From NCBI GenBank assembly GCA_964503465.1, contig CAZCYZ010000001.1, positions 405,898 to 469,897 on the forward strand: 64,000 nucleotides of DNA, read 5' to 3'. Below are positions 1-64,000 of this stretch, in pieces; position 1 is the stretch's first letter; each line of letters begins with the position of its first letter. Source of the stretch: an uncultured Gammaproteobacteria bacterium. Lineage in GTDB: Bacteria > Patescibacteriota > Microgenomatia > UBA12405. Under the pieces are notes generated by a model. The model was given only the letters and a program-made list of their open reading frames with translations, searched no databases and had not been told where the DNA came from. The position numbers and the translations under genes are program-made.

Positions 1-1
1 T

Positions 2-1252
2 GACATTGTAATTGCCATTTCTATCCTCGTTTGGCTTAGTTATCAAATTGGCCATAAATTACCCGTCTTAAAGCAAAAAATAACTTGGTTTTTTATTATC
101 TACTTTCTTTGCTTAACAACCTCAACTATTACTGCTGTCCTTGTTTACCAAACAGAGCCAACCAACATTCTCTTTCTCCATCTCTTTCGCCGTTTCCAGT
201 ACACCTCACTATTCTTCATTGCCTGCCAGGCCATCAAAAATCTTAAAGATTTAAAGTTCCCATACATTTTTCTTCTTATTAGCTCAATCTTCATCTCTTT
301 TTACGGCTATGGTCAAAAATATTTTCACTTTCCGGTCATTTCTACTATGAACTCCGAGTTCTCTAAGGGTCAGTTGCTTGAAATGAATGTTTGGACTCGT
401 GTTAGCTCGACCTTTGCTGGACACTATGATTTAGCCGCTTTCTACAGTGTTGCCCTAGTTTTAATCCTTGGAATTATTATCATTCAAAAAAACAACCTTC
501 ACAAAGCTTTAGGGTTAATCATTTGGTTTATCGGTTTTCAGATCCTCACTTTTACCGCTTCCCGAATTTCTATCTTTGCTTTCTGGGGTGGGGGAATGTT
601 ACTTCTCCTACTTCTTCGTCGATATCTTTTAATCATCCCTCTATCGATCTTGGTTATCAGTAGCTTTCTAACATCCAAAGATCTAAACCAAAGATTAATC
701 GCCACCATTGGCAGTGTTCATCTTCCCAATATCAACACTACCAAATCCACCAACCCAACCGCCGTTCCTACTGCGCAGATCTTTCCCACTCAAACTACCG
801 GCGGTAAGTTAGTTACTCCCATTCCCACTGTCGTTCATCATGGTCCATTGGAAGAAACCACCCCCATCGACGTCGATGCCGGTGTTGCTCGTTCAGGCGA
901 AATTCGTTTTAATGTTGAGTGGCCTCGTGCCATCAATGCTTTCCGTAAAAATCCACTAAGTGGCAGTGGACTGGGCTCAATCACTCTAGCCACCGACAAT
1001 GACTACCTTCGTGTCCTGGGAGAATCAGGCCTTGTTGGCTTTATTTCTTTTGGCATGATCATTTTCTTTTTTATTGTAAAGTCATTCCCCCTGAAACATA
1101 ACTTAACCATTATTTTCTTCTGCGGCCTCCTGACTATGTTGGCCAACGCTATTTTTATTGATGTTTTTGAGGCCTCAAAAACCGCTTATCTATTCTGGTT
1201 AATGATGGGCATCTACTATCAGATTCTTCAACTGAAATCCTCAAAATCATGA
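2..1252 (+). CDS. O-antigen ligase / Wzy-like polytopic membrane protein, 5' end truncated by the window edge
   Basis: The reading frame is open from the window start into ORF 347..1252. The protein is multi-pass hydrophobic. The motif NPLSGSGLGS...DNDYLRVLGESGLVG resembles the Wzy_C/O-antigen ligase loop. There is an internal P/T-rich linker. Confidence 0.5.
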   Translation, partial: DIVIAISILVWLSYQIGHKLPVLKQKITWFFIIYFLCLTTSTITAVLVYQTEPTNILFLHLFRRFQYTSLFFIACQAIKNLKDLKFPYIFLLISSIFISFYGYGQKYFHFPVISTMNSEFSKGQLLEMNVWTRVSSTFAGHYDLAAFYSVALVLILGIIIIQKNNLHKALGLIIWFIGFQILTFTASRISIFAFWGGGMLLLLLLRRYLLIIPLSILVISSFLTSKDLNQRLIATIGSVHLPNINTTKSTNPTAVPTAQIFPTQTTGGKLVTPIPTVVHHGPLEETTPIDVDAGVARSGEIRFNVEWPRAINAFRKNPLSGSGLGSITLATDNDYLRVLGESGLVGFISFGMIIFFFIVKSFPLKHNLTIIFFCGLLTMLANAIFIDVFEASKTAYLFWLMMGIYYQILQLKSSKS

Positions 1253-2718
1253 CCTTAACTCAAAAAACTTTTCTTACAATTATTTTTCTCTTTGGTTTTT
1301 TCGTCCGCCTGTACAAAATCAATAATCCCATTGCCGATTGGCATTCCCACCGTCAAGCCGACACTGCTTCCGTTACCAACAACTTCCTCTCCTCTGGAAT
1401 CGATCTTTTTCGCCCTACCTATCACGACCTCTCCAATATCCAATCAGGCATTGATAATCCTTACGGTTATCGTTTTGTTGAATTTCCAATCTATAACCTT
1501 CTCTCATATTTCAGCGCCAAAATATTTCCATTCACCCCAGAAATTAGCTATCGGCTAACCTCGATCCTTCTATCACTCATTAGTGCCTGGCTAGTTTTTC
1601 TAATCACCAAAAAACTTACTTCCAACGTTACCCCTGCAATCATTTCCAGCTTTATCTTCCTTTCCCTCCCCTTCAATATCTACTATTCCCGGGCCATCCT
1701 TCCCGAACCACTCGCAATTTTATTAATGCTTGCCAGTCTTTATTTTTTTTTAAACCTCAATTTCTTTACTGCCACAACCTCTCTAGCCCTTGGTCTTACT
1801 ATCAAACCATACATTGGTTTGATTCTGTTCCCTATCATTCTTACCATTATCGCTATTCACCCAAAAATCTTTTTTCAAAAAAACAAAATCATTTACCACG
1901 TTCTACTACTTTCAACCTCACTTTTACCTTTCCTTCTTTGGCGAAAATGGATGCTTAATTTCCCCGAAGGTATTCCTGCCAACAACTGGCTCCTTAATAA
2001 CAACAACGCCAGTACCTTCCCCGACTGGTACCACGGTTATCATATTGGTTTTCTCAATAAGATTGTCGCCTTTCGACCATATTGGTTTAATTGGTTGTTT
2101 TCAGAAAGACTAGCCAGACTTATTTTAGGATCTTTTGGATTAATTCCATTTTTTCTTGGTCTCGCTCTTCAGGCCAAAAATCTCCAAAAATATCTCCTTT
2201 CCCTTATCGCTGGCATCCTCCTTTATTTTGTCATCATTGCCGGCGGCAACATCCAACACGATTATTACCAATCCCTAATTAGCCCCTTCATTAGCATTAT
2301 TACTGGCCTTGGATATTATTACATTTTCAAGTTTCTTTTCAAAAACAAAATTTTTGCTACTTTGTCAGCCCTAACCATTTTCTCCCTTTCTACCTATTTT
2401 TCAGCTAATCTCATCAAAGAATATTACAACATAAATAACCCAAACATTATCACTGCTGGCCAAACAGCTGACAAGCTCCTACCCAAAAATGCTTTAGTAA
2501 TCGCTCCATATAATGGCGATACAGCCTTCTTGTACCAAATTCATCGCTCCGGCTGGCCACTCGAAATCTACGATCTTGATAGTCTAAAATCAAAACATCC
2601 AAAAAACCCTATCTACCTAGTGTCAATCAACAATGACACCTATACCAACAACCTTGTCCAGAAATATCCCAGCCTAACTAAAACTAACCAACTTATAATC
2701 CTAGAAATAACCAAGTGA
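1249..2718 (+). CDS. GT-C fold glycosyltransferase, family 39/83-like (ArnT/PMT-like)
   Basis: 489 aa polytopic membrane protein with an N-terminal WHSHRQADTA-type loop typical of ArnT/PMT_2 enzymes. Overlaps the upstream gene by 4 nt. Confidence 0.55.
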   Translation: MTLTQKTFLTIIFLFGFFVRLYKINNPIADWHSHRQADTASVTNNFLSSGIDLFRPTYHDLSNIQSGIDNPYGYRFVEFPIYNLLSYFSAKIFPFTPEISYRLTSILLSLISAWLVFLITKKLTSNVTPAIISSFIFLSLPFNIYYSRAILPEPLAILLMLASLYFFLNLNFFTATTSLALGLTIKPYIGLILFPIILTIIAIHPKIFFQKNKIIYHVLLLSTSLLPFLLWRKWMLNFPEGIPANNWLLNNNNASTFPDWYHGYHIGFLNKIVAFRPYWFNWLFSERLARLILGSFGLIPFFLGLALQAKNLQKYLLSLIAGILLYFVIIAGGNIQHDYYQSLISPFISIITGLGYYYIFKFLFKNKIFATLSALTIFSLSTYFSANLIKEYYNINNPNIITAGQTADKLLPKNALVIAPYNGDTAFLYQIHRSGWPLEIYDLDSLKSKHPKNPIYLVSINNDTYTNNLVQKYPSLTKTNQLIILEITK

Positions 2719-3920
2719 CCAAAAGAAAAATATTAATGATCACCCCCTACATACCCAGATTATCCCAATCTGGTGGTCAGAGGAGTTCGTTCTATTCCAT
2801 AAAATACCTTGCCCCAAAAAATGATATTACCCTGATTTGTTTTAGCCGAGACGAAGAGGGGCTCCAGGAAGTCAAAAAATATTGCCAAAAAGTCGTCGTT
2901 GTCAAACGAGCTAAAACTTGGGATCTAAAAAAAATTATCGCTACCGCCCTTAGTCCATATCCTTTCCTGGTCGTCAATTACATCAACGAAGACTTTAAAA
3001 AAGCTATTCAAACCGAAGTTGACAGTCAAAAATTTGATTTGATTCATTGTGACTGTTTCTACCCTATGCCAAACATTCCCAAAACCCAAATTCCCGTTGT
3101 TTTAGTTGACCTCACTATTGAATATGCTGTCTACCAACACTATGTTCAAAGTCTAACCGGTTGGAAAAAAATTCTCACCCCACTTCTCTGGATTGACGTT
3201 CTTAAACTTAAATACTGGGAAACATATTACTGGAAAAATACCCATACCGTCGTGGCCTTTGGCCTCGAGGACCAAAAAATAATCTCCTCCATTACTGGCA
3301 GGAAAGATATCAAATATTTTCAAAATGGCGTTGATCAAAAATATATTGATGCCCCCCAAAAAACCAATAAATCCACCAACCCAACCATTCTTTTTGGTGT
3401 TTCTAACATGAAATGGATGCAAAACCGTGAATCAGCCCAATTAATCCTACAAAATTACTGGCCAGAAATAAAAAAACAAATCCCCAACTGCCAACTTTAT
3501 ATTGTCGGTAGGTTTGCTCCTGAATTTTTTGGCAAATACAGTAATTCCGACATCATTGTCACCGAGGCCGACATTGACGGTCAACCCCACGATCCTCAAT
3601 ACTACTATGAATATTGCTGGCTTTTATTAGCCCCCATGGGTAGTGGTGGCGGCACTCGCAATAAATTCCTAGAAGGAATGACATTTGGCCTCCCAGTTAT
3701 CACCACCTCAGAAGGCGGTATGGGCAGTATTCGCATCAAAAACTATCAAGACGCTATTGTTTGTTCTGCCCAAAAGGTCATTCCTCAAACCCTAAAACTT
3801 ATTAACAACCGTCGTCTTCGTCAACAAATTGGACGTAACGCCAGAAAACTAATTAAGACTAATTATTCATTTGAAAAATGTGTCGAAGGTCTAAATCAAA
3901 TCTATGACCAAATCGCCTAA
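2715..3920 (+). CDS. Glycosyltransferase family 4 (GT-B)
   Basis: C-terminal EGMTFGLPVITTSEGGMGS matches the E-x7-E GT4 motif. 401 aa. Confidence 0.7.
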   Translation: MTKRKILMITPYIPRLSQSGGQRSSFYSIKYLAPKNDITLICFSRDEEGLQEVKKYCQKVVVVKRAKTWDLKKIIATALSPYPFLVVNYINEDFKKAIQTEVDSQKFDLIHCDCFYPMPNIPKTQIPVVLVDLTIEYAVYQHYVQSLTGWKKILTPLLWIDVLKLKYWETYYWKNTHTVVAFGLEDQKIISSITGRKDIKYFQNGVDQKYIDAPQKTNKSTNPTILFGVSNMKWMQNRESAQLILQNYWPEIKKQIPNCQLYIVGRFAPEFFGKYSNSDIIVTEADIDGQPHDPQYYYEYCWLLLAPMGSGGGTRNKFLEGMTFGLPVITTSEGGMGSIRIKNYQDAIVCSAQKVIPQTLKLINNRRLRQQIGRNARKLIKTNYSFEKCVEGLNQIYDQIA

Positions 3921-4836
3921 CCTCTCCATTATCATCCTTTACTACAACTCAAAAGAATATCTCGATAAATGTCTAACGAGTCTGGCCAAGTCAAAACTTG
4001 GTAACTATCGCATTGAAACCGTTGTTGTTAACAATGGAGCCACCGACGGTATTGTCGCTCGGGCTGAAAGAAAATTTCAACACAATCATGTTATTCATCC
4101 TATTTTTACCTATTCACCAACCAACTTGGGTTTTTCAGCTGGCAGCAATTTTGGTCTTAAACAGACCAATCCTGAGTCTGACTATGTCCTATTTGTTAAC
4201 GACGATACCACTTTTTTCCCCAACACTATTAAAAATTTTCTTGATTTTGTCATCAAACATCCCCAGGTCGACGCCTCAACTGGCAATGTTATCCTGGCTT
4301 CAACTGGTAAACTAGCCCCCGAAACTCATCGTGGTTTTCCCACCCCGTGGAATACATTCTGGTACTTTTTTGGATTAGGTATTCCCAAACTCTTCCCTCA
4401 CCTGAAGGTCTTTCACGGCTATCTTAACGATTACAAGGATTACACCACCACTCAAAAAATAGACTGCTGCCAAGGATGCTTTTTACTTCTTAAACGAAAG
4501 GTGGGGGATACAGTTGGCTGGTGGAATGAAAAATACTTTCTTCAAGGTGAAGACCTTGATCTCTGCTACCAACTTCGTCGTCATCACTTTAATCTTTATT
4601 TTTACCCAAAAGCAAGAATTGTTCATTACCACGGAGTCAGTTCTGGTATTCAAAAAACCAAGTCAGCTGCTTCAAGGGAAACTCGTATTCGTTCGGCCAT
4701 AGCTTCTACTCAAGCTATGAGGATCTTTTATCAAGAAAATCTCATGGTCAACTACCCCAAACCACTTCACTGGCTTATTTTAACAGGGATTAAACTTTTA
4801 GAAGTTTCTCGAGTTGTCAAGGCAAAATGGCTCTAA
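3904..4836 (+). CDS. Glycosyltransferase family 2
   Basis: N-terminal LSIIILYYNSKEYLDKCL...VVVNNGATDG plus DDT and ED acidic motifs of a GT-A fold. Confidence 0.7.
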   Translation: MTKSPNLSIIILYYNSKEYLDKCLTSLAKSKLGNYRIETVVVNNGATDGIVARAERKFQHNHVIHPIFTYSPTNLGFSAGSNFGLKQTNPESDYVLFVNDDTTFFPNTIKNFLDFVIKHPQVDASTGNVILASTGKLAPETHRGFPTPWNTFWYFFGLGIPKLFPHLKVFHGYLNDYKDYTTTQKIDCCQGCFLLLKRKVGDTVGWWNEKYFLQGEDLDLCYQLRRHHFNLYFYPKARIVHYHGVSSGIQKTKSAASRETRIRSAIASTQAMRIFYQENLMVNYPKPLHWLILTGIKLLEVSRVVKAKWL

Positions 4837-5903
4837 CAAAACATATTGTTATTGATGCCCGACTTTATGGAACCAGCCACACCGGTATTGGCCGCTATAC
4901 CAAAAACCTGCTTCTCAACCTCCCCCCCCGCTTTCACTATACCCTGCTCATCTATCCCGAACTAGCCACAGAAATAAAACACGACCTGGGAACAAAATTC
5001 AGTTATCTCACTACCAACATCCGCCATTACTCCTTCACAGAACAGCTGAAGTTACCACTTCTTTTGGCGTCATTAAAACCCGATCTGGTTCATTTTACTC
5101 ACTTTAGCAAACCGATCTTTTATTTTGGTAGATCCATTGTCACTGTCCACGATCTAATTCGTCACTCTTCCAGGGGCATACACACCACTACCAAAAACCC
5201 ATTAATTTATTGGTTTAAGTACCTTGGATATCTGATTCAGTCTCAAATTATTTTTAAACGCGATCACATTATTGTCCCCAGCCACTACTGGCGCAACCAC
5301 CTCATCAATCACTACCACATCAACCCCAGCAAAATTACCACCACCCACGAGGCGGTTGATCCAAAATTTCTCTCCATCCAAAAGCCACCCACTACCAACC
5401 CAAAATCATATATTGTCTATACTGGAAACCTTTATCCTCACAAAAACCTCTCCGTCGTCCTCCAAGCTCTAAAATCTCTTCCCCATTTAAAGCTCAAAAT
5501 CATTTGCAGCCGAAGTGTCTTCAAGGAAAGAATTCACTCTCCCCAGGTTGAATTCTTAGGTTTCATCAAAGACGAACAATTCAGAAACATTTATCAATCA
5601 GCCCTAGCCCTAGTTCATCCAGCCCTAATTGAAGGCTTTAGTTTAACCGGACTTGAAGCAATGGCCCTAAACTGTCCAGTTATAGCCAGTAACTCTACTT
5701 GTATTCCCGAAATCTACGGACCGGCCGCTCTCTATTTTGACCCCCACTCACCCTCGCAACTAACAAAACAGATTAAAACCCTCATTGAATACCCTCGACT
5801 TCGACATACTCTAATTTCTTTGGGTCATCAACAAATCCAAAAATATTCCTGGGCCAAAACTGCTTCAGAAACCGCTAAAACCTATGAACAGATCCTCGCC
5901 TAA
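4827..5903 (+). CDS. Glycosyltransferase family 4
   Basis: EGFSLTGLEAMALNCPVIASN E-x7-E motif. Confidence 0.7.
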   Translation: MALTKHIVIDARLYGTSHTGIGRYTKNLLLNLPPRFHYTLLIYPELATEIKHDLGTKFSYLTTNIRHYSFTEQLKLPLLLASLKPDLVHFTHFSKPIFYFGRSIVTVHDLIRHSSRGIHTTTKNPLIYWFKYLGYLIQSQIIFKRDHIIVPSHYWRNHLINHYHINPSKITTTHEAVDPKFLSIQKPPTTNPKSYIVYTGNLYPHKNLSVVLQALKSLPHLKLKIICSRSVFKERIHSPQVEFLGFIKDEQFRNIYQSALALVHPALIEGFSLTGLEAMALNCPVIASNSTCIPEIYGPAALYFDPHSPSQLTKQIKTLIEYPRLRHTLISLGHQQIQKYSWAKTASETAKTYEQILA

Positions 5904-6966
5904 AGTCGCCATCTTTTACGACTGGCTTAATCAATGGGGCGGAGCTGAAAGAGTTTTAATCGACATTCTTAAGATCTATCCTTCCGCCCACCTTTACACT
6001 CTGGTTTTTAATCCAAAAAAAACATCTTGGTTACCATTCAGAACTAAAGTCTTTACTACCTCAATTAACCACCTTCCCCACGCCCATAGCAACCCAATTA
6101 TTTACACTCCACTCTACACCATCGCCCTCAAACGACTTGATCTATCAGCCTACGATATCATTATCTCCACCACCTCCACCATCGGTCACCAGTTAACCAC
6201 ATCAAAAAAACAATTATACGTCTGCTACTTTCACAACATCAACCGATATCTCTACTACACGCCTCCAAAATATCTGCTCCTCAAGCCATTCCTCAAAATT
6301 TATCAGCTATTAGACACCAGGCTCGCTCTCAATCCCAACCACTTACTTTGCAATTCAAAAACCGTTCAGCAAAGGATTGAGTGTCACTATCATCGCCAAG
6401 CTCAAATAATTCACCCTGGTGTTAACGTTAAAGAATTTATTCCAGTTGCACACCCATCCAATGATTACTTTTTGATAGTTTCCAGGTTGGTTACCCACAA
6501 AAATATCGATCTGGCTATCCACGCCTGCCAATCCCTCAGACTACCATTAAAAATTGTTGGTATTGGCCGTGAATCAGCACGCTTAAAAAATATTTCTACC
6601 AAAACAACCCAATTCTTAGGACAGGTTGATCATCAACAGTTAATAAATCTCTATCAAAACTGTCTTGCCTTAATTCACCCTCAGGTCGAAGACTTTGGCC
6701 TAACTTCACTCGAGGTTCAGTCGTGTGGTAAACCAGTTATTGCCCTTCGATCAGGGGGTGCCACTGAGACAGTCATTAATCGACAAACTGGTATTTTTTT
6801 TAATCATCCAACCACCCAATCACTCACCCGGGCAGTTAAAAACTTCAAATCAGCTAAATTCTCTCCCACTGCCTGCAGAAACCAGGCGATTCGGTTTTCC
6901 CAAAATAACTTTATGCTAAACTTTAAAAATACCATCGACGCCTTATGGCAAGCTCACATTTCATAG
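5884..6966 (+). CDS. Glycosyltransferase family 4
   Basis: EDFGLTSLEVQSCGKPVIALRSGGATE motif. 360 aa. Confidence 0.7.
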   Translation: MNRSSPKVAIFYDWLNQWGGAERVLIDILKIYPSAHLYTLVFNPKKTSWLPFRTKVFTTSINHLPHAHSNPIIYTPLYTIALKRLDLSAYDIIISTTSTIGHQLTTSKKQLYVCYFHNINRYLYYTPPKYLLLKPFLKIYQLLDTRLALNPNHLLCNSKTVQQRIECHYHRQAQIIHPGVNVKEFIPVAHPSNDYFLIVSRLVTHKNIDLAIHACQSLRLPLKIVGIGRESARLKNISTKTTQFLGQVDHQQLINLYQNCLALIHPQVEDFGLTSLEVQSCGKPVIALRSGGATETVINRQTGIFFNHPTTQSLTRAVKNFKSAKFSPTACRNQAIRFSQNNFMLNFKNTIDALWQAHIS

Positions 6967-7979
6967 TTATTCTTTGCGGCGGCACCGGACCTCGTCTCTG
7001 GCCACTTTCCCGTGCCGACAATCCTAAGCCCTTTCTCAAGCTACTTTCATCCCAATCTCTACTTCAAAACACCTACCGCCGAGCCCAAAAAATAGTTCCC
7101 AAAGACCACATTTTTTTTGTTACCAACCAAAGTTACGCCTCCAGAATCAAGGGGCAAATCGCCAACCCCAAACTCATTCTTGAACCTCAAAAAAAGAATA
7201 CTACCCTAGCCATCCTTCATGCTACCGCCGTCATTAAAAACATTAATCCTCAAGCCATTATCACCATCTTTCCTTCCGATCATTTCATCGGAAACCTCAA
7301 TGTTTTTAAATCCCAAATCGAAGAAGCCGTCAAACTTGCCACCGAGAAAAATCTTATCATCATCTTTGGTATCCACCCCGCCTCACCCGACTTATCTTAC
7401 GGATACTTTCTTCCCCCTCACAAATTCCTTGAAAAACCAGATCTCAAAACTGCCACCAAACTAATTTCCCAAGGTGCCTATTGGAATTCTGGTATTTACA
7501 CTTTCTCCGTCAATACAATTGAATCAGAAATCGCCCACCTTAACCCAGAGTACTTCAAACTTTATCAACAGTTACTCCAATTCAAAAACGCCAAAAATAT
7601 CTATCAAGCTTCTCCGAATCTACCTATCGACAAAGTTGTCTCTGAAAAGTCAAAAAAAATAACTATGATCAAAGCTAAATTTAACTGGAACGATATAGGT
7701 GAATGGAAATCAGTTTACCAACAAGTTGGTCAAAACTTCTCTACTCTCGGAAAAACCAAATTTCTTCAGATTGACTCAAGAAAATGTCTTCTTTCGGCCG
7801 ATCCATCAAAGCTAATCGGTCTCGTTGGGGTCAACAATCTGGCTATTATTGATACCCCCAACGCCTTATTGATTTGCAACATCGCCCAAGATGACAGCTT
7901 TCATGTCCGTGATCTGGTTTCTCAAATTGTCGCCGACCCTAAAACTAAAAACTACTTTTTAAAGTCAACCAAAAAATGA
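6945..7979 (+). CDS. Mannose-1-phosphate guanylyltransferase-like sugar nucleotidyltransferase
   Basis: N-terminal VILCGGTGPRLWPLSR...KPF nucleotidyl-transferase glycine loop. ManC/CpsB length class. Confidence 0.65.
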   Translation: MASSHFIVILCGGTGPRLWPLSRADNPKPFLKLLSSQSLLQNTYRRAQKIVPKDHIFFVTNQSYASRIKGQIANPKLILEPQKKNTTLAILHATAVIKNINPQAIITIFPSDHFIGNLNVFKSQIEEAVKLATEKNLIIIFGIHPASPDLSYGYFLPPHKFLEKPDLKTATKLISQGAYWNSGIYTFSVNTIESEIAHLNPEYFKLYQQLLQFKNAKNIYQASPNLPIDKVVSEKSKKITMIKAKFNWNDIGEWKSVYQQVGQNFSTLGKTKFLQIDSRKCLLSADPSKLIGLVGVNNLAIIDTPNALLICNIAQDDSFHVRDLVSQIVADPKTKNYFLKSTKK

Positions 7980-8626
7980 AAGACAAATCCTTCTTTCTGA
8001 TTAAAAGACTAATTGATATTGTTAGCTCTATTTTTCTCCTCGCACTCTTTTCACCTATTCTAATCATTGTCTCAATTGTCATCAAAATCACTTCAGAAGG
8101 GCCAATCTTACTTCGCCAAAAGCGAGTCGGTAACGGTGGTGAATTTATCATGTACAAGTTTCGTTCAATGTACAACGGCAACAAATACAAAAATGACATG
8201 GACGCCTTTCTCAAAGATAATTATCCCGAACTTTGGAAAAAATATATTAATAACGACTGGAAATTACCGATGGACGAGGACCCGCGTATCACTCCAATCG
8301 GCCGTTTTATCAGAAAAACCTCAATCGATGAAATGCCACAGTTTATTAATGTTCTTCTCGGTAACATGAGTCTGGTTGGCCCTCGAGCCTACCGCAAAGA
8401 AGAGATCGAAGGATACGGAAAAAAATACCCCCAAACCCAAAAACATATCGCCATTATAAGATCGAATAAACCCGGTATCACCGGACCATGGCAAACGTCT
8501 GGTCGCAACGAAATGAATTTTGAACAACGAGCCAAACTCGACGCCACTTATCTTCAGAACCATTCTTTATTACAAGAAGTCTGGATCATCCTCAAAACCC
8601 CATTTTCCATGCTTTCGCGCTGGTAA
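7976..8626 (+). CDS. Bacterial sugar transferase (polyprenyl-phosphate phosphoglycosyl transferase, WbaP/PglC-like minimal form)
   Basis: Single N-terminal TM helix, then LLRQKRVGNGGEFIMYKFRSM and DEMPQFINVLLGNMSLVGPRA, the hallmark PGT motifs. Confidence 0.75.
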   Translation: MKDKSFFLIKRLIDIVSSIFLLALFSPILIIVSIVIKITSEGPILLRQKRVGNGGEFIMYKFRSMYNGNKYKNDMDAFLKDNYPELWKKYINNDWKLPMDEDPRITPIGRFIRKTSIDEMPQFINVLLGNMSLVGPRAYRKEEIEGYGKKYPQTQKHIAIIRSNKPGITGPWQTSGRNEMNFEQRAKLDATYLQNHSLLQEVWIILKTPFSMLSRW

Positions 8627-8656
8627 CTCTTTCCAACTTATTATAAACTTTATACT

Positions 8657-10552
8657 ATGCCAAATCGTAAAGCCAAAATTATCCGTTTTTTAATTTCCTT
8701 CGTTTCAATCGTTGTTATTCTACTTACTATCGTCGGCACTCTCGGTTTTTTTACTGTCTTTATCCCAGCCAAGGCCACTTTCAATCAAGTTAAACTTGTT
8801 GAGAAAGAAGCTCAGAACCTAAAACTTGCCGTTAGCGATAAAAATATCGACCAAGTAAAAGATGAACTAACTAAAATCTCCGCCCAGGTAAAACAAATTG
8901 AGCAATCCTATCAACGTTTGTCTTTTTTAGCCAAAATACCCATCACCAAAGACTATTATCAAGACGGACTCTTGACCATTTCTATTGCCAATGACGCTCT
9001 TGATACCAGTAATATACTAATTACTGCCATTGAACCCTATAAAGATTTTCTCGGAATTAAAGGGGGTTCTACCGACAGCGGCAAAACAACTGAAGACAGA
9101 ATCGCCTTCTTAACCCAATCGGTTGAAAGTCTAATACCCCACCTTGATCAAATCGAAAAGAAAATCGCCTCAATTGATAGCTCTGTTCAAAAAATAAACC
9201 CAAGCCGATATCCGGAAGAATATAAGGGAACCCAAATCAGATCTAACATACTTAAAGCTCAAGAAATTATTAGTCAAGCCCACCTTCTTATTAAAAATGG
9301 TCAACCCATTCTGGCCAAAACCCCATGGCTTCTGGGCAAAGACGCTCCACGAACCTACTTAATGATATTTCAAAATGACGCCGAACTCCGACCCACTGGG
9401 GGATTTTGGACCGCCTATGGTTCGATTCGTGTTGATAAAGGAAAAATTACCCCTCTCTCTTCGGACGACATCTACAACCTCGATGCCAAATTTAACAGCA
9501 CCATCCCCGCACCAAGAGCCATCAAAACCTACCACATCAACGTTCCCTACTGGAACATTCGCGACATGAATATTTCACCAGATTTTCCAACCAGCATCAA
9601 ACTTTTTCTAGAAAAGTACCAACAACTCGGCAATCGCGAGAAAATTGATGCTGTCATCGGAATTGATACTCAAGTTTTGGTTGATATTGTTAAAGTAATT
9701 GGACGAGTCGGGGTGCCAGGTTGGGGTAATTTTTCAGCTGACCCAGACAAACGTTGCGACGGCTGCCCGCAAATCATCTACCAACTCGAATGGTTAGCCG
9801 GTCGTCCCCGTAATTACATCGAAAAAGACCGAAAGGGGTTCTTAAGTCCGCTAATTCACTCACTTCTTAGCAATGCCATGGGGGCAGAAAAAAGTAAGCT
9901 CACCCCATTAGTTCAAGCCATGGCTACAGACATATATCAAAAACACATACTTCTCTACTTTACCGACCCCACCGTTCAGTTAGCTGCCGAAAATGCCAAC
10001 ATAGCCGGCAAAATAGTTAACACACCCAATGAGGTGGACTATTTTCACCTGAGTCAAGCCAACATGAGCAGTGCCAAAACCAATCTTTTTTTAAAAACAA
10101 AAATTAAACACGAAATTATCTCGACTAACAATAAAATCGAACACAAGGTTAGTGTCACCTACCAAAATCCGTCAAAAGCATCGAACTGTAACCTAGAAAA
10201 AGGGGATCTGTGCCTTAACGCTCCCAAATACCGTGAATGGTTTCGATTTTTCACCCATCCTAACTCTAGCCTGGTTAAAATGACTGGTTCCGAAGTTGAA
10301 CCTGTTATCTATGATGAACTAGGGAAAAAAGTTTTCGAGGGTTTCTTTGGCGAAAAATACCCACTCTATGCTCAATCCAACCTTAAGACCTCAATTCAAT
10401 ACATCAGCGGTGTCAGTCCGAGTCAGAAATATTCACTCTACCTCCAGAAGCAACCCGGAACAAAAGCCATTGACTATGAACTAATTGTCAATGGCAAGGA
10501 ATTCGAAAAATTTAGTTGGGATGCCGACCGAACGCTCAAAATCCCGTTGTAA
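8657..10552 (+). CDS. DUF4012-like membrane-anchored protein
   Basis: N-terminal TM helix, coiled-coil region, and ELRPTGGFWTAYG motif as remembered for DUF4012. Frequently adjacent to polysaccharide clusters. Confidence 0.5.
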   Translation: MPNRKAKIIRFLISFVSIVVILLTIVGTLGFFTVFIPAKATFNQVKLVEKEAQNLKLAVSDKNIDQVKDELTKISAQVKQIEQSYQRLSFLAKIPITKDYYQDGLLTISIANDALDTSNILITAIEPYKDFLGIKGGSTDSGKTTEDRIAFLTQSVESLIPHLDQIEKKIASIDSSVQKINPSRYPEEYKGTQIRSNILKAQEIISQAHLLIKNGQPILAKTPWLLGKDAPRTYLMIFQNDAELRPTGGFWTAYGSIRVDKGKITPLSSDDIYNLDAKFNSTIPAPRAIKTYHINVPYWNIRDMNISPDFPTSIKLFLEKYQQLGNREKIDAVIGIDTQVLVDIVKVIGRVGVPGWGNFSADPDKRCDGCPQIIYQLEWLAGRPRNYIEKDRKGFLSPLIHSLLSNAMGAEKSKLTPLVQAMATDIYQKHILLYFTDPTVQLAAENANIAGKIVNTPNEVDYFHLSQANMSSAKTNLFLKTKIKHEIISTNNKIEHKVSVTYQNPSKASNCNLEKGDLCLNAPKYREWFRFFTHPNSSLVKMTGSEVEPVIYDELGKKVFEGFFGEKYPLYAQSNLKTSIQYISGVSPSQKYSLYLQKQPGTKAIDYELIVNGKEFEKFSWDADRTLKIPL

Positions 10553-11112
10553 TGAATCGTTTCCAATCTACCATTGGTCTGGTCATCAACCGACAATTGC
10601 GAGGGGATAAAGATCAGGTCATCACCATCTTAACCCCACAACTTGGAAAGATCCAGACCATCAGCAAGAATATTCTTCATCCCAAAAGTCACCGATCATC
10701 GGCTCTTCAGCTCGGCAATCTTGTCAAAGTCCAACTCTATCAAAAGAACAATAGGTACTGGTTGTCAGAAGCTATTTCCATCACATCCTTCCTTGCTAAT
10801 CACAAAAATCTTTCCCAACTTAACCTCTTATTTTATTTTCTCGAACTTCTTAACCGTTTTGTCAAAGATAACCAACACATCGACACTCTGTTTGATGTTT
10901 CCACCTCTGCTGTCGCCGCTATTGGCCAAAATCAGTTCAAAAAATTTATCCAACAAGAAATATTCCTTCTTCAAATACTGGGATTTGGTGTCCCAACCCA
11001 AATACACCATACTTTCCAACTCCAACAGCTTGGTCCTTGCCAAAAACAACTTCATCACTACTTTGAATCCATACTCGAACAACCACTCGAAAGCCCAAAG
11101 CTTTTCCGATAA
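10552..11112 (+). CDS. recO: DNA repair protein RecO (compact form)
   Basis: Start moved to the ATG at 10552 (MNRFQST...). OB-fold-like N-terminus (GLVINRQLRGDKDQVITILTPQLGKI...KS), then a helical region with the RecO-like pattern. Confidence 0.5.
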   Translation: MNRFQSTIGLVINRQLRGDKDQVITILTPQLGKIQTISKNILHPKSHRSSALQLGNLVKVQLYQKNNRYWLSEAISITSFLANHKNLSQLNLLFYFLELLNRFVKDNQHIDTLFDVSTSAVAAIGQNQFKKFIQQEIFLLQILGFGVPTQIHHTFQLQQLGPCQKQLHHYFESILEQPLESPKLFR

Positions 11113-11121
11113 AATATCACC

Positions 11122-12432
11122 ATGACTGATAATCTCGTTGAAAAGGTCGTTTCTCTATGCAAACGCCGAGGAATTGTCTATCCTAATTCTGAAATATACG
11201 GAGGGGTCCAAGGATTCTACGATTATGGACCAATTGGATCCTTGATGAAGTACAATCTCAAAAATCTCTGGTGGCAAGATAATGTTACCAAGCGCCGCGA
11301 TGTCGTCGGTATCGATGGATCAATTATCACCCACCCAAAAGTCTGGGAAGCTTCGGGGCACGTTAAAAACTTCGGGGACATTTTGGTTGAGTGCAAATCA
11401 TGCCACAAACGTTTTCGCCCAGATTTAATCAATAATTCTCCCAAATGTCCCGAATGTGGAGGAGAATTTACCCAACCTCGGAAATACAACATCTTATTTA
11501 ATACCCAGATTGGTGTTATTGAAGGGGAGACCATCCCGGCCTATCTTCGCGGAGAAGCGTGTCAAACAATCTATCTTGATTTCAAAAACATTGTTGACTC
11601 TACCAGAGTAAAAATTCCCTTCGGAGTTGCTCAAATTGGCAAAGCTTTCCGAAACGAAATAACCCCCAAAAATTTTCTTTATCGTCTTCGAGAATTTGAA
11701 CAATGGGACATTCAATACTTCACCCATCCCTCAGAAATGGATAAGTGGTTCGAATACTGGAAGCAAAATCGTATGGACTGGTATCAATCGTTGTTTAACA
11801 ATCCAAAAAACATCAGATTTCGTCAACACTCTGCCGACGAGCTAGTTTTTTATGCCCAAAAGGCTTTTGATATAGAATACAATTCACCCTGGGGATGGAC
11901 CGAATGGGAAGGAATTCATTGGCGGTCTGACTACGATCTTTCCCAGCATTCAAAGTTCTCAAATCAAAACTTATCCTATCAAGACCCAATTACCCATGAA
12001 AAATATATCCCCTGGATCACCGAAACTAGTGGGGGAGTTGACCGTACCTTCTTCTTTCTTCTTCTTGACGCCTATCATGAAGACCCACTTGAAAATGGTG
12101 ATGTTCGAGTCTGGTTACAAATACACCCCAAGATTAGTGCCTACAAATTAGCTATCCTGCCACTGGCTGGTAATAATCCAACATTAATCTCCAAGTCTGA
12201 AGAAATTTATCAACAACTTTCCCAAACATATTCTGTTGACTTTGACGATTCAGGCAATATTGGCAAAAAATACCGCCGCCAGGACGAAATTGGCACACCG
12301 TGGTGTCTCACTGTTGATTTCCAAACATTGGACGATGATACCGTTACCATTCGCAATCGTGACACCATGAATCAATCCCGCCTAAAAATTAAGGAAATTG
12401 ACAATTGGTTATCAAAACAATTACACTCATAA
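11122..12432 (+). CDS. glyQS: Glycine--tRNA ligase (alpha2 dimeric type)
   Basis: N-terminus RRGIVYPNSEIYGGVQGFYDYGPIGSLMK and class II motifs. 436 aa. Confidence 0.85.
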   Translation: MTDNLVEKVVSLCKRRGIVYPNSEIYGGVQGFYDYGPIGSLMKYNLKNLWWQDNVTKRRDVVGIDGSIITHPKVWEASGHVKNFGDILVECKSCHKRFRPDLINNSPKCPECGGEFTQPRKYNILFNTQIGVIEGETIPAYLRGEACQTIYLDFKNIVDSTRVKIPFGVAQIGKAFRNEITPKNFLYRLREFEQWDIQYFTHPSEMDKWFEYWKQNRMDWYQSLFNNPKNIRFRQHSADELVFYAQKAFDIEYNSPWGWTEWEGIHWRSDYDLSQHSKFSNQNLSYQDPITHEKYIPWITETSGGVDRTFFFLLLDAYHEDPLENGDVRVWLQIHPKISAYKLAILPLAGNNPTLISKSEEIYQQLSQTYSVDFDDSGNIGKKYRRQDEIGTPWCLTVDFQTLDDDTVTIRNRDTMNQSRLKIKEIDNWLSKQLHS

Positions 12433-12434
12433 AC

Positions 12435-13043
12435 ATGATCCAATTCATCATCATTCTTCTATCGTCATTTTTCCTCTTTGGTTGCAATTCCAATTCAACC
12501 CCAACCCCAACTCCAACTCCAAGTCCCAAAATAATTGAACTTAGTCAAAACGAAAAACCAATTGTCAGTCTTATACCCCGAACTGACGGCCACGAAATTA
12601 AACTCAAAATCGAAAATATTCCCCCAACAATTAACCAAATCGAATACGAACTCTTGTACACCGCTGTTGATAATAATATGGAAATTGAAAAAGGAGCTGG
12701 GGACACCATCAAACTAACAAGTCAAAGTGTCGAAAGAAATCTTCTCCTGGGAACCTCAAGCTGCACCAACGGTTGCAAGTATAAATATGATAACGGTGTC
12801 ACCGGTGGCACCTTATCACTAACGTTAATCACCAACAACAATCAAATTATCACCTTCGAAACCCCGTTTACCCTTAAAACAGGTAAGGACATTAAAAAAG
12901 CCAATAACACCATCACTCTGCCAGTTGAAAATTACTCCCAAACCGTCTCTAACCCCAAACCTGCCTCCTTTTATCTCCTCCTCAAAAACTTTGGCTCTCC
13001 AGACGGCGCCCCTTATAAACTCTTTGAAAGCGGCAGCTTCTAG
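12435..13043 (+). CDS. Hypothetical lipoprotein
   Basis: Signal peptide ending in the lipobox LFGC, followed by a (TP)n linker. No recognised domain. Confidence 0.4.
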   Translation: MIQFIIILLSSFFLFGCNSNSTPTPTPTPSPKIIELSQNEKPIVSLIPRTDGHEIKLKIENIPPTINQIEYELLYTAVDNNMEIEKGAGDTIKLTSQSVERNLLLGTSSCTNGCKYKYDNGVTGGTLSLTLITNNNQIITFETPFTLKTGKDIKKANNTITLPVENYSQTVSNPKPASFYLLLKNFGSPDGAPYKLFESGSF

Positions 13044-13048
13044 TCTTC

Positions 13049-13909
13049 ATGACTTATCACCAACCGGTTCTCTTAAGCGAAGCTGTCAGGCTTCTTGACC
13101 CTTCTCCCAATAAAACCTTTCTTGACGCTACTCTCGGCAACGGTGGCCACTCATATCAATTACTCAAAAAAGGAGCTACTGTGTTTGGTCTAGATGCCGA
13201 TCAAGCCAACCTAAAACTCGCCTCGTCCAGATTGTCTCAGTTCAAACACTTTTACCCAATCCATGATAACTTTGTCAATCTAAAATCAATTCACCAACAC
13301 CACATCAAGCGCCCCTTAGACGGTATCATTTTTGATCTTGGTCTTAGCAATAACCAAATCACTGCCCAGAATCGTGGCTTCTCATTTAACGACAACCTAT
13401 CACTTGACATGCGACTTAACCCAACCCACACCCACCTTACAGCCCAAGCTATCATCAACACTTATGATCTTAACCAATTATCAGAAATTTTTTCAAAATA
13501 CGGTCAAGAGATACTTGCCAAACCAATCTCCGCCTCAATAATCAACCATCGTCAGCACTCACCCATAACTACCGCCTCAAGACTGGCAAAAATAATTACC
13601 GACTGTTATTCCCAGCATCACCGCAGACCCACTCATCATCCTGCAACCAAAGTCTTCCTCGCTCTAAAAACTGTCGTCAATAACGAATACAACAACCTGA
13701 AAGACACCCTTCCTCAAACCATTAACCTACTTAAACCAAACGGAGTTACTATTATTATTACATTTCACTCTGGAGAGGATAGGTTGGTAAAACTTTTTAT
13801 AAAGTCACATCACTTTTTTCAGTCTGGAACAATTTATCCATCATCTAAAGAAATCGATCACAATCCCTTATCCAGAAGCGCTATTCTTAGATGGTATAAA
13901 ATCTGTTAA
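13049..13909 (+). CDS. rsmH: 16S rRNA (cytosine1402-N4)-methyltransferase RsmH (MraW)
   Basis: YHQPVLLSEAV...FLDATLGNGGHS N-terminal signature. Confidence 0.85.
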   Translation: MTYHQPVLLSEAVRLLDPSPNKTFLDATLGNGGHSYQLLKKGATVFGLDADQANLKLASSRLSQFKHFYPIHDNFVNLKSIHQHHIKRPLDGIIFDLGLSNNQITAQNRGFSFNDNLSLDMRLNPTHTHLTAQAIINTYDLNQLSEIFSKYGQEILAKPISASIINHRQHSPITTASRLAKIITDCYSQHHRRPTHHPATKVFLALKTVVNNEYNNLKDTLPQTINLLKPNGVTIIITFHSGEDRLVKLFIKSHHFFQSGTIYPSSKEIDHNPLSRSAILRWYKIC

Positions 13910-14148
13910 TGCCTTTTTTTCTTATTTCCCTAATCGTTCAGCTCCTCTCTTCGTTTTACTACAGTAACCAAATTGTCAAACTTAACGACCAGTCCCAGCA
14001 ACAACTACTAACCATTAGCGCGCTAAGCTACCAACACCAAAACCTCGAAACCGAATGGGCCATTCTTAACCGTCTAGAAAACATCGCTACCCAAGCCGCC
14101 CAACTCAACCTTAAACCTATTAAACAATCACTTGATTTTACTCGATGA
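13909..14148 (+). CDS. FtsL-like small membrane cell-division protein
   Basis: 79 aa, single TM helix plus a short coiled coil. Position between rsmH and ftsI. Confidence 0.4.
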   Translation: MPFFLISLIVQLLSSFYYSNQIVKLNDQSQQQLLTISALSYQHQNLETEWAILNRLENIATQAAQLNLKPIKQSLDFTR

Positions 14149-15764
14149 CATCCGCCAGAACAAAAATCCTGCTTAGCACTATTATCATTATTTTTAGCAT
14201 TAATCTTAGCCGCTTTTTTTATTGGCAAGTAATCCGCAGGAATGACCTCAAAAAACAACAACTTTCTCAAAACTACAAAATCACCAAAATCGAACCGATT
14301 CGAGGTAAAATTTTGTCCCAAGACCAATACCCACTAGTCCTCAATCAAGACAAATACCAACTCTCAATCTACAAACCTGACCTAAAGTCACCAATATCCA
14401 CTATTATTAAAACTCTAGGTCAACTAAAACCAGACTTAGCTATCAAATACTTCTCCCAACTATCTAATTTTGACAATAATTCCGAACAAAAGTGGATCAC
14501 ACTGTCGGAAGACTTTGGTTCTGAAGATATCTCAAAACTTGATATTCCAGGAATCGTCCTCCAAAAAGTTAACCGACGTTTTTATCCACAAGGAAAACTA
14601 CTCCGTCAAACTTTGGGGAATATCAGCTTAAGTGGATTAGAAAGTTATTACAATCAACAGTTGATTGGCCGAACCGGCTTCCTCTGGACACCCAAGGATG
14701 CTATTGGTAACCCGATTCTTACCCAAAAATCTTGGCAAATCGATTCAATTGACGGTCGCAGCCTTCATCTTAATATCAACCGTTCAGTCCAATTTTTGAT
14801 TGAAACTAAATTAGCCGAAGGAATCAACAAATTCCAAGCTGACTGGGGTTCGGTTATTGTCCTTGATAGTCCCACTGGAAAAATACTCGGTATTAGCAGT
14901 CAAGAAGCCACATCTTCAAATCAAATAGCACCACGCAATATTGCTATTTCTGATCTTTTTGAACCAGGATCAATTTTTAAACCACTCGTTGTTGCCATGG
15001 CTCTGGACTCAAATGTTATTGACCAAGACTACACCTGCCAATCATGTGACCAACCAAAAGTTATTGGCGATAATACCATCAATAACTGGGATTTTAATCT
15101 CCACCCCAACTCCACCCTTAAAGACATTATCAAAAACTCAGACAATATTGGCATGGCTAGCATTATCGAAATTTTGGGGTTAGAAAAATTTACCAATTAC
15201 TTTCACCGACTTGGATTAGATCAAAAAACCAACATTGATCTCCCCGGAGAAGCTAGGCCAATCTCAAAAAACTACTGGAGTCCAATTGACCTTGCCACCG
15301 CCTCGTTTGGCCAAGGCTTTGCCATCAGCCAAATACAAATGGTTACCGCCTTTAACTCTCTCGCCAACGACGGCGTTCTTGTCTTACCAAAGGTTGTTGA
15401 CTATCTTAGCCAATCAGATCAAGTTATCTACCCCAAAATGACTCTTTCCAAAAAAATCTTTGATCAGAAAACCACTAGTTTAATCAAGTCTATTTTAAAA
15501 TATTCAGTTGACAACGGAGCTATTGCCAAATTAAAACCTGACAATCTCGACGTCTGTGCCAAAAGTGGCACCGCTCAAGTTGCCATAAAGGGAGGGTATC
15601 TTGATACTACCACCAATGCCTCATATGTCGGCTTTTCTCCTTGTGATCACCCCAAAATCACCATGATTGTCACTCTTCACAATCCCAAAGCATCGTCCTG
15701 GGGATCTTCTACCGCCGCCCCAATTTGGTTTGAAATTACCGACTCTATCATTAAGTTGTTATAA
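14145..15764 (+). CDS. ftsI: Penicillin-binding protein, peptidoglycan D,D-transpeptidase (FtsI/PBP2-like)
   Basis: SxxK (GSIFKP), SDN (KNSDNIG) and KSGT (AKSGTAQ) motifs. N-terminal TM anchor. Confidence 0.8.
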   Translation: MTSARTKILLSTIIIIFSINLSRFFYWQVIRRNDLKKQQLSQNYKITKIEPIRGKILSQDQYPLVLNQDKYQLSIYKPDLKSPISTIIKTLGQLKPDLAIKYFSQLSNFDNNSEQKWITLSEDFGSEDISKLDIPGIVLQKVNRRFYPQGKLLRQTLGNISLSGLESYYNQQLIGRTGFLWTPKDAIGNPILTQKSWQIDSIDGRSLHLNINRSVQFLIETKLAEGINKFQADWGSVIVLDSPTGKILGISSQEATSSNQIAPRNIAISDLFEPGSIFKPLVVAMALDSNVIDQDYTCQSCDQPKVIGDNTINNWDFNLHPNSTLKDIIKNSDNIGMASIIEILGLEKFTNYFHRLGLDQKTNIDLPGEARPISKNYWSPIDLATASFGQGFAISQIQMVTAFNSLANDGVLVLPKVVDYLSQSDQVIYPKMTLSKKIFDQKTTSLIKSILKYSVDNGAIAKLKPDNLDVCAKSGTAQVAIKGGYLDTTTNASYVGFSPCDHPKITMIVTLHNPKASSWGSSTAAPIWFEITDSIIKLL

Positions 15765-15776
15765 TCTACCTACTCA

Positions 15777-17009
15777 ATGTTCCTTCGCCAGTCAAAGTAT
15801 TACCTCCAAAAGCTGAAAAACTATCTTTGGCATCTTCCAAAAGCTATATTTGCCAACATTTATTACCGCTTTCCGTCAAACCAACTCACCTTGATCGGGA
15901 TCACTGGAACCGACGGCAAGACCACCACCACCCACCTCATTCACCACTTCTTGGTCCAGTCAGGCCTACGTACTGAAGTTATATCTACCATCAACAGCCC
16001 CGGACTCCATACCACTTCCCCCGACTCAATCATAGTCCAAAAACTCTTTCGTGATTTTGTCAATCGCGGCATTACCCATGTCGTCGTCGAAGTTACCGCT
16101 CATGCCATCGATCAATTTCGATATTGGGGATGCCATTTTCAGATCGGCGTTCTTACCAACATCTCCCACGAACACCTCGATGATTTCATTTCCATGGACA
16201 ATTATGTTCTTACCAAAGCCAAGTTCTTTCGCCACCTCGACACAGCTATTCTTAATCAGGATGACCCATCATTTCCTATAATTTCTCAGGCTAAAGTTAA
16301 AAATATTATCACATATGGCATTAAAGATACTTCAAACTTCCAGGCAAAAAATATTAAACTTACTCCTACAAAACTTTCCTTTAGAGTTAACGACACCCAT
16401 GTTGTCACTAATACACCCTATAGATACCAAGTCTTCAATATTCTGGCCGCCATCGCCGTCGCCAACCATATTGGGCTCGACCTGCAAAAACTTGCAAAAT
16501 ATTTAAAAAATTTTCCTGATATCAAAGGTCGACGTCAAGAAATCAAAAACTCGCTGAGTATCAGGGCAATTGTCGATTTCGCTCACACCCCAGCTGCCCT
16601 AAAACAAACACTCTCATCACTTAAGTCAACTACCTCTGGCAAGCTAATAGTTATTTTTGGAGCCACTGGTGGACGAGACTCAAGCAAACGACCTTTAATG
16701 GGTCAAGTAGTATCAAAAATTGCCGATATCGCCGTAATTACCGCCGATGATACTCGACATGAAAACATAAATCTTATTAACCAGCAAATTATTGCCGGGA
16801 TTAATCATCATCACCCCGAATTCAAGTTCTATAATATCCCTGACAGACAAGAGGCATTTAATCTCGCCATTAAACTAACCAAGCCGGGAGACACAGTTGT
16901 CGCTTGCGGTAAAGGTCACGAAACTACTATTCTTCATGGATCAACCGAGTATCCTTGGTCAGAAGCCGACGCTTTTAGAACAGCCTTCCGCCAAAAACAT
17001 AATGTTTAA
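15777..17009 (+). CDS. murE: Mur ligase, probably UDP-MurNAc-tripeptide synthetase MurE (short form lacking N-terminal domain)
   Basis: GITGTDGKTTTTHL P-loop, HEHLD motif, C-terminal ADDTRHEN resembling the MurE DNPR motif. Confidence 0.65.
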   Translation: MFLRQSKYYLQKLKNYLWHLPKAIFANIYYRFPSNQLTLIGITGTDGKTTTTHLIHHFLVQSGLRTEVISTINSPGLHTTSPDSIIVQKLFRDFVNRGITHVVVEVTAHAIDQFRYWGCHFQIGVLTNISHEHLDDFISMDNYVLTKAKFFRHLDTAILNQDDPSFPIISQAKVKNIITYGIKDTSNFQAKNIKLTPTKLSFRVNDTHVVTNTPYRYQVFNILAAIAVANHIGLDLQKLAKYLKNFPDIKGRRQEIKNSLSIRAIVDFAHTPAALKQTLSSLKSTTSGKLIVIFGATGGRDSSKRPLMGQVVSKIADIAVITADDTRHENINLINQQIIAGINHHHPEFKFYNIPDRQEAFNLAIKLTKPGDTVVACGKGHETTILHGSTEYPWSEADAFRTAFRQKHNV

Positions 17010-17574
17010 CATTCAAAACAGCAATAAACCAGAAGACAACTATTCTTCCGGTTTACTGCCACAACGAAACCGTAAAAACTTCTGGTATTTTGACAGTAGT
17101 TGTCGCTCTAACCTGTCACAGTTTCAACTTTCTTCCGAAAATCGTCGTATTCTCAAAAAAACCACAAATTTTTCCTACACTGTCACTCCGCTTCCTCAAA
17201 AACCAGATAAAGCAATTTTTAGCTGGACCAAAGAACTAGGTTGGGATTTCCCCAACAACTCTATCAAAACCATTTTTCAAAGTCACCTTTTTAATACTCT
17301 TTATATCTGGCAACACAACTCTCAAAAAATTGCCTACTCTGTGTGTTATTTTGACAACACCATCTCCCATTGCGCCTATGTTTTTTATCATCCAAAATAC
17401 TATCACTTAGACCTTCCCATTCGCTTAGTCCTGCAGGCCATCATCGACAGCCAGCAACAAGGATTAAAATTTTGCTACCTTGGCCGCGATCACACTCATC
17501 CAGGTAATTTCTATAAACGCAACATGCCAGGATACGAATACATTAAAGACAAAAACTGGCTAAAATATAGATAA
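17002..17574 (+). CDS. Hypothetical protein, possible Ate/Bpt-like (ATE_C) aminoacyl-tRNA-dependent transferase
   Basis: ATG at 17002 overlaps the murE stop (ATGTTTAA). The residue pattern W..H..YSVCYFD...HCAYVFYHPKYY...CYLGRDHTHPGNFYKRNMPGYEY is reminiscent of the arginyl/leucyl-tRNA protein transferase C-domain. The assignment is tentative. Confidence 0.3.
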   Translation: MFNIQNSNKPEDNYSSGLLPQRNRKNFWYFDSSCRSNLSQFQLSSENRRILKKTTNFSYTVTPLPQKPDKAIFSWTKELGWDFPNNSIKTIFQSHLFNTLYIWQHNSQKIAYSVCYFDNTISHCAYVFYHPKYYHLDLPIRLVLQAIIDSQQQGLKFCYLGRDHTHPGNFYKRNMPGYEYIKDKNWLKYR

Positions 17575-17579
17575 AAACT

Positions 17580-18875
17580 ATGCGCATCCACATCATCGGC
17601 ATTGCTGGACAAGGAATGACTACCCCCCTAGCGCTTGAACTTCAACGTCTGGGCCACTTTGTCACTGGTTCCGACCAAGACAAAATTTATCCTCCTGCTA
17701 GTCTTTTGCTAAGGAAATCTCATATTCCCATCAACGTTGATCCATCTCGTACCGATTTGGTTATTGTTGGCTCCAGTTTTCGTAATTTACCAAAACTTTC
17801 TCAAGAGTTTACACAAATCAAACAGCTTGGTATCCCCTATATCTCCGCCACCAAATACATTGCCCAAAATATCGTCAAAAGCAATTCTATCCTAGTCGCA
17901 GGCACATTTGGGAAAACCACCATTACTGCTCTTATATCCTGGATACTGACCAAAGCCAAATTTAACCCCTCATTCATGATTGGTGGTCAACCAATCAACA
18001 AAATACCCCCTCTTGCGATTACCTCTTCCGACTGGTCCGTTGTCGAAGCCGATGAGTCCATTAACGGTCTTGACACCAAAGCAAAGTTTTTATATTACCC
18101 GTGCAAATATGTTCTTCTCACCAGCGCCGATTGGGAACACCAAGATTCCTACCCAACTAACCAGGAAAACCTTAATGCTTTCAAAAAACTCCTCCAAAAC
18201 ATACCTCAAGACGGCTTTCTCGTCTACAACCCCAATAGTCCAAGTATTTCTCAAATACTTCCATTTTGTCCCGGTAAAACTATTCCTTACAACTTTAATC
18301 TAACTTTCAACACTAATCTAATCGGCCAACACAACCAAGAAAATATTTTCGCTGCCTACACACTTTGTCACCACCTGGGAATCCCTGATTCCACTATCCG
18401 ATCGGCCATCAAGTCGTTTAAAGGGGTAGTTCGCCGCCTACAACTAGTCAAAGACACTCACAATATTCTTTTTATCGATGATTTTGCCCAATCCACCATT
18501 AGAATCGAATCAACCATCAAGGCAATCACCCTGCACTATCCAGGCAGACCAATCAAGGTTTATTTTGAACCACATGCCTCATTTCTTCAATATCGCTCGA
18601 GTATCCCCGGTTTCAAACAAGCTTTTAAGTCAACCCAGGAGGTTGTACTCGGAAAGATAAAATTTAACCCCAACTTAAGCCCACACCAGCGAGTTACCGC
18701 CAACACCTTTGCATCTGAGGTGGGCAATAAGTTAAAATATATACCACTGTCCAACCAAGTAGTTTCTCACTATCAACAAGTCCTAACGTCTGGTGACATT
18801 CTCCTTCATCTTAGTTCTGGTGGACTTGAAGGACAAAAAATCTTTCATCATCTCATCAGATATTTTAGTAATTAA
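17580..18875 (+). CDS. murC: UDP-N-acetylmuramate--L-alanine ligase
   Basis: MRIHIIGIAGQGMT...GHFVTGSDQ MurC-type N-terminus. Mur ligase central and C domains. Confidence 0.7.
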   Translation: MRIHIIGIAGQGMTTPLALELQRLGHFVTGSDQDKIYPPASLLLRKSHIPINVDPSRTDLVIVGSSFRNLPKLSQEFTQIKQLGIPYISATKYIAQNIVKSNSILVAGTFGKTTITALISWILTKAKFNPSFMIGGQPINKIPPLAITSSDWSVVEADESINGLDTKAKFLYYPCKYVLLTSADWEHQDSYPTNQENLNAFKKLLQNIPQDGFLVYNPNSPSISQILPFCPGKTIPYNFNLTFNTNLIGQHNQENIFAAYTLCHHLGIPDSTIRSAIKSFKGVVRRLQLVKDTHNILFIDDFAQSTIRIESTIKAITLHYPGRPIKVYFEPHASFLQYRSSIPGFKQAFKSTQEVVLGKIKFNPNLSPHQRVTANTFASEVGNKLKYIPLSNQVVSHYQQVLTSGDILLHLSSGGLEGQKIFHHLIRYFSN

Positions 18876-18887
18876 CCACTTAATACC

Positions 18888-20216
18888 ATGTCACGATACA
18901 TAGTTAATGGCGGAAAACCACTTCATGGCGAAGTTTCTATTCGAGGTGCCAAAAACGCTAGTTTCAAACAAATCATTGCCTCAATGCTAAGTGATAAACC
19001 CACCCACCTCACTAATATCCCCAACATTTCCGACGTCCGCATCACCAAAAGTATCGCCAAAAGTCTTGGAGCTAAAATTCTCACCACAGGTGAACACAGT
19101 ATTGAAATCCAAACCAAAAAACTCACCAGCTCGACCGTTCCCCACGGTACCGGAGACAAATCCCGTACCTCATTTATTTTTTCTGCCCCATTGTTGGCCC
19201 GTACCGGAAATGCCACCATTCCACTTCCCGGAGGCGACAAACTCGGCGCTAGGCCACTAGACCGCCTTTTTGATTGTTTTACTCAAATGGGAATTACCAC
19301 TGAGTTCCAAAATGATCTTATGGTTTTTCACACCGACTGCATCAAACCAACCCACTACACTTTTCCAAAACCGTCACACACAGTCACTGAAGTTGTCATT
19401 ATGACCGCCACTCTTGCCAATGGAGAAACAGTCCTCGACAATGCAGCCCAAGAGCCAGAAATCGATGATTTAATCACCATGTTAAACAGTATGGGGGCTG
19501 TTATCTCTCGAAACCCCAAAAATCCAGGTAGAATCATCATTCAAGGAGTCCCTTGGCTTAATGGAACCAACCATCAAGTCATTCCCGACAGAAATGAAAC
19601 CATCACCTTTGCTTGTGCTGCTCTCTCCACCAAAGGGTCCATTAACATTTTAAGAACCAATCCTAATATCATTAAATGTTTTCTTGAGACAATAGAACGA
19701 ATGGGGGCCAAGGTCTTTGCTGGAGACGATGAGGTTTCCATTAGTTGGACCAAACCACTTCATTCTGTTGATGTCGAGACCGGACCAGAGCCAGGCTTTA
19801 TGACTGATTGGCAACCATTATTTACCGTTGTACTAACTCAAGCTATTGGCTGTAGCAATCTAATCGAAAGAATATTCCCATTTCGCTTTCAACATATTGA
19901 CACTCTAACCAAAATGGGTGGTAAGTTCAAGTTTTTTAACCCCACCGTCAGCCACCCGGAACAATATTATCATTTCAATCCAGAAAGCGACAAACCAGAA
20001 TATCATCACGGTGTCAAGATATTCGGACCAGCCCAACTCCAGCCATTAGAAATCGATATTAACGATCTTCGAGCCGGTGCCTGTGCCACCCTAGCAGCCC
20101 TTACCGCTCAGGGACAATCCGTTATTAATGGTGTTGAATTTATTGAAAGAGGTTACGAAAAACTAGCCGACCGGCTCAAATCTCTTAACGCCTCGATCGA
20201 ATATATAAAAACTTAA
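18888..20216 (+). CDS. murA: UDP-N-acetylglucosamine 1-carboxyvinyltransferase
   Basis: YIVNGGKPLHGEVSIRGAKNA N-terminus and EPT-fold length. Confidence 0.85.
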   Translation: MSRYIVNGGKPLHGEVSIRGAKNASFKQIIASMLSDKPTHLTNIPNISDVRITKSIAKSLGAKILTTGEHSIEIQTKKLTSSTVPHGTGDKSRTSFIFSAPLLARTGNATIPLPGGDKLGARPLDRLFDCFTQMGITTEFQNDLMVFHTDCIKPTHYTFPKPSHTVTEVVIMTATLANGETVLDNAAQEPEIDDLITMLNSMGAVISRNPKNPGRIIIQGVPWLNGTNHQVIPDRNETITFACAALSTKGSINILRTNPNIIKCFLETIERMGAKVFAGDDEVSISWTKPLHSVDVETGPEPGFMTDWQPLFTVVLTQAIGCSNLIERIFPFRFQHIDTLTKMGGKFKFFNPTVSHPEQYYHFNPESDKPEYHHGVKIFGPAQLQPLEIDINDLRAGACATLAALTAQGQSVINGVEFIERGYEKLADRLKSLNASIEYIKT

Positions 20217-20221
20217 ACAAA

Positions 20222-21256
20222 ATGATACATTTGTTTCTGGGATTACTCCTTTTTTCATTTTTGATCACCAGTATATTAGTCATACCCTTTATCAATATCC
20301 TCTACAAACTTAAGTTTCAACGCCAAAAACAAAAAACCCTTGACTTCCTCAACCACAGAACACCTATCTTTGATAAATTCCATTCCCAAAAGTTTGGAAC
20401 GCCTGTCGGCGGAGGAGTACTAATCATCTGCAGTGTAGTCCTTCTCTACCTCTTCCTCTTCCCGATACTTCAACTTCTCCAAATTCACATCTCCGCCAAC
20501 TATCCAATTCAAAGAGAGCTAGAAATAATCTTTTTTACGTTTATCAGTTTTGGAGTACTCGGTCTGTACGATGATGCTAAAAAAACCTTTGGTCTCGATA
20601 AAAGTCAGTTTTTCGGACTGCGAATAATCCACAAACTCACCCTTCAACTAATACTAGCCACCATTATTTCCCTTCTCATCTACTTTCGCCTCAAAGTCAA
20701 TTTTATTTACCTACCGTTTATTGGCCCACTAACCGTTGGTCCATTTCTAATTCCAATCTATATCGTTTTCATTGTCTCATTTGCCAATTTCTTTAATATC
20801 ACTGATGGTCTCGATGGCCTGGCATCGGGATTACTGATGATATCTTTATTTGCCTTCTGGGTACTTTCGGCCAACTCGCTTGACACCCCAATTGCTCTGT
20901 TTCTGGCGCTTTGGCTTGGTAGTTTAATCGCCTTCCTATATTTCAATATTTTCCCTGCCAGAGTTTGGCTTGGAGACGTTGGGGCCTTATCGTTCGGTGC
21001 CACCTTTGCCGTTATCGCCCTTATTTTAGGTAAAATAATACCACTTATCATTGTTGGTGCTCCTTTTATTATCGAAGGGGGGAGCAGTGCCATTCAAATG
21101 TTTTCCAAAAGATTTTTGGGTAGTAAAATTTTTCCTGCTGCCCCACTTCACTTGTCGCTTCAACATGCTGGCTGGGAAGAGCCAAAAATTGTTTTCCGCG
21201 CCTGGCTAGCTGGAATTATTCTTGCTGTCTTTGGACTATGGTTAGGACTCAATTAA
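20222..21256 (+). CDS. mraY: Phospho-N-acetylmuramoyl-pentapeptide transferase
   Basis: NITDGLDGLASG and PARVWLGDVGALSFG motifs. Polytopic. Confidence 0.85.
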   Translation: MIHLFLGLLLFSFLITSILVIPFINILYKLKFQRQKQKTLDFLNHRTPIFDKFHSQKFGTPVGGGVLIICSVVLLYLFLFPILQLLQIHISANYPIQRELEIIFFTFISFGVLGLYDDAKKTFGLDKSQFFGLRIIHKLTLQLILATIISLLIYFRLKVNFIYLPFIGPLTVGPFLIPIYIVFIVSFANFFNITDGLDGLASGLLMISLFAFWVLSANSLDTPIALFLALWLGSLIAFLYFNIFPARVWLGDVGALSFGATFAVIALILGKIIPLIIVGAPFIIEGGSSAIQMFSKRFLGSKIFPAAPLHLSLQHAGWEEPKIVFRAWLAGIILAVFGLWLGLN

Positions 21257-21954
21257 TCCAAGAACTTAAGAAGGAAATTTCTCACTATCTTGGTATTCCA
21301 TACTGGTGCAATGTTTGGAATAATTTAATCCTACAAAAAGAAGGGCCATACGGAGGCAAGGGGACTTATCAAGAAATCGAACAAGCTACTAAAAACGCTG
21401 CTGAAAAAGAAGGAATCGCTAACTACTCGGATTTAACTAATTCTCAGATATACAATCTACGCAAGCGCAACCATATTGGCATCGATTGCTCCGGCCTCTG
21501 TTACCACTTACTAAACAAACTCGACTGTCTAACTGGCGGCACTGGTATTCTCTATAAAGTTACCGGAGTAGATAAACCTTTTGGTGTTCTCGGGGTGAGA
21601 ACTGTTTCTGCTAATGAACTGACTCATCCTCAAAATGCCACCAAACTGACTAACTATCAAGGTATCAAACCAGGGGATCTAATCCGTCTCGATAATGGAA
21701 AACACGTCATTTTTATCATTGAAAAAATCAGAGGCACTATAAACTATGTCCACAGCAGTGACAGAACCAAAAGTAGGGGAGTACACCTCGGTACTATTTC
21801 CATAATTAATCCCAAAATGACTCTCGACCATCAAAAATGGTCAGACACTACCATCAACGGGCAACCCTATACCACCCTATTCAAACCTACCCAAGGAGAT
21901 GGTATCTTTCGTCCCAAATTTCTTACTTCTCTTCAATCAGTTCCTCATACTTGA
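21238..21954 (+). CDS. Cytoplasmic NlpC/P60-like papain-fold hydrolase (putative)
   Basis: IGIDCSGLCYHLL Cys motif, downstream GDLIRLDNGKHVIFII His and INYVHSS. No signal peptide. Overlaps mraY by 19 nt. Confidence 0.4.
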   Translation: MVRTQLIQELKKEISHYLGIPYWCNVWNNLILQKEGPYGGKGTYQEIEQATKNAAEKEGIANYSDLTNSQIYNLRKRNHIGIDCSGLCYHLLNKLDCLTGGTGILYKVTGVDKPFGVLGVRTVSANELTHPQNATKLTNYQGIKPGDLIRLDNGKHVIFIIEKIRGTINYVHSSDRTKSRGVHLGTISIINPKMTLDHQKWSDTTINGQPYTTLFKPTQGDGIFRPKFLTSLQSVPHT

Positions 21955-22108
21955 GTGGCACTAAGGATAGTATTTCTATCTCTGTCCCACACTCGCCGCA
22001 CTCCAAAATATCACCCACTGTCATTTTCAGAGTCCTCTTAATTTCAGTTTGACAGTCTGGACAAATTATCTTTTGATTATCAATCATTCTGGAATAAAAT
22101 ATAACCTA

Positions 22109-22891
22109 ATGACGCCTCTTGTCAAGATCGATAATTTTTATCTGAAACGCGAAGACCTCAACACAACCGGCTCTGTTAAAGACAGAGCTATTCAATCTCA
22201 GGTTCAAAACCTTACAAAACTTAAATACCACTCGGCCGTTATTTCTTCAACCGGCAACGCTGCCATTTCGGCTCAACACTTTTGCCAAATACACCATATC
22301 CCATTAGTGATTTTCGTTTCCCCCCATACTCATCCAAACAAACTTAAGTTACTATCAAATTTTCACATCTCCGACAAACCCATTAGTGATGCCATAAAAT
22401 ACGCCAAACTTTACCACGCTTATTTACTTCGACAGTCAACCGATCAAGTCGCCATCGACAGTTATGGCCAAATCGCCAATGAAATCATCGACCAACTGCC
22501 ATCAATTACCAGTATTTACTTCCCAGTTGGGAGTGGAGCTACCCTGGTTGGTGTCGGTCAAAAACTTTCCTCACACGTAAAAATTATAGCCACTCAATCT
22601 GCCTTTAATCCAACCATTACTAAAACTTACTGCCCAAGTATTCCATCAGAAAAAATCAATCTCACTGACGCTCTCACTGTTAGATATCTTCCTCTAAAAT
22701 CACGACTGACCAAACTCATTGCCCACGGTCTAACTGTTCCTAACTCTCAAATTACCACTACCCAAAAAAAATTAAACTCTCAGGGAGTTCACACTTCCAA
22801 TGAAGGTGCCATGGCTCTGGCCGCTTTCCTTCAGGACCCCAAACTCGGTGGAAAATATCCAGTTATTTTGTTCACAGGTACCAATCGATGA
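22109..22891 (+). CDS. PLP-dependent beta-family enzyme (fold type II, CysK/CysM-like)
   Basis: NTTGSVKDR Schiff-base lysine motif, STGNAAIS, GSGATLVG glycine loop. Start is ambiguous (ATG 22049 or 22109). Confidence 0.6.
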   Translation: MTPLVKIDNFYLKREDLNTTGSVKDRAIQSQVQNLTKLKYHSAVISSTGNAAISAQHFCQIHHIPLVIFVSPHTHPNKLKLLSNFHISDKPISDAIKYAKLYHAYLLRQSTDQVAIDSYGQIANEIIDQLPSITSIYFPVGSGATLVGVGQKLSSHVKIIATQSAFNPTITKTYCPSIPSEKINLTDALTVRYLPLKSRLTKLIAHGLTVPNSQITTTQKKLNSQGVHTSNEGAMALAAFLQDPKLGGKYPVILFTGTNR

Positions 22892-23916
22892 ATATAGCTC
22901 AAATACTCAATGATTCACCCTACCAATTCTATTTTTTGGTTATCGACAAATTTCTTGACATTCAACCTCCAGATCTAACCCGATTCCAAACAATTACCTC
23001 ACCAAAATACAAAAACTCTGGTCAGTTACTATCGTCACCGGCCACAATTAACCTAATCAATCAACAATCAGCAAACTACCAAACCGCTGTTATCCCATTC
23101 AAACCATCTGCTAAAACCAATTTAGTCTGCCAGAAACATCACTGGGTCTACGTTGGTAATTCCACTGCTATTAGTCGAATCCTCGAAGACAAAATTAAGT
23201 TTTATCAGCTATGTCAAACCAATCATCTCCCACTAGTCCCTTCAAACATCACTACTCTAACTCCAAAAACTTTTAAACCAAATTATATAATTCAAACTCG
23301 CTTTGGCTGGGCTGGTAAATGTACCTTCAGTTTTTCAAATTACCAAGAAGCTATCCGTAAAATTCCCACCAACACTCCGATTAAAATTAGCCCATTTATT
23401 GATGGATATACCCTCACCAACAACAGTTGCTTAACTCGCTTTGGTTTAATCCAAAGCCCCCCCGCTTTGCAATACACCGGCCTAAAGCCCTATACCACTA
23501 ATCCATTTGCCACCGTTGGCCGCCAATGGCCATGCCTCTCACCCCCAAATATCCAAGAACAGATCAAAAACATTACCCAAAAATTTTCAGACGGAGTCCT
23601 CAAACCACTTAAGTACCGCGGGTTTTTTGGGCTTGATTTTCTAGTTAACCACAACAATGTTTACCTTCTTGAGTGTAATCCTCGACTAACCGCCTCTTTT
23701 GCCTTTTACACCAAACTAGAAATCACTGCTGGATTAAATCCACTCTTTTATCTCCATCTAGCCGAATTCACCAACTTAGACTACCATCTTGACATTAACC
23801 AAGAACAACATCGTTTCTACTTGCCCATCACCGGCTCAGAACTTACTCCCAAAGACCCCAATGGCCGAATCACTGACCAAATTCACTACTCTTATCCCCT
23901 CGTAAAATCACCATGA
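22888..23916 (+). CDS. ATP-grasp ligase, carbamoyl-phosphate-synthetase-like subfamily
   Basis: GFFGLDFLVNHNNVYLLECNPRLTASFAF matches the CarB-type E-x-N-P-R-x-S/T Mg site. Upstream KxxGxxGK-like and ISPFIDGY segments. Confidence 0.6.
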   Translation: MNIAQILNDSPYQFYFLVIDKFLDIQPPDLTRFQTITSPKYKNSGQLLSSPATINLINQQSANYQTAVIPFKPSAKTNLVCQKHHWVYVGNSTAISRILEDKIKFYQLCQTNHLPLVPSNITTLTPKTFKPNYIIQTRFGWAGKCTFSFSNYQEAIRKIPTNTPIKISPFIDGYTLTNNSCLTRFGLIQSPPALQYTGLKPYTTNPFATVGRQWPCLSPPNIQEQIKNITQKFSDGVLKPLKYRGFFGLDFLVNHNNVYLLECNPRLTASFAFYTKLEITAGLNPLFYLHLAEFTNLDYHLDINQEQHRFYLPITGSELTPKDPNGRITDQIHYSYPLVKSP

Positions 23917-24986
23917 AAAAACACCTTACTACCATTATCACTTTTACTTTGATTTCTATAGGCTTAATATTCATTACCATTTCTTCTCAGTCCGAAGCTA
24001 GCAATCTTTTTAATGACCAACTTCATTTTATAAAACGACAAATATTCTGGGTAGTCATTGGCACCCTTTTATATATCTTTTTTTCAAACCTCCACATCAA
24101 ACGATACCAGAAATACATCCCTAGCTTGTACCTTCTTTCCGTTGGCGCTCTTATTTTGGTTCTACTTCCACCTTTAAGTCAAAAAATTTTAGGGGCTCGC
24201 CGTTGGCTCGAGATCGGTGACGTCACTATTCAACCATCTGAAATCTTCAAGCTCAGTTCGATTCTTTTTTTCTCCCAACTATTTTCTCAAAGTCAATATC
24301 GTAATCTAAAAACGTTTCTCATCTATCTCGTTCCGCCACTACTGCTTATTATTCTTCAGCCCAACCTTAGTACTGCCATTATTACTGTCCTTATCATTAC
24401 ATCACTTTATTACCTTTCTGGCGCTGAAATAGTTCCACTATTTCTTCTTAGTTTTCTCATTACCACTGTCAGTTTTATCCTTATTATTACTTCGGGCTAC
24501 CGGTTAACTCGTCTTCAAGCTCTACTTAATCAAACCCCCATTACTTCGTACCACTCCAACCAAATCACTCTTGCCATCTCTTCTGGTGGCATTTTTGGTA
24601 AAGGTTTAGCCAACTCTGAACAAAAATATCGCTATCTACCAAAAATTCCCACTGATTCGATACTTGCCATTATCGGCGAAGAAACCGGCTTCCTCGGAAT
24701 CACTGTTATTATTTGCCTTTATCTTTACCTTATTATTCACATCTTTACTTTCACCTACCGGCTTACCAATCAATTTGACATACTTCTAGCAACCGGCGTC
24801 GGTTGTTGGTTAGCCTATCAAAGCCTAGTTAACATCTCTAGTCTGGCAACTCTTATTCCCTTAACCGGAATCCCCTTACCGCTCATATCCTACGGCGGTT
24901 CCTCGGTTACTTCTATTTTGGCAGCATTAGGTATTTTTCACAACCTTGAACAACACCAATCATCAAAATATGAACAAACAAAATAA
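23913..24986 (+). CDS. ftsW: SEDS family peptidoglycan polymerase FtsW
   Basis: Polytopic membrane protein with C-terminal GIPLPLISYGGSS motif. dcw position. Confidence 0.8.
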   Translation: MKKHLTTIITFTLISIGLIFITISSQSEASNLFNDQLHFIKRQIFWVVIGTLLYIFFSNLHIKRYQKYIPSLYLLSVGALILVLLPPLSQKILGARRWLEIGDVTIQPSEIFKLSSILFFSQLFSQSQYRNLKTFLIYLVPPLLLIILQPNLSTAIITVLIITSLYYLSGAEIVPLFLLSFLITTVSFILIITSGYRLTRLQALLNQTPITSYHSNQITLAISSGGIFGKGLANSEQKYRYLPKIPTDSILAIIGEETGFLGITVIICLYLYLIIHIFTFTYRLTNQFDILLATGVGCWLAYQSLVNISSLATLIPLTGIPLPLISYGGSSVTSILAALGIFHNLEQHQSSKYEQTK

Positions 24987-26022
24987 AACCATTATTATCA
25001 CTGGAACCCACCACACTCCAGCCCACGAACTCATTCACCAACTCCAGCACGATTCCAAAACAAACTGGCACATCTACTACATCAGCCACCAGTATCCTAC
25101 TGAAACCCACCTCGCCAATTCCATTATCCCCCAAATCGGGAAGGGGAACTTTTTCTCTATAGACTGTGGTAAATTCTATCGTCAATCCTATTTCAAAACC
25201 ATACTAGGCCTTCACCGAATTGTTCTTGCTTTTTTTAAATCAGTTTTATTAATACATCACATCAAACCAAATATTGTCGTTTCCTTCGGCGGTTATGTCT
25301 CTGTTCCAGTTGTTATGGCATCATATCTTCACCATATTCCTAGTATCACCCACGAACAGACAACCACCATGAGTTTATCAACTAAGATTAACTCCATCTT
25401 CTCAACCAGAGTCGCTCTGTCCTTTGATCCGCCTCATTTACACCGTAAACATATTCTTACTGGCAACCTACTTCGGTCGGCAATTTTCCAAACTAATAAC
25501 ACCAAATTCAACAAAACAATCATTCCGTTTATCTACGTTACTGGTGGCAATCAAGGATCACTTTTTATCAATCAAATAATCTATCAATTATTACCCAAAC
25601 TTTGCCAACGCTTTACTATTATCCACCAAACAGGCAACAAGCCAACAAAACAATTTTCTAGTCACAAATATATCCAACAAAACTATATCGACACCGACGA
25701 CATTGGATTCATTCTTCAACAAAGCCAACTTCTTATCAGCCGCAGCGGTGCCAACATCTGCCAAGAAATCGTTACTTTTAAGAAAAAATCGATTCTAATT
25801 CCCTTGCCACTATCTCAACAAAACGAACAACTTCTTAATGCTCAATGGGTCCAACGCCAGTTACCTCAACAAACCATTATCCTCGATCAATCAAAAACAA
25901 CCCCAAAAGACATTATTATTGCCATCAACAAGTTGTCCCAAATACCCACCAATCCTCAAACTAAACCAACAATTACTAATTTAAAATTACTAAATCTCAT
26001 ACATGAACTGGTTAAAACTTAG
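24946..26022 (+). CDS. murG: UDP-GlcNAc:undecaprenyl-PP-MurNAc-pentapeptide GlcNAc transferase
   Basis: GT28 family. IIITGTHHTPAHEL glycine-rich N-terminus and VTGGNQGS motif. Confidence 0.8.
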   Translation: MNNTNHQNMNKQNKTIIITGTHHTPAHELIHQLQHDSKTNWHIYYISHQYPTETHLANSIIPQIGKGNFFSIDCGKFYRQSYFKTILGLHRIVLAFFKSVLLIHHIKPNIVVSFGGYVSVPVVMASYLHHIPSITHEQTTTMSLSTKINSIFSTRVALSFDPPHLHRKHILTGNLLRSAIFQTNNTKFNKTIIPFIYVTGGNQGSLFINQIIYQLLPKLCQRFTIIHQTGNKPTKQFSSHKYIQQNYIDTDDIGFILQQSQLLISRSGANICQEIVTFKKKSILIPLPLSQQNEQLLNAQWVQRQLPQQTIILDQSKTTPKDIIIAINKLSQIPTNPQTKPTITNLKLLNLIHELVKT

Positions 26023-26332
26023 CCTACTTATCCCTTTCCTCAATCCACTCTCCCCTGAAAACCAATTTCAGACACGCCTTATTCATGCGCTATCACTCGC
26101 CAATATCAAATACAACCAGTTAAATTTTCGTGAATTCCAAAATGAAGTTGAGTTTCAGTTAGTCGAACCAGGCCAAACTCCAACCACAATTATCCTTTCC
26201 ACCCAAAAAAATCCATATTGGCAGATCAGTGCTTTACAACAAGTTCAAAAAACCAGTAGAATTAGACATAAGATTATTCGTCTTGTCAACCTTAGCTTAA
26301 ATCATCCCTATGCCACACTCGAAGATAATTAG
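26003..26332 (+). CDS. Small hypothetical protein in the ftsQ position
   Basis: 109 aa ORF bridging murG and ftsA with overlaps at both ends. No recognisable POTRA motif. Confidence 0.3.
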   Translation: MNWLKLSLLIPFLNPLSPENQFQTRLIHALSLANIKYNQLNFREFQNEVEFQLVEPGQTPTTIILSTQKNPYWQISALQQVQKTSRIRHKIIRLVNLSLNHPYATLEDN

Positions 26333-27560
26333 CGGTATCGATATTGGCACCTCCAAAATCACCACCATTATCGGACAACATCACCAGACTGAAGATCATC
26401 TAAATGTCATTGCCGTTTCTTCAACGCCAACAACAGGTTTCCGTAAAGGTCAAATTATTGACCTCGAAGAGGCCTCACATACCCTAACAGACAGTATTGA
26501 ATCAGCCGAAAGAATGGCTGGTTTTCAAATCAAAGAAGCCTCAATTACTATTACTGCCCCACACATCGAGTCAATTAACTCAAATGGCATTGTCGCCATT
26601 AGTAACCCCAATGGAGAAATATCACCCGACGACATCAATCGAGTCATTGAAGCTTCCAAGGCAGTTACCATGCCGGCAGATAAGGAAATTATTCACATCA
26701 TTCCACGTATTTATACGGTCGACGGCCAAGAAGGTATAATTGACCCTATCGGCATGAGCGGTGTTCGCCTAGAACTTCAATCCCACCTTGTCTTGGCCTC
26801 CACAGCCGCCCTAAAAAATCTCCGTAAATGTCTTGACGAAGTCGGTATAAATATCACCGAGCTAATTTATTCCGGTCTGGCCACTGCCGAAAGCACACTT
26901 ACTCCCACCGAAAAAGAGCTCGGTGTCGCCCTGGTTGACATTGGTGGTAATGCTACCAGCATTACTATTTATCTTGAAAACTCACCTGCTTTTTCTACTG
27001 TCATTCCTATTGGGGCCAATAATATCACCAACGACCTCGCTATCGGACTCAGACTACCTCTCGAAGATACAGAAAAAATAAAACTAAAACTTGGCAAAAT
27101 AGCCGAAAACAAGAAATTTGAAGATGAAATTGCCTTAACTGATCTAGGTTTAACCGACACCAGCAACAAAAAAATATCGTTCCAAACTGCGGTCAACGGT
27201 ATTCTCAAGCCACGCCTAGAAGAAATCTTTCAATTAATAAACCATCAAATTGTCCACAGTGGCTTCTCAAGCTCCATTCCTGCCGGAATTGTTCTCACTG
27301 GGGGTGGTTCACTCACCCTAACCGCCAAAGATATCTGTGCTCAGACAATTCCACTTCCACAACGAATTGCTTACCCTCCGAAAATCACCGGAGTCGTTGA
27401 TGACATTATTAACCCTGCCTACACCACCGCCATCGGCTTAATCCTCTATCAACTCAAACATGGCTCCCCCAATGATAGTTCTTCCAACAAAAAAAACAAA
27501 ATATCCGTTAATAGCTTATTTGGTAAGGTCAAGTCTTTACTCGAACCATTGCTCCCCTAA
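26310..27560 (+). CDS. ftsA: Cell division protein FtsA
   Basis: ISGIDIGTSKITTIIGQ actin-fold phosphate-1 motif. 416 aa. Confidence 0.85.
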   Translation: MPHSKIISGIDIGTSKITTIIGQHHQTEDHLNVIAVSSTPTTGFRKGQIIDLEEASHTLTDSIESAERMAGFQIKEASITITAPHIESINSNGIVAISNPNGEISPDDINRVIEASKAVTMPADKEIIHIIPRIYTVDGQEGIIDPIGMSGVRLELQSHLVLASTAALKNLRKCLDEVGINITELIYSGLATAESTLTPTEKELGVALVDIGGNATSITIYLENSPAFSTVIPIGANNITNDLAIGLRLPLEDTEKIKLKLGKIAENKKFEDEIALTDLGLTDTSNKKISFQTAVNGILKPRLEEIFQLINHQIVHSGFSSSIPAGIVLTGGGSLTLTAKDICAQTIPLPQRIAYPPKITGVVDDIINPAYTTAIGLILYQLKHGSPNDSSSNKKNKISVNSLFGKVKSLLEPLLP

Positions 27561-27563
27561 TCT

Positions 27564-28688
27564 ATGGGACTAATCAAAACACTCAGCGGTCAGTTTGCCA
27601 AGATCAAAGTCATAGGAATCGGAGGTGGTGGCAACAACGCCATCAATTCAATGGTTCTAGATGATAACTTTCATGGAGTCGACTTCGTCGCCGTTAACAC
27701 CGATTCTCAAGCCCTTCTGAACTCGCAGGCTCCGATAAAAATTCAAATTGGTGAACAACTTACCAAAGGCCTTGGAGCTGGAGGTAATCCTCAAATTGGT
27801 GAAGACGCCGCCAATGAATCAAAAGACAAAATTAAAGAAATACTTGAAAATACCGACATGGTTTTTATCACTGGAGGTATGGGTGGTGGTACCTGCACCG
27901 GTGCCGCTCCTATTATTGCCAAAATCGCCAAAGAAGAATTGGGAATTTTAACGGTAGCAGTTGTCACAAAGCCATTCCTTTTCGAAGGCACTCGCCGAAT
28001 GAGTAATGCCATTGAAGGTATCAACCGACTCAAAAACAGTGTCGACACCCTGATCGTCATCCCCAACCAAAAAGTTATGGAGGTAATCAACAACCAGGCA
28101 ACCCTTAAGGAGGCCTTTAAGATTGCTGACTCTGTCCTTCAAAAGGGAACTCAAGCCATCGCCGACATTATCACTACTCCAGGACTAATTAATCTTGATT
28201 TTGCGGACATCAAATCCATCATGAGCAATGCTGGCACAGCCTTAATGGGAGTTGGCGAGGCCGAAGGTGATAATCGGGCTCAAAGTGCCATCGAAGCCGC
28301 TATTAATTCACCACTAGTAGAAGTCAATATCAACGGCGCCCGAGGTGTGCTCATTAATGTTACAGGTGGGCCCGACCTCACCATGTCCGAGGTCGAAGAG
28401 TCGGCCCAAATCATTACCAAACGAGTTGCCCCCGATGCCAACATTATCTTCGGTACTAACATTGACGATAACTATAAGAATAAGATAAAGATCACCATTA
28501 TTGCCACAGGGTTTGATAGTTTTACTCCAACGAGCACCACCAACACTCCAACCACCACTCCTCCATCATCTGAAAAAACCCTTACCCAAGACGAAGTTGA
28601 CAAGTACCTTAACGGCCAAACTATTCCCACCGGTATCAACATTGTTGACGAGTTCGACATTCCCGCCTTTCTTCGCAAAAATCAATAA
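27564..28688 (+). CDS. ftsZ: Cell division protein FtsZ
   Basis: IKVIGIGGGGNNAIN and GGMGGGTCTGAAPIIAKIAKE tubulin signature. T/P-rich C-terminal linker. Confidence 0.9.
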   Translation: MGLIKTLSGQFAKIKVIGIGGGGNNAINSMVLDDNFHGVDFVAVNTDSQALLNSQAPIKIQIGEQLTKGLGAGGNPQIGEDAANESKDKIKEILENTDMVFITGGMGGGTCTGAAPIIAKIAKEELGILTVAVVTKPFLFEGTRRMSNAIEGINRLKNSVDTLIVIPNQKVMEVINNQATLKEAFKIADSVLQKGTQAIADIITTPGLINLDFADIKSIMSNAGTALMGVGEAEGDNRAQSAIEAAINSPLVEVNINGARGVLINVTGGPDLTMSEVEESAQIITKRVAPDANIIFGTNIDDNYKNKIKITIIATGFDSFTPTSTTNTPTTTPPSSEKTLTQDEVDKYLNGQTIPTGINIVDEFDIPAFLRKNQ

Positions 28689-28773
28689 ATTTGTTATAAT
28701 TCCAACACAATGGTCTTTTGTCTCAACATTATTATCTAGCTGCGGATCCCGATGGGGGAGTCCCGTAGCAATC

Positions 28774-28803
28774 AAAATCCCGCACAAGCGGGATTTTTTA
28801 TTT
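28774..28803 (+). terminator. Rho-independent terminator after ftsZ
   Basis: Perfect 10-bp stem AAAATCCCGC/GCGGGATTTT with loop ACAA, followed by a T-rich run (TTATTT). Confidence 0.7.
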
Positions 28804-28826
28804 AAAAAAAATATATAATCAATCTT

Positions 28827-31703
28827 ATGTCCTACTTCAAAGATGTTCCTCAAAAACCCGATTTTCCTCAAATGGAAAAGGACATTCTTGACTGGTGGGC
28901 CGAAAACGACATCGTCAATCAATACCTTCACCGCAACGATCAGTCAACCAAAAAATTTTCCTTTCTTGATGGCCCCATCACCGCCAACAACCCAATGGGT
29001 GTCCATCACGCCTGGGGTCGCACCCTCAAGGACCTCTATCAGAGGTACAAAAATATGCAAGGATACCGTCAGCGTTTTGTCAACGGTTTTGATTGCCAGG
29101 GTCTTTGGGTTGAAGTTGAAGTCGAAAAAGAAAAGGGCTTTAAAACCAAAAAAGACATCGAAAGCTACGGTATTGATAAGTTTGTCCAGGACTGCAAAGA
29201 TCGAGTTTCCAAATACTCTCAAATACAAACAGAACAATCTAAACGCCTTGGGTATTTTATGGACTGGGACCACTCGTACTACACCATGAGTGATGAAAAC
29301 AATTTTATGATTTGGGCTTTCCTTAAAAAATGTCACCAGGAGGGAAACATCTACAAAGGTGAAGACGTTGTCCCCTGGTGTCCTCGTTGTGGGACAGCCC
29401 TTTCCCAACACGAAATTGACACTGAAGGTTATAAACAACTTACTCACGAAACTGTTTATATGCGCTTTCCAGTAATCCGCCACACAACTATCGCCAACAA
29501 CGAGTTTCTCCTTGTTTGGACCACCACTCCCTGGACTATTCCAGCTGACACCATCGTTGCCCTAAGTCCAGAAATAAAATACGCTCAAGTTGAATTCGAA
29601 GGTAAGCTATATTGGCTAGCTAAAAATTTAATCAAGTCCTGTTTCGATCGAGAACTTAAACCAATCAAGGTACTCACTGGCCAACAATTAATCGATAACG
29701 AACACATCACTTCGTACCAAGCCGCCTTTGACTACCTACCGGTTATTGAACAACTAAAGTCTTCAAGTCCCTATCACTTTCATGCCGTTACTCTCTCAAA
29801 AGATTTAGTTAACGACCAAGAGGGAACTGGAATTGTCCACATTGTCCCTGGTACAGGTAAAGAAGATTTTGATCTTGTCAAGAGTAGTTTGAGTTGGAAC
29901 GACGTCATCTTTCCAGCAGTTGATGAATCAGGTAACTATCTTGATAATTTCGGTGATCTGACAGGACTTAACGCCAAAAATCATCCAGAACTGATTGTCG
30001 AAAAACTAAAAACCATCAACAACGGCCATTATCTTTTTAAAACCAAATCATATACTCATGCCTACCCAGTCTGCTGGCGCTGCAATAGTGAACTCATTTG
30101 GCGCTTAGTTCATGAATGGTATATTTCCATGGACAACCCTCGCCCCTCCGACGGCTTAACTCTTCGCCAAAGAATGATTGAGGTGGCCAAAAAAGTTACC
30201 TGGATTCCTGAGTTTGGCGCCAAAAGAGAACTCGACTGGCTTAATAACATGCATGACTGGCTTATTAGTAAAAAACGTTATTGGGGCTTATCACTCCCTA
30301 TTTGGGAATGTTCGTGCGGTAACTTTGAAATTATCGGCTCATCCGAAGAATTACAATCTAAAGCCGTCTCTGGTTGGGATAAATTTAGCGGTCACAGCCC
30401 CCATCGACCGTGGATCGATCATGTCAAAATAAAATGTTCCAAATGCAACCAAACAATATCACGTATCCCCGATGTTGGTAACCCCTGGCTCGATGCTGGT
30501 ATAGTCTCATTTTCTACTCTTGTTGATCCGACAACTAACAAAGTTAGTTATTTAGACAACAAAAAGTACTGGCAAGAGTGGTTCCCGGCTGACTTTGTTA
30601 CCGAATGTTTTCCGGGTCAATTCAAAAACTGGTTTTACTCACTTATTGCTATGTCAACCGCTCTCGAGGACACCAACCCCTTCAAAACTCTTCTTGGCCA
30701 CGCTCTAGTCAAAGACGAAAAGGGGGAAGAAATGCACAAAAGCAAAGGCAATGCTATCTGGTTTGATGAAGGCGTCGAAAAAATTGGAGCCGATACTATG
30801 CGCTGGCTCTATTGTCGTCAAAACCCAGAGTTCAATCTTCACTTCGGTTACAATGTTGCCGACGAAGTCCGTCGCCAATTCATTCTCCTTCTTTGGAACA
30901 CACTTAAATATTTCATTACCTACGCTAATCTCAACAACTGGTCACCCACCACCCTTACCCCACCGACTGATGTTTTAGATAAATGGCTTATCTCCCGTTT
31001 GGAGTCAACCAAGAAAACAATTGAAAAGTCACTTGATACCTATCAGCACCAGTTAGCAATCACCCACATTGAAACCTTTATCAACGACTTTTCAACCTGG
31101 TACATTCGTCGCTCGCGTGATCGAGACAACACCCTCCCACTTCTTTATCACTGCCTCTTGCAGATTACTGTTCTACTTGCCCCATTTACGCCATTTTTAA
31201 GCGAAACAATATTCCATTATCTAAAACCCGACAGTTCCGCCTCCATTCACCTCGAAAATTGGCCAAGTGTTAACCAAAAACAAATTGATCAGCAACTCGA
31301 AACTCACATGACTCAAGTTCGCGATTTATGCCAGCAAATTCATGCTGCCCGTCAACAGGCCGCTATCAAAATTCGCCAACCACTTGCCTCTGCTACCATC
31401 AACATCCAGCTGGACCCAGAGTTAATCCAAATTATAGCCGAAGAAACTAATGTCAAAACTATCACTGTTAGTAAAAATGTCACCCTTGATACTACCCTTA
31501 CCAAAGAACTCATCGAAGAAGGGGAGTACCGCGACTTTATCCGCCAAATCCAAGTTATTCGTAAAGAACAAAACCTAACCTTAACCGACAAAATCAAAAT
31601 CAATGCTCCATCCTGGCCAAAAAATTACGAAGAACAAATACTTAAAAAAACACTTGCCGTTAGTATCACTGTCTCATCAGACCTAAAAATCACCAAGATC
31701 TAA
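28827..31703 (+). CDS. ileS: Isoleucine--tRNA ligase
   Basis: PITANNPMGVHHAWG (HIGH region), WTTTPWT, KMSKS variant EEMHKSKGN. 958 aa. Confidence 0.85.
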   Translation: MSYFKDVPQKPDFPQMEKDILDWWAENDIVNQYLHRNDQSTKKFSFLDGPITANNPMGVHHAWGRTLKDLYQRYKNMQGYRQRFVNGFDCQGLWVEVEVEKEKGFKTKKDIESYGIDKFVQDCKDRVSKYSQIQTEQSKRLGYFMDWDHSYYTMSDENNFMIWAFLKKCHQEGNIYKGEDVVPWCPRCGTALSQHEIDTEGYKQLTHETVYMRFPVIRHTTIANNEFLLVWTTTPWTIPADTIVALSPEIKYAQVEFEGKLYWLAKNLIKSCFDRELKPIKVLTGQQLIDNEHITSYQAAFDYLPVIEQLKSSSPYHFHAVTLSKDLVNDQEGTGIVHIVPGTGKEDFDLVKSSLSWNDVIFPAVDESGNYLDNFGDLTGLNAKNHPELIVEKLKTINNGHYLFKTKSYTHAYPVCWRCNSELIWRLVHEWYISMDNPRPSDGLTLRQRMIEVAKKVTWIPEFGAKRELDWLNNMHDWLISKKRYWGLSLPIWECSCGNFEIIGSSEELQSKAVSGWDKFSGHSPHRPWIDHVKIKCSKCNQTISRIPDVGNPWLDAGIVSFSTLVDPTTNKVSYLDNKKYWQEWFPADFVTECFPGQFKNWFYSLIAMSTALEDTNPFKTLLGHALVKDEKGEEMHKSKGNAIWFDEGVEKIGADTMRWLYCRQNPEFNLHFGYNVADEVRRQFILLLWNTLKYFITYANLNNWSPTTLTPPTDVLDKWLISRLESTKKTIEKSLDTYQHQLAITHIETFINDFSTWYIRRSRDRDNTLPLLYHCLLQITVLLAPFTPFLSETIFHYLKPDSSASIHLENWPSVNQKQIDQQLETHMTQVRDLCQQIHAARQQAAIKIRQPLASATINIQLDPELIQIIAEETNVKTITVSKNVTLDTTLTKELIEEGEYRDFIRQIQVIRKEQNLTLTDKIKINAPSWPKNYEEQILKKTLAVSITVSSDLKITKI

Positions 31704-31704
31704 C

Positions 31705-32682
31705 ATGTCAATTATCGTCCCACTTGTTGTTCTTGGATGTTTTAACCTCATCGTTGTATCATCTTTGAATCCCAATCTCCTTGGAAAACAAATCCTTCTT
31801 TGGATTCTGGGACTGATTTCATTTTGGTTTGGTCATCACCTCAACTCTAATATCCACTCCAAAACTCAGTGGCTATTGTTCTTCTTGTCATGTTTCGTAC
31901 TCATAATTCCTCTAGTTTTTAGCCCTATCACCCGTGGGTCTAAACGATGGCTCAATCTAGGAGTTACTCGAATCCAACCATCAGAAATAGTTAAACCAAC
32001 CTTAATGTTGTTCCTTGCTAATACCTCCCTACCATTACTGCACCTTCTCCCTATATTTTTAGTCGGTCTCCAACCAGATCTAGGCAGTGCCATCACTCTT
32101 CTCTCACTTCTCATCCCCGTTATTATCCTCAACACTAAACTGTTAAAAACCACTATTGTAGCCATTGCCGCCGCAGCTATCCTTTCACCTTTTATTTGGA
32201 AATACACCCTCCACGATTATCAAAGAAATCGATTAATTACTTTTGTTAATCCAGCCCAAGATCCACTAGGAAAAGGTTACCACACAATCCAGTCCAAAAT
32301 AGCCATTGGATCAGCTGGTTTTTTTGGTAAAGGTTACAAAAAAGGTAGCCAAGGCCAACTTCTTTTTCTCCCGGAAAAACATACTGATTTTATTTTCGCT
32401 GCCACCATTGAAGAACTGGGACTATTAAGTGGTATTATCATCATCCTCGCCTACTATACCCTTATCAAAGGCCTAATCCTCAAAGCTTCAACCTCGAACA
32501 GTCAACCTCAAGCCATTTTCACCCTAGGGATAGGCCTCCTCATCTGGACACAAGTTTTTGTTAATATAGGCATGAATATTGGTCTTCTCCCAATTACCGG
32601 TATACCGCTTCCGTTTCTTTCAGTGGGAGGATCTTCACTTGTCTCCCTAATGTTTTCTCTGGGAATAGTCTTTTCTTCATGA
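31705..32682 (+). CDS. SEDS family protein (RodA-like)
   Basis: Polytopic, with C-terminal GIPLPFLSVGGSSL. A second SEDS paralogue besides ftsW. Confidence 0.7.
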   Translation: MSIIVPLVVLGCFNLIVVSSLNPNLLGKQILLWILGLISFWFGHHLNSNIHSKTQWLLFFLSCFVLIIPLVFSPITRGSKRWLNLGVTRIQPSEIVKPTLMLFLANTSLPLLHLLPIFLVGLQPDLGSAITLLSLLIPVIILNTKLLKTTIVAIAAAAILSPFIWKYTLHDYQRNRLITFVNPAQDPLGKGYHTIQSKIAIGSAGFFGKGYKKGSQGQLLFLPEKHTDFIFAATIEELGLLSGIIIILAYYTLIKGLILKASTSNSQPQAIFTLGIGLLIWTQVFVNIGMNIGLLPITGIPLPFLSVGGSSLVSLMFSLGIVFSS

Positions 32683-32714
32683 CAGCCATCCCTTCTGTGA
32701 TATAATCACCAGGT

Positions 32715-33029
32715 ATGAAATATGCAGTCATCGACGTCTCTGGTCGTCAACACCAAGTCCAAGAAAATAGCATCATCACCGTTGACCACATTGACGGTAA
32801 AGTCGGTGATAAGTATACCATCGATAATGTTCTGCTCGTAGTTGATGACGACAACATAAAAATCGGTACTCCAACTCTTGGTACATCATCAGTCGAAAGC
32901 CAAATAATCAAAACCTATCAAGGTGCTAAGCTTCGCGTTTTCAAGTACAAGGCCAAGTCAAGATACCATAAAACTCAGGGGTTTCGCCCTCAGCTCACTG
33001 ACATCAAAATTATCAAAATCAACCCATAA
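32715..33029 (+). CDS. rplU: 50S ribosomal protein L21
   Basis: MKYAVIDVSGRQHQV N-terminus. 104 aa. Confidence 0.85.
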   Translation: MKYAVIDVSGRQHQVQENSIITVDHIDGKVGDKYTIDNVLLVVDDDNIKIGTPTLGTSSVESQIIKTYQGAKLRVFKYKAKSRYHKTQGFRPQLTDIKIIKINP

Positions 33030-33036
33030 CTGAACC

Positions 33037-33288
33037 ATGGCACACACTAAAGCTCAAGGAAAAACTAACCAAAAATCCAACCGTCCCGGTCAAAGGCGTG
33101 GAGTTAAACTCTTTGGTGGACAAAAAGCTCAAAATGGTAACATTATTGTCCGCCAAGTTGGATCAAAGTTTCATCCAGGCGAAGGTACCAAAATTGGTCG
33201 AGATTTTACCATCTACGCCATTAGGTCAGGAATCGTTAGATTCGTCAAACGTCTTAATAAACAGTTAGTCGCAGTGGTCAAACCGTAA
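33037..33288 (+). CDS. rpmA: 50S ribosomal protein L27
   Basis: MAHTKAQGKT...RRGVKLFGGQ. 83 aa. Confidence 0.85.
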   Translation: MAHTKAQGKTNQKSNRPGQRRGVKLFGGQKAQNGNIIVRQVGSKFHPGEGTKIGRDFTIYAIRSGIVRFVKRLNKQLVAVVKP

Positions 33289-33359
33289 TACCTAATTGAT
33301 TCGATTCGAACCAGTTCATCTCACTTTTTTCACATGCTCTTTCATAGTAATCTGAATAG

Positions 33360-34229
33360 ATGAAACAGGTTGACCAAATCCCAACCAATCAACTCGAACC
33401 CAATCCTCTTCAGCCCCGTGGTGTTATCAGCTCGGACTCAATCTCTGAACTCATCAGTTCCATTCAGGAACACGGCATTCTAGAACCTCTTATTGTCGCC
33501 AAGACCCCAGCTGGATATCAAATCATTGCTGGAGAACGTCGTTGGCGGGCCGCTAGACTGCTCAAATTAACCCACGTCCCAGCCATTGTCAAAGAAGTCA
33601 CCCCCCAACAAATGTTGGAAATGGCCATCGTTGAAAATGTTCAAAGGAAAGATCTCAATCCAATCGAAAGAGCCAAAGCTTTTCTTCGCCTTAAAGAGGA
33701 ATTTAATCTAGACCACAACCAGATAGCCAAACGAGTCAGTAAAAGTACTCCGTATGTCATTAACGTTCTCAAATTACTAACTCTTCCCGATGCTCTAAAA
33801 GATGGTCTATTATCTGGACTGATTACTGAAGGTCACGCCCGAGCTCTTGCTGGAATCAACGACACCCGCCTAATGATTGAAGCCTACAAAATCGTCCTCA
33901 AGGAGAAGGCTTCCGTCCGACGTGCCGAGGAAATAGCCAGAAGAATGAGAAAAAAAATAGAAGAGGGGACTGTTCCCATTACCAAAGAAAATCTACCACT
34001 CTTTCTCAAGTCCAAACTCGATAACATTAGCAATGATCTTGAGTCAGTTTTTGACAACAAAACTACCAAAGTTAGAATCTCCCAAACAAATGTTGTCACC
34101 CGAATCGTCTTTCAATTCCGAGGTCCAATTCAAGACCGCTTCAACGGACTCCAACAACTCTACCAACAACTTTGCCACAAAGAGATCAAATCAGAATCTG
34201 ATTTTCGGAACCAACCCAATCGACGATAG
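33360..34229 (+). CDS. parB: ParB/Spo0J-family partition protein (no adjacent parA)
   Basis: LEPNPLQPRG, GERRWRAA and the HTH segment. Confidence 0.75.
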   Translation: MKQVDQIPTNQLEPNPLQPRGVISSDSISELISSIQEHGILEPLIVAKTPAGYQIIAGERRWRAARLLKLTHVPAIVKEVTPQQMLEMAIVENVQRKDLNPIERAKAFLRLKEEFNLDHNQIAKRVSKSTPYVINVLKLLTLPDALKDGLLSGLITEGHARALAGINDTRLMIEAYKIVLKEKASVRRAEEIARRMRKKIEEGTVPITKENLPLFLKSKLDNISNDLESVFDNKTTKVRISQTNVVTRIVFQFRGPIQDRFNGLQQLYQQLCHKEIKSESDFRNQPNRR

Positions 34230-34808
34230 CGGCCAGTAAATAAAAAAGGCTCTACCAACAATTCTATCCTTACCAATCGGACCAAAAGCTCTCCCATCAC
34301 GAGAATGTGACCGGTTATCCCCTAAGCACAAGTACTCATCAGCCGGAACGACTCTCTCCACTCCCTCTTGCAAATATGAATCTGGCTCAGTTACAAAGTC
34401 CGCCGGTAAAAAAGTTTCATTCAGTAATTCCCCATTAAGATACACCCTATTTCCCTTAACCATCACACGATCCCCAGGAACACCAATTATCCTTTTAATA
34501 TATTCACACTCATCCTCGGCGCACGGCTCAGTACTTGGAGCCTTAAAAACCACCACATCACCTCTCTGTGGCTTATTCAATTGATATGAAAGTTTATCCG
34601 TCAACAAATACTGACCATTTTCAAAGTTTGGTAGCATCGAATTGCCTTTAACCTCATTAGGTTGGGCCACAAACAGGTATAGCAGCACAAATACCGACAA
34701 CGCCAACACTATTGACTGAACAAACTCTAGAACAAAATTACCAATTGATCCTCTTTGGTTGATGTTATTACTTCTCATAGATTCCAGTGTAGCATATAAT
34801 CTTATCAT
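34191..34808 (-). CDS. lepB: Signal peptidase I
   Basis: GNSMLPNF (catalytic Ser), GDNRSHSRDGR box. N-terminal TM helix. Confidence 0.85.
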   Translation of the reverse strand: MIRLYATLESMRSNNINQRGSIGNFVLEFVQSIVLALSVFVLLYLFVAQPNEVKGNSMLPNFENGQYLLTDKLSYQLNKPQRGDVVVFKAPSTEPCAEDECEYIKRIIGVPGDRVMVKGNRVYLNGELLNETFLPADFVTEPDSYLQEGVERVVPADEYLCLGDNRSHSRDGRAFGPIGKDRIVGRAFFIYWPLSSIGLVPKIRF

Positions 34809-34812
34809 CAGA

Positions 34813-34884
34813 GGTCGCTTGGCTCAGTGGTAGAGCGTTCCGTTCACATCGGAAAGGTCAGAGGTCCGATCCCTCTAGCGACCA
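34813..34884 (+). tRNA. tRNA-Val (anticodon CAC)
   Basis: Hand-folded cloverleaf. Acceptor GGTCGCT/AGCGACC, D-arm GCTC-AGTGGTA-GAGC, anticodon arm TTCCG-TTCACAT-CGGAA, T-arm AGAGG-TCCGATC-CCTCT, discriminator A. No encoded CCA. Confidence 0.7.
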
Positions 34885-34886
34885 CT

Positions 34887-35462
34887 ATGTATATCAAATC
34901 GGCTATACTTATAATCCTTAGTTTTACCCTAACTCTCTGTCTACTCGTTAAGCCAGATGTCAGGATTGCTTATTTTGACAATCAAACTATCATCGCACCT
35001 CCAGCAGTTTCTTCTCCGATATTAGGTGACACTACCAATCCCAGCTCCACCAAAAGAATTGAGGTTAATTTAACCGAACAAAAAGTTTATGCTTATGAAA
35101 ACAATCAGCTAATCTACAGTTTTCTTATTTCCTCAGGAAAGTGGGGGAGGACTCATCCAGGTACCTATCAAATTTGGTCAAAAGTTCGTTCTCAAAAAAT
35201 GTCTGGAGGATCAAGGGAAAATGGTACCTATTATTATCTTCCTAATGTTCCGTATATTATGTTTTTCTACAATTCCCAACATCCAAAATCAATGGGGTAC
35301 AGTTTTCATGGTACCTATTGGCACAATAACTTTGGTTATCCCATGTCTCACGGCTGCGTCAACATGAAAACACCAGAGGCCGGTCTTTTGTATCAATGGG
35401 CTGAAATCGGAACCCCAATCACCATCTATGGTAAATTCCAATACCCCCAAGCCTCAAGATAA
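34887..35462 (+). CDS. L,D-transpeptidase (YkuD domain)
   Basis: HGTYWHNNFGYPMSHGCVNM catalytic His/Cys motif. N-terminal TM anchor. ATG lies 2 nt after tRNA-Val. Confidence 0.75.
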   Translation: MYIKSAILIILSFTLTLCLLVKPDVRIAYFDNQTIIAPPAVSSPILGDTTNPSSTKRIEVNLTEQKVYAYENNQLIYSFLISSGKWGRTHPGTYQIWSKVRSQKMSGGSRENGTYYYLPNVPYIMFFYNSQHPKSMGYSFHGTYWHNNFGYPMSHGCVNMKTPEAGLLYQWAEIGTPITIYGKFQYPQASR

Positions 35463-35463
35463 A

Positions 35464-37824
35464 CTACCAAATCTGAAGATACAATCTTGACACCAATACT
35501 TCATCAGCCGCCACCCCACCATATTCACCCAAAACCTTTTTAATTCCTGCTTCTTTCACCAACCTTCCTAGATAATCATAATTAAGCGACCCAAACTGAC
35601 TTGGGACCATTCTCCGCCTAACGTTTACTTTAGTAGTGTAATCAACCAGATCTCTTATCCTTATCATCCTAGTCACCAAGTTATTCGCCACTGTCAAATC
35701 CGTGTTCCTTCTGTTTATTGCCAATATGGACTTTAGAACCTCAAGCATTCTTTCGCTTACTACCGACTCTTTTCTTGCTTTTCTAAAGGCAAATATTCTA
35801 TCGACCACCCCAGTATCATTCCTACCAACAACCGCCGCCAATATTCCAACCAAGTTAATATCCCCAGGGTAACTTCTCAATAAATAGTTACTATCTCTGG
35901 TTATCAAACCATATAAATAGTCAAGGTTCTCCTCATCCATTGTCAGGTCAGTCTTTTGCCCGCTAATTACCAAGGTCTTAGTGATTCCAACGCCAATGTC
36001 ATCCTCAAAATATTTCCAACTATTTTCATCACCCGTGTTCCCTAATACCAAATGATAAATTCCATCGTTAGTTCCCACAATTACAACTCGACATCGTGCA
36101 TAATCTTGGTTTTTTATAACCACAAAACCCAAATTATCACTAACCTCATCCTCATCACCGCAACTTACCTTCATCGTTGCCGGTGATCCCAAATAAAATA
36201 CCAAGTGATCGTTAAAACCACTATCAAAGTTACCGCTTACCCCAGTCCCCAAACCTAATTCACTAAAAACACCGGGAATAGAACGGTCAACAATCGAACC
36301 ATGATCAGAATTCAACTCGCTAAAACCCCCAATGTCATTCAAAAAAACTGCACTCTTTTTTAATACCGTTCCATCGCCATCCCCATACTCGTAGGAGATC
36401 GGCCGTCCATCGGGCCACCAGCCCAACACTTGATCAAAGATGTTCCTCTCTCCCAAAACTGTCCATTCCGCAGTATCTCTACCAACCCCTGAAACCGCTC
36501 TAAAATTTTCAAAAATTGATGAAGCCATTAAATTCTTGACCATTAAATAATCATTTTTTTGACTCATACTCGCCAAATTCAAGACAGCCCCATTCTTTTT
36601 CGCGAATTCAAAAACTGGAAGAATATCCTTCATTACCGGCACCAAGTTTCTAATCACCTCCAACCTATTGGAGAAACCACCTTTTTGCAATTGAACCAAA
36701 ACATTTAGAGCAATTGGCCCAACGCCAGCTCCATCCAAGATCTTGGCTCCATTCCAGATATCATAAGCCCTAACAACTCCGTAATGAGGACTACCCAAAC
36801 TTACAACCTTCCCCAATCTAGTATCAGACATATTATCTTGACTCCACACTCTTGCCACCAACCCACCCAAACTATGTCCCACCAAATCAACCTTCTCTTC
36901 ATCATTAACTTTAGCATTAACAAAATCATCCAACTTAGTTACTATTTCCGATACCGGCCGCCGCCAATCATAATTCCACACCCAAAAATCTCGACCTCTA
37001 ACCAAACCTTTATCCTCAAATGCCGCAATTAACGAATCATAGTTGTGAACAAAAGGTGTCATTCTCCACTGGTCATCCCCAACCATCCCGTTATACACCA
37101 ATGCCTCCGTGTTCCAGCTCGCCCCAAGACCAGGAATTACAATAATTTTATTATGTACACTCGAATCACCTGATGCAATTATAAAATTGTCATACCTGTT
37201 CACAACATTACTATAGAAGTAGTCACCCGCATAATTATTAATCCCCACACCACCCGACCCAATTGCTGAATCGGAGTCATCATTCACATCAACAACCAGA
37301 GAGTTATTTACATATACCTTTATGTTTAAGGCCTTGACCTCAATTCTCAGTTGATACCAAATGTTCTGGACAAACACATAAGGGACATCGGGTAGCACTA
37401 AAGCATAATTACCACCGTTAAATCTCCACAATCTTAGACTATTTCCATCCCGTGGCCAAAGTGGGTCTCCATACCGCAATTCCAATTGATAAAACTTACT
37501 CCTATCAGAAGCAACACGAAACAAAAAATGCTGGTCCACTCCGGAAGTGTTCATTACATTCGCACTCACAACATAATCTTGTAAATCATCAGTGCCTTTC
37601 GCAAATAAATACGAATAGCTACGCCTGTTAACTTCAGTAACAAGATTACCCTCATCCAATCTCCATGTGTCCACTCCATTGTTCTGACCACTCACATATT
37701 CCCACTTGGCCAAATCACCTTCAAAATTATCTGTAAAATATACTGTGGCTAAAATTGATTGAGGGGAAAGGCAGGCGCCAATCAACAACACCAAAAACAA
37801 TACAGCACGCCCAAAACGCACCAC
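35464..37824 (-). CDS. Large secreted multidomain protein with ConA-like lectin/glucanase N-domain and PGAP1-like alpha/beta-hydrolase (lipase/deacylase) domain
   Basis: Signal peptide. DNFEGDLAKWEYVSGQNNGVDTWRLDEGNLV (concanavalin-like). GHSLGGLVAR nucleophile elbow preceded by VIPGLGAS. C-terminal ~300 aa unassigned. V/G/D/R-rich composition unlike its neighbours. Confidence 0.5.
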   Translation of the reverse strand: MVRFGRAVLFLVLLIGACLSPQSILATVYFTDNFEGDLAKWEYVSGQNNGVDTWRLDEGNLVTEVNRRSYSYLFAKGTDDLQDYVVSANVMNTSGVDQHFLFRVASDRSKFYQLELRYGDPLWPRDGNSLRLWRFNGGNYALVLPDVPYVFVQNIWYQLRIEVKALNIKVYVNNSLVVDVNDDSDSAIGSGGVGINNYAGDYFYSNVVNRYDNFIIASGDSSVHNKIIVIPGLGASWNTEALVYNGMVGDDQWRMTPFVHNYDSLIAAFEDKGLVRGRDFWVWNYDWRRPVSEIVTKLDDFVNAKVNDEEKVDLVGHSLGGLVARVWSQDNMSDTRLGKVVSLGSPHYGVVRAYDIWNGAKILDGAGVGPIALNVLVQLQKGGFSNRLEVIRNLVPVMKDILPVFEFAKKNGAVLNLASMSQKNDYLMVKNLMASSIFENFRAVSGVGRDTAEWTVLGERNIFDQVLGWWPDGRPISYEYGDGDGTVLKKSAVFLNDIGGFSELNSDHGSIVDRSIPGVFSELGLGTGVSGNFDSGFNDHLVFYLGSPATMKVSCGDEDEVSDNLGFVVIKNQDYARCRVVIVGTNDGIYHLVLGNTGDENSWKYFEDDIGVGITKTLVISGQKTDLTMDEENLDYLYGLITRDSNYLLRSYPGDINLVGILAAVVGRNDTGVVDRIFAFRKARKESVVSERMLEVLKSILAINRRNTDLTVANNLVTRMIRIRDLVDYTTKVNVRRRMVPSQFGSLNYDYLGRLVKEAGIKKVLGEYGGVAADEVLVSRLYLQIW

Positions 37825-37855
37825 TAATTAAGAGAATATATTCTCTCTAATAAAT

Positions 37856-38743
37856 ATGTCAAGTAACAAAATCACAGTAATTATCGTTAATTACAACTCA
37901 ACTCAATACCTAGTCCAATTATTAAAGTCACTTGCACTAATAAACTCGATCATCAAAACAATAATAATCATCGATAATAATTCACCTGATTTCAATTCAA
38001 CATCAATTAACAAAGTACCGGGATACAACAAAACCAAATTAATAATCAACAATGTCAACCGAGGATTTTCGTATGCAGTTAATCAGGGCATAACGGCATC
38101 AACCACCAACTTCATACTTTTACTTAACCCTGATACTGTTGTAATAGACACGTCAATAAAAACATTACTCGAAAAAATTACGAATGATTCAAAAATCGGA
38201 GTAATCGGCGGAACAATAGAGTCAATGTCGCAAAGAAATATACAGTTCACTGCCAACACACGACCAACCTTTCTTACTGCCCTGTTTGAATTTACAAATT
38301 TCAAAAAAATATTCCCGAATAATCCGTTCAGCATACATTTCTGGATTGAAAAAAAACTAAATCACAGCTATCAACAAAAAACACTGGATGTTGACGGTTT
38401 ATGTGGGGCATTTATGCTTTTTCGGAGAAACTCTCCATCCACCAATCTAAATTTATTCGATGAAAACTTCTTTCTATACCTGGAAGATTTAGATTTCTGT
38501 CTCACAATGAAGAACAAGGGGTTTTTAATCGTATATGACCCATCATCTAGGATAAAACACAAGGGTGGTGCAAGTAGCAATAGTAAATACAACATTGTAC
38601 TCAAACATTGGTACCAATCAAGAAAATACTTCTTTTTAAAACACTTAAATTTTATTCAGGGTATAATTCTCTGGATAATCTTTTCTATGGAAGAATTTAC
38701 ACTTTCTCTTTATCATCACATTCGTCATGAACCAGCAGAATAA
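37856..38743 (+). CDS. Glycosyltransferase family 2
   Basis: ITVIIVNYNSTQYL...IIIIDNNSPD, NPDTVV. Confidence 0.7.
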   Translation: MSSNKITVIIVNYNSTQYLVQLLKSLALINSIIKTIIIIDNNSPDFNSTSINKVPGYNKTKLIINNVNRGFSYAVNQGITASTTNFILLLNPDTVVIDTSIKTLLEKITNDSKIGVIGGTIESMSQRNIQFTANTRPTFLTALFEFTNFKKIFPNNPFSIHFWIEKKLNHSYQQKTLDVDGLCGAFMLFRRNSPSTNLNLFDENFFLYLEDLDFCLTMKNKGFLIVYDPSSRIKHKGGASSNSKYNIVLKHWYQSRKYFFLKHLNFIQGIILWIIFSMEEFTLSLYHHIRHEPAE

Positions 38744-39509
38744 TCAAAACCACATCTCTCTTCTACTTCTTACCCACAACAACGATAAAGAATTATCTAA
38801 AAACTTCAAATGGTTAAATCAATGTCCCGCCATTGACGAAATTATTGTTATCGACGACAACTCAACCGACAACACAATTAAAACAATTAAATCCTTTGCG
38901 TTTAAAAACATTAGACAAGTAAAATATTGGAGTAGGGGATTGGCCAATAACTTTGCCGCTCAACGCCAGTATGGTCTTCAGCACACCACTAATGATTGGG
39001 TTCTTTGGCTTGACCCAGACGAACAGCCAAATAAAAAAACTATTGACTTTATCAATCAGTTCGATGTACATCAATATAATTATTCCTTTAGGCGACTAGA
39101 ATACTTTCTCCACCACCCACTTCGTCACGGTGAAACAACCTCACTTCGATTTATCAGGCTGTTTAATAAAAGATTTGGAAAATTCAGTGGACGTGTTCAC
39201 GAGTTTTGGGACAGCTCAAAACCAATCACTCATACGAGCTACTCCATCGAGCATCACTCCAACACCACTCTGGTTAACTTCTACGAAAAAATCAATCTAT
39301 ACAGTTCAATCCGTGCTCAAGAATTATTTGACAACAAGGTTAAAACTAATCTTTTTCAAATCATCTTTTTTCCAGTAGGAAAATTCTTGCTCAACTACAT
39401 TCTTCGATTGGGCTTTCTTGATTCCACCCCAGGTATTATTTTCGCCCTGGGAATGAGCTTCCACTCATTTCTGGTTCGAGCCAAACTATGGCATCTTTGG
39501 CAAGAATAG
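38727..39509 (+). CDS. Glycosyltransferase family 2
   Basis: ISLLLLTHNNDKEL...IIVIDDNSTDNT, WLDPDE. Confidence 0.7.
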   Translation: MNQQNNQNHISLLLLTHNNDKELSKNFKWLNQCPAIDEIIVIDDNSTDNTIKTIKSFAFKNIRQVKYWSRGLANNFAAQRQYGLQHTTNDWVLWLDPDEQPNKKTIDFINQFDVHQYNYSFRRLEYFLHHPLRHGETTSLRFIRLFNKRFGKFSGRVHEFWDSSKPITHTSYSIEHHSNTTLVNFYEKINLYSSIRAQELFDNKVKTNLFQIIFFPVGKFLLNYILRLGFLDSTPGIIFALGMSFHSFLVRAKLWHLWQE

Positions 39510-40558
39510 TCATCATTTTACTAGTCATTGTCCACTTCTTTGGTCAATTGTTACGAGTTGACTTTGGATCAATCAATGTTCCACTTATAGACATACCTAT
39601 CATTATATTGGTAATCATAAATATTTATTTTCATCATAAAAACAAGTCACCAATTACCAACAAGCCATTTCTGTGGTTTATTATTTTTTCTTGGATTACT
39701 TATTTTATTAATCTACAATTCTATCCACTCTCACTCAAACCAATTCTCTACCTTCTCCGCTTAAACTCACTTATTTCATTATTTGTTTTTCCTCTTAGCC
39801 CTCAGCTTTCCACCCCAAAACTAAAACAGTTTGTTGTCATAGTTCTGTTTGCCAATATTATTTTTGGTTTCGTCCAATATTTAAGTTGGCCAGACCTAAC
39901 CTCTTTCTCCACCCAAAATTGGGATCCACACCTACATAGGCTGGTTAGCACTTTCTTTGATCCAACCTTTGCAGGATTAATATATCTATTCCTAATTATT
40001 TATGCCTTCCTCAATCCTTATTTTAAGGCCCTTGTACCAATTTCTTATATTGGTTTGGCACTAACTTACAGCCGCTCCAGCCTTCTGACGTTTTTTGTCA
40101 GCTTTTCTTTCCTCGCCTACAAGCTACACCGACCTAAAATTGTTCTCTCTTGCCTCATTGTTTTAGTTGCCACTATTCTTCTCCTCCCTCGACTGTCTGG
40201 AGAAGGCACCAAACTCGAACGAACATCATCAATTAAGGCTAAAATCAATAACTATCGTCAAGGGATAGTTGTCTTTTTAAAATCCCCCCTCATTGGACAC
40301 GGTTACAATAACCTCTTCTTTGCCAAAAACATCACCAATCCCTATTCCCATGCCAACTCGGGTTTTGACGGTAGTCTCATGACCATTCTTGCTACCACCG
40401 GCCTAATCGGTATCAGCTTATTTATCCTCGGGTTAATCTCTTTCTATCGTCACGCTGACCTACTTCATCAAACCCTAACCATCACAATACTGTTGCATTC
40501 GCTCTTCGCCAACTCACTTCTCTTTCCCTGGGCTACCATCATCCTCTTTCTAATCTAA
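39488..40558 (+). CDS. O-antigen ligase (WaaL/Wzy_C family) membrane protein
   Basis: LTYSRSSLLTF and IGHGYNN motifs in a polytopic protein. Confidence 0.6.
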   Translation: MASLARIVIILLVIVHFFGQLLRVDFGSINVPLIDIPIIILVIINIYFHHKNKSPITNKPFLWFIIFSWITYFINLQFYPLSLKPILYLLRLNSLISLFVFPLSPQLSTPKLKQFVVIVLFANIIFGFVQYLSWPDLTSFSTQNWDPHLHRLVSTFFDPTFAGLIYLFLIIYAFLNPYFKALVPISYIGLALTYSRSSLLTFFVSFSFLAYKLHRPKIVLSCLIVLVATILLLPRLSGEGTKLERTSSIKAKINNYRQGIVVFLKSPLIGHGYNNLFFAKNITNPYSHANSGFDGSLMTILATTGLIGISLFILGLISFYRHADLLHQTLTITILLHSLFANSLLFPWATIILFLI

Positions 40559-41274
40559 ATATCATATTTAATCTCTACTTTTTTCCTCATCTCATTACCA
40601 GCCAAGTCACGGGCCACCACTTCCACCTCATTCTTCCCTGGCACCAACTGAATCTTAAGTTTAAATTTACCATCATCACCAACCACGGCAATGTTGCCAT
40701 TAATCAATATACTCACTCCTTTCTCGGTCTTTCCTACCACATCAAAATCTGCATAATCAACTGTCAAGGTCGCCTCGCTCGGGTTTATCATTTCTACCTC
40801 CGGAGACTGGTTGTCAAAGACAACCTCCAACAATTGCGACATCTCACTGCTACCCCCCTGATCTGTTCTAGCTCTCGCCAAAAAACCGTTTACTCCTGGC
40901 TCTAATTCCACCCCTACAAAACTAAAATCACCACTATCCGATACTTGGGTAGTCCCTATCGCCACGTCATTTTTCAACAACTCTACCGTTGAGCCCACCT
41001 CCGCCAACCCCATTATTGCTATCTGTGCACTGTTGGTAGCCTCATAGGGAATCGTTAATCGAGGAGGCAGTGGTGGCAAAACCTTTTCCTTCAGCTCACC
41101 ATTAGTTCTACTCTTAATCTCCCCCAGAAACACCGACAACTTAATCAACAGTGGCAATCCAAACATTAACACCATTACCACTACCCCAACACTCAACAGA
41201 CCCAACATTACCGTACTTTTAGTTGCTTGTTCTTCGGCCTGTTTTTCTAGTCTCGATCGCTTAAATTCCGCCAT
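40555..41274 (-). CDS. Membrane-anchored protein with beta-rich (Ig-like) extracellular region
   Basis: N-terminal TM helix, then a V/G/E-rich beta-strand-like periodicity. No specific motif. Confidence 0.4.
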   Translation of the reverse strand: MAEFKRSRLEKQAEEQATKSTVMLGLLSVGVVVMVLMFGLPLLIKLSVFLGEIKSRTNGELKEKVLPPLPPRLTIPYEATNSAQIAIMGLAEVGSTVELLKNDVAIGTTQVSDSGDFSFVGVELEPGVNGFLARARTDQGGSSEMSQLLEVVFDNQSPEVEMINPSEATLTVDYADFDVVGKTEKGVSILINGNIAVVGDDGKFKLKIQLVPGKNEVEVVARDLAGNEMRKKVEIKYDI

Positions 41275-41295
41275 AAATCACAATTATTATAACAG

Positions 41296-41366
41296 AGCCG
41301 ATAGGTAGAATTGGACTACCATCTACGGTTTACGAAACCGCTGCTCTACCGTTGAGCTATATCGGC
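41296..41366 (-). tRNA. tRNA-Thr (anticodon CGT)
   Basis: Reverse-complement folds into a cloverleaf. Acceptor GCCGATA/TATCGGC, anticodon loop TTCGTAA, T-arm GGTAG-TCCAATT-CTACC. Confidence 0.65.
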
Positions 41367-41387
41367 ATACCGTCTTATAACTTCAAG

Positions 41388-41458
41388 AGCGGCTAGAGGG
41401 AATTGAACCCTCGACTCATCCTTGGGAAGGATACATTTTACCACTAAACTATAGCCGC
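41388..41458 (-). tRNA. tRNA-Gly (anticodon CCC)
   Basis: Reverse-complement. Acceptor GCGGCTA/TAGCCGC, anticodon loop TTCCCAA, T-arm GAGGG-TTCAATT-CCCTC. Confidence 0.7.
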
Positions 41459-41465
41459 TTAAAAT

Positions 41466-41957
41466 CTATTTTAGCATTGGTACCAACAGTCTCGTTCCAC
41501 CATATATCAAATTTGGATCTGGTATTAATACTCTATTAGCCCGCCACAATTCTCCCCACCTAAAACCATCACCATAGACCTTAACCGATATCTTCCACAG
41601 ACTATCCCCACCTACAACCACATAACTGTCTGCTCTCACCACCGTCAGGTCGGGTAATTTCAATTTTTGGCCAATCAACAATCTGTCAGGATCCTCTATA
41701 TTATTTTCTTTCCATATTTCCACCCAACTATAACCCACGCCATAAGTTCTAAAAGCTATCTTCCACAAACTATCCCCCTTCTTGACAATATAATCCCCCT
41801 TACTAGCAACCTCTTCATTTGTCTGACTTATTCCTGGTACGCCAACACTCCCTCTTCTTTTCTGAAAATAATTAAAAACCAATCCAACCACCCCCACCAC
41901 CACCAACAAGCCCAAAAACATACTCACCATATCCTCAGATAACTTAGTTATTTTCAT
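41466..41957 (-). CDS. Membrane-anchored protein with two LysM domains
   Basis: YIVKKGDSLWKIA... and YVVVGGDSLWKIS... LysM repeats after an N-terminal TM helix. Confidence 0.7.
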   Translation of the reverse strand: MKITKLSEDMVSMFLGLLVVVGVVGLVFNYFQKRRGSVGVPGISQTNEEVASKGDYIVKKGDSLWKIAFRTYGVGYSWVEIWKENNIEDPDRLLIGQKLKLPDLTVVRADSYVVVGGDSLWKISVKVYGDGFRWGELWRANRVLIPDPNLIYGGTRLLVPMLK

Positions 41958-42021
41958 CGTCTTGACTAATAAAACTTATAATACCAGCAATGGGGGCAAT
42001 ATCACCCAATTATAGCATCAC

Positions 42022-42303
42022 TTATAAGTTTACTCTTTTACTACCAACGCTAACTCTAACAATCCCCAAATCATCAAGCACCTTCCACAAGTTTTGCTTA
42101 ACCAAATTATAAATTCTTTGCTTACCCTTCACCTTCACCTCGACCAATCCTGCTTTTCTCAAAACCGCCAAATGACTCGACAGAGTCGCTTGGGTAATGG
42201 CAAAATTTGTTCCCAAAGTTGTGACATCGTAATTTCCTGTCCCTAATAGCTTTAAAATCTTTCTTCTGTTATTATCAGCCAATGCTTTATATATTTTATC
42301 CAT
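42022..42303 (-). CDS. ArsR/SmtB-family transcriptional regulator
   Basis: 93 aa, ALADNNRRKILKLL...TQATLSSHLAVLRKAGLV winged-HTH pattern. Confidence 0.7.
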   Translation of the reverse strand: MDKIYKALADNNRRKILKLLGTGNYDVTTLGTNFAITQATLSSHLAVLRKAGLVEVKVKGKQRIYNLVKQNLWKVLDDLGIVRVSVGSKRVNL

Positions 42304-42341
42304 AGTTAATATATTCTACCAATATATTGAAAACTATCAAT
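42304..42341. promoter_or_regulatory. Divergent arsR/ndk intergenic region with two palindromic AATATATT boxes
   Basis: TAATATATTctaccAATATATTg. Each AATATATT is its own reverse complement. Candidate operator for the adjacent ArsR-type repressor. Confidence 0.3.
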
Positions 42342-42953
42342 ATGAAGAATTTTGATAACAAACAAGAACAAACACTAGTAATTGTTAAACCAGATGGGGT
42401 ACAACGTGGACTAATTGGTAAGGTTATCGAACGTTATGAACAGTGCGGTCTCAAACTCGTTGCCCTCAAAATGCTCATCCCCACCCCAAAACTTGCCCTT
42501 ATCCATTACTCAACTGATCCCGAATGGGCTTTCAAAACCGGAACAAAGGCACTCGAAGCTGCCAGGGCTCGTAATGAAGACTTGGGCACCAGCGACCCGA
42601 TTGTATATGCAGAAAAAATCCGTACTACACTAAAAAATTTCCTTAGTTCTGGACCAGTTGTCGCCATGGTATGGCAAGGTATGAATGCTGTTGGTGTTGT
42701 TCGTAAAATTACCGGTGGCACCGAACCGCTAACCTCAGTTCCAGGAACTATTCGAGGTGACTTTACCATTGATTCCTACTCCGCCGCCAACGCCGACAAT
42801 CGGTCAGTCCGGAATATCATTCACTCATCAGGTTCGGTTGAAGAAGCCAACAAAGAAATAGCCGTCTGGTTCAAACCAGAAGAAATTCTTAACTACAGGC
42901 TTGTTTCCGAAGCCATTATCTACGATGTCAACCTCGACGGGATCCTAGAATAA
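42342..42953 (+). CDS. ndk: Nucleoside diphosphate kinase (long form with insertion and C-terminal extension)
   Basis: EQTLVIVKPDGVQRGLIG, NIIHSSGSVEEANKEIAVWF (active His). ATG 42342 is preferred over the upstream TTG. Confidence 0.8.
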   Translation: MKNFDNKQEQTLVIVKPDGVQRGLIGKVIERYEQCGLKLVALKMLIPTPKLALIHYSTDPEWAFKTGTKALEAARARNEDLGTSDPIVYAEKIRTTLKNFLSSGPVVAMVWQGMNAVGVVRKITGGTEPLTSVPGTIRGDFTIDSYSAANADNRSVRNIIHSSGSVEEANKEIAVWFKPEEILNYRLVSEAIIYDVNLDGILE

Positions 42954-42971
42954 ACTCAAACACAAACGATT

Positions 42972-43577
42972 TCAGTTCAACAACACCGACAAGTCAAAAG
43001 TAGCTCTTCTACAAATACTTTCCAGTTCAAGATTGGTAAAAATCTTCTTTTTGAGTAGGAAATGAGTTAATTCCTCTCGCACACTCGGTGCCATCGAACT
43101 CTTATACAACTCAACCACACCGCCCTTCCTTGATTTTGTTGAAGAATCATAATCAATCAGATGAGGTAAAAAAACACCAGTTACCTCACTACCAAAATCT
43201 TCAGACAATGCGGCATCTCTTTGCAGATGAATAATTTCGTCTTGGGAAATATTAACAGCAAAGGCATGCGTAGTAATAGAACCTATATCATGAGCCACTA
43301 TTGGCTCTAATCTTAAGGTTAGATTGTGTCCTATTTCTTCCCATACCTCCCTCCTAATCGCCTCTTCAAATGATTCACCCTTGTCGACCTTTCCACCAAT
43401 AAAGCCAATCATCCCATCCCAACGATTAATCATAATGCATGTTGGAATAGTCAACTCCCTTCTTTCTTCATCCGCTTCTCTGTAATTTTTCCAAGGCTTC
43501 CAATCAAGACAATAAAAGATGACAAAAGCCGCCTTCTTTTTTCCAGGGACACCTCTCTTTATGTCAACAGTTCTCAT
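42972..43577 (-). CDS. Nudix hydrolase
   Basis: Nudix box GGKVDKGESFEEAIRREVWEEIG. Start trimmed to an internal ATG so that it does not overlap tRNA-Asp. Confidence 0.7.
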   Translation of the reverse strand: MRTVDIKRGVPGKKKAAFVIFYCLDWKPWKNYREADEERRELTIPTCIMINRWDGMIGFIGGKVDKGESFEEAIRREVWEEIGHNLTLRLEPIVAHDIGSITTHAFAVNISQDEIIHLQRDAALSEDFGSEVTGVFLPHLIDYDSSTKSRKGGVVELYKSSMAPSVREELTHFLLKKKIFTNLELESICRRATFDLSVLLN

Positions 43578-43606
43578 TCTATTCCTTATATACCAGATAT
43601 CAAAGC

Positions 43607-43680
43607 GGGTCCAAAGGGATTCGAACCCTCGATCTTCCGCGTGACAGGCGGATGTGCTAGACCGCTGCACCATGGACCCA
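43607..43680 (-). tRNA. tRNA-Asp (anticodon GTC)
   Basis: Reverse-complement. Acceptor GGGTCCA/TGGACCC, anticodon loop CTGTCAC, T-arm GAGGG-TTCGAAT-CCCTT, discriminator G. Confidence 0.8.
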
Positions 43681-43727
43681 CAACGATCAGAAGATAATAT
43701 ACCAAATAATCGTACTATAATCTATTT

Positions 43728-44738
43728 GTGGCCTATACCAACGCCGAAGTATCGGAGCACCTCCAAAACATCGCTACTGCCTACGAAATCAAACGAAAAA
43801 ACAAATTTCGCATCACCGCTTACCAAAACGCCGCTGACACCACCATCTCTTACCCCGAAAACATTTATCAACTTTGGCTAAAGGACAAAAAAGTTCTTGA
43901 TAATATTCCCAACATTGGTCCCGGCATCATCAAAAAGCTCGACTATCTCTTTGAGCATCATCAAATTTATCCCAAACTCGTTCCCATCTTTAAAACTATT
44001 CATCCAGCCGTATTCACCTTCACCAAGATTAACGGCGTTGGTCCCCTTATTGCCCACAAACTCACTCAACAACTCAAGTTCTCCCTCAAACCAACCAAAG
44101 CCCTTGACCAATTAGCCGAATACGCCCAAAAACACAAAATCCAAGTTATCCCCGGTTTTGGCGAAAAATCTGAAACATCAATCCTTGAGAATACCCTTGC
44201 CTTCTTAGGTCGTAAAAGTCGTATGTCCTTAACCACCGCCACTAAATTAGCCAACGAAATAATCACCTATCTCAAAACCAACTTTCCCGACACCGAATTT
44301 GTTCCTCTGGGCAGTTTGCGCCGCCAGAACTCCACCATTGGAGACATCGACATCGCCGCCGCCTCAAAAAATCCACGACAAATATTGGCTCACTTCATCG
44401 CCTATCCCAAATCAGTCCAAACTATTTCTCAAGGTCAACAAGAAGCCTCCATTCGTCTAATTCACGACGTTCACATCGACCTTATGGTCAAACCCCCCAT
44501 CGGCTTTGGTGCCCTGCTTCAACACTTCACCGGCTCTCGCCAACACAACATAATTCTTCGGAAATATGCCCTAAAACTTGGTTACAGCCTATCAGAATTT
44601 GGCATTAAAGATATCAAAACCGGCAAAATCTATCAGTTTGGCGCTGAAGAAAAATTCTATGATTTCCTTGGTCTTAACTGGATCCCACCAATCGAAAGGG
44701 TAGGGGAGAACGAACTTCTTAAATATCAGAAAAAGTAG
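43728..44738 (+). CDS. DNA polymerase beta-like (family X) nucleotidyltransferase, core only, no PHP domain
   Basis: HhH GVGPLIAHKL and GSLRRQNSTIGDIDIAAAS nucleotidyltransferase motif. GTG start with TATAAT 7 nt upstream. Confidence 0.6.
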   Translation: MAYTNAEVSEHLQNIATAYEIKRKNKFRITAYQNAADTTISYPENIYQLWLKDKKVLDNIPNIGPGIIKKLDYLFEHHQIYPKLVPIFKTIHPAVFTFTKINGVGPLIAHKLTQQLKFSLKPTKALDQLAEYAQKHKIQVIPGFGEKSETSILENTLAFLGRKSRMSLTTATKLANEIITYLKTNFPDTEFVPLGSLRRQNSTIGDIDIAAASKNPRQILAHFIAYPKSVQTISQGQQEASIRLIHDVHIDLMVKPPIGFGALLQHFTGSRQHNIILRKYALKLGYSLSEFGIKDIKTGKIYQFGAEEKFYDFLGLNWIPPIERVGENELLKYQKK

Positions 44739-44749
44739 TACAATCATTT

Positions 44750-45328
44750 ATGATCATCATTCCAATCATTCTGCTTCTTGTTGCTGCTTACATTGTTTTC
44801 TTTTTTAACGGCCTTAAAACTACTCAAGTTCAAATTACTGCCGCCATTCAAGAAATCGGCAATCAGCTCAAACGCCAGTCCCAGCTCATTCCCAATCTCA
44901 TAGAATCAACCAAGGGTTACCTTAAACACGAAAAGGGTATTTTTGACAGTCTTACCCAAGCCAGAAAACTCATCGACAATGCCACCAGCGATAATCCCCA
45001 AAGTATCGATAAGGCTCAAAATTCCATTAGCCAAGTTCTCAAATCACTCCAAGTCATCGTTGAATCCAACCCCGAAATCAAAGCCTCAACCATTGTCTCT
45101 GACCTGATGAACGAACTTCGGGACACTGCTGACAAAATTATGTACTCCCGACGAACACTCATCGATTTAACAGCTGACTTTAACATCAAAATATCAACCA
45201 TTCCAGGCATTTGGATTGCTCCAATTTTAGGATTTCACCCTCAAAAAGGTCTTGAGACTCCAACTTCCGGAGAATTTCTCACTGTCTCTGACACTGATGC
45301 CACTACTCCCAAAGTCAAACTCGATTAA
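44750..45328 (+). CDS. LemA family protein
   Basis: N-terminal TM helix and LemA-like helical region. Sits upstream of an HtpX-like protease, a common pairing. Confidence 0.7.
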   Translation: MIIIPIILLLVAAYIVFFFNGLKTTQVQITAAIQEIGNQLKRQSQLIPNLIESTKGYLKHEKGIFDSLTQARKLIDNATSDNPQSIDKAQNSISQVLKSLQVIVESNPEIKASTIVSDLMNELRDTADKIMYSRRTLIDLTADFNIKISTIPGIWIAPILGFHPQKGLETPTSGEFLTVSDTDATTPKVKLD

Positions 45329-45342
45329 CATAAAAATCGAAA

Positions 45343-46221
45343 ATGACCAACGTCCACGAACAGATTGCCAGTAATAAACAGCGCTCTATCATAATTATCA
45401 GTCTATTTATCATCTTCATCAGCGCCACTGGCTACCTTATTGGGTACATTTTCGACCTCACCAGTCTTCTCCCTATAGCCATTATCTTTTCCTTAATTTC
45501 GTCAGCCACTTCATATTTTTGGGGGGATCATCTTATCCTTGCTCTCAACCAAGCTGTACCTGCCAAACGTCAAGAACATTTCAATTTCTATACGGTCACC
45601 GAGAATCTTAGCCTAGCCGCCCAAATTCCCCCTCCAAAAATTTATGTCATCGAATCCAAAGCCCCCAATGCCTTCGCTACTGGTCGCGACCCACAACATG
45701 CAATTATCTGCGCTACCACCGGTCTACTAGAAAAGCTTGATCGCACTGAACTTGAGGGTGTTATCGCTCACGAATTATCACATATTAAGAATTTTGACAC
45801 TCGATTAATGACTCTAGTTAGCATTCTTGTTGGCAGTCTCTCGATTCTTATCAACCTCACCTCACGATCCATTTATTTTGGTGATCGCGACGATGATAAT
45901 CGTCAGTCTGGCCCACTAGTCTTTATCGGATTTTTCTTAATCATTTTTGCCCCAATTATAAGCCAACTAATTCAATTAGCTATATCAAGACGAAGGGAAT
46001 ACTTCGCCGACGCTTCCGCAGTTCACCTTACCCGTCAGCCACAAGGACTAATTAATGCCCTAAAAAAAATTTCCAATGACCAACACCAGTTTAGCCAGGC
46101 ATCCACCGCCACTGCTTCCCTTTACATCCACAATCCTTTCCTAAACAACAAAATCGCTAATTTATTTTCCACTCATCCCACAATCAAATCTCGAATCCAA
46201 GCTCTTGAAACCATGCTCTGA
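45343..46221 (+). CDS. htpX: Zinc metalloprotease, HtpX/M48 family
   Basis: HELSHIKNFD (HExxH) and ATGRDPQHA. Multi-TM. Confidence 0.75.
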   Translation: MTNVHEQIASNKQRSIIIISLFIIFISATGYLIGYIFDLTSLLPIAIIFSLISSATSYFWGDHLILALNQAVPAKRQEHFNFYTVTENLSLAAQIPPPKIYVIESKAPNAFATGRDPQHAIICATTGLLEKLDRTELEGVIAHELSHIKNFDTRLMTLVSILVGSLSILINLTSRSIYFGDRDDDNRQSGPLVFIGFFLIIFAPIISQLIQLAISRRREYFADASAVHLTRQPQGLINALKKISNDQHQFSQASTATASLYIHNPFLNNKIANLFSTHPTIKSRIQALETML

Positions 46222-46257
46222 TCTACTTCATTTCAATTGCTAATTCGTAATTCGTAA

Positions 46258-49200
46258 TTGATAATTGACTCAATGGACTTTGTTCATCTCCATCTCCACA
46301 CCGAGTATTCACTTCTCGACGGCTTAACCAAGATCAAACCCCTGATCGCCACCGTCAAAGACATGGGGATGAAAGCTGTCGCTATTACCGACCACGGCAA
46401 CATGTATGGAGCCATCGAATTTTACAAAGCTTGCCTCAAAAACGACATCAAACCCATCGTCGGTTGCGAAGTCTACTACTCACCGCTCGGTCACACTGAC
46501 AAATCCGCCGCTAGCCGTAGAGCCAACCACCTGGTCTTGCTAGCCAAAGATTATCAAGGCTACCAAAACTTAATGAGAATAGTTAGTCTCGCCAACCTAG
46601 AAGGTTTTTATTATAAACCACGCATAGACTGGGACATAATTAAACAATATCACTCTGGCCTTATTTGCCTTAGCGGTTGTGTTGAAGGGGAAATCGCTCA
46701 ACTGATCCTCGATGACCACTACCAAAAGGCTAAAACTAGAGCCGTTGAGTTCCAACAACTCTTTGATGAGGATTATTACCTCGAAATCCAACGCCATCCA
46801 GGATTAAAATCCAACGACCAAGCTAATATCGGCATCATTAAATTAAGCCAAGAATTAGGAATACCACTAGTTGCCACTAACGATTCACACTATCTAAGAA
46901 AAGAAGATGCTTTTGCCCAAGACATCATCCTAATGATCAATACCCAAACCACCGTTAACGACAAGAAACGTCTTTCCATGCTTGATATTCCTGACTTTTA
47001 TGTCAAATCCCCCCAGGAAATGGCCGACCTCTACCCTGATCTTCCCCAGGCCATCAACAATACTCAAAAAATTGCCGAAAAATGCAATCTCGAAATCGAA
47101 ATTGGCAAATGGTGTTTCCCTCAATTCAAACTCCCCCCCAAAGAAACCGCCGACTCTTATCTTACTCAACTTACTAACGATCGAGCTAAGCAACATTATG
47201 GTTCTATTTCTTCCGAGGTCCGAGAACGTCTTGACCACGAACTTGACGTTATTATTTCCAAAGGTTATGCCACTTACTTTCTAATCATGGAAGACTGGAT
47301 TAGCTGGGCCAAAAACAACGATCTTGTCACCAACACTCGAGGTTCAGCTGCTGGGTCACTGGTTTCCTTCGTTTTGGGTATCACCTCAGTTGATCCACTT
47401 ATTTATCAATTACCGTTTGAACGTTTTCTTAATAAAGATCGACCATCCCCTCCAGACATCGACCTTGATGTGTCTGACGACAAACGTCTCGAACTTCTAC
47501 ACCATATAGTCAAGCAATATGGTGAAAAACAAGTCGCTCAAATTTGCACCTTCGGGAGAATGATGGCCCGAGCCTCGGTTCGAGATACCGCCAGAGTTCT
47601 TAGCTACGAATACGCCATCGGTGACAAAATTAGCAAGCTAATCCCCTTAGGATCACAAGGCTTCCCCATGTCAATCAACAAAGCCCTTAACACTTCACCC
47701 GAACTAAAAAATCTCTACGACCGCGACCCAGATGCCAAAAAAATCCTTGAACATGCCAAAGGTATCGAAGGTAATGCTCGACATATAAGCGTCCACGCTT
47801 GCGCCATCGTCATTTCCCCTACCAACCTCAATGATTACACCCCAATTCAGTTTGAACCAGGGGGTGACAAGATTATCACTCAGTACGAAATGCACGCCAT
47901 CGAAGATGTTGGTCTGATTAAATTCGATATCCTTGGTATCGACAACCTTTCTTTCCTTGGTCAAGCAGTTCTCAATGTTAAAAAAAATAAAACAATTGAT
48001 ATTGATCTCCGTAAAATTCCCCTAGACGATCCACGAACTTTCGCCATGTTGTCTAAAGGTGACACCATGGGTGTTTTTCAACTATCAGGGGAAGGAATGA
48101 CCAAATGGCTAAAAGAGCTCAAGCCCAACCGCATTGAAGATCTCATGGCCATGGTGGCTCTCTACCGTCCCGGACCTATGAGTATCATTCCAGAATATAT
48201 TGCTCGTAAAAATAATCCCAGCCAAATTAGTTACTTTGATCCGAAAATGGAAAAGTGGCTCAAAAAATCTTATGGACTTTTGGTCTACCAGGACGACTGT
48301 CTTTATACTGCTATCGAAATTGCCGGTTACAACTGGGTTGAGGTGGACAAATTCCGCAAAGCTATCGGCAAGAAAATTCCCGAAGAAATGGCGGCCCAAA
48401 AAGAGAAGTTTATCCAAGGGTGTGTCAACAACGGATATTCACAGCACAAAGCCGAAGAAATCTTCAAGCTTATTGAGCCCTTTACTTCCTATGGTTTTAA
48501 TAAAGCCCACGCCGCTTCCTACGGTATGCTGGCCTACCAAACAGCCTATATGAAAGCCAATTTTCCTGTCGAATATATGTGTGCCCTGCTAACCGGTAAG
48601 GCCGACGATTTAGAAACCATCGCTGCTGGAGTGGCCGAATGTCGCCGAATGAAAATCATTGTCAGCCCGCCTGACATTAACAAGTCCTATAAAGGTTTTG
48701 TTACCGAAGCCAATCCTGACTCTCTCCAAAACTTGGCTATTCGATTCGGATTTGATGCCATTAAGAATGTTGGTGATGTCGCTATTGAGCTAATATTGGC
48801 CGAACGATTGGCCAACGGGCCATTCAAAAATTTCACCGACCTCTGTCTTCGAGTCGACGGTCAAAAGGTCAACAAAAAAGTTCTAGAGAGTCTAATCAAG
48901 GTTGGAGCCCTTGATTCTTTCGGCCCACGGGCCGCTCTTTTGGCTGCTATCGACAAAATTCGCGCCGATTGTGATCGACAAAATCAAAGATACCTCCACG
49001 GGCAATTTGGTCTATTTGAAGATGCCACCAACCCTTCACCACCCCCACCCCTAGACAACCTACCGGATGTTCCAGAAATACCTGAAAAAGATAAACTTAC
49101 CATGGAAAAAGAGTTACTTGGAATTTATGTCAGCGACAATCCAATCAACAAAATGTTGGAATCATTTAAAAACCTGACCCTTCCTAAAATATCCCAAGTT

Positions 49201-49680
49201 CTAGACCGCCCTCCAGGAAGTCAAGTAAAATTTTCAGCTGTCATCTCCCGCCTCAAAGTTATTCGTACCAAAAAAGACAACCAAAAAATGGCCTTTGTTA
49301 CTCTGGAAGACGAGACGGGTCAAATTGATGCCGTCGTCTTTCCCAAAACTTTCCAACAAACAGAGGAGTTCCTCTCCGAAAATAAGCCATTTTACCTCGA
49401 GGGACGCTTAACTGATCGCGATGATACCCTCTCTGTTTCCATTGAAACTATTAGCCAAGAAGCCCCGGACCAAACCAAAAAATATGACTTCATCATTCAG
49501 GTCCCACCTCAAACTTCTCAATCAACACTCATGACCTTAAATCAACTCCTTAAAAATCACCCCAATGGTCACCGTGGCCTGATAATTCTTCCTAACGGCA
49601 AAAACTTTCCTTTGACCTACGGTGTCGCCTACAACCCCAAACTCCAAGCCCAAATTGACACTCTCCTAAAAATAGAATAA
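46258..49680 (+). CDS. dnaE: DNA polymerase III alpha subunit
   Basis: PHP domain FVHLHLHTEYSLLDG. 1140 aa with polymerase core and OB fold. Upstream 7-mer tandem repeats TAATTCG x2 and TAATTGA x2. Confidence 0.9.
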   Translation: MIIDSMDFVHLHLHTEYSLLDGLTKIKPLIATVKDMGMKAVAITDHGNMYGAIEFYKACLKNDIKPIVGCEVYYSPLGHTDKSAASRRANHLVLLAKDYQGYQNLMRIVSLANLEGFYYKPRIDWDIIKQYHSGLICLSGCVEGEIAQLILDDHYQKAKTRAVEFQQLFDEDYYLEIQRHPGLKSNDQANIGIIKLSQELGIPLVATNDSHYLRKEDAFAQDIILMINTQTTVNDKKRLSMLDIPDFYVKSPQEMADLYPDLPQAINNTQKIAEKCNLEIEIGKWCFPQFKLPPKETADSYLTQLTNDRAKQHYGSISSEVRERLDHELDVIISKGYATYFLIMEDWISWAKNNDLVTNTRGSAAGSLVSFVLGITSVDPLIYQLPFERFLNKDRPSPPDIDLDVSDDKRLELLHHIVKQYGEKQVAQICTFGRMMARASVRDTARVLSYEYAIGDKISKLIPLGSQGFPMSINKALNTSPELKNLYDRDPDAKKILEHAKGIEGNARHISVHACAIVISPTNLNDYTPIQFEPGGDKIITQYEMHAIEDVGLIKFDILGIDNLSFLGQAVLNVKKNKTIDIDLRKIPLDDPRTFAMLSKGDTMGVFQLSGEGMTKWLKELKPNRIEDLMAMVALYRPGPMSIIPEYIARKNNPSQISYFDPKMEKWLKKSYGLLVYQDDCLYTAIEIAGYNWVEVDKFRKAIGKKIPEEMAAQKEKFIQGCVNNGYSQHKAEEIFKLIEPFTSYGFNKAHAASYGMLAYQTAYMKANFPVEYMCALLTGKADDLETIAAGVAECRRMKIIVSPPDINKSYKGFVTEANPDSLQNLAIRFGFDAIKNVGDVAIELILAERLANGPFKNFTDLCLRVDGQKVNKKVLESLIKVGALDSFGPRAALLAAIDKIRADCDRQNQRYLHGQFGLFEDATNPSPPPPLDNLPDVPEIPEKDKLTMEKELLGIYVSDNPINKMLESFKNLTLPKISQVLDRPPGSQVKFSAVISRLKVIRTKKDNQKMAFVTLEDETGQIDAVVFPKTFQQTEEFLSENKPFYLEGRLTDRDDTLSVSIETISQEAPDQTKKYDFIIQVPPQTSQSTLMTLNQLLKNHPNGHRGLIILPNGKNFPLTYGVAYNPKLQAQIDTLLKIE

Positions 49681-49696
49681 AATACCGATCATCTTT

Positions 49697-49996
49697 ATGG
49701 CTCTAAAATTTACTCACCAAGATAAGGAATTTCTGGTTGGCGATACTATCAAAGTCAACTACAAGTTCAAGGAAAAAGACAAAGAAAGAATCCAGGCTTT
49801 TGATGGCATAATTATAGCCATAAAGCATGGAAACTTTATCGTCCAAAAAAACGCCACCGACAATGTCCGGGTCGAAAGGATTTTTCCCATCACTTCACCC
49901 TGGATCGAATCAATCAAAAAAGTCCGTTCCCCTAAAGGCAAGATTCGTCGCAGCAAGCTTTATTACCTCCGTAATCCTAGGGTAAAAAAAATCTAA
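49697..49996 (+). CDS. rplS: 50S ribosomal protein L19
   Basis: GDTIKVNYKF...RIQAFDGIIIAIK...VERIFPITSPWIESIKV...RRSKLYYLR. Confidence 0.85.
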   Translation: MALKFTHQDKEFLVGDTIKVNYKFKEKDKERIQAFDGIIIAIKHGNFIVQKNATDNVRVERIFPITSPWIESIKKVRSPKGKIRRSKLYYLRNPRVKKI

Positions 49997-50018
49997 CCTA
50001 AGTTACTCAAAAATTACC

Positions 50019-50090
50019 GGGTCCTTAGCTCAGTGGTAGAGCAGCTGCCTTTTAAGCAGTTGGTCGCGAGTCCGATCCTCGCAGGGCCCA
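50019..50090 (+). tRNA. tRNA-Lys (anticodon TTT)
   Basis: Acceptor GGGTCCT/AGGGCCC, D-arm GCTC-AGTGGTA-GAGC, anticodon arm GCTGC-CTTTTAA-GCAGT, T-arm GCGAG-TCCGATC-CTCGC, discriminator A, then CC. Confidence 0.8.
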
Positions 50091-50093
50091 CCG

Positions 50094-50357
50094 ATGTCAG
50101 CCTGGGTATATATTCTCGAGTTAAATAATGGTAAGTTTTACATCGGTAGTACCTCAAACCTCAAAAGAAGAATCTTTGACCATAATCACGGTAAAAGTCC
50201 ATACACCAGCAAGTTTCTCCCGGCAAAATTAGTTTTCAAAAATAAATTCGCAGATCTCTCTATAGCCACAAAGCTTGAGCAAAAACTAAAAAGTTTTAAA
50301 AATCGGAAAATAATAACCAATATTATCAATTCGCAAACCTTGAAGATGAACTTGTAG
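50094..50357 (+). CDS. GIY-YIG nuclease domain protein (UPF0213-type, about 87 aa)
   Basis: VYILELNNGKFYIGSTSNLKRRIFDHNHGK GIY-YIG motif. ATG 3 nt after tRNA-Lys. Stop codon lies inside the duplicated tRNA segment. Confidence 0.7.
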   Translation: MSAWVYILELNNGKFYIGSTSNLKRRIFDHNHGKSPYTSKFLPAKLVFKNKFADLSIATKLEQKLKSFKNRKIITNIINSQTLKMNL

Positions 50358-50413
50358 AGCAGTCCCGACGTATGTCGGGATTGGTCGCGAGTCCGATCCT
50401 CGCAGGGCCCACC
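50354..50413 (+). repeat. Partial duplicate of tRNA-Lys (D-arm 9-mer, substitute hairpin, exact 3' half)
   Basis: gtagagcag, then hairpin tcccgac-gtat-gtcggga, then ttggtcgcgagtccgatcctcgcagggcccacc, which is identical to 50061-50092 of the intact tRNA. Confidence 0.75.
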
Positions 50414-50415
50414 AC

Positions 50416-51042
50416 GTGAACCTTTACGGCCTAATACTTGGCATCGCAATCACTATTGGCATTGAATACTTCAGCCATCACAACATCACCATCCCCAAAT
50501 CTCAAGAAAGCAAGTTTCTCCTAATCGGCATTATTCTTTCGGTAATTGGTGCCAGGACCTACCATGTTTTAGATTCCTGGCCTTATTACTCCCAAAACTT
50601 TCTTCAAATTTTTAATCTTCGAGGTGGGGGATTAGGTATCTATGGAGCTCTTATTTTTGGCCTGATATATATCTACTCTTACTCAAAAATACTTAAAATA
50701 AACTTTCTTGGGATCCTGGACACCCTCGCCCCAATCATTCCCCTCTGTCAGTCTGTTGGCCGCCTGGGAAATTTTGTTAACCACGAAATTCCCTATTGGT
50801 GGCTTGAATCAATTCTAAATCTCCTTCTTTTTCTCTACCTTCATTTTTTCCCCAAGCATTCCTTTACCAAATATCTTATCGGTTATGGTCTGATTCGCTT
50901 CGTATTTGAGTTCTTCCGTTCCGACACTTGGGCAATTGGTCATATCAAAATCGCCCAAATTATTAGTATAATTTTCATTGCTATCGGTATCTATTTTCTC
51001 CATGCTCAAACTAAAACAGCCACAAAACGCCCCTGTTATTGA
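50416..51042 (+). CDS. lgt: Prolipoprotein diacylglyceryl transferase
   Basis: CQSVGRLGNFVNHEIPY Lgt signature. Polytopic. GTG start 4 nt after the tRNA-like repeat. Confidence 0.7.
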   Translation: MNLYGLILGIAITIGIEYFSHHNITIPKSQESKFLLIGIILSVIGARTYHVLDSWPYYSQNFLQIFNLRGGGLGIYGALIFGLIYIYSYSKILKINFLGILDTLAPIIPLCQSVGRLGNFVNHEIPYWWLESILNLLLFLYLHFFPKHSFTKYLIGYGLIRFVFEFFRSDTWAIGHIKIAQIISIIFIAIGIYFLHAQTKTATKRPCY

Positions 51043-52798
51043 CACCATTATCTGGGTTTTTCGTCTAGTCCACTCTTTCAGTCCAATCCTCATCATCGCT
51101 GTCCTTGTCATTCAAGTGTTTGCCGTTACTATCCCCTTTGCCGAACAAAAATATCTTTCCCACCTTATTGACAGCCTAATTAACAGTCTTTCACAAAAGA
51201 CATCCACCTGGACTTCCGCCTTCACCATATTTTTCACTATCAGGATAATAAAAATAGTGTTTCTGCAAGTTCAACGTCTTTTGCAAAGAATCCTCGATTT
51301 TCGGGTTCAAAATGATCTTCGCAAGGTTTATCTTAATAAAACCTCAACCATCGACTACCAACAACTCGAAGACAAAGATGTCGCCAATCTTCTTTCCAAA
51401 GTCCAGGAAGAATATCAATGGCGCACTCGTCAAATTATCAACGATCTGTTTGAGGTTTTTGGTCAAATTATCAGTTTTACAACCGTTCTAATTCTTCTCA
51501 TTCCCCATTATTGGTTCCTCGCCCTATTGTTAATTGTTGGGGAAATCCCCGGACTCCTAATCGACAAAAAGTGGCAAAAAATCGACTGGGAAAATTTCAA
51601 CAAATACAACGAAAAAAACCGTCCTGCCTGGGACGTTCACTGGCAACTGTCAAACAAACGATTTATTGCCGAATTAAAAATCAACCAGGCTATTAATTGG
51701 CTTAAAAACAAATTCATCTCTGCCTTCGACGAATGGACCAATGTCCGAATCCAAAACCGAATCAATAAATTTGGACCCGACTTTGTCTCCTCTGTCTTTT
51801 CAATTCTTATCGGAGGGGTGTGCTTACTTTTTATTGTCAGAGATATCAACAACAACCTCCTTACCATTGGCATGTTCACCTTTTACTTCAATATCATCCG
51901 CAATACTGGCGACTATTTCGCTTCCATCCTCAACAGTTATGTTAGTCTCACTGAACAAGTACTTCATATCAACAACTTTCGCAAAATTATTGACCTCCCC
52001 GATATCATTAAAAACGGCAAAATTAAGACCGGTCTTAAAACAATCAATTCGATTGAGTTCAGAAACGTTAGCTTTAAATATCCTCACAGTCACAAGTTCG
52101 TCTTTAAGAATCTCAATTTGATCATCAAACCAGAAGAAGAAATCGCCCTAGTTGGTCAAAACGGTGCCGGTAAAACTACTCTCGTCAAGCTTCTCTGTCG
52201 CTTTTATGATCCTACCCGGGGCCACATACTCGTCAACGGCACCGACCTCCGTTTATACGACTTAGGCTACTGGTACCAATCTTTGTCTCTGTTAACTCAA
52301 GAATTCAATATTTATCAAAACCTAAACCTTCGAGAAAATGTTCAAATCGGCAACGTCAAAAAGGCTGACGACAAATCAATTATCTCCTCTCTTAAAAAAT
52401 CTGAGGCCTATGATTTTATAAAAATATACAAAAATGGCCTAGATACCCCCATGGGCCAACGTTATGGAGGGGAGGAACCCAGTTGGGGCCAATGGCAAAA
52501 AATAGCCATTGCTCGTACCTTCCACCGAGACGCCCAACTAATGATCCTCGATGAGCCAACCGCTTCAATCGATGCCGTTGCCGAAAGCAAAATCTTTGAC
52601 CGACTCTATAAACAAACCAGTCACAAAATCCTCATTATTATTTCCCACCGCTTCTCTACTGTTCGCAACGCCAAGCGAATCATCGTTATCGACAAGGGCC
52701 AAATAATAGAGCAGGGCAGTCACCAGGAACTTCTCCAACTTCAAGGCTTATATGCTAAATCCTTCAAACTTCAAGCCAAAGGATACCTTACCAGTTAA
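50978..52798 (+). CDS. ABC exporter, fused permease/ATPase (MsbA-like)
   Basis: Six-TM N-domain. Walker A GQNGAGKTT, Walker B ILDEPTASID, H-loop SHR. The signature motif is atypical (PSWGQ instead of LSGGQ). Start may be at the later ATG 51002. Confidence 0.75.
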   Translation: MLSVSIFSMLKLKQPQNAPVIDTIIWVFRLVHSFSPILIIAVLVIQVFAVTIPFAEQKYLSHLIDSLINSLSQKTSTWTSAFTIFFTIRIIKIVFLQVQRLLQRILDFRVQNDLRKVYLNKTSTIDYQQLEDKDVANLLSKVQEEYQWRTRQIINDLFEVFGQIISFTTVLILLIPHYWFLALLLIVGEIPGLLIDKKWQKIDWENFNKYNEKNRPAWDVHWQLSNKRFIAELKINQAINWLKNKFISAFDEWTNVRIQNRINKFGPDFVSSVFSILIGGVCLLFIVRDINNNLLTIGMFTFYFNIIRNTGDYFASILNSYVSLTEQVLHINNFRKIIDLPDIIKNGKIKTGLKTINSIEFRNVSFKYPHSHKFVFKNLNLIIKPEEEIALVGQNGAGKTTLVKLLCRFYDPTRGHILVNGTDLRLYDLGYWYQSLSLLTQEFNIYQNLNLRENVQIGNVKKADDKSIISSLKKSEAYDFIKIYKNGLDTPMGQRYGGEEPSWGQWQKIAIARTFHRDAQLMILDEPTASIDAVAESKIFDRLYKQTSHKILIIISHRFSTVRNAKRIIVIDKGQIIEQGSHQELLQLQGLYAKSFKLQAKGYLTS

Positions 52799-53438
52799 TT
52801 GGCTGGCCACCGCTAAAAATTAAATAGGCATTTGTTTGTGAAAACGGTTTTGACCCAAAAAATCCTCCAAAGGCTGACAACGGTGACGGGTGAGCTGATC
52901 TGACTACCATATGCTTTGACTCATCGATAACACTACCTTTTTTTTGGGCATAATTACCCCACAAAATAAACACCAGATTTTCCCTTTGATCATTAAGCAC
53001 CTTGACCACTGCATCAGTAAATTTTTCCCAACCTTTGTTTTGATGAGATCCAGGTTGGTGTGCCCGAACTGTCAAGGTTGAATTCAACAATAACACCCCT
53101 TGTTCTGGCCACCTATTAATATCACCCTCCACCCCCAAATCACTTTTAAGCTCCTTGTAGATATTCACCAGCGATGGTGGCGCCTCAACCCCCTGATCAA
53201 CCGCAAAACACAAACCATTGGCTTGACCATCACCGTGATACGGATCCTGCCCCAAAATTACTACTCTCACTTGAGCGAACGGAGTTCTTTCAAATGCTTG
53301 AAAAATAAACCGGGGTGGGGGATAGACCGTTACTTTTTTATATTCCAATTTCACAAACTCTGCCAACTCGACAAAATAATCCTCACTAAACTCCGCCGCC
53401 AACACTCTCTTCCACGACTCCTCAATCTTTACATCCAT
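52788..53438 (-). CDS. ung: Uracil-DNA glycosylase (family 1)
   Basis: GQDPYHGDGQANGL and HPSPLSAFGGFFGSKPF motifs. Confidence 0.85.
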   Translation of the reverse strand: MDVKIEESWKRVLAAEFSEDYFVELAEFVKLEYKKVTVYPPPRFIFQAFERTPFAQVRVVILGQDPYHGDGQANGLCFAVDQGVEAPPSLVNIYKELKSDLGVEGDINRWPEQGVLLLNSTLTVRAHQPGSHQNKGWEKFTDAVVKVLNDQRENLVFILWGNYAQKKGSVIDESKHMVVRSAHPSPLSAFGGFFGSKPFSQTNAYLIFSGGQPINW

Positions 53439-53463
53439 TCACCTATCTTATCATCACCACAAA

Positions 53464-53661
53464 TCAATGCCCTCGCCTTATAAAGCCATGTCCACCAGTT
53501 AATAATGGGGCACCAGACGATCCGTGTACTACTCTCCTATCTTTCTGACAATTACCAACATGAACGTCGGCACCATAGTGGCCATTTCCTCTTCTTACCA
53601 CTACCAATTCAGCTGGCCTTTGAACACTAACAATCTGTCTACAAATTTCACACCTTTTCAT
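53464..53661 (-). CDS. Small Cys-containing hypothetical protein (65 aa)
   Basis: ORF in the 270-nt gap between ung and the CDP-alcohol transferase. CxxC at the N-terminus. Gly/Arg/Val-rich. No family recognised, so it may not be coding. Confidence 0.25.
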   Translation of the reverse strand: MKRCEICRQIVSVQRPAELVVVRRGNGHYGADVHVGNCQKDRRVVHGSSGAPLLTGGHGFIRRGH

Positions 53662-53709
53662 TTTCTAATAAACATCTAACACACCAAATATACATTCATT
53701 ATACTCTTT

Positions 53710-54255
53710 TTATTCCCAAAAAGACACTCTTTCCACATCAACCGACTTGCCATACTTAACAAAAATAGCCACCTGCTCCATTGAAGCAATTATCCCAGCC
53801 AGTACCGACAAATACAAAATCCAATACACCGGTGGCCAAATCACTGACAAAAACAAATAAGTAGTATAAAGAACACCAAAGAGTTTGTTGGTATACAAAT
53901 GAAGAATTACTAGTCTCCCGGTAGTCAATAAACCCACAACCCAAGCCAACGCCAACGACCCAAAAGCCAAAAACCAATACAGTTCATAACCACGATAAAC
54001 CAACGGTTCAACAACAAAAAATGAAGCAAAACTCGACAAATCAAAAGCAATATCAGCATAAGAATCAAGCTTTGACCCCAACTCACTGGTGCAATTGTAC
54101 TTACGAGCAATCATTCCATCCAACACATCTGTTATTTTTCCTATTACCAGCAATACCAAAAACCAAACTCTCTGGTGCCAACAGGCAACCATCAGCAATG
54201 GTACCGATATCACCAGTCTGACAATACTCAAAAAGTTGGGTAAGTATTTAATCAT
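53710..54255 (-). CDS. CDP-alcohol phosphatidyltransferase
   Basis: DVLDGMIARKYNCTSELGSKLDSYADIAFD matches D-x2-DG-x2-AR-x8-G-x3-D-x3-D. ATG 7 nt after tRNA-Glu. Confidence 0.7.
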   Translation of the reverse strand: MIKYLPNFLSIVRLVISVPLLMVACWHQRVWFLVLLVIGKITDVLDGMIARKYNCTSELGSKLDSYADIAFDLSSFASFFVVEPLVYRGYELYWFLAFGSLALAWVVGLLTTGRLVILHLYTNKLFGVLYTTYLFLSVIWPPVYWILYLSVLAGIIASMEQVAIFVKYGKSVDVERVSFWE

Positions 54256-54262
54256 CAAACTG

Positions 54263-54336
54263 TGACCCCAGTGGGAGTCGAACCCACGATTACCTGGATG
54301 AAAGCCAGGTGTCCTAGGCCACTAGACGATGGGGCC
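54263..54336 (-). tRNA. tRNA-Glu (anticodon TTC)
   Basis: Reverse-complement. Acceptor GGCCCCA/TGGGGTC, anticodon arm CCTGG-CTTTCAT-CCAGG, T-arm GTGGG-TTCGACT-CCCAC. Confidence 0.8.
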
Positions 54337-54380
54337 AAATTGCCTGTTATTTTATCAAAACCAAGGGGTAAAATTAAGAA

Positions 54381-54977
54381 GTGATCTATATCTTCCACGG
54401 TGACGACACCAAAACCAGTCGTCAAAATCTCCTAAACCAGCTCCCTCAGGACAAAAATCAAGACCTACTCCATTTGGACGCCAAAAATATTAACCTCGAT
54501 CAACTAAATAACTTTCTCTGTGGTTCCAGCTTGCTCTATGACCAAAAAGCTCTTTGGATCGACAACTTTTTTTCCATCCCCAAGCCAGTTCTTGCCAAAA
54601 TCACTCCTCTTATTAATCAATCCACCATCAATACTTATCTCTGGCAAGATAAAACCGCTACTGCCGCCCAAATCAAAAACTTTCCTACTGCCAAAATCAT
54701 ATTTTCCCGTCCCGATAATATTATTTTCAAATGCCTTTACTCTATCAAACCAAAAAATATTAAAAACTGCCTTCCCCTCTATCGCCAAGTTATTAAACTC
54801 AATTACTACGATCTTTTTCTTTTTCTTCTCAAAAACCAGCTCCGTAAAAACCTCAACCCCGCTCTCGTTCCAGCCTACCGACAACTAATTGAACTCGACT
54901 TTAATAACAAAACAGGCAAGCTCAGTTTCCCCAAAGAAATTGCCTTGGAACAAATCATTATTAATTTGACGCAATAA
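54381..54977 (+). CDS. Possible DNA polymerase III delta subunit-like protein (short)
   Basis: N-terminus MIYIFHGDDTKTSRQNLLNQL resembles the HolA start. Only 198 aa, so the assignment is tentative. Confidence 0.35.
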   Translation: MIYIFHGDDTKTSRQNLLNQLPQDKNQDLLHLDAKNINLDQLNNFLCGSSLLYDQKALWIDNFFSIPKPVLAKITPLINQSTINTYLWQDKTATAAQIKNFPTAKIIFSRPDNIIFKCLYSIKPKNIKNCLPLYRQVIKLNYYDLFLFLLKNQLRKNLNPALVPAYRQLIELDFNNKTGKLSFPKEIALEQIIINLTQ

Positions 54978-54995
54978 CTCTGTTATTATCTTAAT

Positions 54996-55376
54996 ATGTA
55001 TCAGCTCGTTGCTAAGCCGTGGGGCGAAGAAATCATCATCACTGATGCCAGCCTGCCATACACCGGCAAAATTGCTCACACCAACGCCGGCCATCGATGG
55101 TCACTTCAATATCACGACCAAAAAATCGAAACAATCACTCTTACTTCTGGTCAAGCCAAACTCATTCTAAACGATCAAACTATCGACATGGTTGTCAATC
55201 ACGGCTACACCATTAAACCTATGGACAAACATCGCCTGATGGCCATTACCGATGCCACCACCATCGAAATATCCACTCCAGAAACCGGCACTACCTTCAG
55301 ACTCGAAGATGATTACCATCGACCAAACGAAACTCCAGAGATTAGAAGTTCACCCAATCGTGGCTGGCAACAATAA
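54996..55376 (+). CDS. Cupin domain protein (mannose-6-phosphate isomerase type II C-terminal-like)
   Basis: KPWGEE...H..H. cupin motif. 126 aa. Confidence 0.6.
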   Translation: MYQLVAKPWGEEIIITDASLPYTGKIAHTNAGHRWSLQYHDQKIETITLTSGQAKLILNDQTIDMVVNHGYTIKPMDKHRLMAITDATTIEISTPETGTTFRLEDDYHRPNETPEIRSSPNRGWQQ

Positions 55377-57636
55377 ACCTCACATTCTTTGGTTTAACCA
55401 AATTAAGTTTACCGATGTCGCTGATGTCGGGGGTAAAGGTGCAAATTTGGGTGAAATGTACAACCTGGGAATTCCTGTCCCCAATGGTTTCGTTGTCACC
55501 GCTGAAAGCTATTTTCAGTTTATTATCGAAAACAATCTTAAACCACAAATCAAAAATGTTCTTGATATTACCAACATTGACAATCCAAACGAACTCCAAC
55601 AGGCCTCCAAAAAAATCAAAAACTTAATCAGGAAAAGTCCTGTCTCCCATTCTACTGCTACCGAAATTATGAAAGCCTACAAACGTCTAAGCGACTATGG
55701 AGGCCTAAAAAACGTCCCCGTTGCTGTGCGTACCTCAGCCACGGCTGAGGATACCATTGACGCTTCCTTTGCCGGTCAGGGAGAAACCTTCCTAAACGTT
55801 ATTGGCGAAGCAAACGTCATCAATCGTGTTCGTGATTGTTGGGCCAGCCTCTTTACTCCGCGATCAATTTTCTATCAAAGAAAAAAACACTATGACCATT
55901 TTAAGATTGGTGTTGCCGTTCCAGTTCAAAAACTTGTCAATTCTGATATATCCGGAATAGTTTTCACTATTAACCCAGTTACCAACAACAAGTCCCAAAT
56001 AATAGTTGAAACTATTTGGGGACTAGGTGAATACATAGTTCAAGGCAAGGTAACCCCTGATCAACACATTATTGACAAAGTTAACTGGAAAATAATATCC
56101 CAAAATCATACTCATCAAGATATCAAATTAGTTCGTGGTGATGATGAGACCAAGGAAGTCAATGTTCTCAAAAAATTCCAGGACCAAGCTAAAATAACCC
56201 CCGAGATGGCTATTAAGATTGCCAAAATATCCCAAAAACTTCACGACCACTACGGTAAACCTCAAGACATCGAATTTGCTATCGAAAAAGGTAAATTGTT
56301 TATCGTCCAAACCAGGCCAATTACTACTATTGCCGCCAATCAAAAAAGTCTTGCAACCCAAAATCAAATCAACTCTCCCGCCGATTTTAAGGGTGATCCT
56401 GCTAGTCCCGGAACCGCATCGGGAGTTGTCATTGTCATCAAATCTCCCAAAGAAATTCAACGCGTCCAAAAAGGTCAAATTTTAGTTACCACCATGACCA
56501 CCCCCGACTTTGTTCCTGCGATGAAGAAGGTCAATGGCATCATTACCGACAAAGGTGGCCAAACTTCCCACGCAGCCATAGTCAGCCGTGAACTTGGTGT
56601 TCCCTGTATCGTTGGCACCAAAACTGCTACCAGAGACCTTAAAGAAGGTGACACAGTCACCCTTAACGGCACCACCGGAGAAATCTGGAAAGGTAACCTG
56701 ATTGGCCAAAACCCTACCATCAAAATTCCCAAAATTACCACCACCAACCTCAAAACCGCCACCAAACTCTACGTCAATCTGGGTGAACCCGACCTGGCCC
56801 CAGAAATAGCCAAAACCAACGTTGACGGTGTCGGATTACTTCGGGCTGAATTTATGATCGCCAACATTGGTATCCACCCCAAAAAAATGATTGCTGACGG
56901 AAAACGTAAATCATTTATCAACCAGCTGGCCCGGGACATAACTAAGTTTTGCAAAAGTTTCAATCCTCGCCCAGTTATCTACCGAGCCACTGACTTCAAA
57001 ACTAACGAATACCGTTTTCTAAAATGGGGCAAACTCTACGAACCAGAAGAATCCAATCCAATGCTGGGATTTCGGGGAGCTATTCGCTATATCAACTCAA
57101 TTGATGTTTTCTCCATGGAGCTTGAAGCTATTAAAATGGTTCGACAACAAAATAATCTCAAGAATCTTTGGCTAATGATCCCCTTTGTTCACACCCCCAA
57201 AGAACTCCAACAAGTTAAACAAATCATTGCCGATCATGGACTCCTCCGATCACCAACATTTAAACTTTTGATGATGGTTGAAATCCCCAGCAATGTCATC
57301 CTCCTCGACAAATTTATCGATGCCGGTATCGATGGTATTTCCATTGGCAGCAATGACCTGACTATGCTGACCCTAGGTATAGACCGAGACAATAGTGAGG
57401 TTGCCCCTAGTTTCAACGAATTGGATCCAGCTGTTCTTTGGTCTCTTAAACGAGCCGTTACCAAAGCCAAAAAACGGGGGATCACTGCCTCCATTTGCGG
57501 TCAAGCACCAAGTAACTATCCCGAACTCGTCGAAAAACTTGTCAAATGGGGAATTACTTCAATCTCCGTTTCTCCTGATGCCATCAACCGCACTCGCGAA
57601 ATCATCGCCTGGGCCGAAAAGAAAAAAATTACTTAA
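55309..57636 (+). CDS. ppsA: Phosphoenolpyruvate synthase (pyruvate, water dikinase)
   Basis: ILWFNQ...VGGKGANLGEM. Phosphohistidine domain GGQTSHAAIVSRELGVPCIVG. C-terminal PEP-utilising TIM barrel. Start is either ATG 55309 or GTG 55360; both overlap the cupin gene. Confidence 0.8.
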   Translation: MITIDQTKLQRLEVHPIVAGNNKPHILWFNQIKFTDVADVGGKGANLGEMYNLGIPVPNGFVVTAESYFQFIIENNLKPQIKNVLDITNIDNPNELQQASKKIKNLIRKSPVSHSTATEIMKAYKRLSDYGGLKNVPVAVRTSATAEDTIDASFAGQGETFLNVIGEANVINRVRDCWASLFTPRSIFYQRKKHYDHFKIGVAVPVQKLVNSDISGIVFTINPVTNNKSQIIVETIWGLGEYIVQGKVTPDQHIIDKVNWKIISQNHTHQDIKLVRGDDETKEVNVLKKFQDQAKITPEMAIKIAKISQKLHDHYGKPQDIEFAIEKGKLFIVQTRPITTIAANQKSLATQNQINSPADFKGDPASPGTASGVVIVIKSPKEIQRVQKGQILVTTMTTPDFVPAMKKVNGIITDKGGQTSHAAIVSRELGVPCIVGTKTATRDLKEGDTVTLNGTTGEIWKGNLIGQNPTIKIPKITTTNLKTATKLYVNLGEPDLAPEIAKTNVDGVGLLRAEFMIANIGIHPKKMIADGKRKSFINQLARDITKFCKSFNPRPVIYRATDFKTNEYRFLKWGKLYEPEESNPMLGFRGAIRYINSIDVFSMELEAIKMVRQQNNLKNLWLMIPFVHTPKELQQVKQIIADHGLLRSPTFKLLMMVEIPSNVILLDKFIDAGIDGISIGSNDLTMLTLGIDRDNSEVAPSFNELDPAVLWSLKRAVTKAKKRGITASICGQAPSNYPELVEKLVKWGITSISVSPDAINRTREIIAWAEKKKIT

Positions 57637-57637
57637 T

Positions 57638-57976
57638 TTAAGAACGAAATCGTTTAACCACTACGGGTTTATAGTCTCCACTCTCAGTAACTGTTAGTTC
57701 CTGACCATCACGCAAAGTTACTCCCAACGCACCACCAGGTTCAAGCTTCATCTCGACCCCCCCCACTGAAAACTCTGCACCTTTAGACTCTGGACCTCTA
57801 CGTATCCCAACGTATGTAAATTCAGCTGTGTCCGTCACCAGCCCAACTGGCCCGCTTGCATCAGGTAGATCTGCATAACGTTTCCTGTTTGGCGCTCTAA
57901 AACTATTACGCTGAGACCCTTCAATCAAACGAACAGTACTTCCATCCCTTAAAACAATTTCTGTTACCATACACAC
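57638..57976 (-). CDS. Hypothetical protein (112 aa), V/G/R-rich
   Basis: ORF fills the gap between ppsA and rsmI. No recognised motif. Confidence 0.3.
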   Translation of the reverse strand: MCMVTEIVLRDGSTVRLIEGSQRNSFRAPNRKRYADLPDASGPVGLVTDTAEFTYVGIRRGPESKGAEFSVGGVEMKLEPGGALGVTLRDGQELTVTESGDYKPVVVKRFRS

Positions 57977-57987
57977 ACATTATATAC

Positions 57988-58620
57988 TTAAACCCATAAT
58001 ATTACAACTTCCCCCCTTACATCCCCACCCCACTGGTTCTTAATCTCTTCATGTACCTTGGTCATCTCCCGAATTATCCTAAACTCTCCAACACCCAGCT
58101 CTTCAATTTCCTTAATCAATTTTTCTACTCTCCGAGGTGATTCAAACACCACTTTTGCCCCCTCTACCTGACTATATTTTTCCAATATCTTTTTTCTTTC
58201 CCCTGGTTTTTTTGGTAAGAACCCCAAAAAACTAAACCTACCAGTCGGTAAACCGGATAATACTAAAGCATTAGTAATCGCACTTGGCCCAGGCAAGGCA
58301 GTATATTTAATTCCCAATTTTTGACATTTTTTGACTAGCTTCCACCCAGGGTCAGAGAGTAGGGGAGTGCCGGCATCCGAAACCAAACCTACCTCTAAAC
58401 CATCATTCAGCCACTCTATCACTTGAGGAATTTTCTGTTCCTCCACTTCATCATAAACAGCCACCAATCGAGGCTTATTTTTTATTTTTAAAAGCCTAAG
58501 TAGATTTCCTGTTACGCGAGTGTCCTCACAAAGCAAAACATCCACCTTCTCCAATGTCTCCATTGCCCTTAAGGTCACATCACCCAAATTCCCAATTGGG
58601 GTAGAAATTATATACAACAT
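57988..58620 (-). CDS. rsmI: 16S rRNA (cytidine1402-2'-O)-methyltransferase RsmI-like (tetrapyrrole-methylase fold)
   Basis: MLYIISTPIGNLGDVTLRAMETLEKVDVLLCEDTR. Confidence 0.75.
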   Translation of the reverse strand: MLYIISTPIGNLGDVTLRAMETLEKVDVLLCEDTRVTGNLLRLLKIKNKPRLVAVYDEVEEQKIPQVIEWLNDGLEVGLVSDAGTPLLSDPGWKLVKKCQKLGIKYTALPGPSAITNALVLSGLPTGRFSFLGFLPKKPGERKKILEKYSQVEGAKVVFESPRRVEKLIKEIEELGVGEFRIIREMTKVHEEIKNQWGGDVRGEVVILWV

Positions 58621-58623
58621 TTT

Positions 58624-59238
58624 CTAGTTAAATTGTCTAATCACCGCCACCACCCGACCTTTGATTTCCACATTCTTAACATATATCGGCGCCATTTTTG
58701 AATTTGCCGGCTGTAACCTTATTTTGCCATCCTCACGATAAAACCTTTTTAGGGTGGTAAAACCATTCTGCAACACCGCCACCACAATATCACCATTATT
58801 GGCTTCACCTTGCTGCTTAACCACCAAATAGTCTCCACTCAAAATCCCATCATCAACCATTGAGTCCCCCTTGGCCTGAAGTACATAGGACTTATCACCA
58901 GCTTTTACTAGGTTGGAGTTAACCATCAGAGTCGCATTTGGGTCGGTATATGGCTCAATCGGCTCACCACAGGCGATAAAACCCATGATCGGTAACTCCA
59001 AACCCATCTCCTTCGATACATTGTCACCAAGTAACTCAATCCCTCGTACCGCCCCACGATAACGCCGAATATACCCCTTTTTTTCTAATACTGCCAAATG
59101 TTCATGTACCGTTGCTAGTGAGGAAAGTTTCAAATATGTCGCAATTTCAGTTAACGTCGGAGCATAACCATACTTACTAATACAAGCACCAATATAATCA
59201 AGAATTTGTTTTTGCCGACGATAAAGAACTGATGTCAT
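58624..59238 (-). CDS. lexA: LexA repressor
   Basis: N-terminal wHTH (LTEIATYLKLSSLATVHEHLAVLEKKGYIRR) and S24 peptidase GDSMVDDGILSGDYLVV with downstream Lys. Start trimmed to MTSVLYRR. Confidence 0.8.
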   Translation of the reverse strand: MTSVLYRRQKQILDYIGACISKYGYAPTLTEIATYLKLSSLATVHEHLAVLEKKGYIRRYRGAVRGIELLGDNVSKEMGLELPIMGFIACGEPIEPYTDPNATLMVNSNLVKAGDKSYVLQAKGDSMVDDGILSGDYLVVKQQGEANNGDIVVAVLQNGFTTLKRFYREDGKIRLQPANSKMAPIYVKNVEIKGRVVAVIRQFN

Positions 59239-59309
59239 CTCCCCTAAGAATATACACGAATAATACCCGAAATCAACTAGCAAAATCCTGGGTTACAATA
59301 AATATACCG

Positions 59310-61049
59310 ATGATCATTTTCGCCATCATTATTATGCTACTACTAAACCCAGTATCGACTCAGGCTAATAGTGGCGACTTTAGTCTCCGCCAAGATATCA
59401 ATTATTATTTCGACAATAATGGCCATGCCTCCGTCCAACATCATTACCAGATCATCAATAACTTTTCTCAAATTTACCCCCAGGAATACACTCTCGAATT
59501 CCCTGGTACTGACATTGACAATATCAGCGCCCACGACAACGTCGGTAATATTCTCACCAAAGTGCAAAAACAATCCGACCATTTAGACATCTTACTCAGA
59601 TTTAATCGCCCTCAAATTGGTAAAAATCAAGCCACCATCTTTACCCTTTCTTATCGCCAATTGAACCTAGCCAAACCCAAAGGCACCACTCGAGAAATTG
59701 AACTACCGCAGTTTACATATCCCAACGACAACGACGTCATAAACCTTTACCTCGATATACCTTCAAATTACGGTGAACTCTCATTTTCCTCGGTCGGCCA
59801 ACCCCAAGTTAGTCCCACCGGGACTCGCCTTCAACTTACTCTTACTAATTCCCAAATTAAAAATCACAAAATCCTTTTAATCTTTGGTAATTACCAACTT
59901 TTTGACTTTGACCTATCCTATCTTCTCAAAAATCCCAACCAACAACCAATCACCACTGAAATCAGTTTGCCACCCGACACTTCTGGCCAACAAATACTTT
60001 TTCGTTCTATCACTCCACTACCCCAAAACGTTCGCTCTGACCCAGACGGCAACTGGCTGGCCTCCTACCAGCTTAATCCAAATCAACAATTAGAAATAGA
60101 GGTTCTTGGTCAAGCTAAGATTTTTCCCCCCAAATTTACCCCGATATCTATCGACCAATCTATCTATCTTCAGGAACAAAGATTCTGGCCTGTCAACTCC
60201 CCAAGTATCAAAAACATCGCCCTGTCACTCACCACTCCAAAAGATATCTACAACTTTGTCACCAACAAATTAACCTACAATTACAACCTCATTACTCAAG
60301 CTAAACGAAGAGGAGCCATTTCCGCTCTCGAATCACCCGATAATTCTCTTTGTACCGAATTTACCGATTTGTTTGTTACTCTCGCTCGCGCCAAAAATAT
60401 TCCGGCTAGAGAAATTGAAGGTTATGCTGTCACCAACAATCCAAAAATTAAACCTATCAATACCAACACCGACATTCTTCACGCTTGGCCTCAATACTAT
60501 CATTCCCAAAAACAAACCTGGATCGATGTTGATCCAACCTGGGGAAAAACCACCCACGGTATTGACTATTTTAACGAGCTTGATCTTAATCATTTTACTT
60601 TCACTATCCACGGCCTTAATAGCCAACTTCCCCCACCACCAAACAAGTCAGTCCTGGTTACCTACGCTACAGACAACCTGCCACCCACCGACTTCCCTCC
60701 GGAAATCAGATTTGACCAAAATAGAATCCTTCAAAATCCTACTATCGTCATCAGGAATCTCAACAATCACTCACTAACCAATCTTACTGTCGATCTTTCC
60801 GCAGCATCATTTTCGGCTAAAATTGACCATCTTCCACCGTTTGGCCACCAAATCATCAAACTCCCCAAAATATTTTGGTCTCAAATCTTAAATTTTGAAG
60901 TTCACGCTGACGAATCCCCCTCAAAACAAATACGAATTACCAACAATTTCCACTACCTTCATCTTTGTCTCCTAATTGCCACCCTGATCACTTTCCTCTC
61001 CATAGGCGGTATAATACTGACTATTGGCAGGACACACAAATCAACATGA
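59310..61049 (+). CDS. Secreted transglutaminase-like cysteine protease family protein
   Basis: Signal-peptide-like start MIIFAIIIMLL. CTEFTDLFVTLARAKNIPAREIEGYA followed by HAWPQYY...DVDPTW (transglutaminase-core Cys/His/Asp). C-terminal TM helix. Confidence 0.5.
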   Translation: MIIFAIIIMLLLNPVSTQANSGDFSLRQDINYYFDNNGHASVQHHYQIINNFSQIYPQEYTLEFPGTDIDNISAHDNVGNILTKVQKQSDHLDILLRFNRPQIGKNQATIFTLSYRQLNLAKPKGTTREIELPQFTYPNDNDVINLYLDIPSNYGELSFSSVGQPQVSPTGTRLQLTLTNSQIKNHKILLIFGNYQLFDFDLSYLLKNPNQQPITTEISLPPDTSGQQILFRSITPLPQNVRSDPDGNWLASYQLNPNQQLEIEVLGQAKIFPPKFTPISIDQSIYLQEQRFWPVNSPSIKNIALSLTTPKDIYNFVTNKLTYNYNLITQAKRRGAISALESPDNSLCTEFTDLFVTLARAKNIPAREIEGYAVTNNPKIKPINTNTDILHAWPQYYHSQKQTWIDVDPTWGKTTHGIDYFNELDLNHFTFTIHGLNSQLPPPPNKSVLVTYATDNLPPTDFPPEIRFDQNRILQNPTIVIRNLNNHSLTNLTVDLSAASFSAKIDHLPPFGHQIIKLPKIFWSQILNFEVHADESPSKQIRITNNFHYLHLCLLIATLITFLSIGGIILTIGRTHKST

Positions 61050-61462
61050 AAAAAATACTCCGCTTCACCCTACTGTTTGTTTTTGTCCTCATTAGCACCA
61101 ATCAATTGTTGGGCAATCTCATCTTCCATCAGCCCCCAACAACTATTATCAAAGTCGCCTTCATTGTTGCTATTTTCGAAATAGTCCTCAAGCCGATCAT
61201 CAAAATACTTCTTCTTCCAATTAACCTACTCACTCTTGGACTATTTCGCATTGTTATCAATACTCTCGGCCTCTTTCTGGCAACTTTTCTTCTTGCTGAT
61301 TTCGAAGTTGGCAACATTAATTCTCCCGCACAAAATTTTTGGGGGGTATCGATTCCACCGATTCACCTCACAGGATTTATTGCTTACCTGGCAACCTCTG
61401 TTACCATTAGTCTGACTTTTAATTTGTTTCGCTTAATTCTTACTAAATCAATTAAAAAATGA
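61046..61462 (+). CDS. Small polytopic membrane protein (Phage_holin_4_2-like / DUF-type)
   Basis: LLPINLLTLGLFRIVINTLGLFL motif. Start at MKKILRF. Confidence 0.45.
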   Translation: MKKILRFTLLFVFVLISTNQLLGNLIFHQPPTTIIKVAFIVAIFEIVLKPIIKILLLPINLLTLGLFRIVINTLGLFLATFLLADFEVGNINSPAQNFWGVSIPPIHLTGFIAYLATSVTISLTFNLFRLILTKSIKK

Positions 61463-61674
61463 TCAAAAACATTATTTTCTCAGTCCACATTTTCCTTTCT
61501 GTTGTTCTGACTCTTCTTATTTTTCTTCAGACGAGTTCCGATAGCGAATCGCGTAACAATATCCTCTCCTCCACCAGTTTTGAAAAAAGAGGCTGGGAAA
61601 AGACTATGTTTTATTTGACCATCTTTATTCTCCTGGTTTTTCTTCTCTCGTCAGTTATCCAGACATTTATTTAA
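61459..61674 (+). CDS. secG: Preprotein translocase subunit SecG
   Basis: 71 aa. MIKNIIFSVHIFLSVVLTLLIFLQ, then a flexible region and a second TM helix. Confidence 0.55.
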   Translation: MIKNIIFSVHIFLSVVLTLLIFLQTSSDSESRNNILSSTSFEKRGWEKTMFYLTIFILLVFLLSSVIQTFI

Positions 61675-61682
61675 CCCTCTCT

Positions 61683-63014
61683 TTGATCACTAAAATCCAT
61701 TTCAAGCTCGAGATTCTGTTTTTTTATTTCAAAAAAAATATCCCCTACATCCTTGTTGGTTTGGCCATTGGTTCGGCTATCTATGCCACTAGAAAACAAA
61801 TTCTTAACCTTTACCACACACTTCATGTCCCTGTTAAAATCATTGGTCTCGATGGTCTCTACACCAAAAACAACCTCCCCGAAGAAGTAACAAATTCCAT
61901 CAGTTATGGCTTAACCATCAATTCCGAAAACGATAAACCAATCTTATCACCACTCGTCATTTCTTATGATTCTCAAAACAACAATCTCGAATATCTCTTT
62001 AATCTACAACCCAATCTTTACTGGCATTCAGGAAAAAAATTTACTTCCCGTGACATCAATTATCAATTTAATGGCGTCAAATTAGAACCAATTTCTGACA
62101 ATCTCATTAAAATATCGCTTGATAAACCATTCTCCCCCATACTTTCACTCCTAAGTCAGCCACTTTTTTCGAACGGTCTTGACGGCCTTGGACCATATCA
62201 GGTCGGCAACATTAAAACTAAAGAAGGCTACATCAGATCCATAGAACTAAAACCTAAGCTATCAGGTCAAGGCAAGCTAATTTATCGATTTTATCCCAAT
62301 GAAATTGATCTCATTCGTGCCTTTCAATTGGGTGAGGTAGATGAAATCCGTACTACCCAACTACCTTCCGAACTAACCGATTCCCACGACGTTACCATTA
62401 CTCCCAATGTCCCCACCAACCAACGATATTTGGCTGTCTTTTTTAATACCGACAATCTCAAGGAAAAACAACTTCGACAAAGTTTAGCCTATGCCACACC
62501 AAAAACCCGCGATAAAAATGAACGCTGTCTTGGTCCCATTTCTGCCAATTCCTGGGCCTACAATTCAAGCATCAAAGAATATAATTTCAATCCCACTCGA
62601 GCCAAAGAATTATTTCAAAAAAACCCCATCGACAAAATCCGATTAACCATCCTTGATCGTCGGCTTCTTCCCCAAGCCGAAATCATCAAAGACTCCTGGC
62701 AAAAAATCCTTAAAATTAACTGCGAAATTGTCATCGAAAATCAATTAAATCACCAAGAATTCGAGGCTATTTTAGCCTATGGTGGTATTCCCCACGATCC
62801 AGACCAATACTATTTTTGGCATTCTACTCAAACCGAAAGCAACATTACCAAACTCAACAACTCTCGAATCGATAAGCTCCTCGAAGAGGGACGTCAGATT
62901 ACTGATCCTATCGAACGCAAGAAAATTTATCAAGATTTCCAAAAATATCTCCTTGAAGAAATGCCAGCAGTTTTCTTAAACTATCCTACCACTTATACGA
63001 CCACCAGAACATAA
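61683..63014 (+). CDS. Solute-binding protein family 5-like (oligopeptide/nickel type), membrane-anchored
   Basis: N-terminal TM helix. WHSGKKFTSRDINYQF resembles the SBP_bac_5 signature. Tentative. Confidence 0.4.
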   Translation: MITKIHFKLEILFFYFKKNIPYILVGLAIGSAIYATRKQILNLYHTLHVPVKIIGLDGLYTKNNLPEEVTNSISYGLTINSENDKPILSPLVISYDSQNNNLEYLFNLQPNLYWHSGKKFTSRDINYQFNGVKLEPISDNLIKISLDKPFSPILSLLSQPLFSNGLDGLGPYQVGNIKTKEGYIRSIELKPKLSGQGKLIYRFYPNEIDLIRAFQLGEVDEIRTTQLPSELTDSHDVTITPNVPTNQRYLAVFFNTDNLKEKQLRQSLAYATPKTRDKNERCLGPISANSWAYNSSIKEYNFNPTRAKELFQKNPIDKIRLTILDRRLLPQAEIIKDSWQKILKINCEIVIENQLNHQEFEAILAYGGIPHDPDQYYFWHSTQTESNITKLNNSRIDKLLEEGRQITDPIERKKIYQDFQKYLLEEMPAVFLNYPTTYTTTRT

Positions 63015-63018
63015 ATCT

Positions 63019-63234
63019 ATGACCCCACCCAAACCCGACTACATCGGTATTGCCATCTTAACAACTCTTTTTCTTCTTCTCACTTACGCTAGTTATTTAT
63101 CCTACAAAAGTATCGACTGGACCATCCTCAAACGTCTTGAGACCACCAAACTAGTTCTTCCCACTCCAATACCGGCCACCCCTTCCACCCCTTCCGCCGC
63201 CACCGCTTCCCCCTCCGCCAAACCAAACCTTTAG
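63019..63234 (+). CDS. Small membrane protein with P/S/T/A-rich tail
   Basis: One TM helix followed by PATPSTPSAATASPSAKP. Confidence 0.3.
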   Translation: MTPPKPDYIGIAILTTLFLLLTYASYLSYKSIDWTILKRLETTKLVLPTPIPATPSTPSAATASPSAKPNL

Positions 63235-63237
63235 TGT

Positions 63238-63693
63238 CTACAATTCCTTTCCAAACATTGACTTGATGTCGCCAGACAAATCATCCAATTCAGTTTTATA
63301 TTCCGTAAACCCCTCTTTTGTCGCAAAATCGTACATTCCTGGAAATTGCTTCTTATAGGTGTTAAGTGACAAACTCTTAAAACCGTTCTTGATCGCAAAT
63401 GCTACAATTTCTTTGTACATCTTTCGCCAAATTCCCTTCTTCCGAAATTCTTCCAAAACACCTACATTCCATATGTGCAAGTCACTTTCCTTCCGATAGC
63501 AAATAGCAAAACCCACAATCCTCTTTTTAATCTTTGCCGATATCAACAAACCATTATTGACTCTTTCTATCCACTTCGACTTCAGGTGGTACCTTTCCTT
63601 CTCCTCTCTACTCGGCCTAAAAACTTTTTCTGCCACATCAAGAACTTCATCTAATTCTTCTATCCTATTTAGACTTAACACAACATCATTCAT
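63238..63693 (-). CDS. GNAT family N-acetyltransferase
   Basis: VGFAICYRK...WNVGVLEEFRKKGIWRKMYKEIVAFA acetyl-CoA binding motif. Confidence 0.65.
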   Translation of the reverse strand: MNDVVLSLNRIEELDEVLDVAEKVFRPSREEKERYHLKSKWIERVNNGLLISAKIKKRIVGFAICYRKESDLHIWNVGVLEEFRKKGIWRKMYKEIVAFAIKNGFKSLSLNTYKKQFPGMYDFATKEGFTEYKTELDDLSGDIKSMFGKEL

Positions 63694-63997
63694 AAAAATG
63701 TTTCCCTTGCTGCTCCGCATGGACTAAACCACAATGAATCCGTCGGTTGACGGACTGTCCCACCATCTTCTTGACATAGTATCGACCCTTGCTAGTTTTT
63801 AACTCTCTTTCTCTTTTTACGGCGGCGTACTTATCACCAAACTCTTCTTTGTATACTAACTCAAAAGGTTTATTCAAGCCCGTAAATCTCCCACCACGTC
63901 CAGAGTTGTGCTCCTTAATTCTCCTACCAAAATCACCAGTATATCCGGTATAAAACTTACCATTTAACAAGCTTCTCAAAACATAAACGCACCACAT
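63686..63997 (-). CDS. GIY-YIG nuclease domain protein (UPF0213-type), second paralogue
   Basis: VYVLRSLLNGKFYTGYTGDFGRRIKEHNSG GIY-YIG motif. Confidence 0.7.
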   Translation of the reverse strand: MWCVYVLRSLLNGKFYTGYTGDFGRRIKEHNSGRGGRFTGLNKPFELVYKEEFGDKYAAVKRERELKTSKGRYYVKKMVGQSVNRRIHCGLVHAEQQGKHFYE

Positions 63998-64000
63998 CGG

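Follow-up and report, generated by a model that had tools for sequence, protein, structure and literature searches.

In the 64-kb stretch of DNA analysed here (the window), which comes from a bacterium of the candidate phyla radiation (CPR), the dcw cluster carries an insertion between mraY (20222-21256, plus strand; Pfam Glycos_transf_4, 1.5e-27) and ftsW (23913-24986, plus strand; Pfam FTSW_RODA_SPOVE, 1.3e-85). A sequence-only reading of the locus had named the same flanks and described a three-gene insertion where murD or murF normally sit. The three ORFs, all of one direction (21238-21954, about 22049/22109-22891, and 22888-23916), are real, and the position is correct for the murD slot, but the count is wrong. 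As read from the sequence, the insertion comprises four genes, namely ORF1, a LysW-like carrier, PALP, and GRASP, the carrier being a zinc-ribbon protein encoded on the minus strand. The coordinates bear out the overlaps claimed earlier (19 nt between ORF1 and mraY, and 4 nt each between PALP and GRASP and between GRASP and ftsW), and the motifs quoted are all present: ORF1 has GIDCSGL, the PLP enzyme has NTTGSVKDR, and the ATP-grasp protein has LLECNPRLTASFAF.

Upstream, all on the plus strand, lie a MurE-type ligase without the N-terminal domain (15777-17009; TIGR01085, 336 bits against a cutoff of 257, aligned from profile position 71-90 onward), an ATE_C/Bpt-like protein that is a putative aminoacyl-tRNA-dependent transferase (17002-17574; Pfam ATE_C, 3.2e-4; NCBIfam arginyltransferase, 26 bits), and a MurC/Mpl-like ligase (17580-18875; TIGR01082 murC, 212 bits, cutoff 335; mpl, 150 bits, cutoff 389). 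The last is the only Mur ligase of the cluster with a UDP-binding N-domain. The 64-kb window has no other Mur ligase and no other ATP-grasp.

The four proteins

ORF1 (21238-21954, plus strand) is a cytosolic cysteine amidase of the NlpC/P60 type (C40-like), 238 aa long. An N-terminal hydrophobic segment is absent, in agreement with its earlier description as signal-peptide-less. Residues 1-75 are a family-specific helical extension with a conserved PY...N...GKG, and the catalytic residues are Cys84 (in GIDCSG), His156, and His172. The fold is NlpC/P60 D,L-endopeptidase-like and not LRAT. It matches gamma-D-Glu-diamino-acid endopeptidases (MepS, CwlO, LytE, and YkfC-like proteins), and the Gsp amidase is also among the structural matches.

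The carrier (21923-22087, minus strand; MIDNQKIICPDCQTEIKRTLKMTVGDILECGECGTEIEILSLVPLKYEELIEEK) has 54 aa and was found from the sequence and Pfam. It passes PF21344 (Zn_ribbon_LysW; 32.9 bits, cutoff 27) and falls below the cutoff of TIGR01206 lysW (31.7 bits, cutoff 53.2). Its gene overlaps the 3' end of ORF1 by 32 nt. The divergence at the three codon positions (0.24/0.10/0.57, 77 orthologues) identifies the ORF as a real coding sequence and indicates that it is under purifying selection. The carrier is acidic (pI 4.4) and its partner proteins are basic. The C-terminus reads EEK, EQK, ETK, TEK, or EGK, only the terminal lysine being invariant. A strong sigma-70-like promoter match, to the consensus only (22098-22125, minus strand; TTGACA, 16 nt, TATATT; 11/12), is the top-scoring site in 21000-24200. 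The first part of the PALP coding sequence contains it, and the end of its -10 element lies 11 nt upstream of the carrier ATG. No fusions of the carrier to other proteins were seen.

PALP (22109-22891, plus strand; Pfam PALP, 1.3e-35) is a short fold-type-II PLP enzyme of 261 aa. Orthologue lengths (260-273 aa) and the Logan gene call fit a start at ATG 22109 and not at TTG 22049, and the presence of the carrier gene between ORF1 and PALP leads to the same start. The Schiff-base lysine is in TGSVKDR, the Asn-loop is SSTGNAA, and the phosphate loop is VGSGAT; K24, S47, G49, N50, S230, and E232 are invariant. Against the PDB, the family profile matches serine racemase (7e-22), TdcB (2.7e-21), threonine synthase (6.6e-18), aspartate racemase (3.9e-16), and also serine dehydratase, while cysteine synthases align across the N-terminal half only. 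By these comparisons PALP is nearest to serine racemase, serine/threonine dehydratase, and threonine synthase, not to CysK; the earlier label "CysK-like" was right about the lysine motif but imprecise about the family. At the position of the second base of serine racemase (Ser84), PALP always has Ser or Thr. This is shared with dehydratases and threonine synthases, which counts against inferring a racemase. All NCBIfam equivalog cutoffs are missed widely (threonine synthase, 65 bits, cutoff 358; cysK/M, 26 bits, cutoff 344), which speaks against a housekeeping threonine or cysteine synthase. Type-B orthologues (see below) score 127 bits with the archaeal-type threonine synthase PRK06450. A threonine-synthase ancestry, as these matches would have it, suits a substrate with a long gamma-substituent.

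GRASP (22888-23916, plus strand) is an ATP-grasp carboxylate-amine ligase of 342 aa, with a Mg site E262-x-N264, plus R266. The family is uncharacterised and occurs mainly in CPR bacteria. BesA, PurD, biotin carboxylase, and L-amino-acid ligases are nearer to it than Ddl, CarB, or LysX, and by family comparison it is not a RimK/LysX-type ligase. It falls in the carboxylate-amine ligase clade with amino-acid ligases and PylC. The score with the CPSase model is 24 bits (cutoff 1027), and GRASP is not PurK, PurT, or CarB, as a purine or pyrimidine enzyme would have been. The Ddl models give 15.8 bits (cutoff 310), and Ddl structures rank under many other families. These Ddl results make it improbable that the locus replaces Alr and Ddl, with PALP as a fold-type-II alanine/serine racemase, GRASP making D-Ala-D-X for a MurF encoded elsewhere, and the NlpC/P60 protein serving as a proofreading dipeptidase, analogous to VanX. 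A racemase-like PLP enzyme with an ATP-grasp does mirror Alr plus Ddl, and neither ddl nor alr was found in the window. However, the carrier would have no role, and the module is linked to MurD-like, not MurF-like, ligases.

Gene order and fusions

Virtually all of the roughly 80 Shapirobacteria species representatives share the order MraY, ORF1, zinc ribbon (minus strand), PALP, GRASP, FtsW, and synteny of the module with dcw holds in nearly every relative that was looked at; the loss of synteny that would have spoken against the earlier reading is not seen. The carrier is on the opposite strand between ORF1 and PALP in 75 loci, and catalytic residues are kept in all four module proteins.

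In other Microgenomates the four genes adjoin a MurD-like ligase, and they recur in three further architectures. Type B, outside dcw, has PAP2, ORF1, MurD-like, zinc ribbon, PALP, and GRASP. Type C has MurC-like, ORF1, MraY, zinc ribbon, PALP, GRASP, and FtsW. Type D has GRASP, ORF1, and MraY, then MurC-like, zinc ribbon, and PALP, and then a convergent MurD-like gene. The zinc ribbon of types B, C, and D is the same carrier, again on the minus strand. The MurD-like ligase and PAP2 phosphatase beside the module in other lineages strengthen its cell-wall link. In the Shapirobacteria loci no MurD-like gene lies within 10 kb, and therefore the MurD link rests on types B and D together with gene position. 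Loci of types A, C, and D retain the ATE_C/Bpt-like gene, which keeps its place between MurE and MurC.

The gene order bears on the model proposed earlier, in which PALP makes a free non-canonical or D-amino acid and GRASP ligates it directly onto UDP-MurNAc-peptide. This ligation would either create a side-chain branch on residue 3, in the way of Asl(fm), or stand in for a missing MurD or MurF step. The NlpC/P60 protein would edit or trim stem peptides; extended to the carrier, the model would make the zinc ribbon an accessory or regulator. We consider this model doubtful, although several observations are consistent with it: the module occupies the murD slot, with only two Mur ligases within 10 kb in 62 Shapirobacteria loci, GRASP has amino-acid ligases and PylC in its clade, PALP is near serine and aspartate racemases, and the pseudomurein ATP-grasp model NF053643 gives a weak match to a type-D GRASP (33 bits, cutoff 500). 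Against it, a MurD-like ligase coexists with GRASP in types B and D, and therefore GRASP is not a simple MurD replacement; the putative tRNA-dependent Bpt/Fem-like transferase (17002-17574) could already be the branching enzyme; and direct attachment, although possible, offers no reason for a LysW-like gene with an invariant terminal lysine beside PALP and GRASP in four architectures.

Fusions provide further evidence. In four independent 50%-identity clusters, GRASP carries a fused SH3b-like region together with a canonical NlpC/P60 domain, which suggests that ligase and hydrolase act on the same bond, a point also unfavorable to the earlier model. One protein is a PALP-GRASP fusion. The fused NlpC/P60 domains, SH3b-like region included, match DPP VI and YkfC-like enzymes. 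This would be expected if the module salvaged host muropeptides, ORF1 cutting imported L-Ala-gamma-D-Glu-diamino-acid peptides, GRASP re-ligating the pieces, and the MurC/Mpl-like ligase, which scores on the MurC and Mpl models alike, loading peptides onto UDP-MurNAc. CPR bacteria have little amino-acid biosynthesis, which also fits. Salvage is nevertheless quite improbable, since the MurE-type ligase is retained, ORF1 itself lacks the SH3b domain, and the PLP enzyme and the carrier would be idle.

Relation to known systems

A close parallel is the LysW/LysX pathway of lysine and arginine biosynthesis in Thermus, Sulfolobus, and Thermococcus. In both systems the carrier is an acidic zinc-ribbon protein of only some 54 aa with a common core, CPxC...ECxxCG(T/A)E(L/V)E, its ligase is an ATP-grasp enzyme, a dedicated hydrolase could set the product free, and the partner enzymes are basic. 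They differ in the carrier tail (EDWGE in LysW, ...EEK here), in the ligase, which is not of RimK/LysX type in the module, in the release enzyme (a Cys amidase here, an M20 metallopeptidase there), in the absence from the module of the kinase, reductase, and aminotransferase, and in its cell-wall context. The polarity of tethering is probably reversed, through an amine of the carrier and not a carboxylate. Some public annotation pipelines name the carrier LysW, and threonine synthases are the top NCBIfam matches for PALP. It is nonetheless very hard to credit that the locus is a housekeeping threonine synthase or serine dehydratase beside a remnant LysW/LysX lysine or arginine pathway, with no wall link. 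Besides the equivalog scores, the ligase type, and a tail ending in Lys and not Glu, no LysZ, LysY, LysJ, or LysK is found near the module, and in every lineage the genes are fixed in dcw or beside MurD-like/PAP2 genes.

The pairing of synthetase and amidase has a precedent in Gsp (E. coli glutathionylspermidine synthetase/amidase) and trypanothione synthetase, where an ATP-grasp-type synthetase is coupled to a CHAP/NlpC/P60-superfamily amidase that cleaves the same amide. The pairing is the same here, fused in some relatives, but domain order, substrates, and context differ, and Gsp has neither a PLP enzyme nor a carrier. The precedent invites a reading of reversible C-terminal tagging, in which GRASP adds residues to the zinc-ribbon protein (compare RimK/S6 and TTL/tubulin), ORF1 removes them, and the state of the tag adjusts cell-wall synthesis or division. 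The carrier gene is antisense to the operon with its own promoter-like site, and, given the opposite strand, its product may instead act as a regulator or as the target of a modification. Tagging is highly improbable, because it leaves unexplained a PLP enzyme that is invariably linked to the other genes and once fused to GRASP.

Asl(fm) of Enterococcus faecium is reported by Bellais et al. (2006) to be a D-aspartate ligase, and it works with an aspartate racemase. Compared by description only, it shares with the module an ATP-grasp and a D-amino-acid-supplying enzyme acting on peptidoglycan precursors, and the joining of an acidic side-chain carboxyl to a Lys epsilon-amine resembles the tethering proposed below. 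Its racemase is PLP-independent, and neither a carrier nor an NlpC/P60 partner accompanies the pair. BesA (gamma-glutamyl ligase of a terminal-alkyne amino-acid pathway) and PylC (pyrrolysine pathway) are 11-13% identical to GRASP; they are enzymes of secondary metabolism and not of the cell wall, and work with free amino acids in place of a carrier protein.

MurD2/MurL of Xanthomonas is a non-canonical, ATP-consuming, one-directional route to the position-2 D-Glu where the usual racemase is absent (PMC8788868). Like the module as proposed, it is genetically linked to a MurD-type ligase, but it has no carrier and no amidase (PMC8788868). In the pseudomurein gene cluster A of methanogens, a 'CPS-like' ATP-grasp adjoins MraY-like and Mur-type ligases, so that, as here, a non-Ddl ATP-grasp lies among such genes, but LysW-like, PLP, and NlpC/P60 partners are absent (PMC11915815).

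A proposed model of carrier-linked amino-acid supply

Our literature searches found no description of the four-gene module. It is a conserved, uncharacterised set of genes, whose probable role is to make or deliver a building block of the cell-wall peptide. That the four genes form a carrier-linked cell-wall precursor module is, in our judgement, somewhat favored by the evidence. Our main reading is more specific, namely a carrier-protein module that makes or delivers one stem-peptide amino acid and is tied to the MurD (second-residue) step; we give it a probability of about one in three.

From the genes, their conservation, folds, and residues, the fusions, and the Mur/dcw linkage, we infer the following substrates, attachment site, and chemistry. 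GRASP would activate an acidic L-amino acid at its side-chain carboxylate, which is the gamma-carboxyl if the residue is L-Glu, the likeliest case, or the beta-carboxyl if it is L-Asp. It would then couple this residue to the carrier through the epsilon-amine of the invariant lysine at the C-terminus. Tethering through this lysine side chain is put forward tentatively, and the attachment point may instead be the alpha-carboxylate or a tail Glu of the carrier. The tethered residue would retain a free alpha-amine and alpha-carboxylate, and therefore PALP could accept it as an amino acid with a long side chain and epimerise its C-alpha or alter it in some other way. ORF1 would release the product alone, D-Glu for MurD being an example, or pass it on; in its fold family the usual target is a gamma-D-glutamyl amide bond, which would fit such a role. 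D-Glu is the likeliest single product, although as a specific guess it is rather unlikely; we know of no precedent for glutamate epimerisation by a PLP-dependent fold-type-II enzyme.

The LysW-like gene missed in the earlier reading changes the likely mechanism. Overall, the carrier-linked module would provide lipid II synthesis with a D- or modified amino acid, in one direction and driven by ATP.

A four-gene module within the dcw cluster

The window derives from a Microgenomates member of the CPR, and the module (21238-23916) sits inside a co-directional dcw cluster that runs from mraW to rodA. Upstream of it lie mraW (13049-13909), a small ORF placed at ftsL by position only (13909-14148), a PBP (14145-15764), a MurE-type ligase (15777-17009), an ATE_C/Bpt-like protein (17002-17574), a MurC/Mpl-like ligase (17580-18875), MurA (18888-20216) and MraY (20222-21256). 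Downstream are FtsW (23913-24986), MurG (24946-26022), FtsA (26310-27560), FtsZ (27564-28688), IleRS (28827-31703) and RodA (31705-32682). No further Mur ligase, second ATP-grasp protein, ddl, alr or murI was found in the 64-kb window.

The sequence-only reading described a three-gene insertion between mraY and ftsW. The three ORFs, namely a cytosolic NlpC/P60-like amidase (ORF1, 21238-21954 (+), 238 aa), a fold-type-II PLP enzyme (PALP, 22109-22891 (+)) and an ATP-grasp ligase (GRASP, 22888-23916 (+)), are confirmed from the sequence together with their quoted motifs and overlaps of 19, 4 and 4 nt, but the gene count is not, since a fourth gene was missed. It encodes a 54-aa LysW-like zinc-ribbon protein (ZnR, the putative carrier) on the minus strand (21923-22087), in the supposedly intergenic gap that separates ORF1 from PALP, and overlaps the 3' end of ORF1. 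Divergence among 77 orthologues is 0.24, 0.10 and 0.57 at codon positions 1, 2 and 3, indicating a real gene under purifying selection. Its position places the PALP start at the ATG at 22109, which fits the lengths of the orthologues as well as a separate gene call. Directly upstream of the carrier gene is the best promoter-like match of the region (TTGACA, 16 nt, TATATT; 22098-22125 (-)). The gene is transcribed against the whole dcw operon, and the promoter-like site lies within the coding sequence of PALP. Transcripts that read through from mraY/ORF1 into PALP would run antisense to the mRNA of the carrier, which makes antisense regulation possible.

The synteny with dcw extends to relatives. 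Among 185,579 species-representative genomes scanned, 80 module loci were found, nearly all from Shapirobacteria, and the order MraY, ORF1, ZnR(-), PALP, GRASP, FtsW (type A) recurs in essentially all of those that span the region. Within 10 kb of the Shapirobacteria loci the only Mur ligases are MurE-like and MurC-like; no MurD-like or MurF-like genes occur in that range. Three other architectures are found. In type B (Gottesmanbacteria- and CPR3-like), which lies away from dcw, the order is PAP2, ORF1, MurD-like, ZnR(-), PALP, GRASP, the MurD-like ligase scoring 163 bits on TIGR01087, below the cutoff of 212. In type C (loci L006 and L098/L099), MurF-like, DegT, FemAB and MurE genes are followed by MurC-like, ORF1, MraY, ZnR(-), PALP, GRASP and FtsW. 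Type D, distant and AT-rich (locus L101), has GRASP, ORF1, MraY and ATE_C-like, then MurC-like, ZnR(-) and PALP, with a MurD-like gene following in convergent orientation. In two of the four architectures a MurD-like ligase thus accompanies the module, which occupies the canonical murD position in the other two. The same four genes are present in all four and therefore form a unit that travels with cell-wall genes. No description of this module was found in the part of the literature that our search covered.

Several neighbouring genes are themselves unusual. The MurE-type ligase (410 aa) scores above the murE subfamily cutoff, and its match begins at profile position 71-90; it lacks the N-terminal domain, which in MurE helps to bind the UDP moiety. 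The type-C MurE (L006:4907-6028, 373 aa) likewise is without it. Among the Mur ligases of the cluster, a UDP-binding N-domain is present only in the MurC/Mpl-like ligase (MurC 212 bits, cutoff 335; Mpl 150 bits, cutoff 389), which could add L-Ala or, alternatively, a preformed peptide. The ATE_C/Bpt-like protein (190 aa), encoded between MurE and MurC with an 8-nt overlap with the MurE stop, has a fold resembling arginyl- or leucyl-tRNA-protein transferases and is kept in loci of types A, C and D; by analogy with FemX/MurM it could be a tRNA-dependent stem-peptide branching enzyme. At the expected ftsQ position is a 109-aa ORF (26003-26332) without a Pfam match. Just downstream of the dcw/rodA region is a gene for a YkuD-type L,D-transpeptidase (34827-35462), whose listed GTG start overlaps tRNA-Val (34813-34885), so that the true start lies further downstream; L,D-transpeptidation would lessen the need for a D-Ala-D-Ala terminus. 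Glycan-assembly gene sets (347-10552 and 37856-40558) flank the dcw region on both sides and comprise Wzy-like and PMT-like proteins, several GT1/GT2/GT4 glycosyltransferases, a sugar-1-phosphate nucleotidyltransferase, a Bac_transf initiating transferase and DUF4012. Over positions 1-64000 the GC skew is strongly negative throughout (-0.13 to -0.43 per 2 kb) and, with most genes on the plus strand, the coding strand is markedly C-rich.

The ligase, the PLP enzyme and the amidase

GRASP matches Pfam ATP-grasp_3 clearly (7.3e-9) and has the ATP-grasp fold and E-x-N Mg site of the superfamily. When its predicted model (pLDDT 94.3) is compared with known folds, the closest chain is the gamma-glutamyl ligase BesA (23.0), followed by PurD (22.4), PurK (21.5), biotin carboxylases (20-22), PylC, which acylates the Lys epsilon-amine (20.3), and L-amino-acid ligases (19-21); Ddl (about 18) and LysX/ArgX (about 16) are more distant. 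The enzyme had been called CarB-type and not Ddl. The second half of that assignment holds, Ddl being excluded by both equivalog score and closest fold, but the first does not, since neither family score nor domain architecture fits a carbamoyl-phosphate synthetase large subunit or biotin carboxylase. GRASP belongs to an uncharacterised family of carboxylate-amine ligases, distinct from Ddl, CarB and LysX. Searched with a profile among 1.84 billion representatives, the family proves sizeable, with 245 clusters at E<=1e-30. One database protein, encoded on a 470-kb contig, matches GRASP at 100% identity; of the closest homologues of GRASP (49-66% identity), almost all carry the label Candidatus Shapirobacteria.

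PALP is a clear member of Pfam PALP (1.3e-35). The suggestion that it is CysK-like fails: it scores 26 bits on the cysteine synthase model TIGR01136 against a cutoff of 344, and most cysteine synthases in the PDB align over the N-terminal half only. Its STGN motif is threonine-synthase-like; the best threonine synthase equivalog gives 64.7 against a cutoff of 358 (127.6 against 301 for type-B orthologues). The family is about equidistant from serine racemase (7e-22), catabolic threonine/serine dehydratases, threonine synthase (6.6e-18) and aspartate racemase (3.9e-16), and the less reduced type-B members lean to archaeal-type threonine synthase. The Schiff-base Lys, Asn loop, phosphate loop and S-x-E motif are invariant. 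At the position aligned with the second base of serine racemase, Shapirobacteria have Thr and types B to D have Ser. This alignment allows an epimerase role for PALP without proving one; dehydratases and threonine synthases also have such a residue there.

ORF1 scores 17.1 bits on PF00877, below the cutoff of 23; a few orthologues have a precomputed match to that family. It has the papain-like NlpC/P60 fold, and among 45 homologues C84 and H156 of the triad are invariant; the H at position 172 is only rarely replaced by D or Q. The earlier description of an NlpC/P60-like protein without signal peptide is upheld; ORF1 is a divergent NlpC/P60 enzyme and not LRAT-like. In some Shapirobacteria loci a MazG-like gene (102 aa; L001:8697-9005 (-), also L002-L004) lies between ORF1 and the carrier gene, and ORF1 there has 179 aa; the window is without this gene. 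An Amesbacteria contig (L087:7761-11487) has two tandem ORF1-family paralogues without PALP or GRASP; their neighbours are an asparagine-synthase-like gene and a PqqD-like one, a combination that is typical of lasso-peptide clusters. Members of the ORF1 family may serve other roles too.

Gene fusions connect ligase and amidase. Four GRASP-family clusters are fusions of GRASP, an SH3b-like domain and a canonical NlpC/P60 domain; the latter scores 62-70 bits on Pfam, has MepS/Spr, DPP VI or YkfC-like gamma-D-Glu-diamino-acid peptidases as best PDB matches, and aligns with the ORF1 family at an hhalign probability of 85%. It is therefore very probable that GRASP and the ORF1-type amidase share one target molecule, as do the ligase and amidase of glutathionylspermidine synthetase/amidase. 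One protein fuses PALP with GRASP, and another module variant (P0427, 622 aa) carries a C-terminal GNAT acetyltransferase domain on GRASP. No carrier fusions were seen among 150 GRASP-family representatives.

A carrier-based scheme

The carrier scores 32.9 bits on the LysW-type zinc ribbon PF21344 (cutoff 27) and aligns with Thermus LysW at the four Cys and along the ECxxCGxExE core. It is below the LysW equivalog cutoffs (TIGR01206, 31.7 against 53.2; NF041070, 23.6 against 75). LysW ends in EDWGE, whose terminal Glu is the attachment site. The carrier, in contrast, is without this tail and ends in Lys (...EL[IV]EEK in Shapirobacteria; EEEK, TEK or EGK elsewhere), the Lys being terminal in all of about 90 sequences and the sole invariant tail residue. 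Its ATP-grasp partner, unlike LysX, is not RimK-like, and no LysX (RimK family), LysZ, LysY, LysJ or LysK is encoded within 10 kb of the module. Charge complementarity between carrier and partners is not discriminating because most proteins of the cluster are basic.

Among the schemes weighed, only a carrier-based one uses all four conserved genes. We infer that GRASP would tether an amino acid by its side-chain carboxylate, most plausibly to the side chain of the terminal Lys, that PALP would epimerise the tethered residue, and that ORF1, predicted to be a stereospecific amidase, would free D-Glu or another D-residue. The terminal Lys is favoured because it alone is invariant whereas the Glu positions shift, and because a residue held by its side-chain carboxylate still has its alpha-amine and alpha-carboxylate free, both of which a fold-type-II PLP enzyme requires. 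Threonine-synthase-type active sites fit a long gamma-substituent, NlpC/P60 enzymes characteristically cut gamma-D-glutamyl amides, and PylC and Asl(fm) provide examples of ATP-grasp enzymes that acylate the Lys epsilon-amine. ATP spent on tethering, together with a D-specific amidase, would make the L-to-D conversion one-directional, in parallel to the MurD2/MurL route (PMC8788868). Because the module is associated with MurD-like ligases and with the murD slot, D-Glu is the leading candidate product. We consider it unlikely as it stands, at roughly one in five, that the protein represents a novel type of carrier, a LysW of reversed polarity with side-chain tethering on the terminal Lys, epimerisation and D-specific release. 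The module is real and conserved. The sequence-only reading proposed in general terms that peptidoglycan precursor synthesis here includes a non-canonical amino-acid step, and this idea survives; the specific mechanism probably needs the carrier.

Implications for cell-wall synthesis in CPR bacteria

Cytoplasmic peptidoglycan precursor synthesis is among the best-mapped bacterial pathways and a major antibiotic target. MurD2/MurL and MurT/GatD exemplify alternative routes, of which very few are known to us, and to our knowledge CPR cell walls have never been analysed chemically. The carrier gene makes the finding more interesting than first described, and since the four proteins are small and soluble, the hypothesis is open to direct in vitro testing. 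Across an entire CPR class the module stands at the murD slot, and elsewhere it is tied to MurD-like ligases; for CPR, a conserved carrier module would represent a new biochemical solution. If the scheme is true, the LysW carrier principle would reach beyond lysine/arginine biosynthesis and secondary metabolism, and an essential peptidoglycan building block would be made by a hitherto unknown route, ATP-driven and protein-templated, that is used by a whole CPR class and possibly replaces glutamate racemase.
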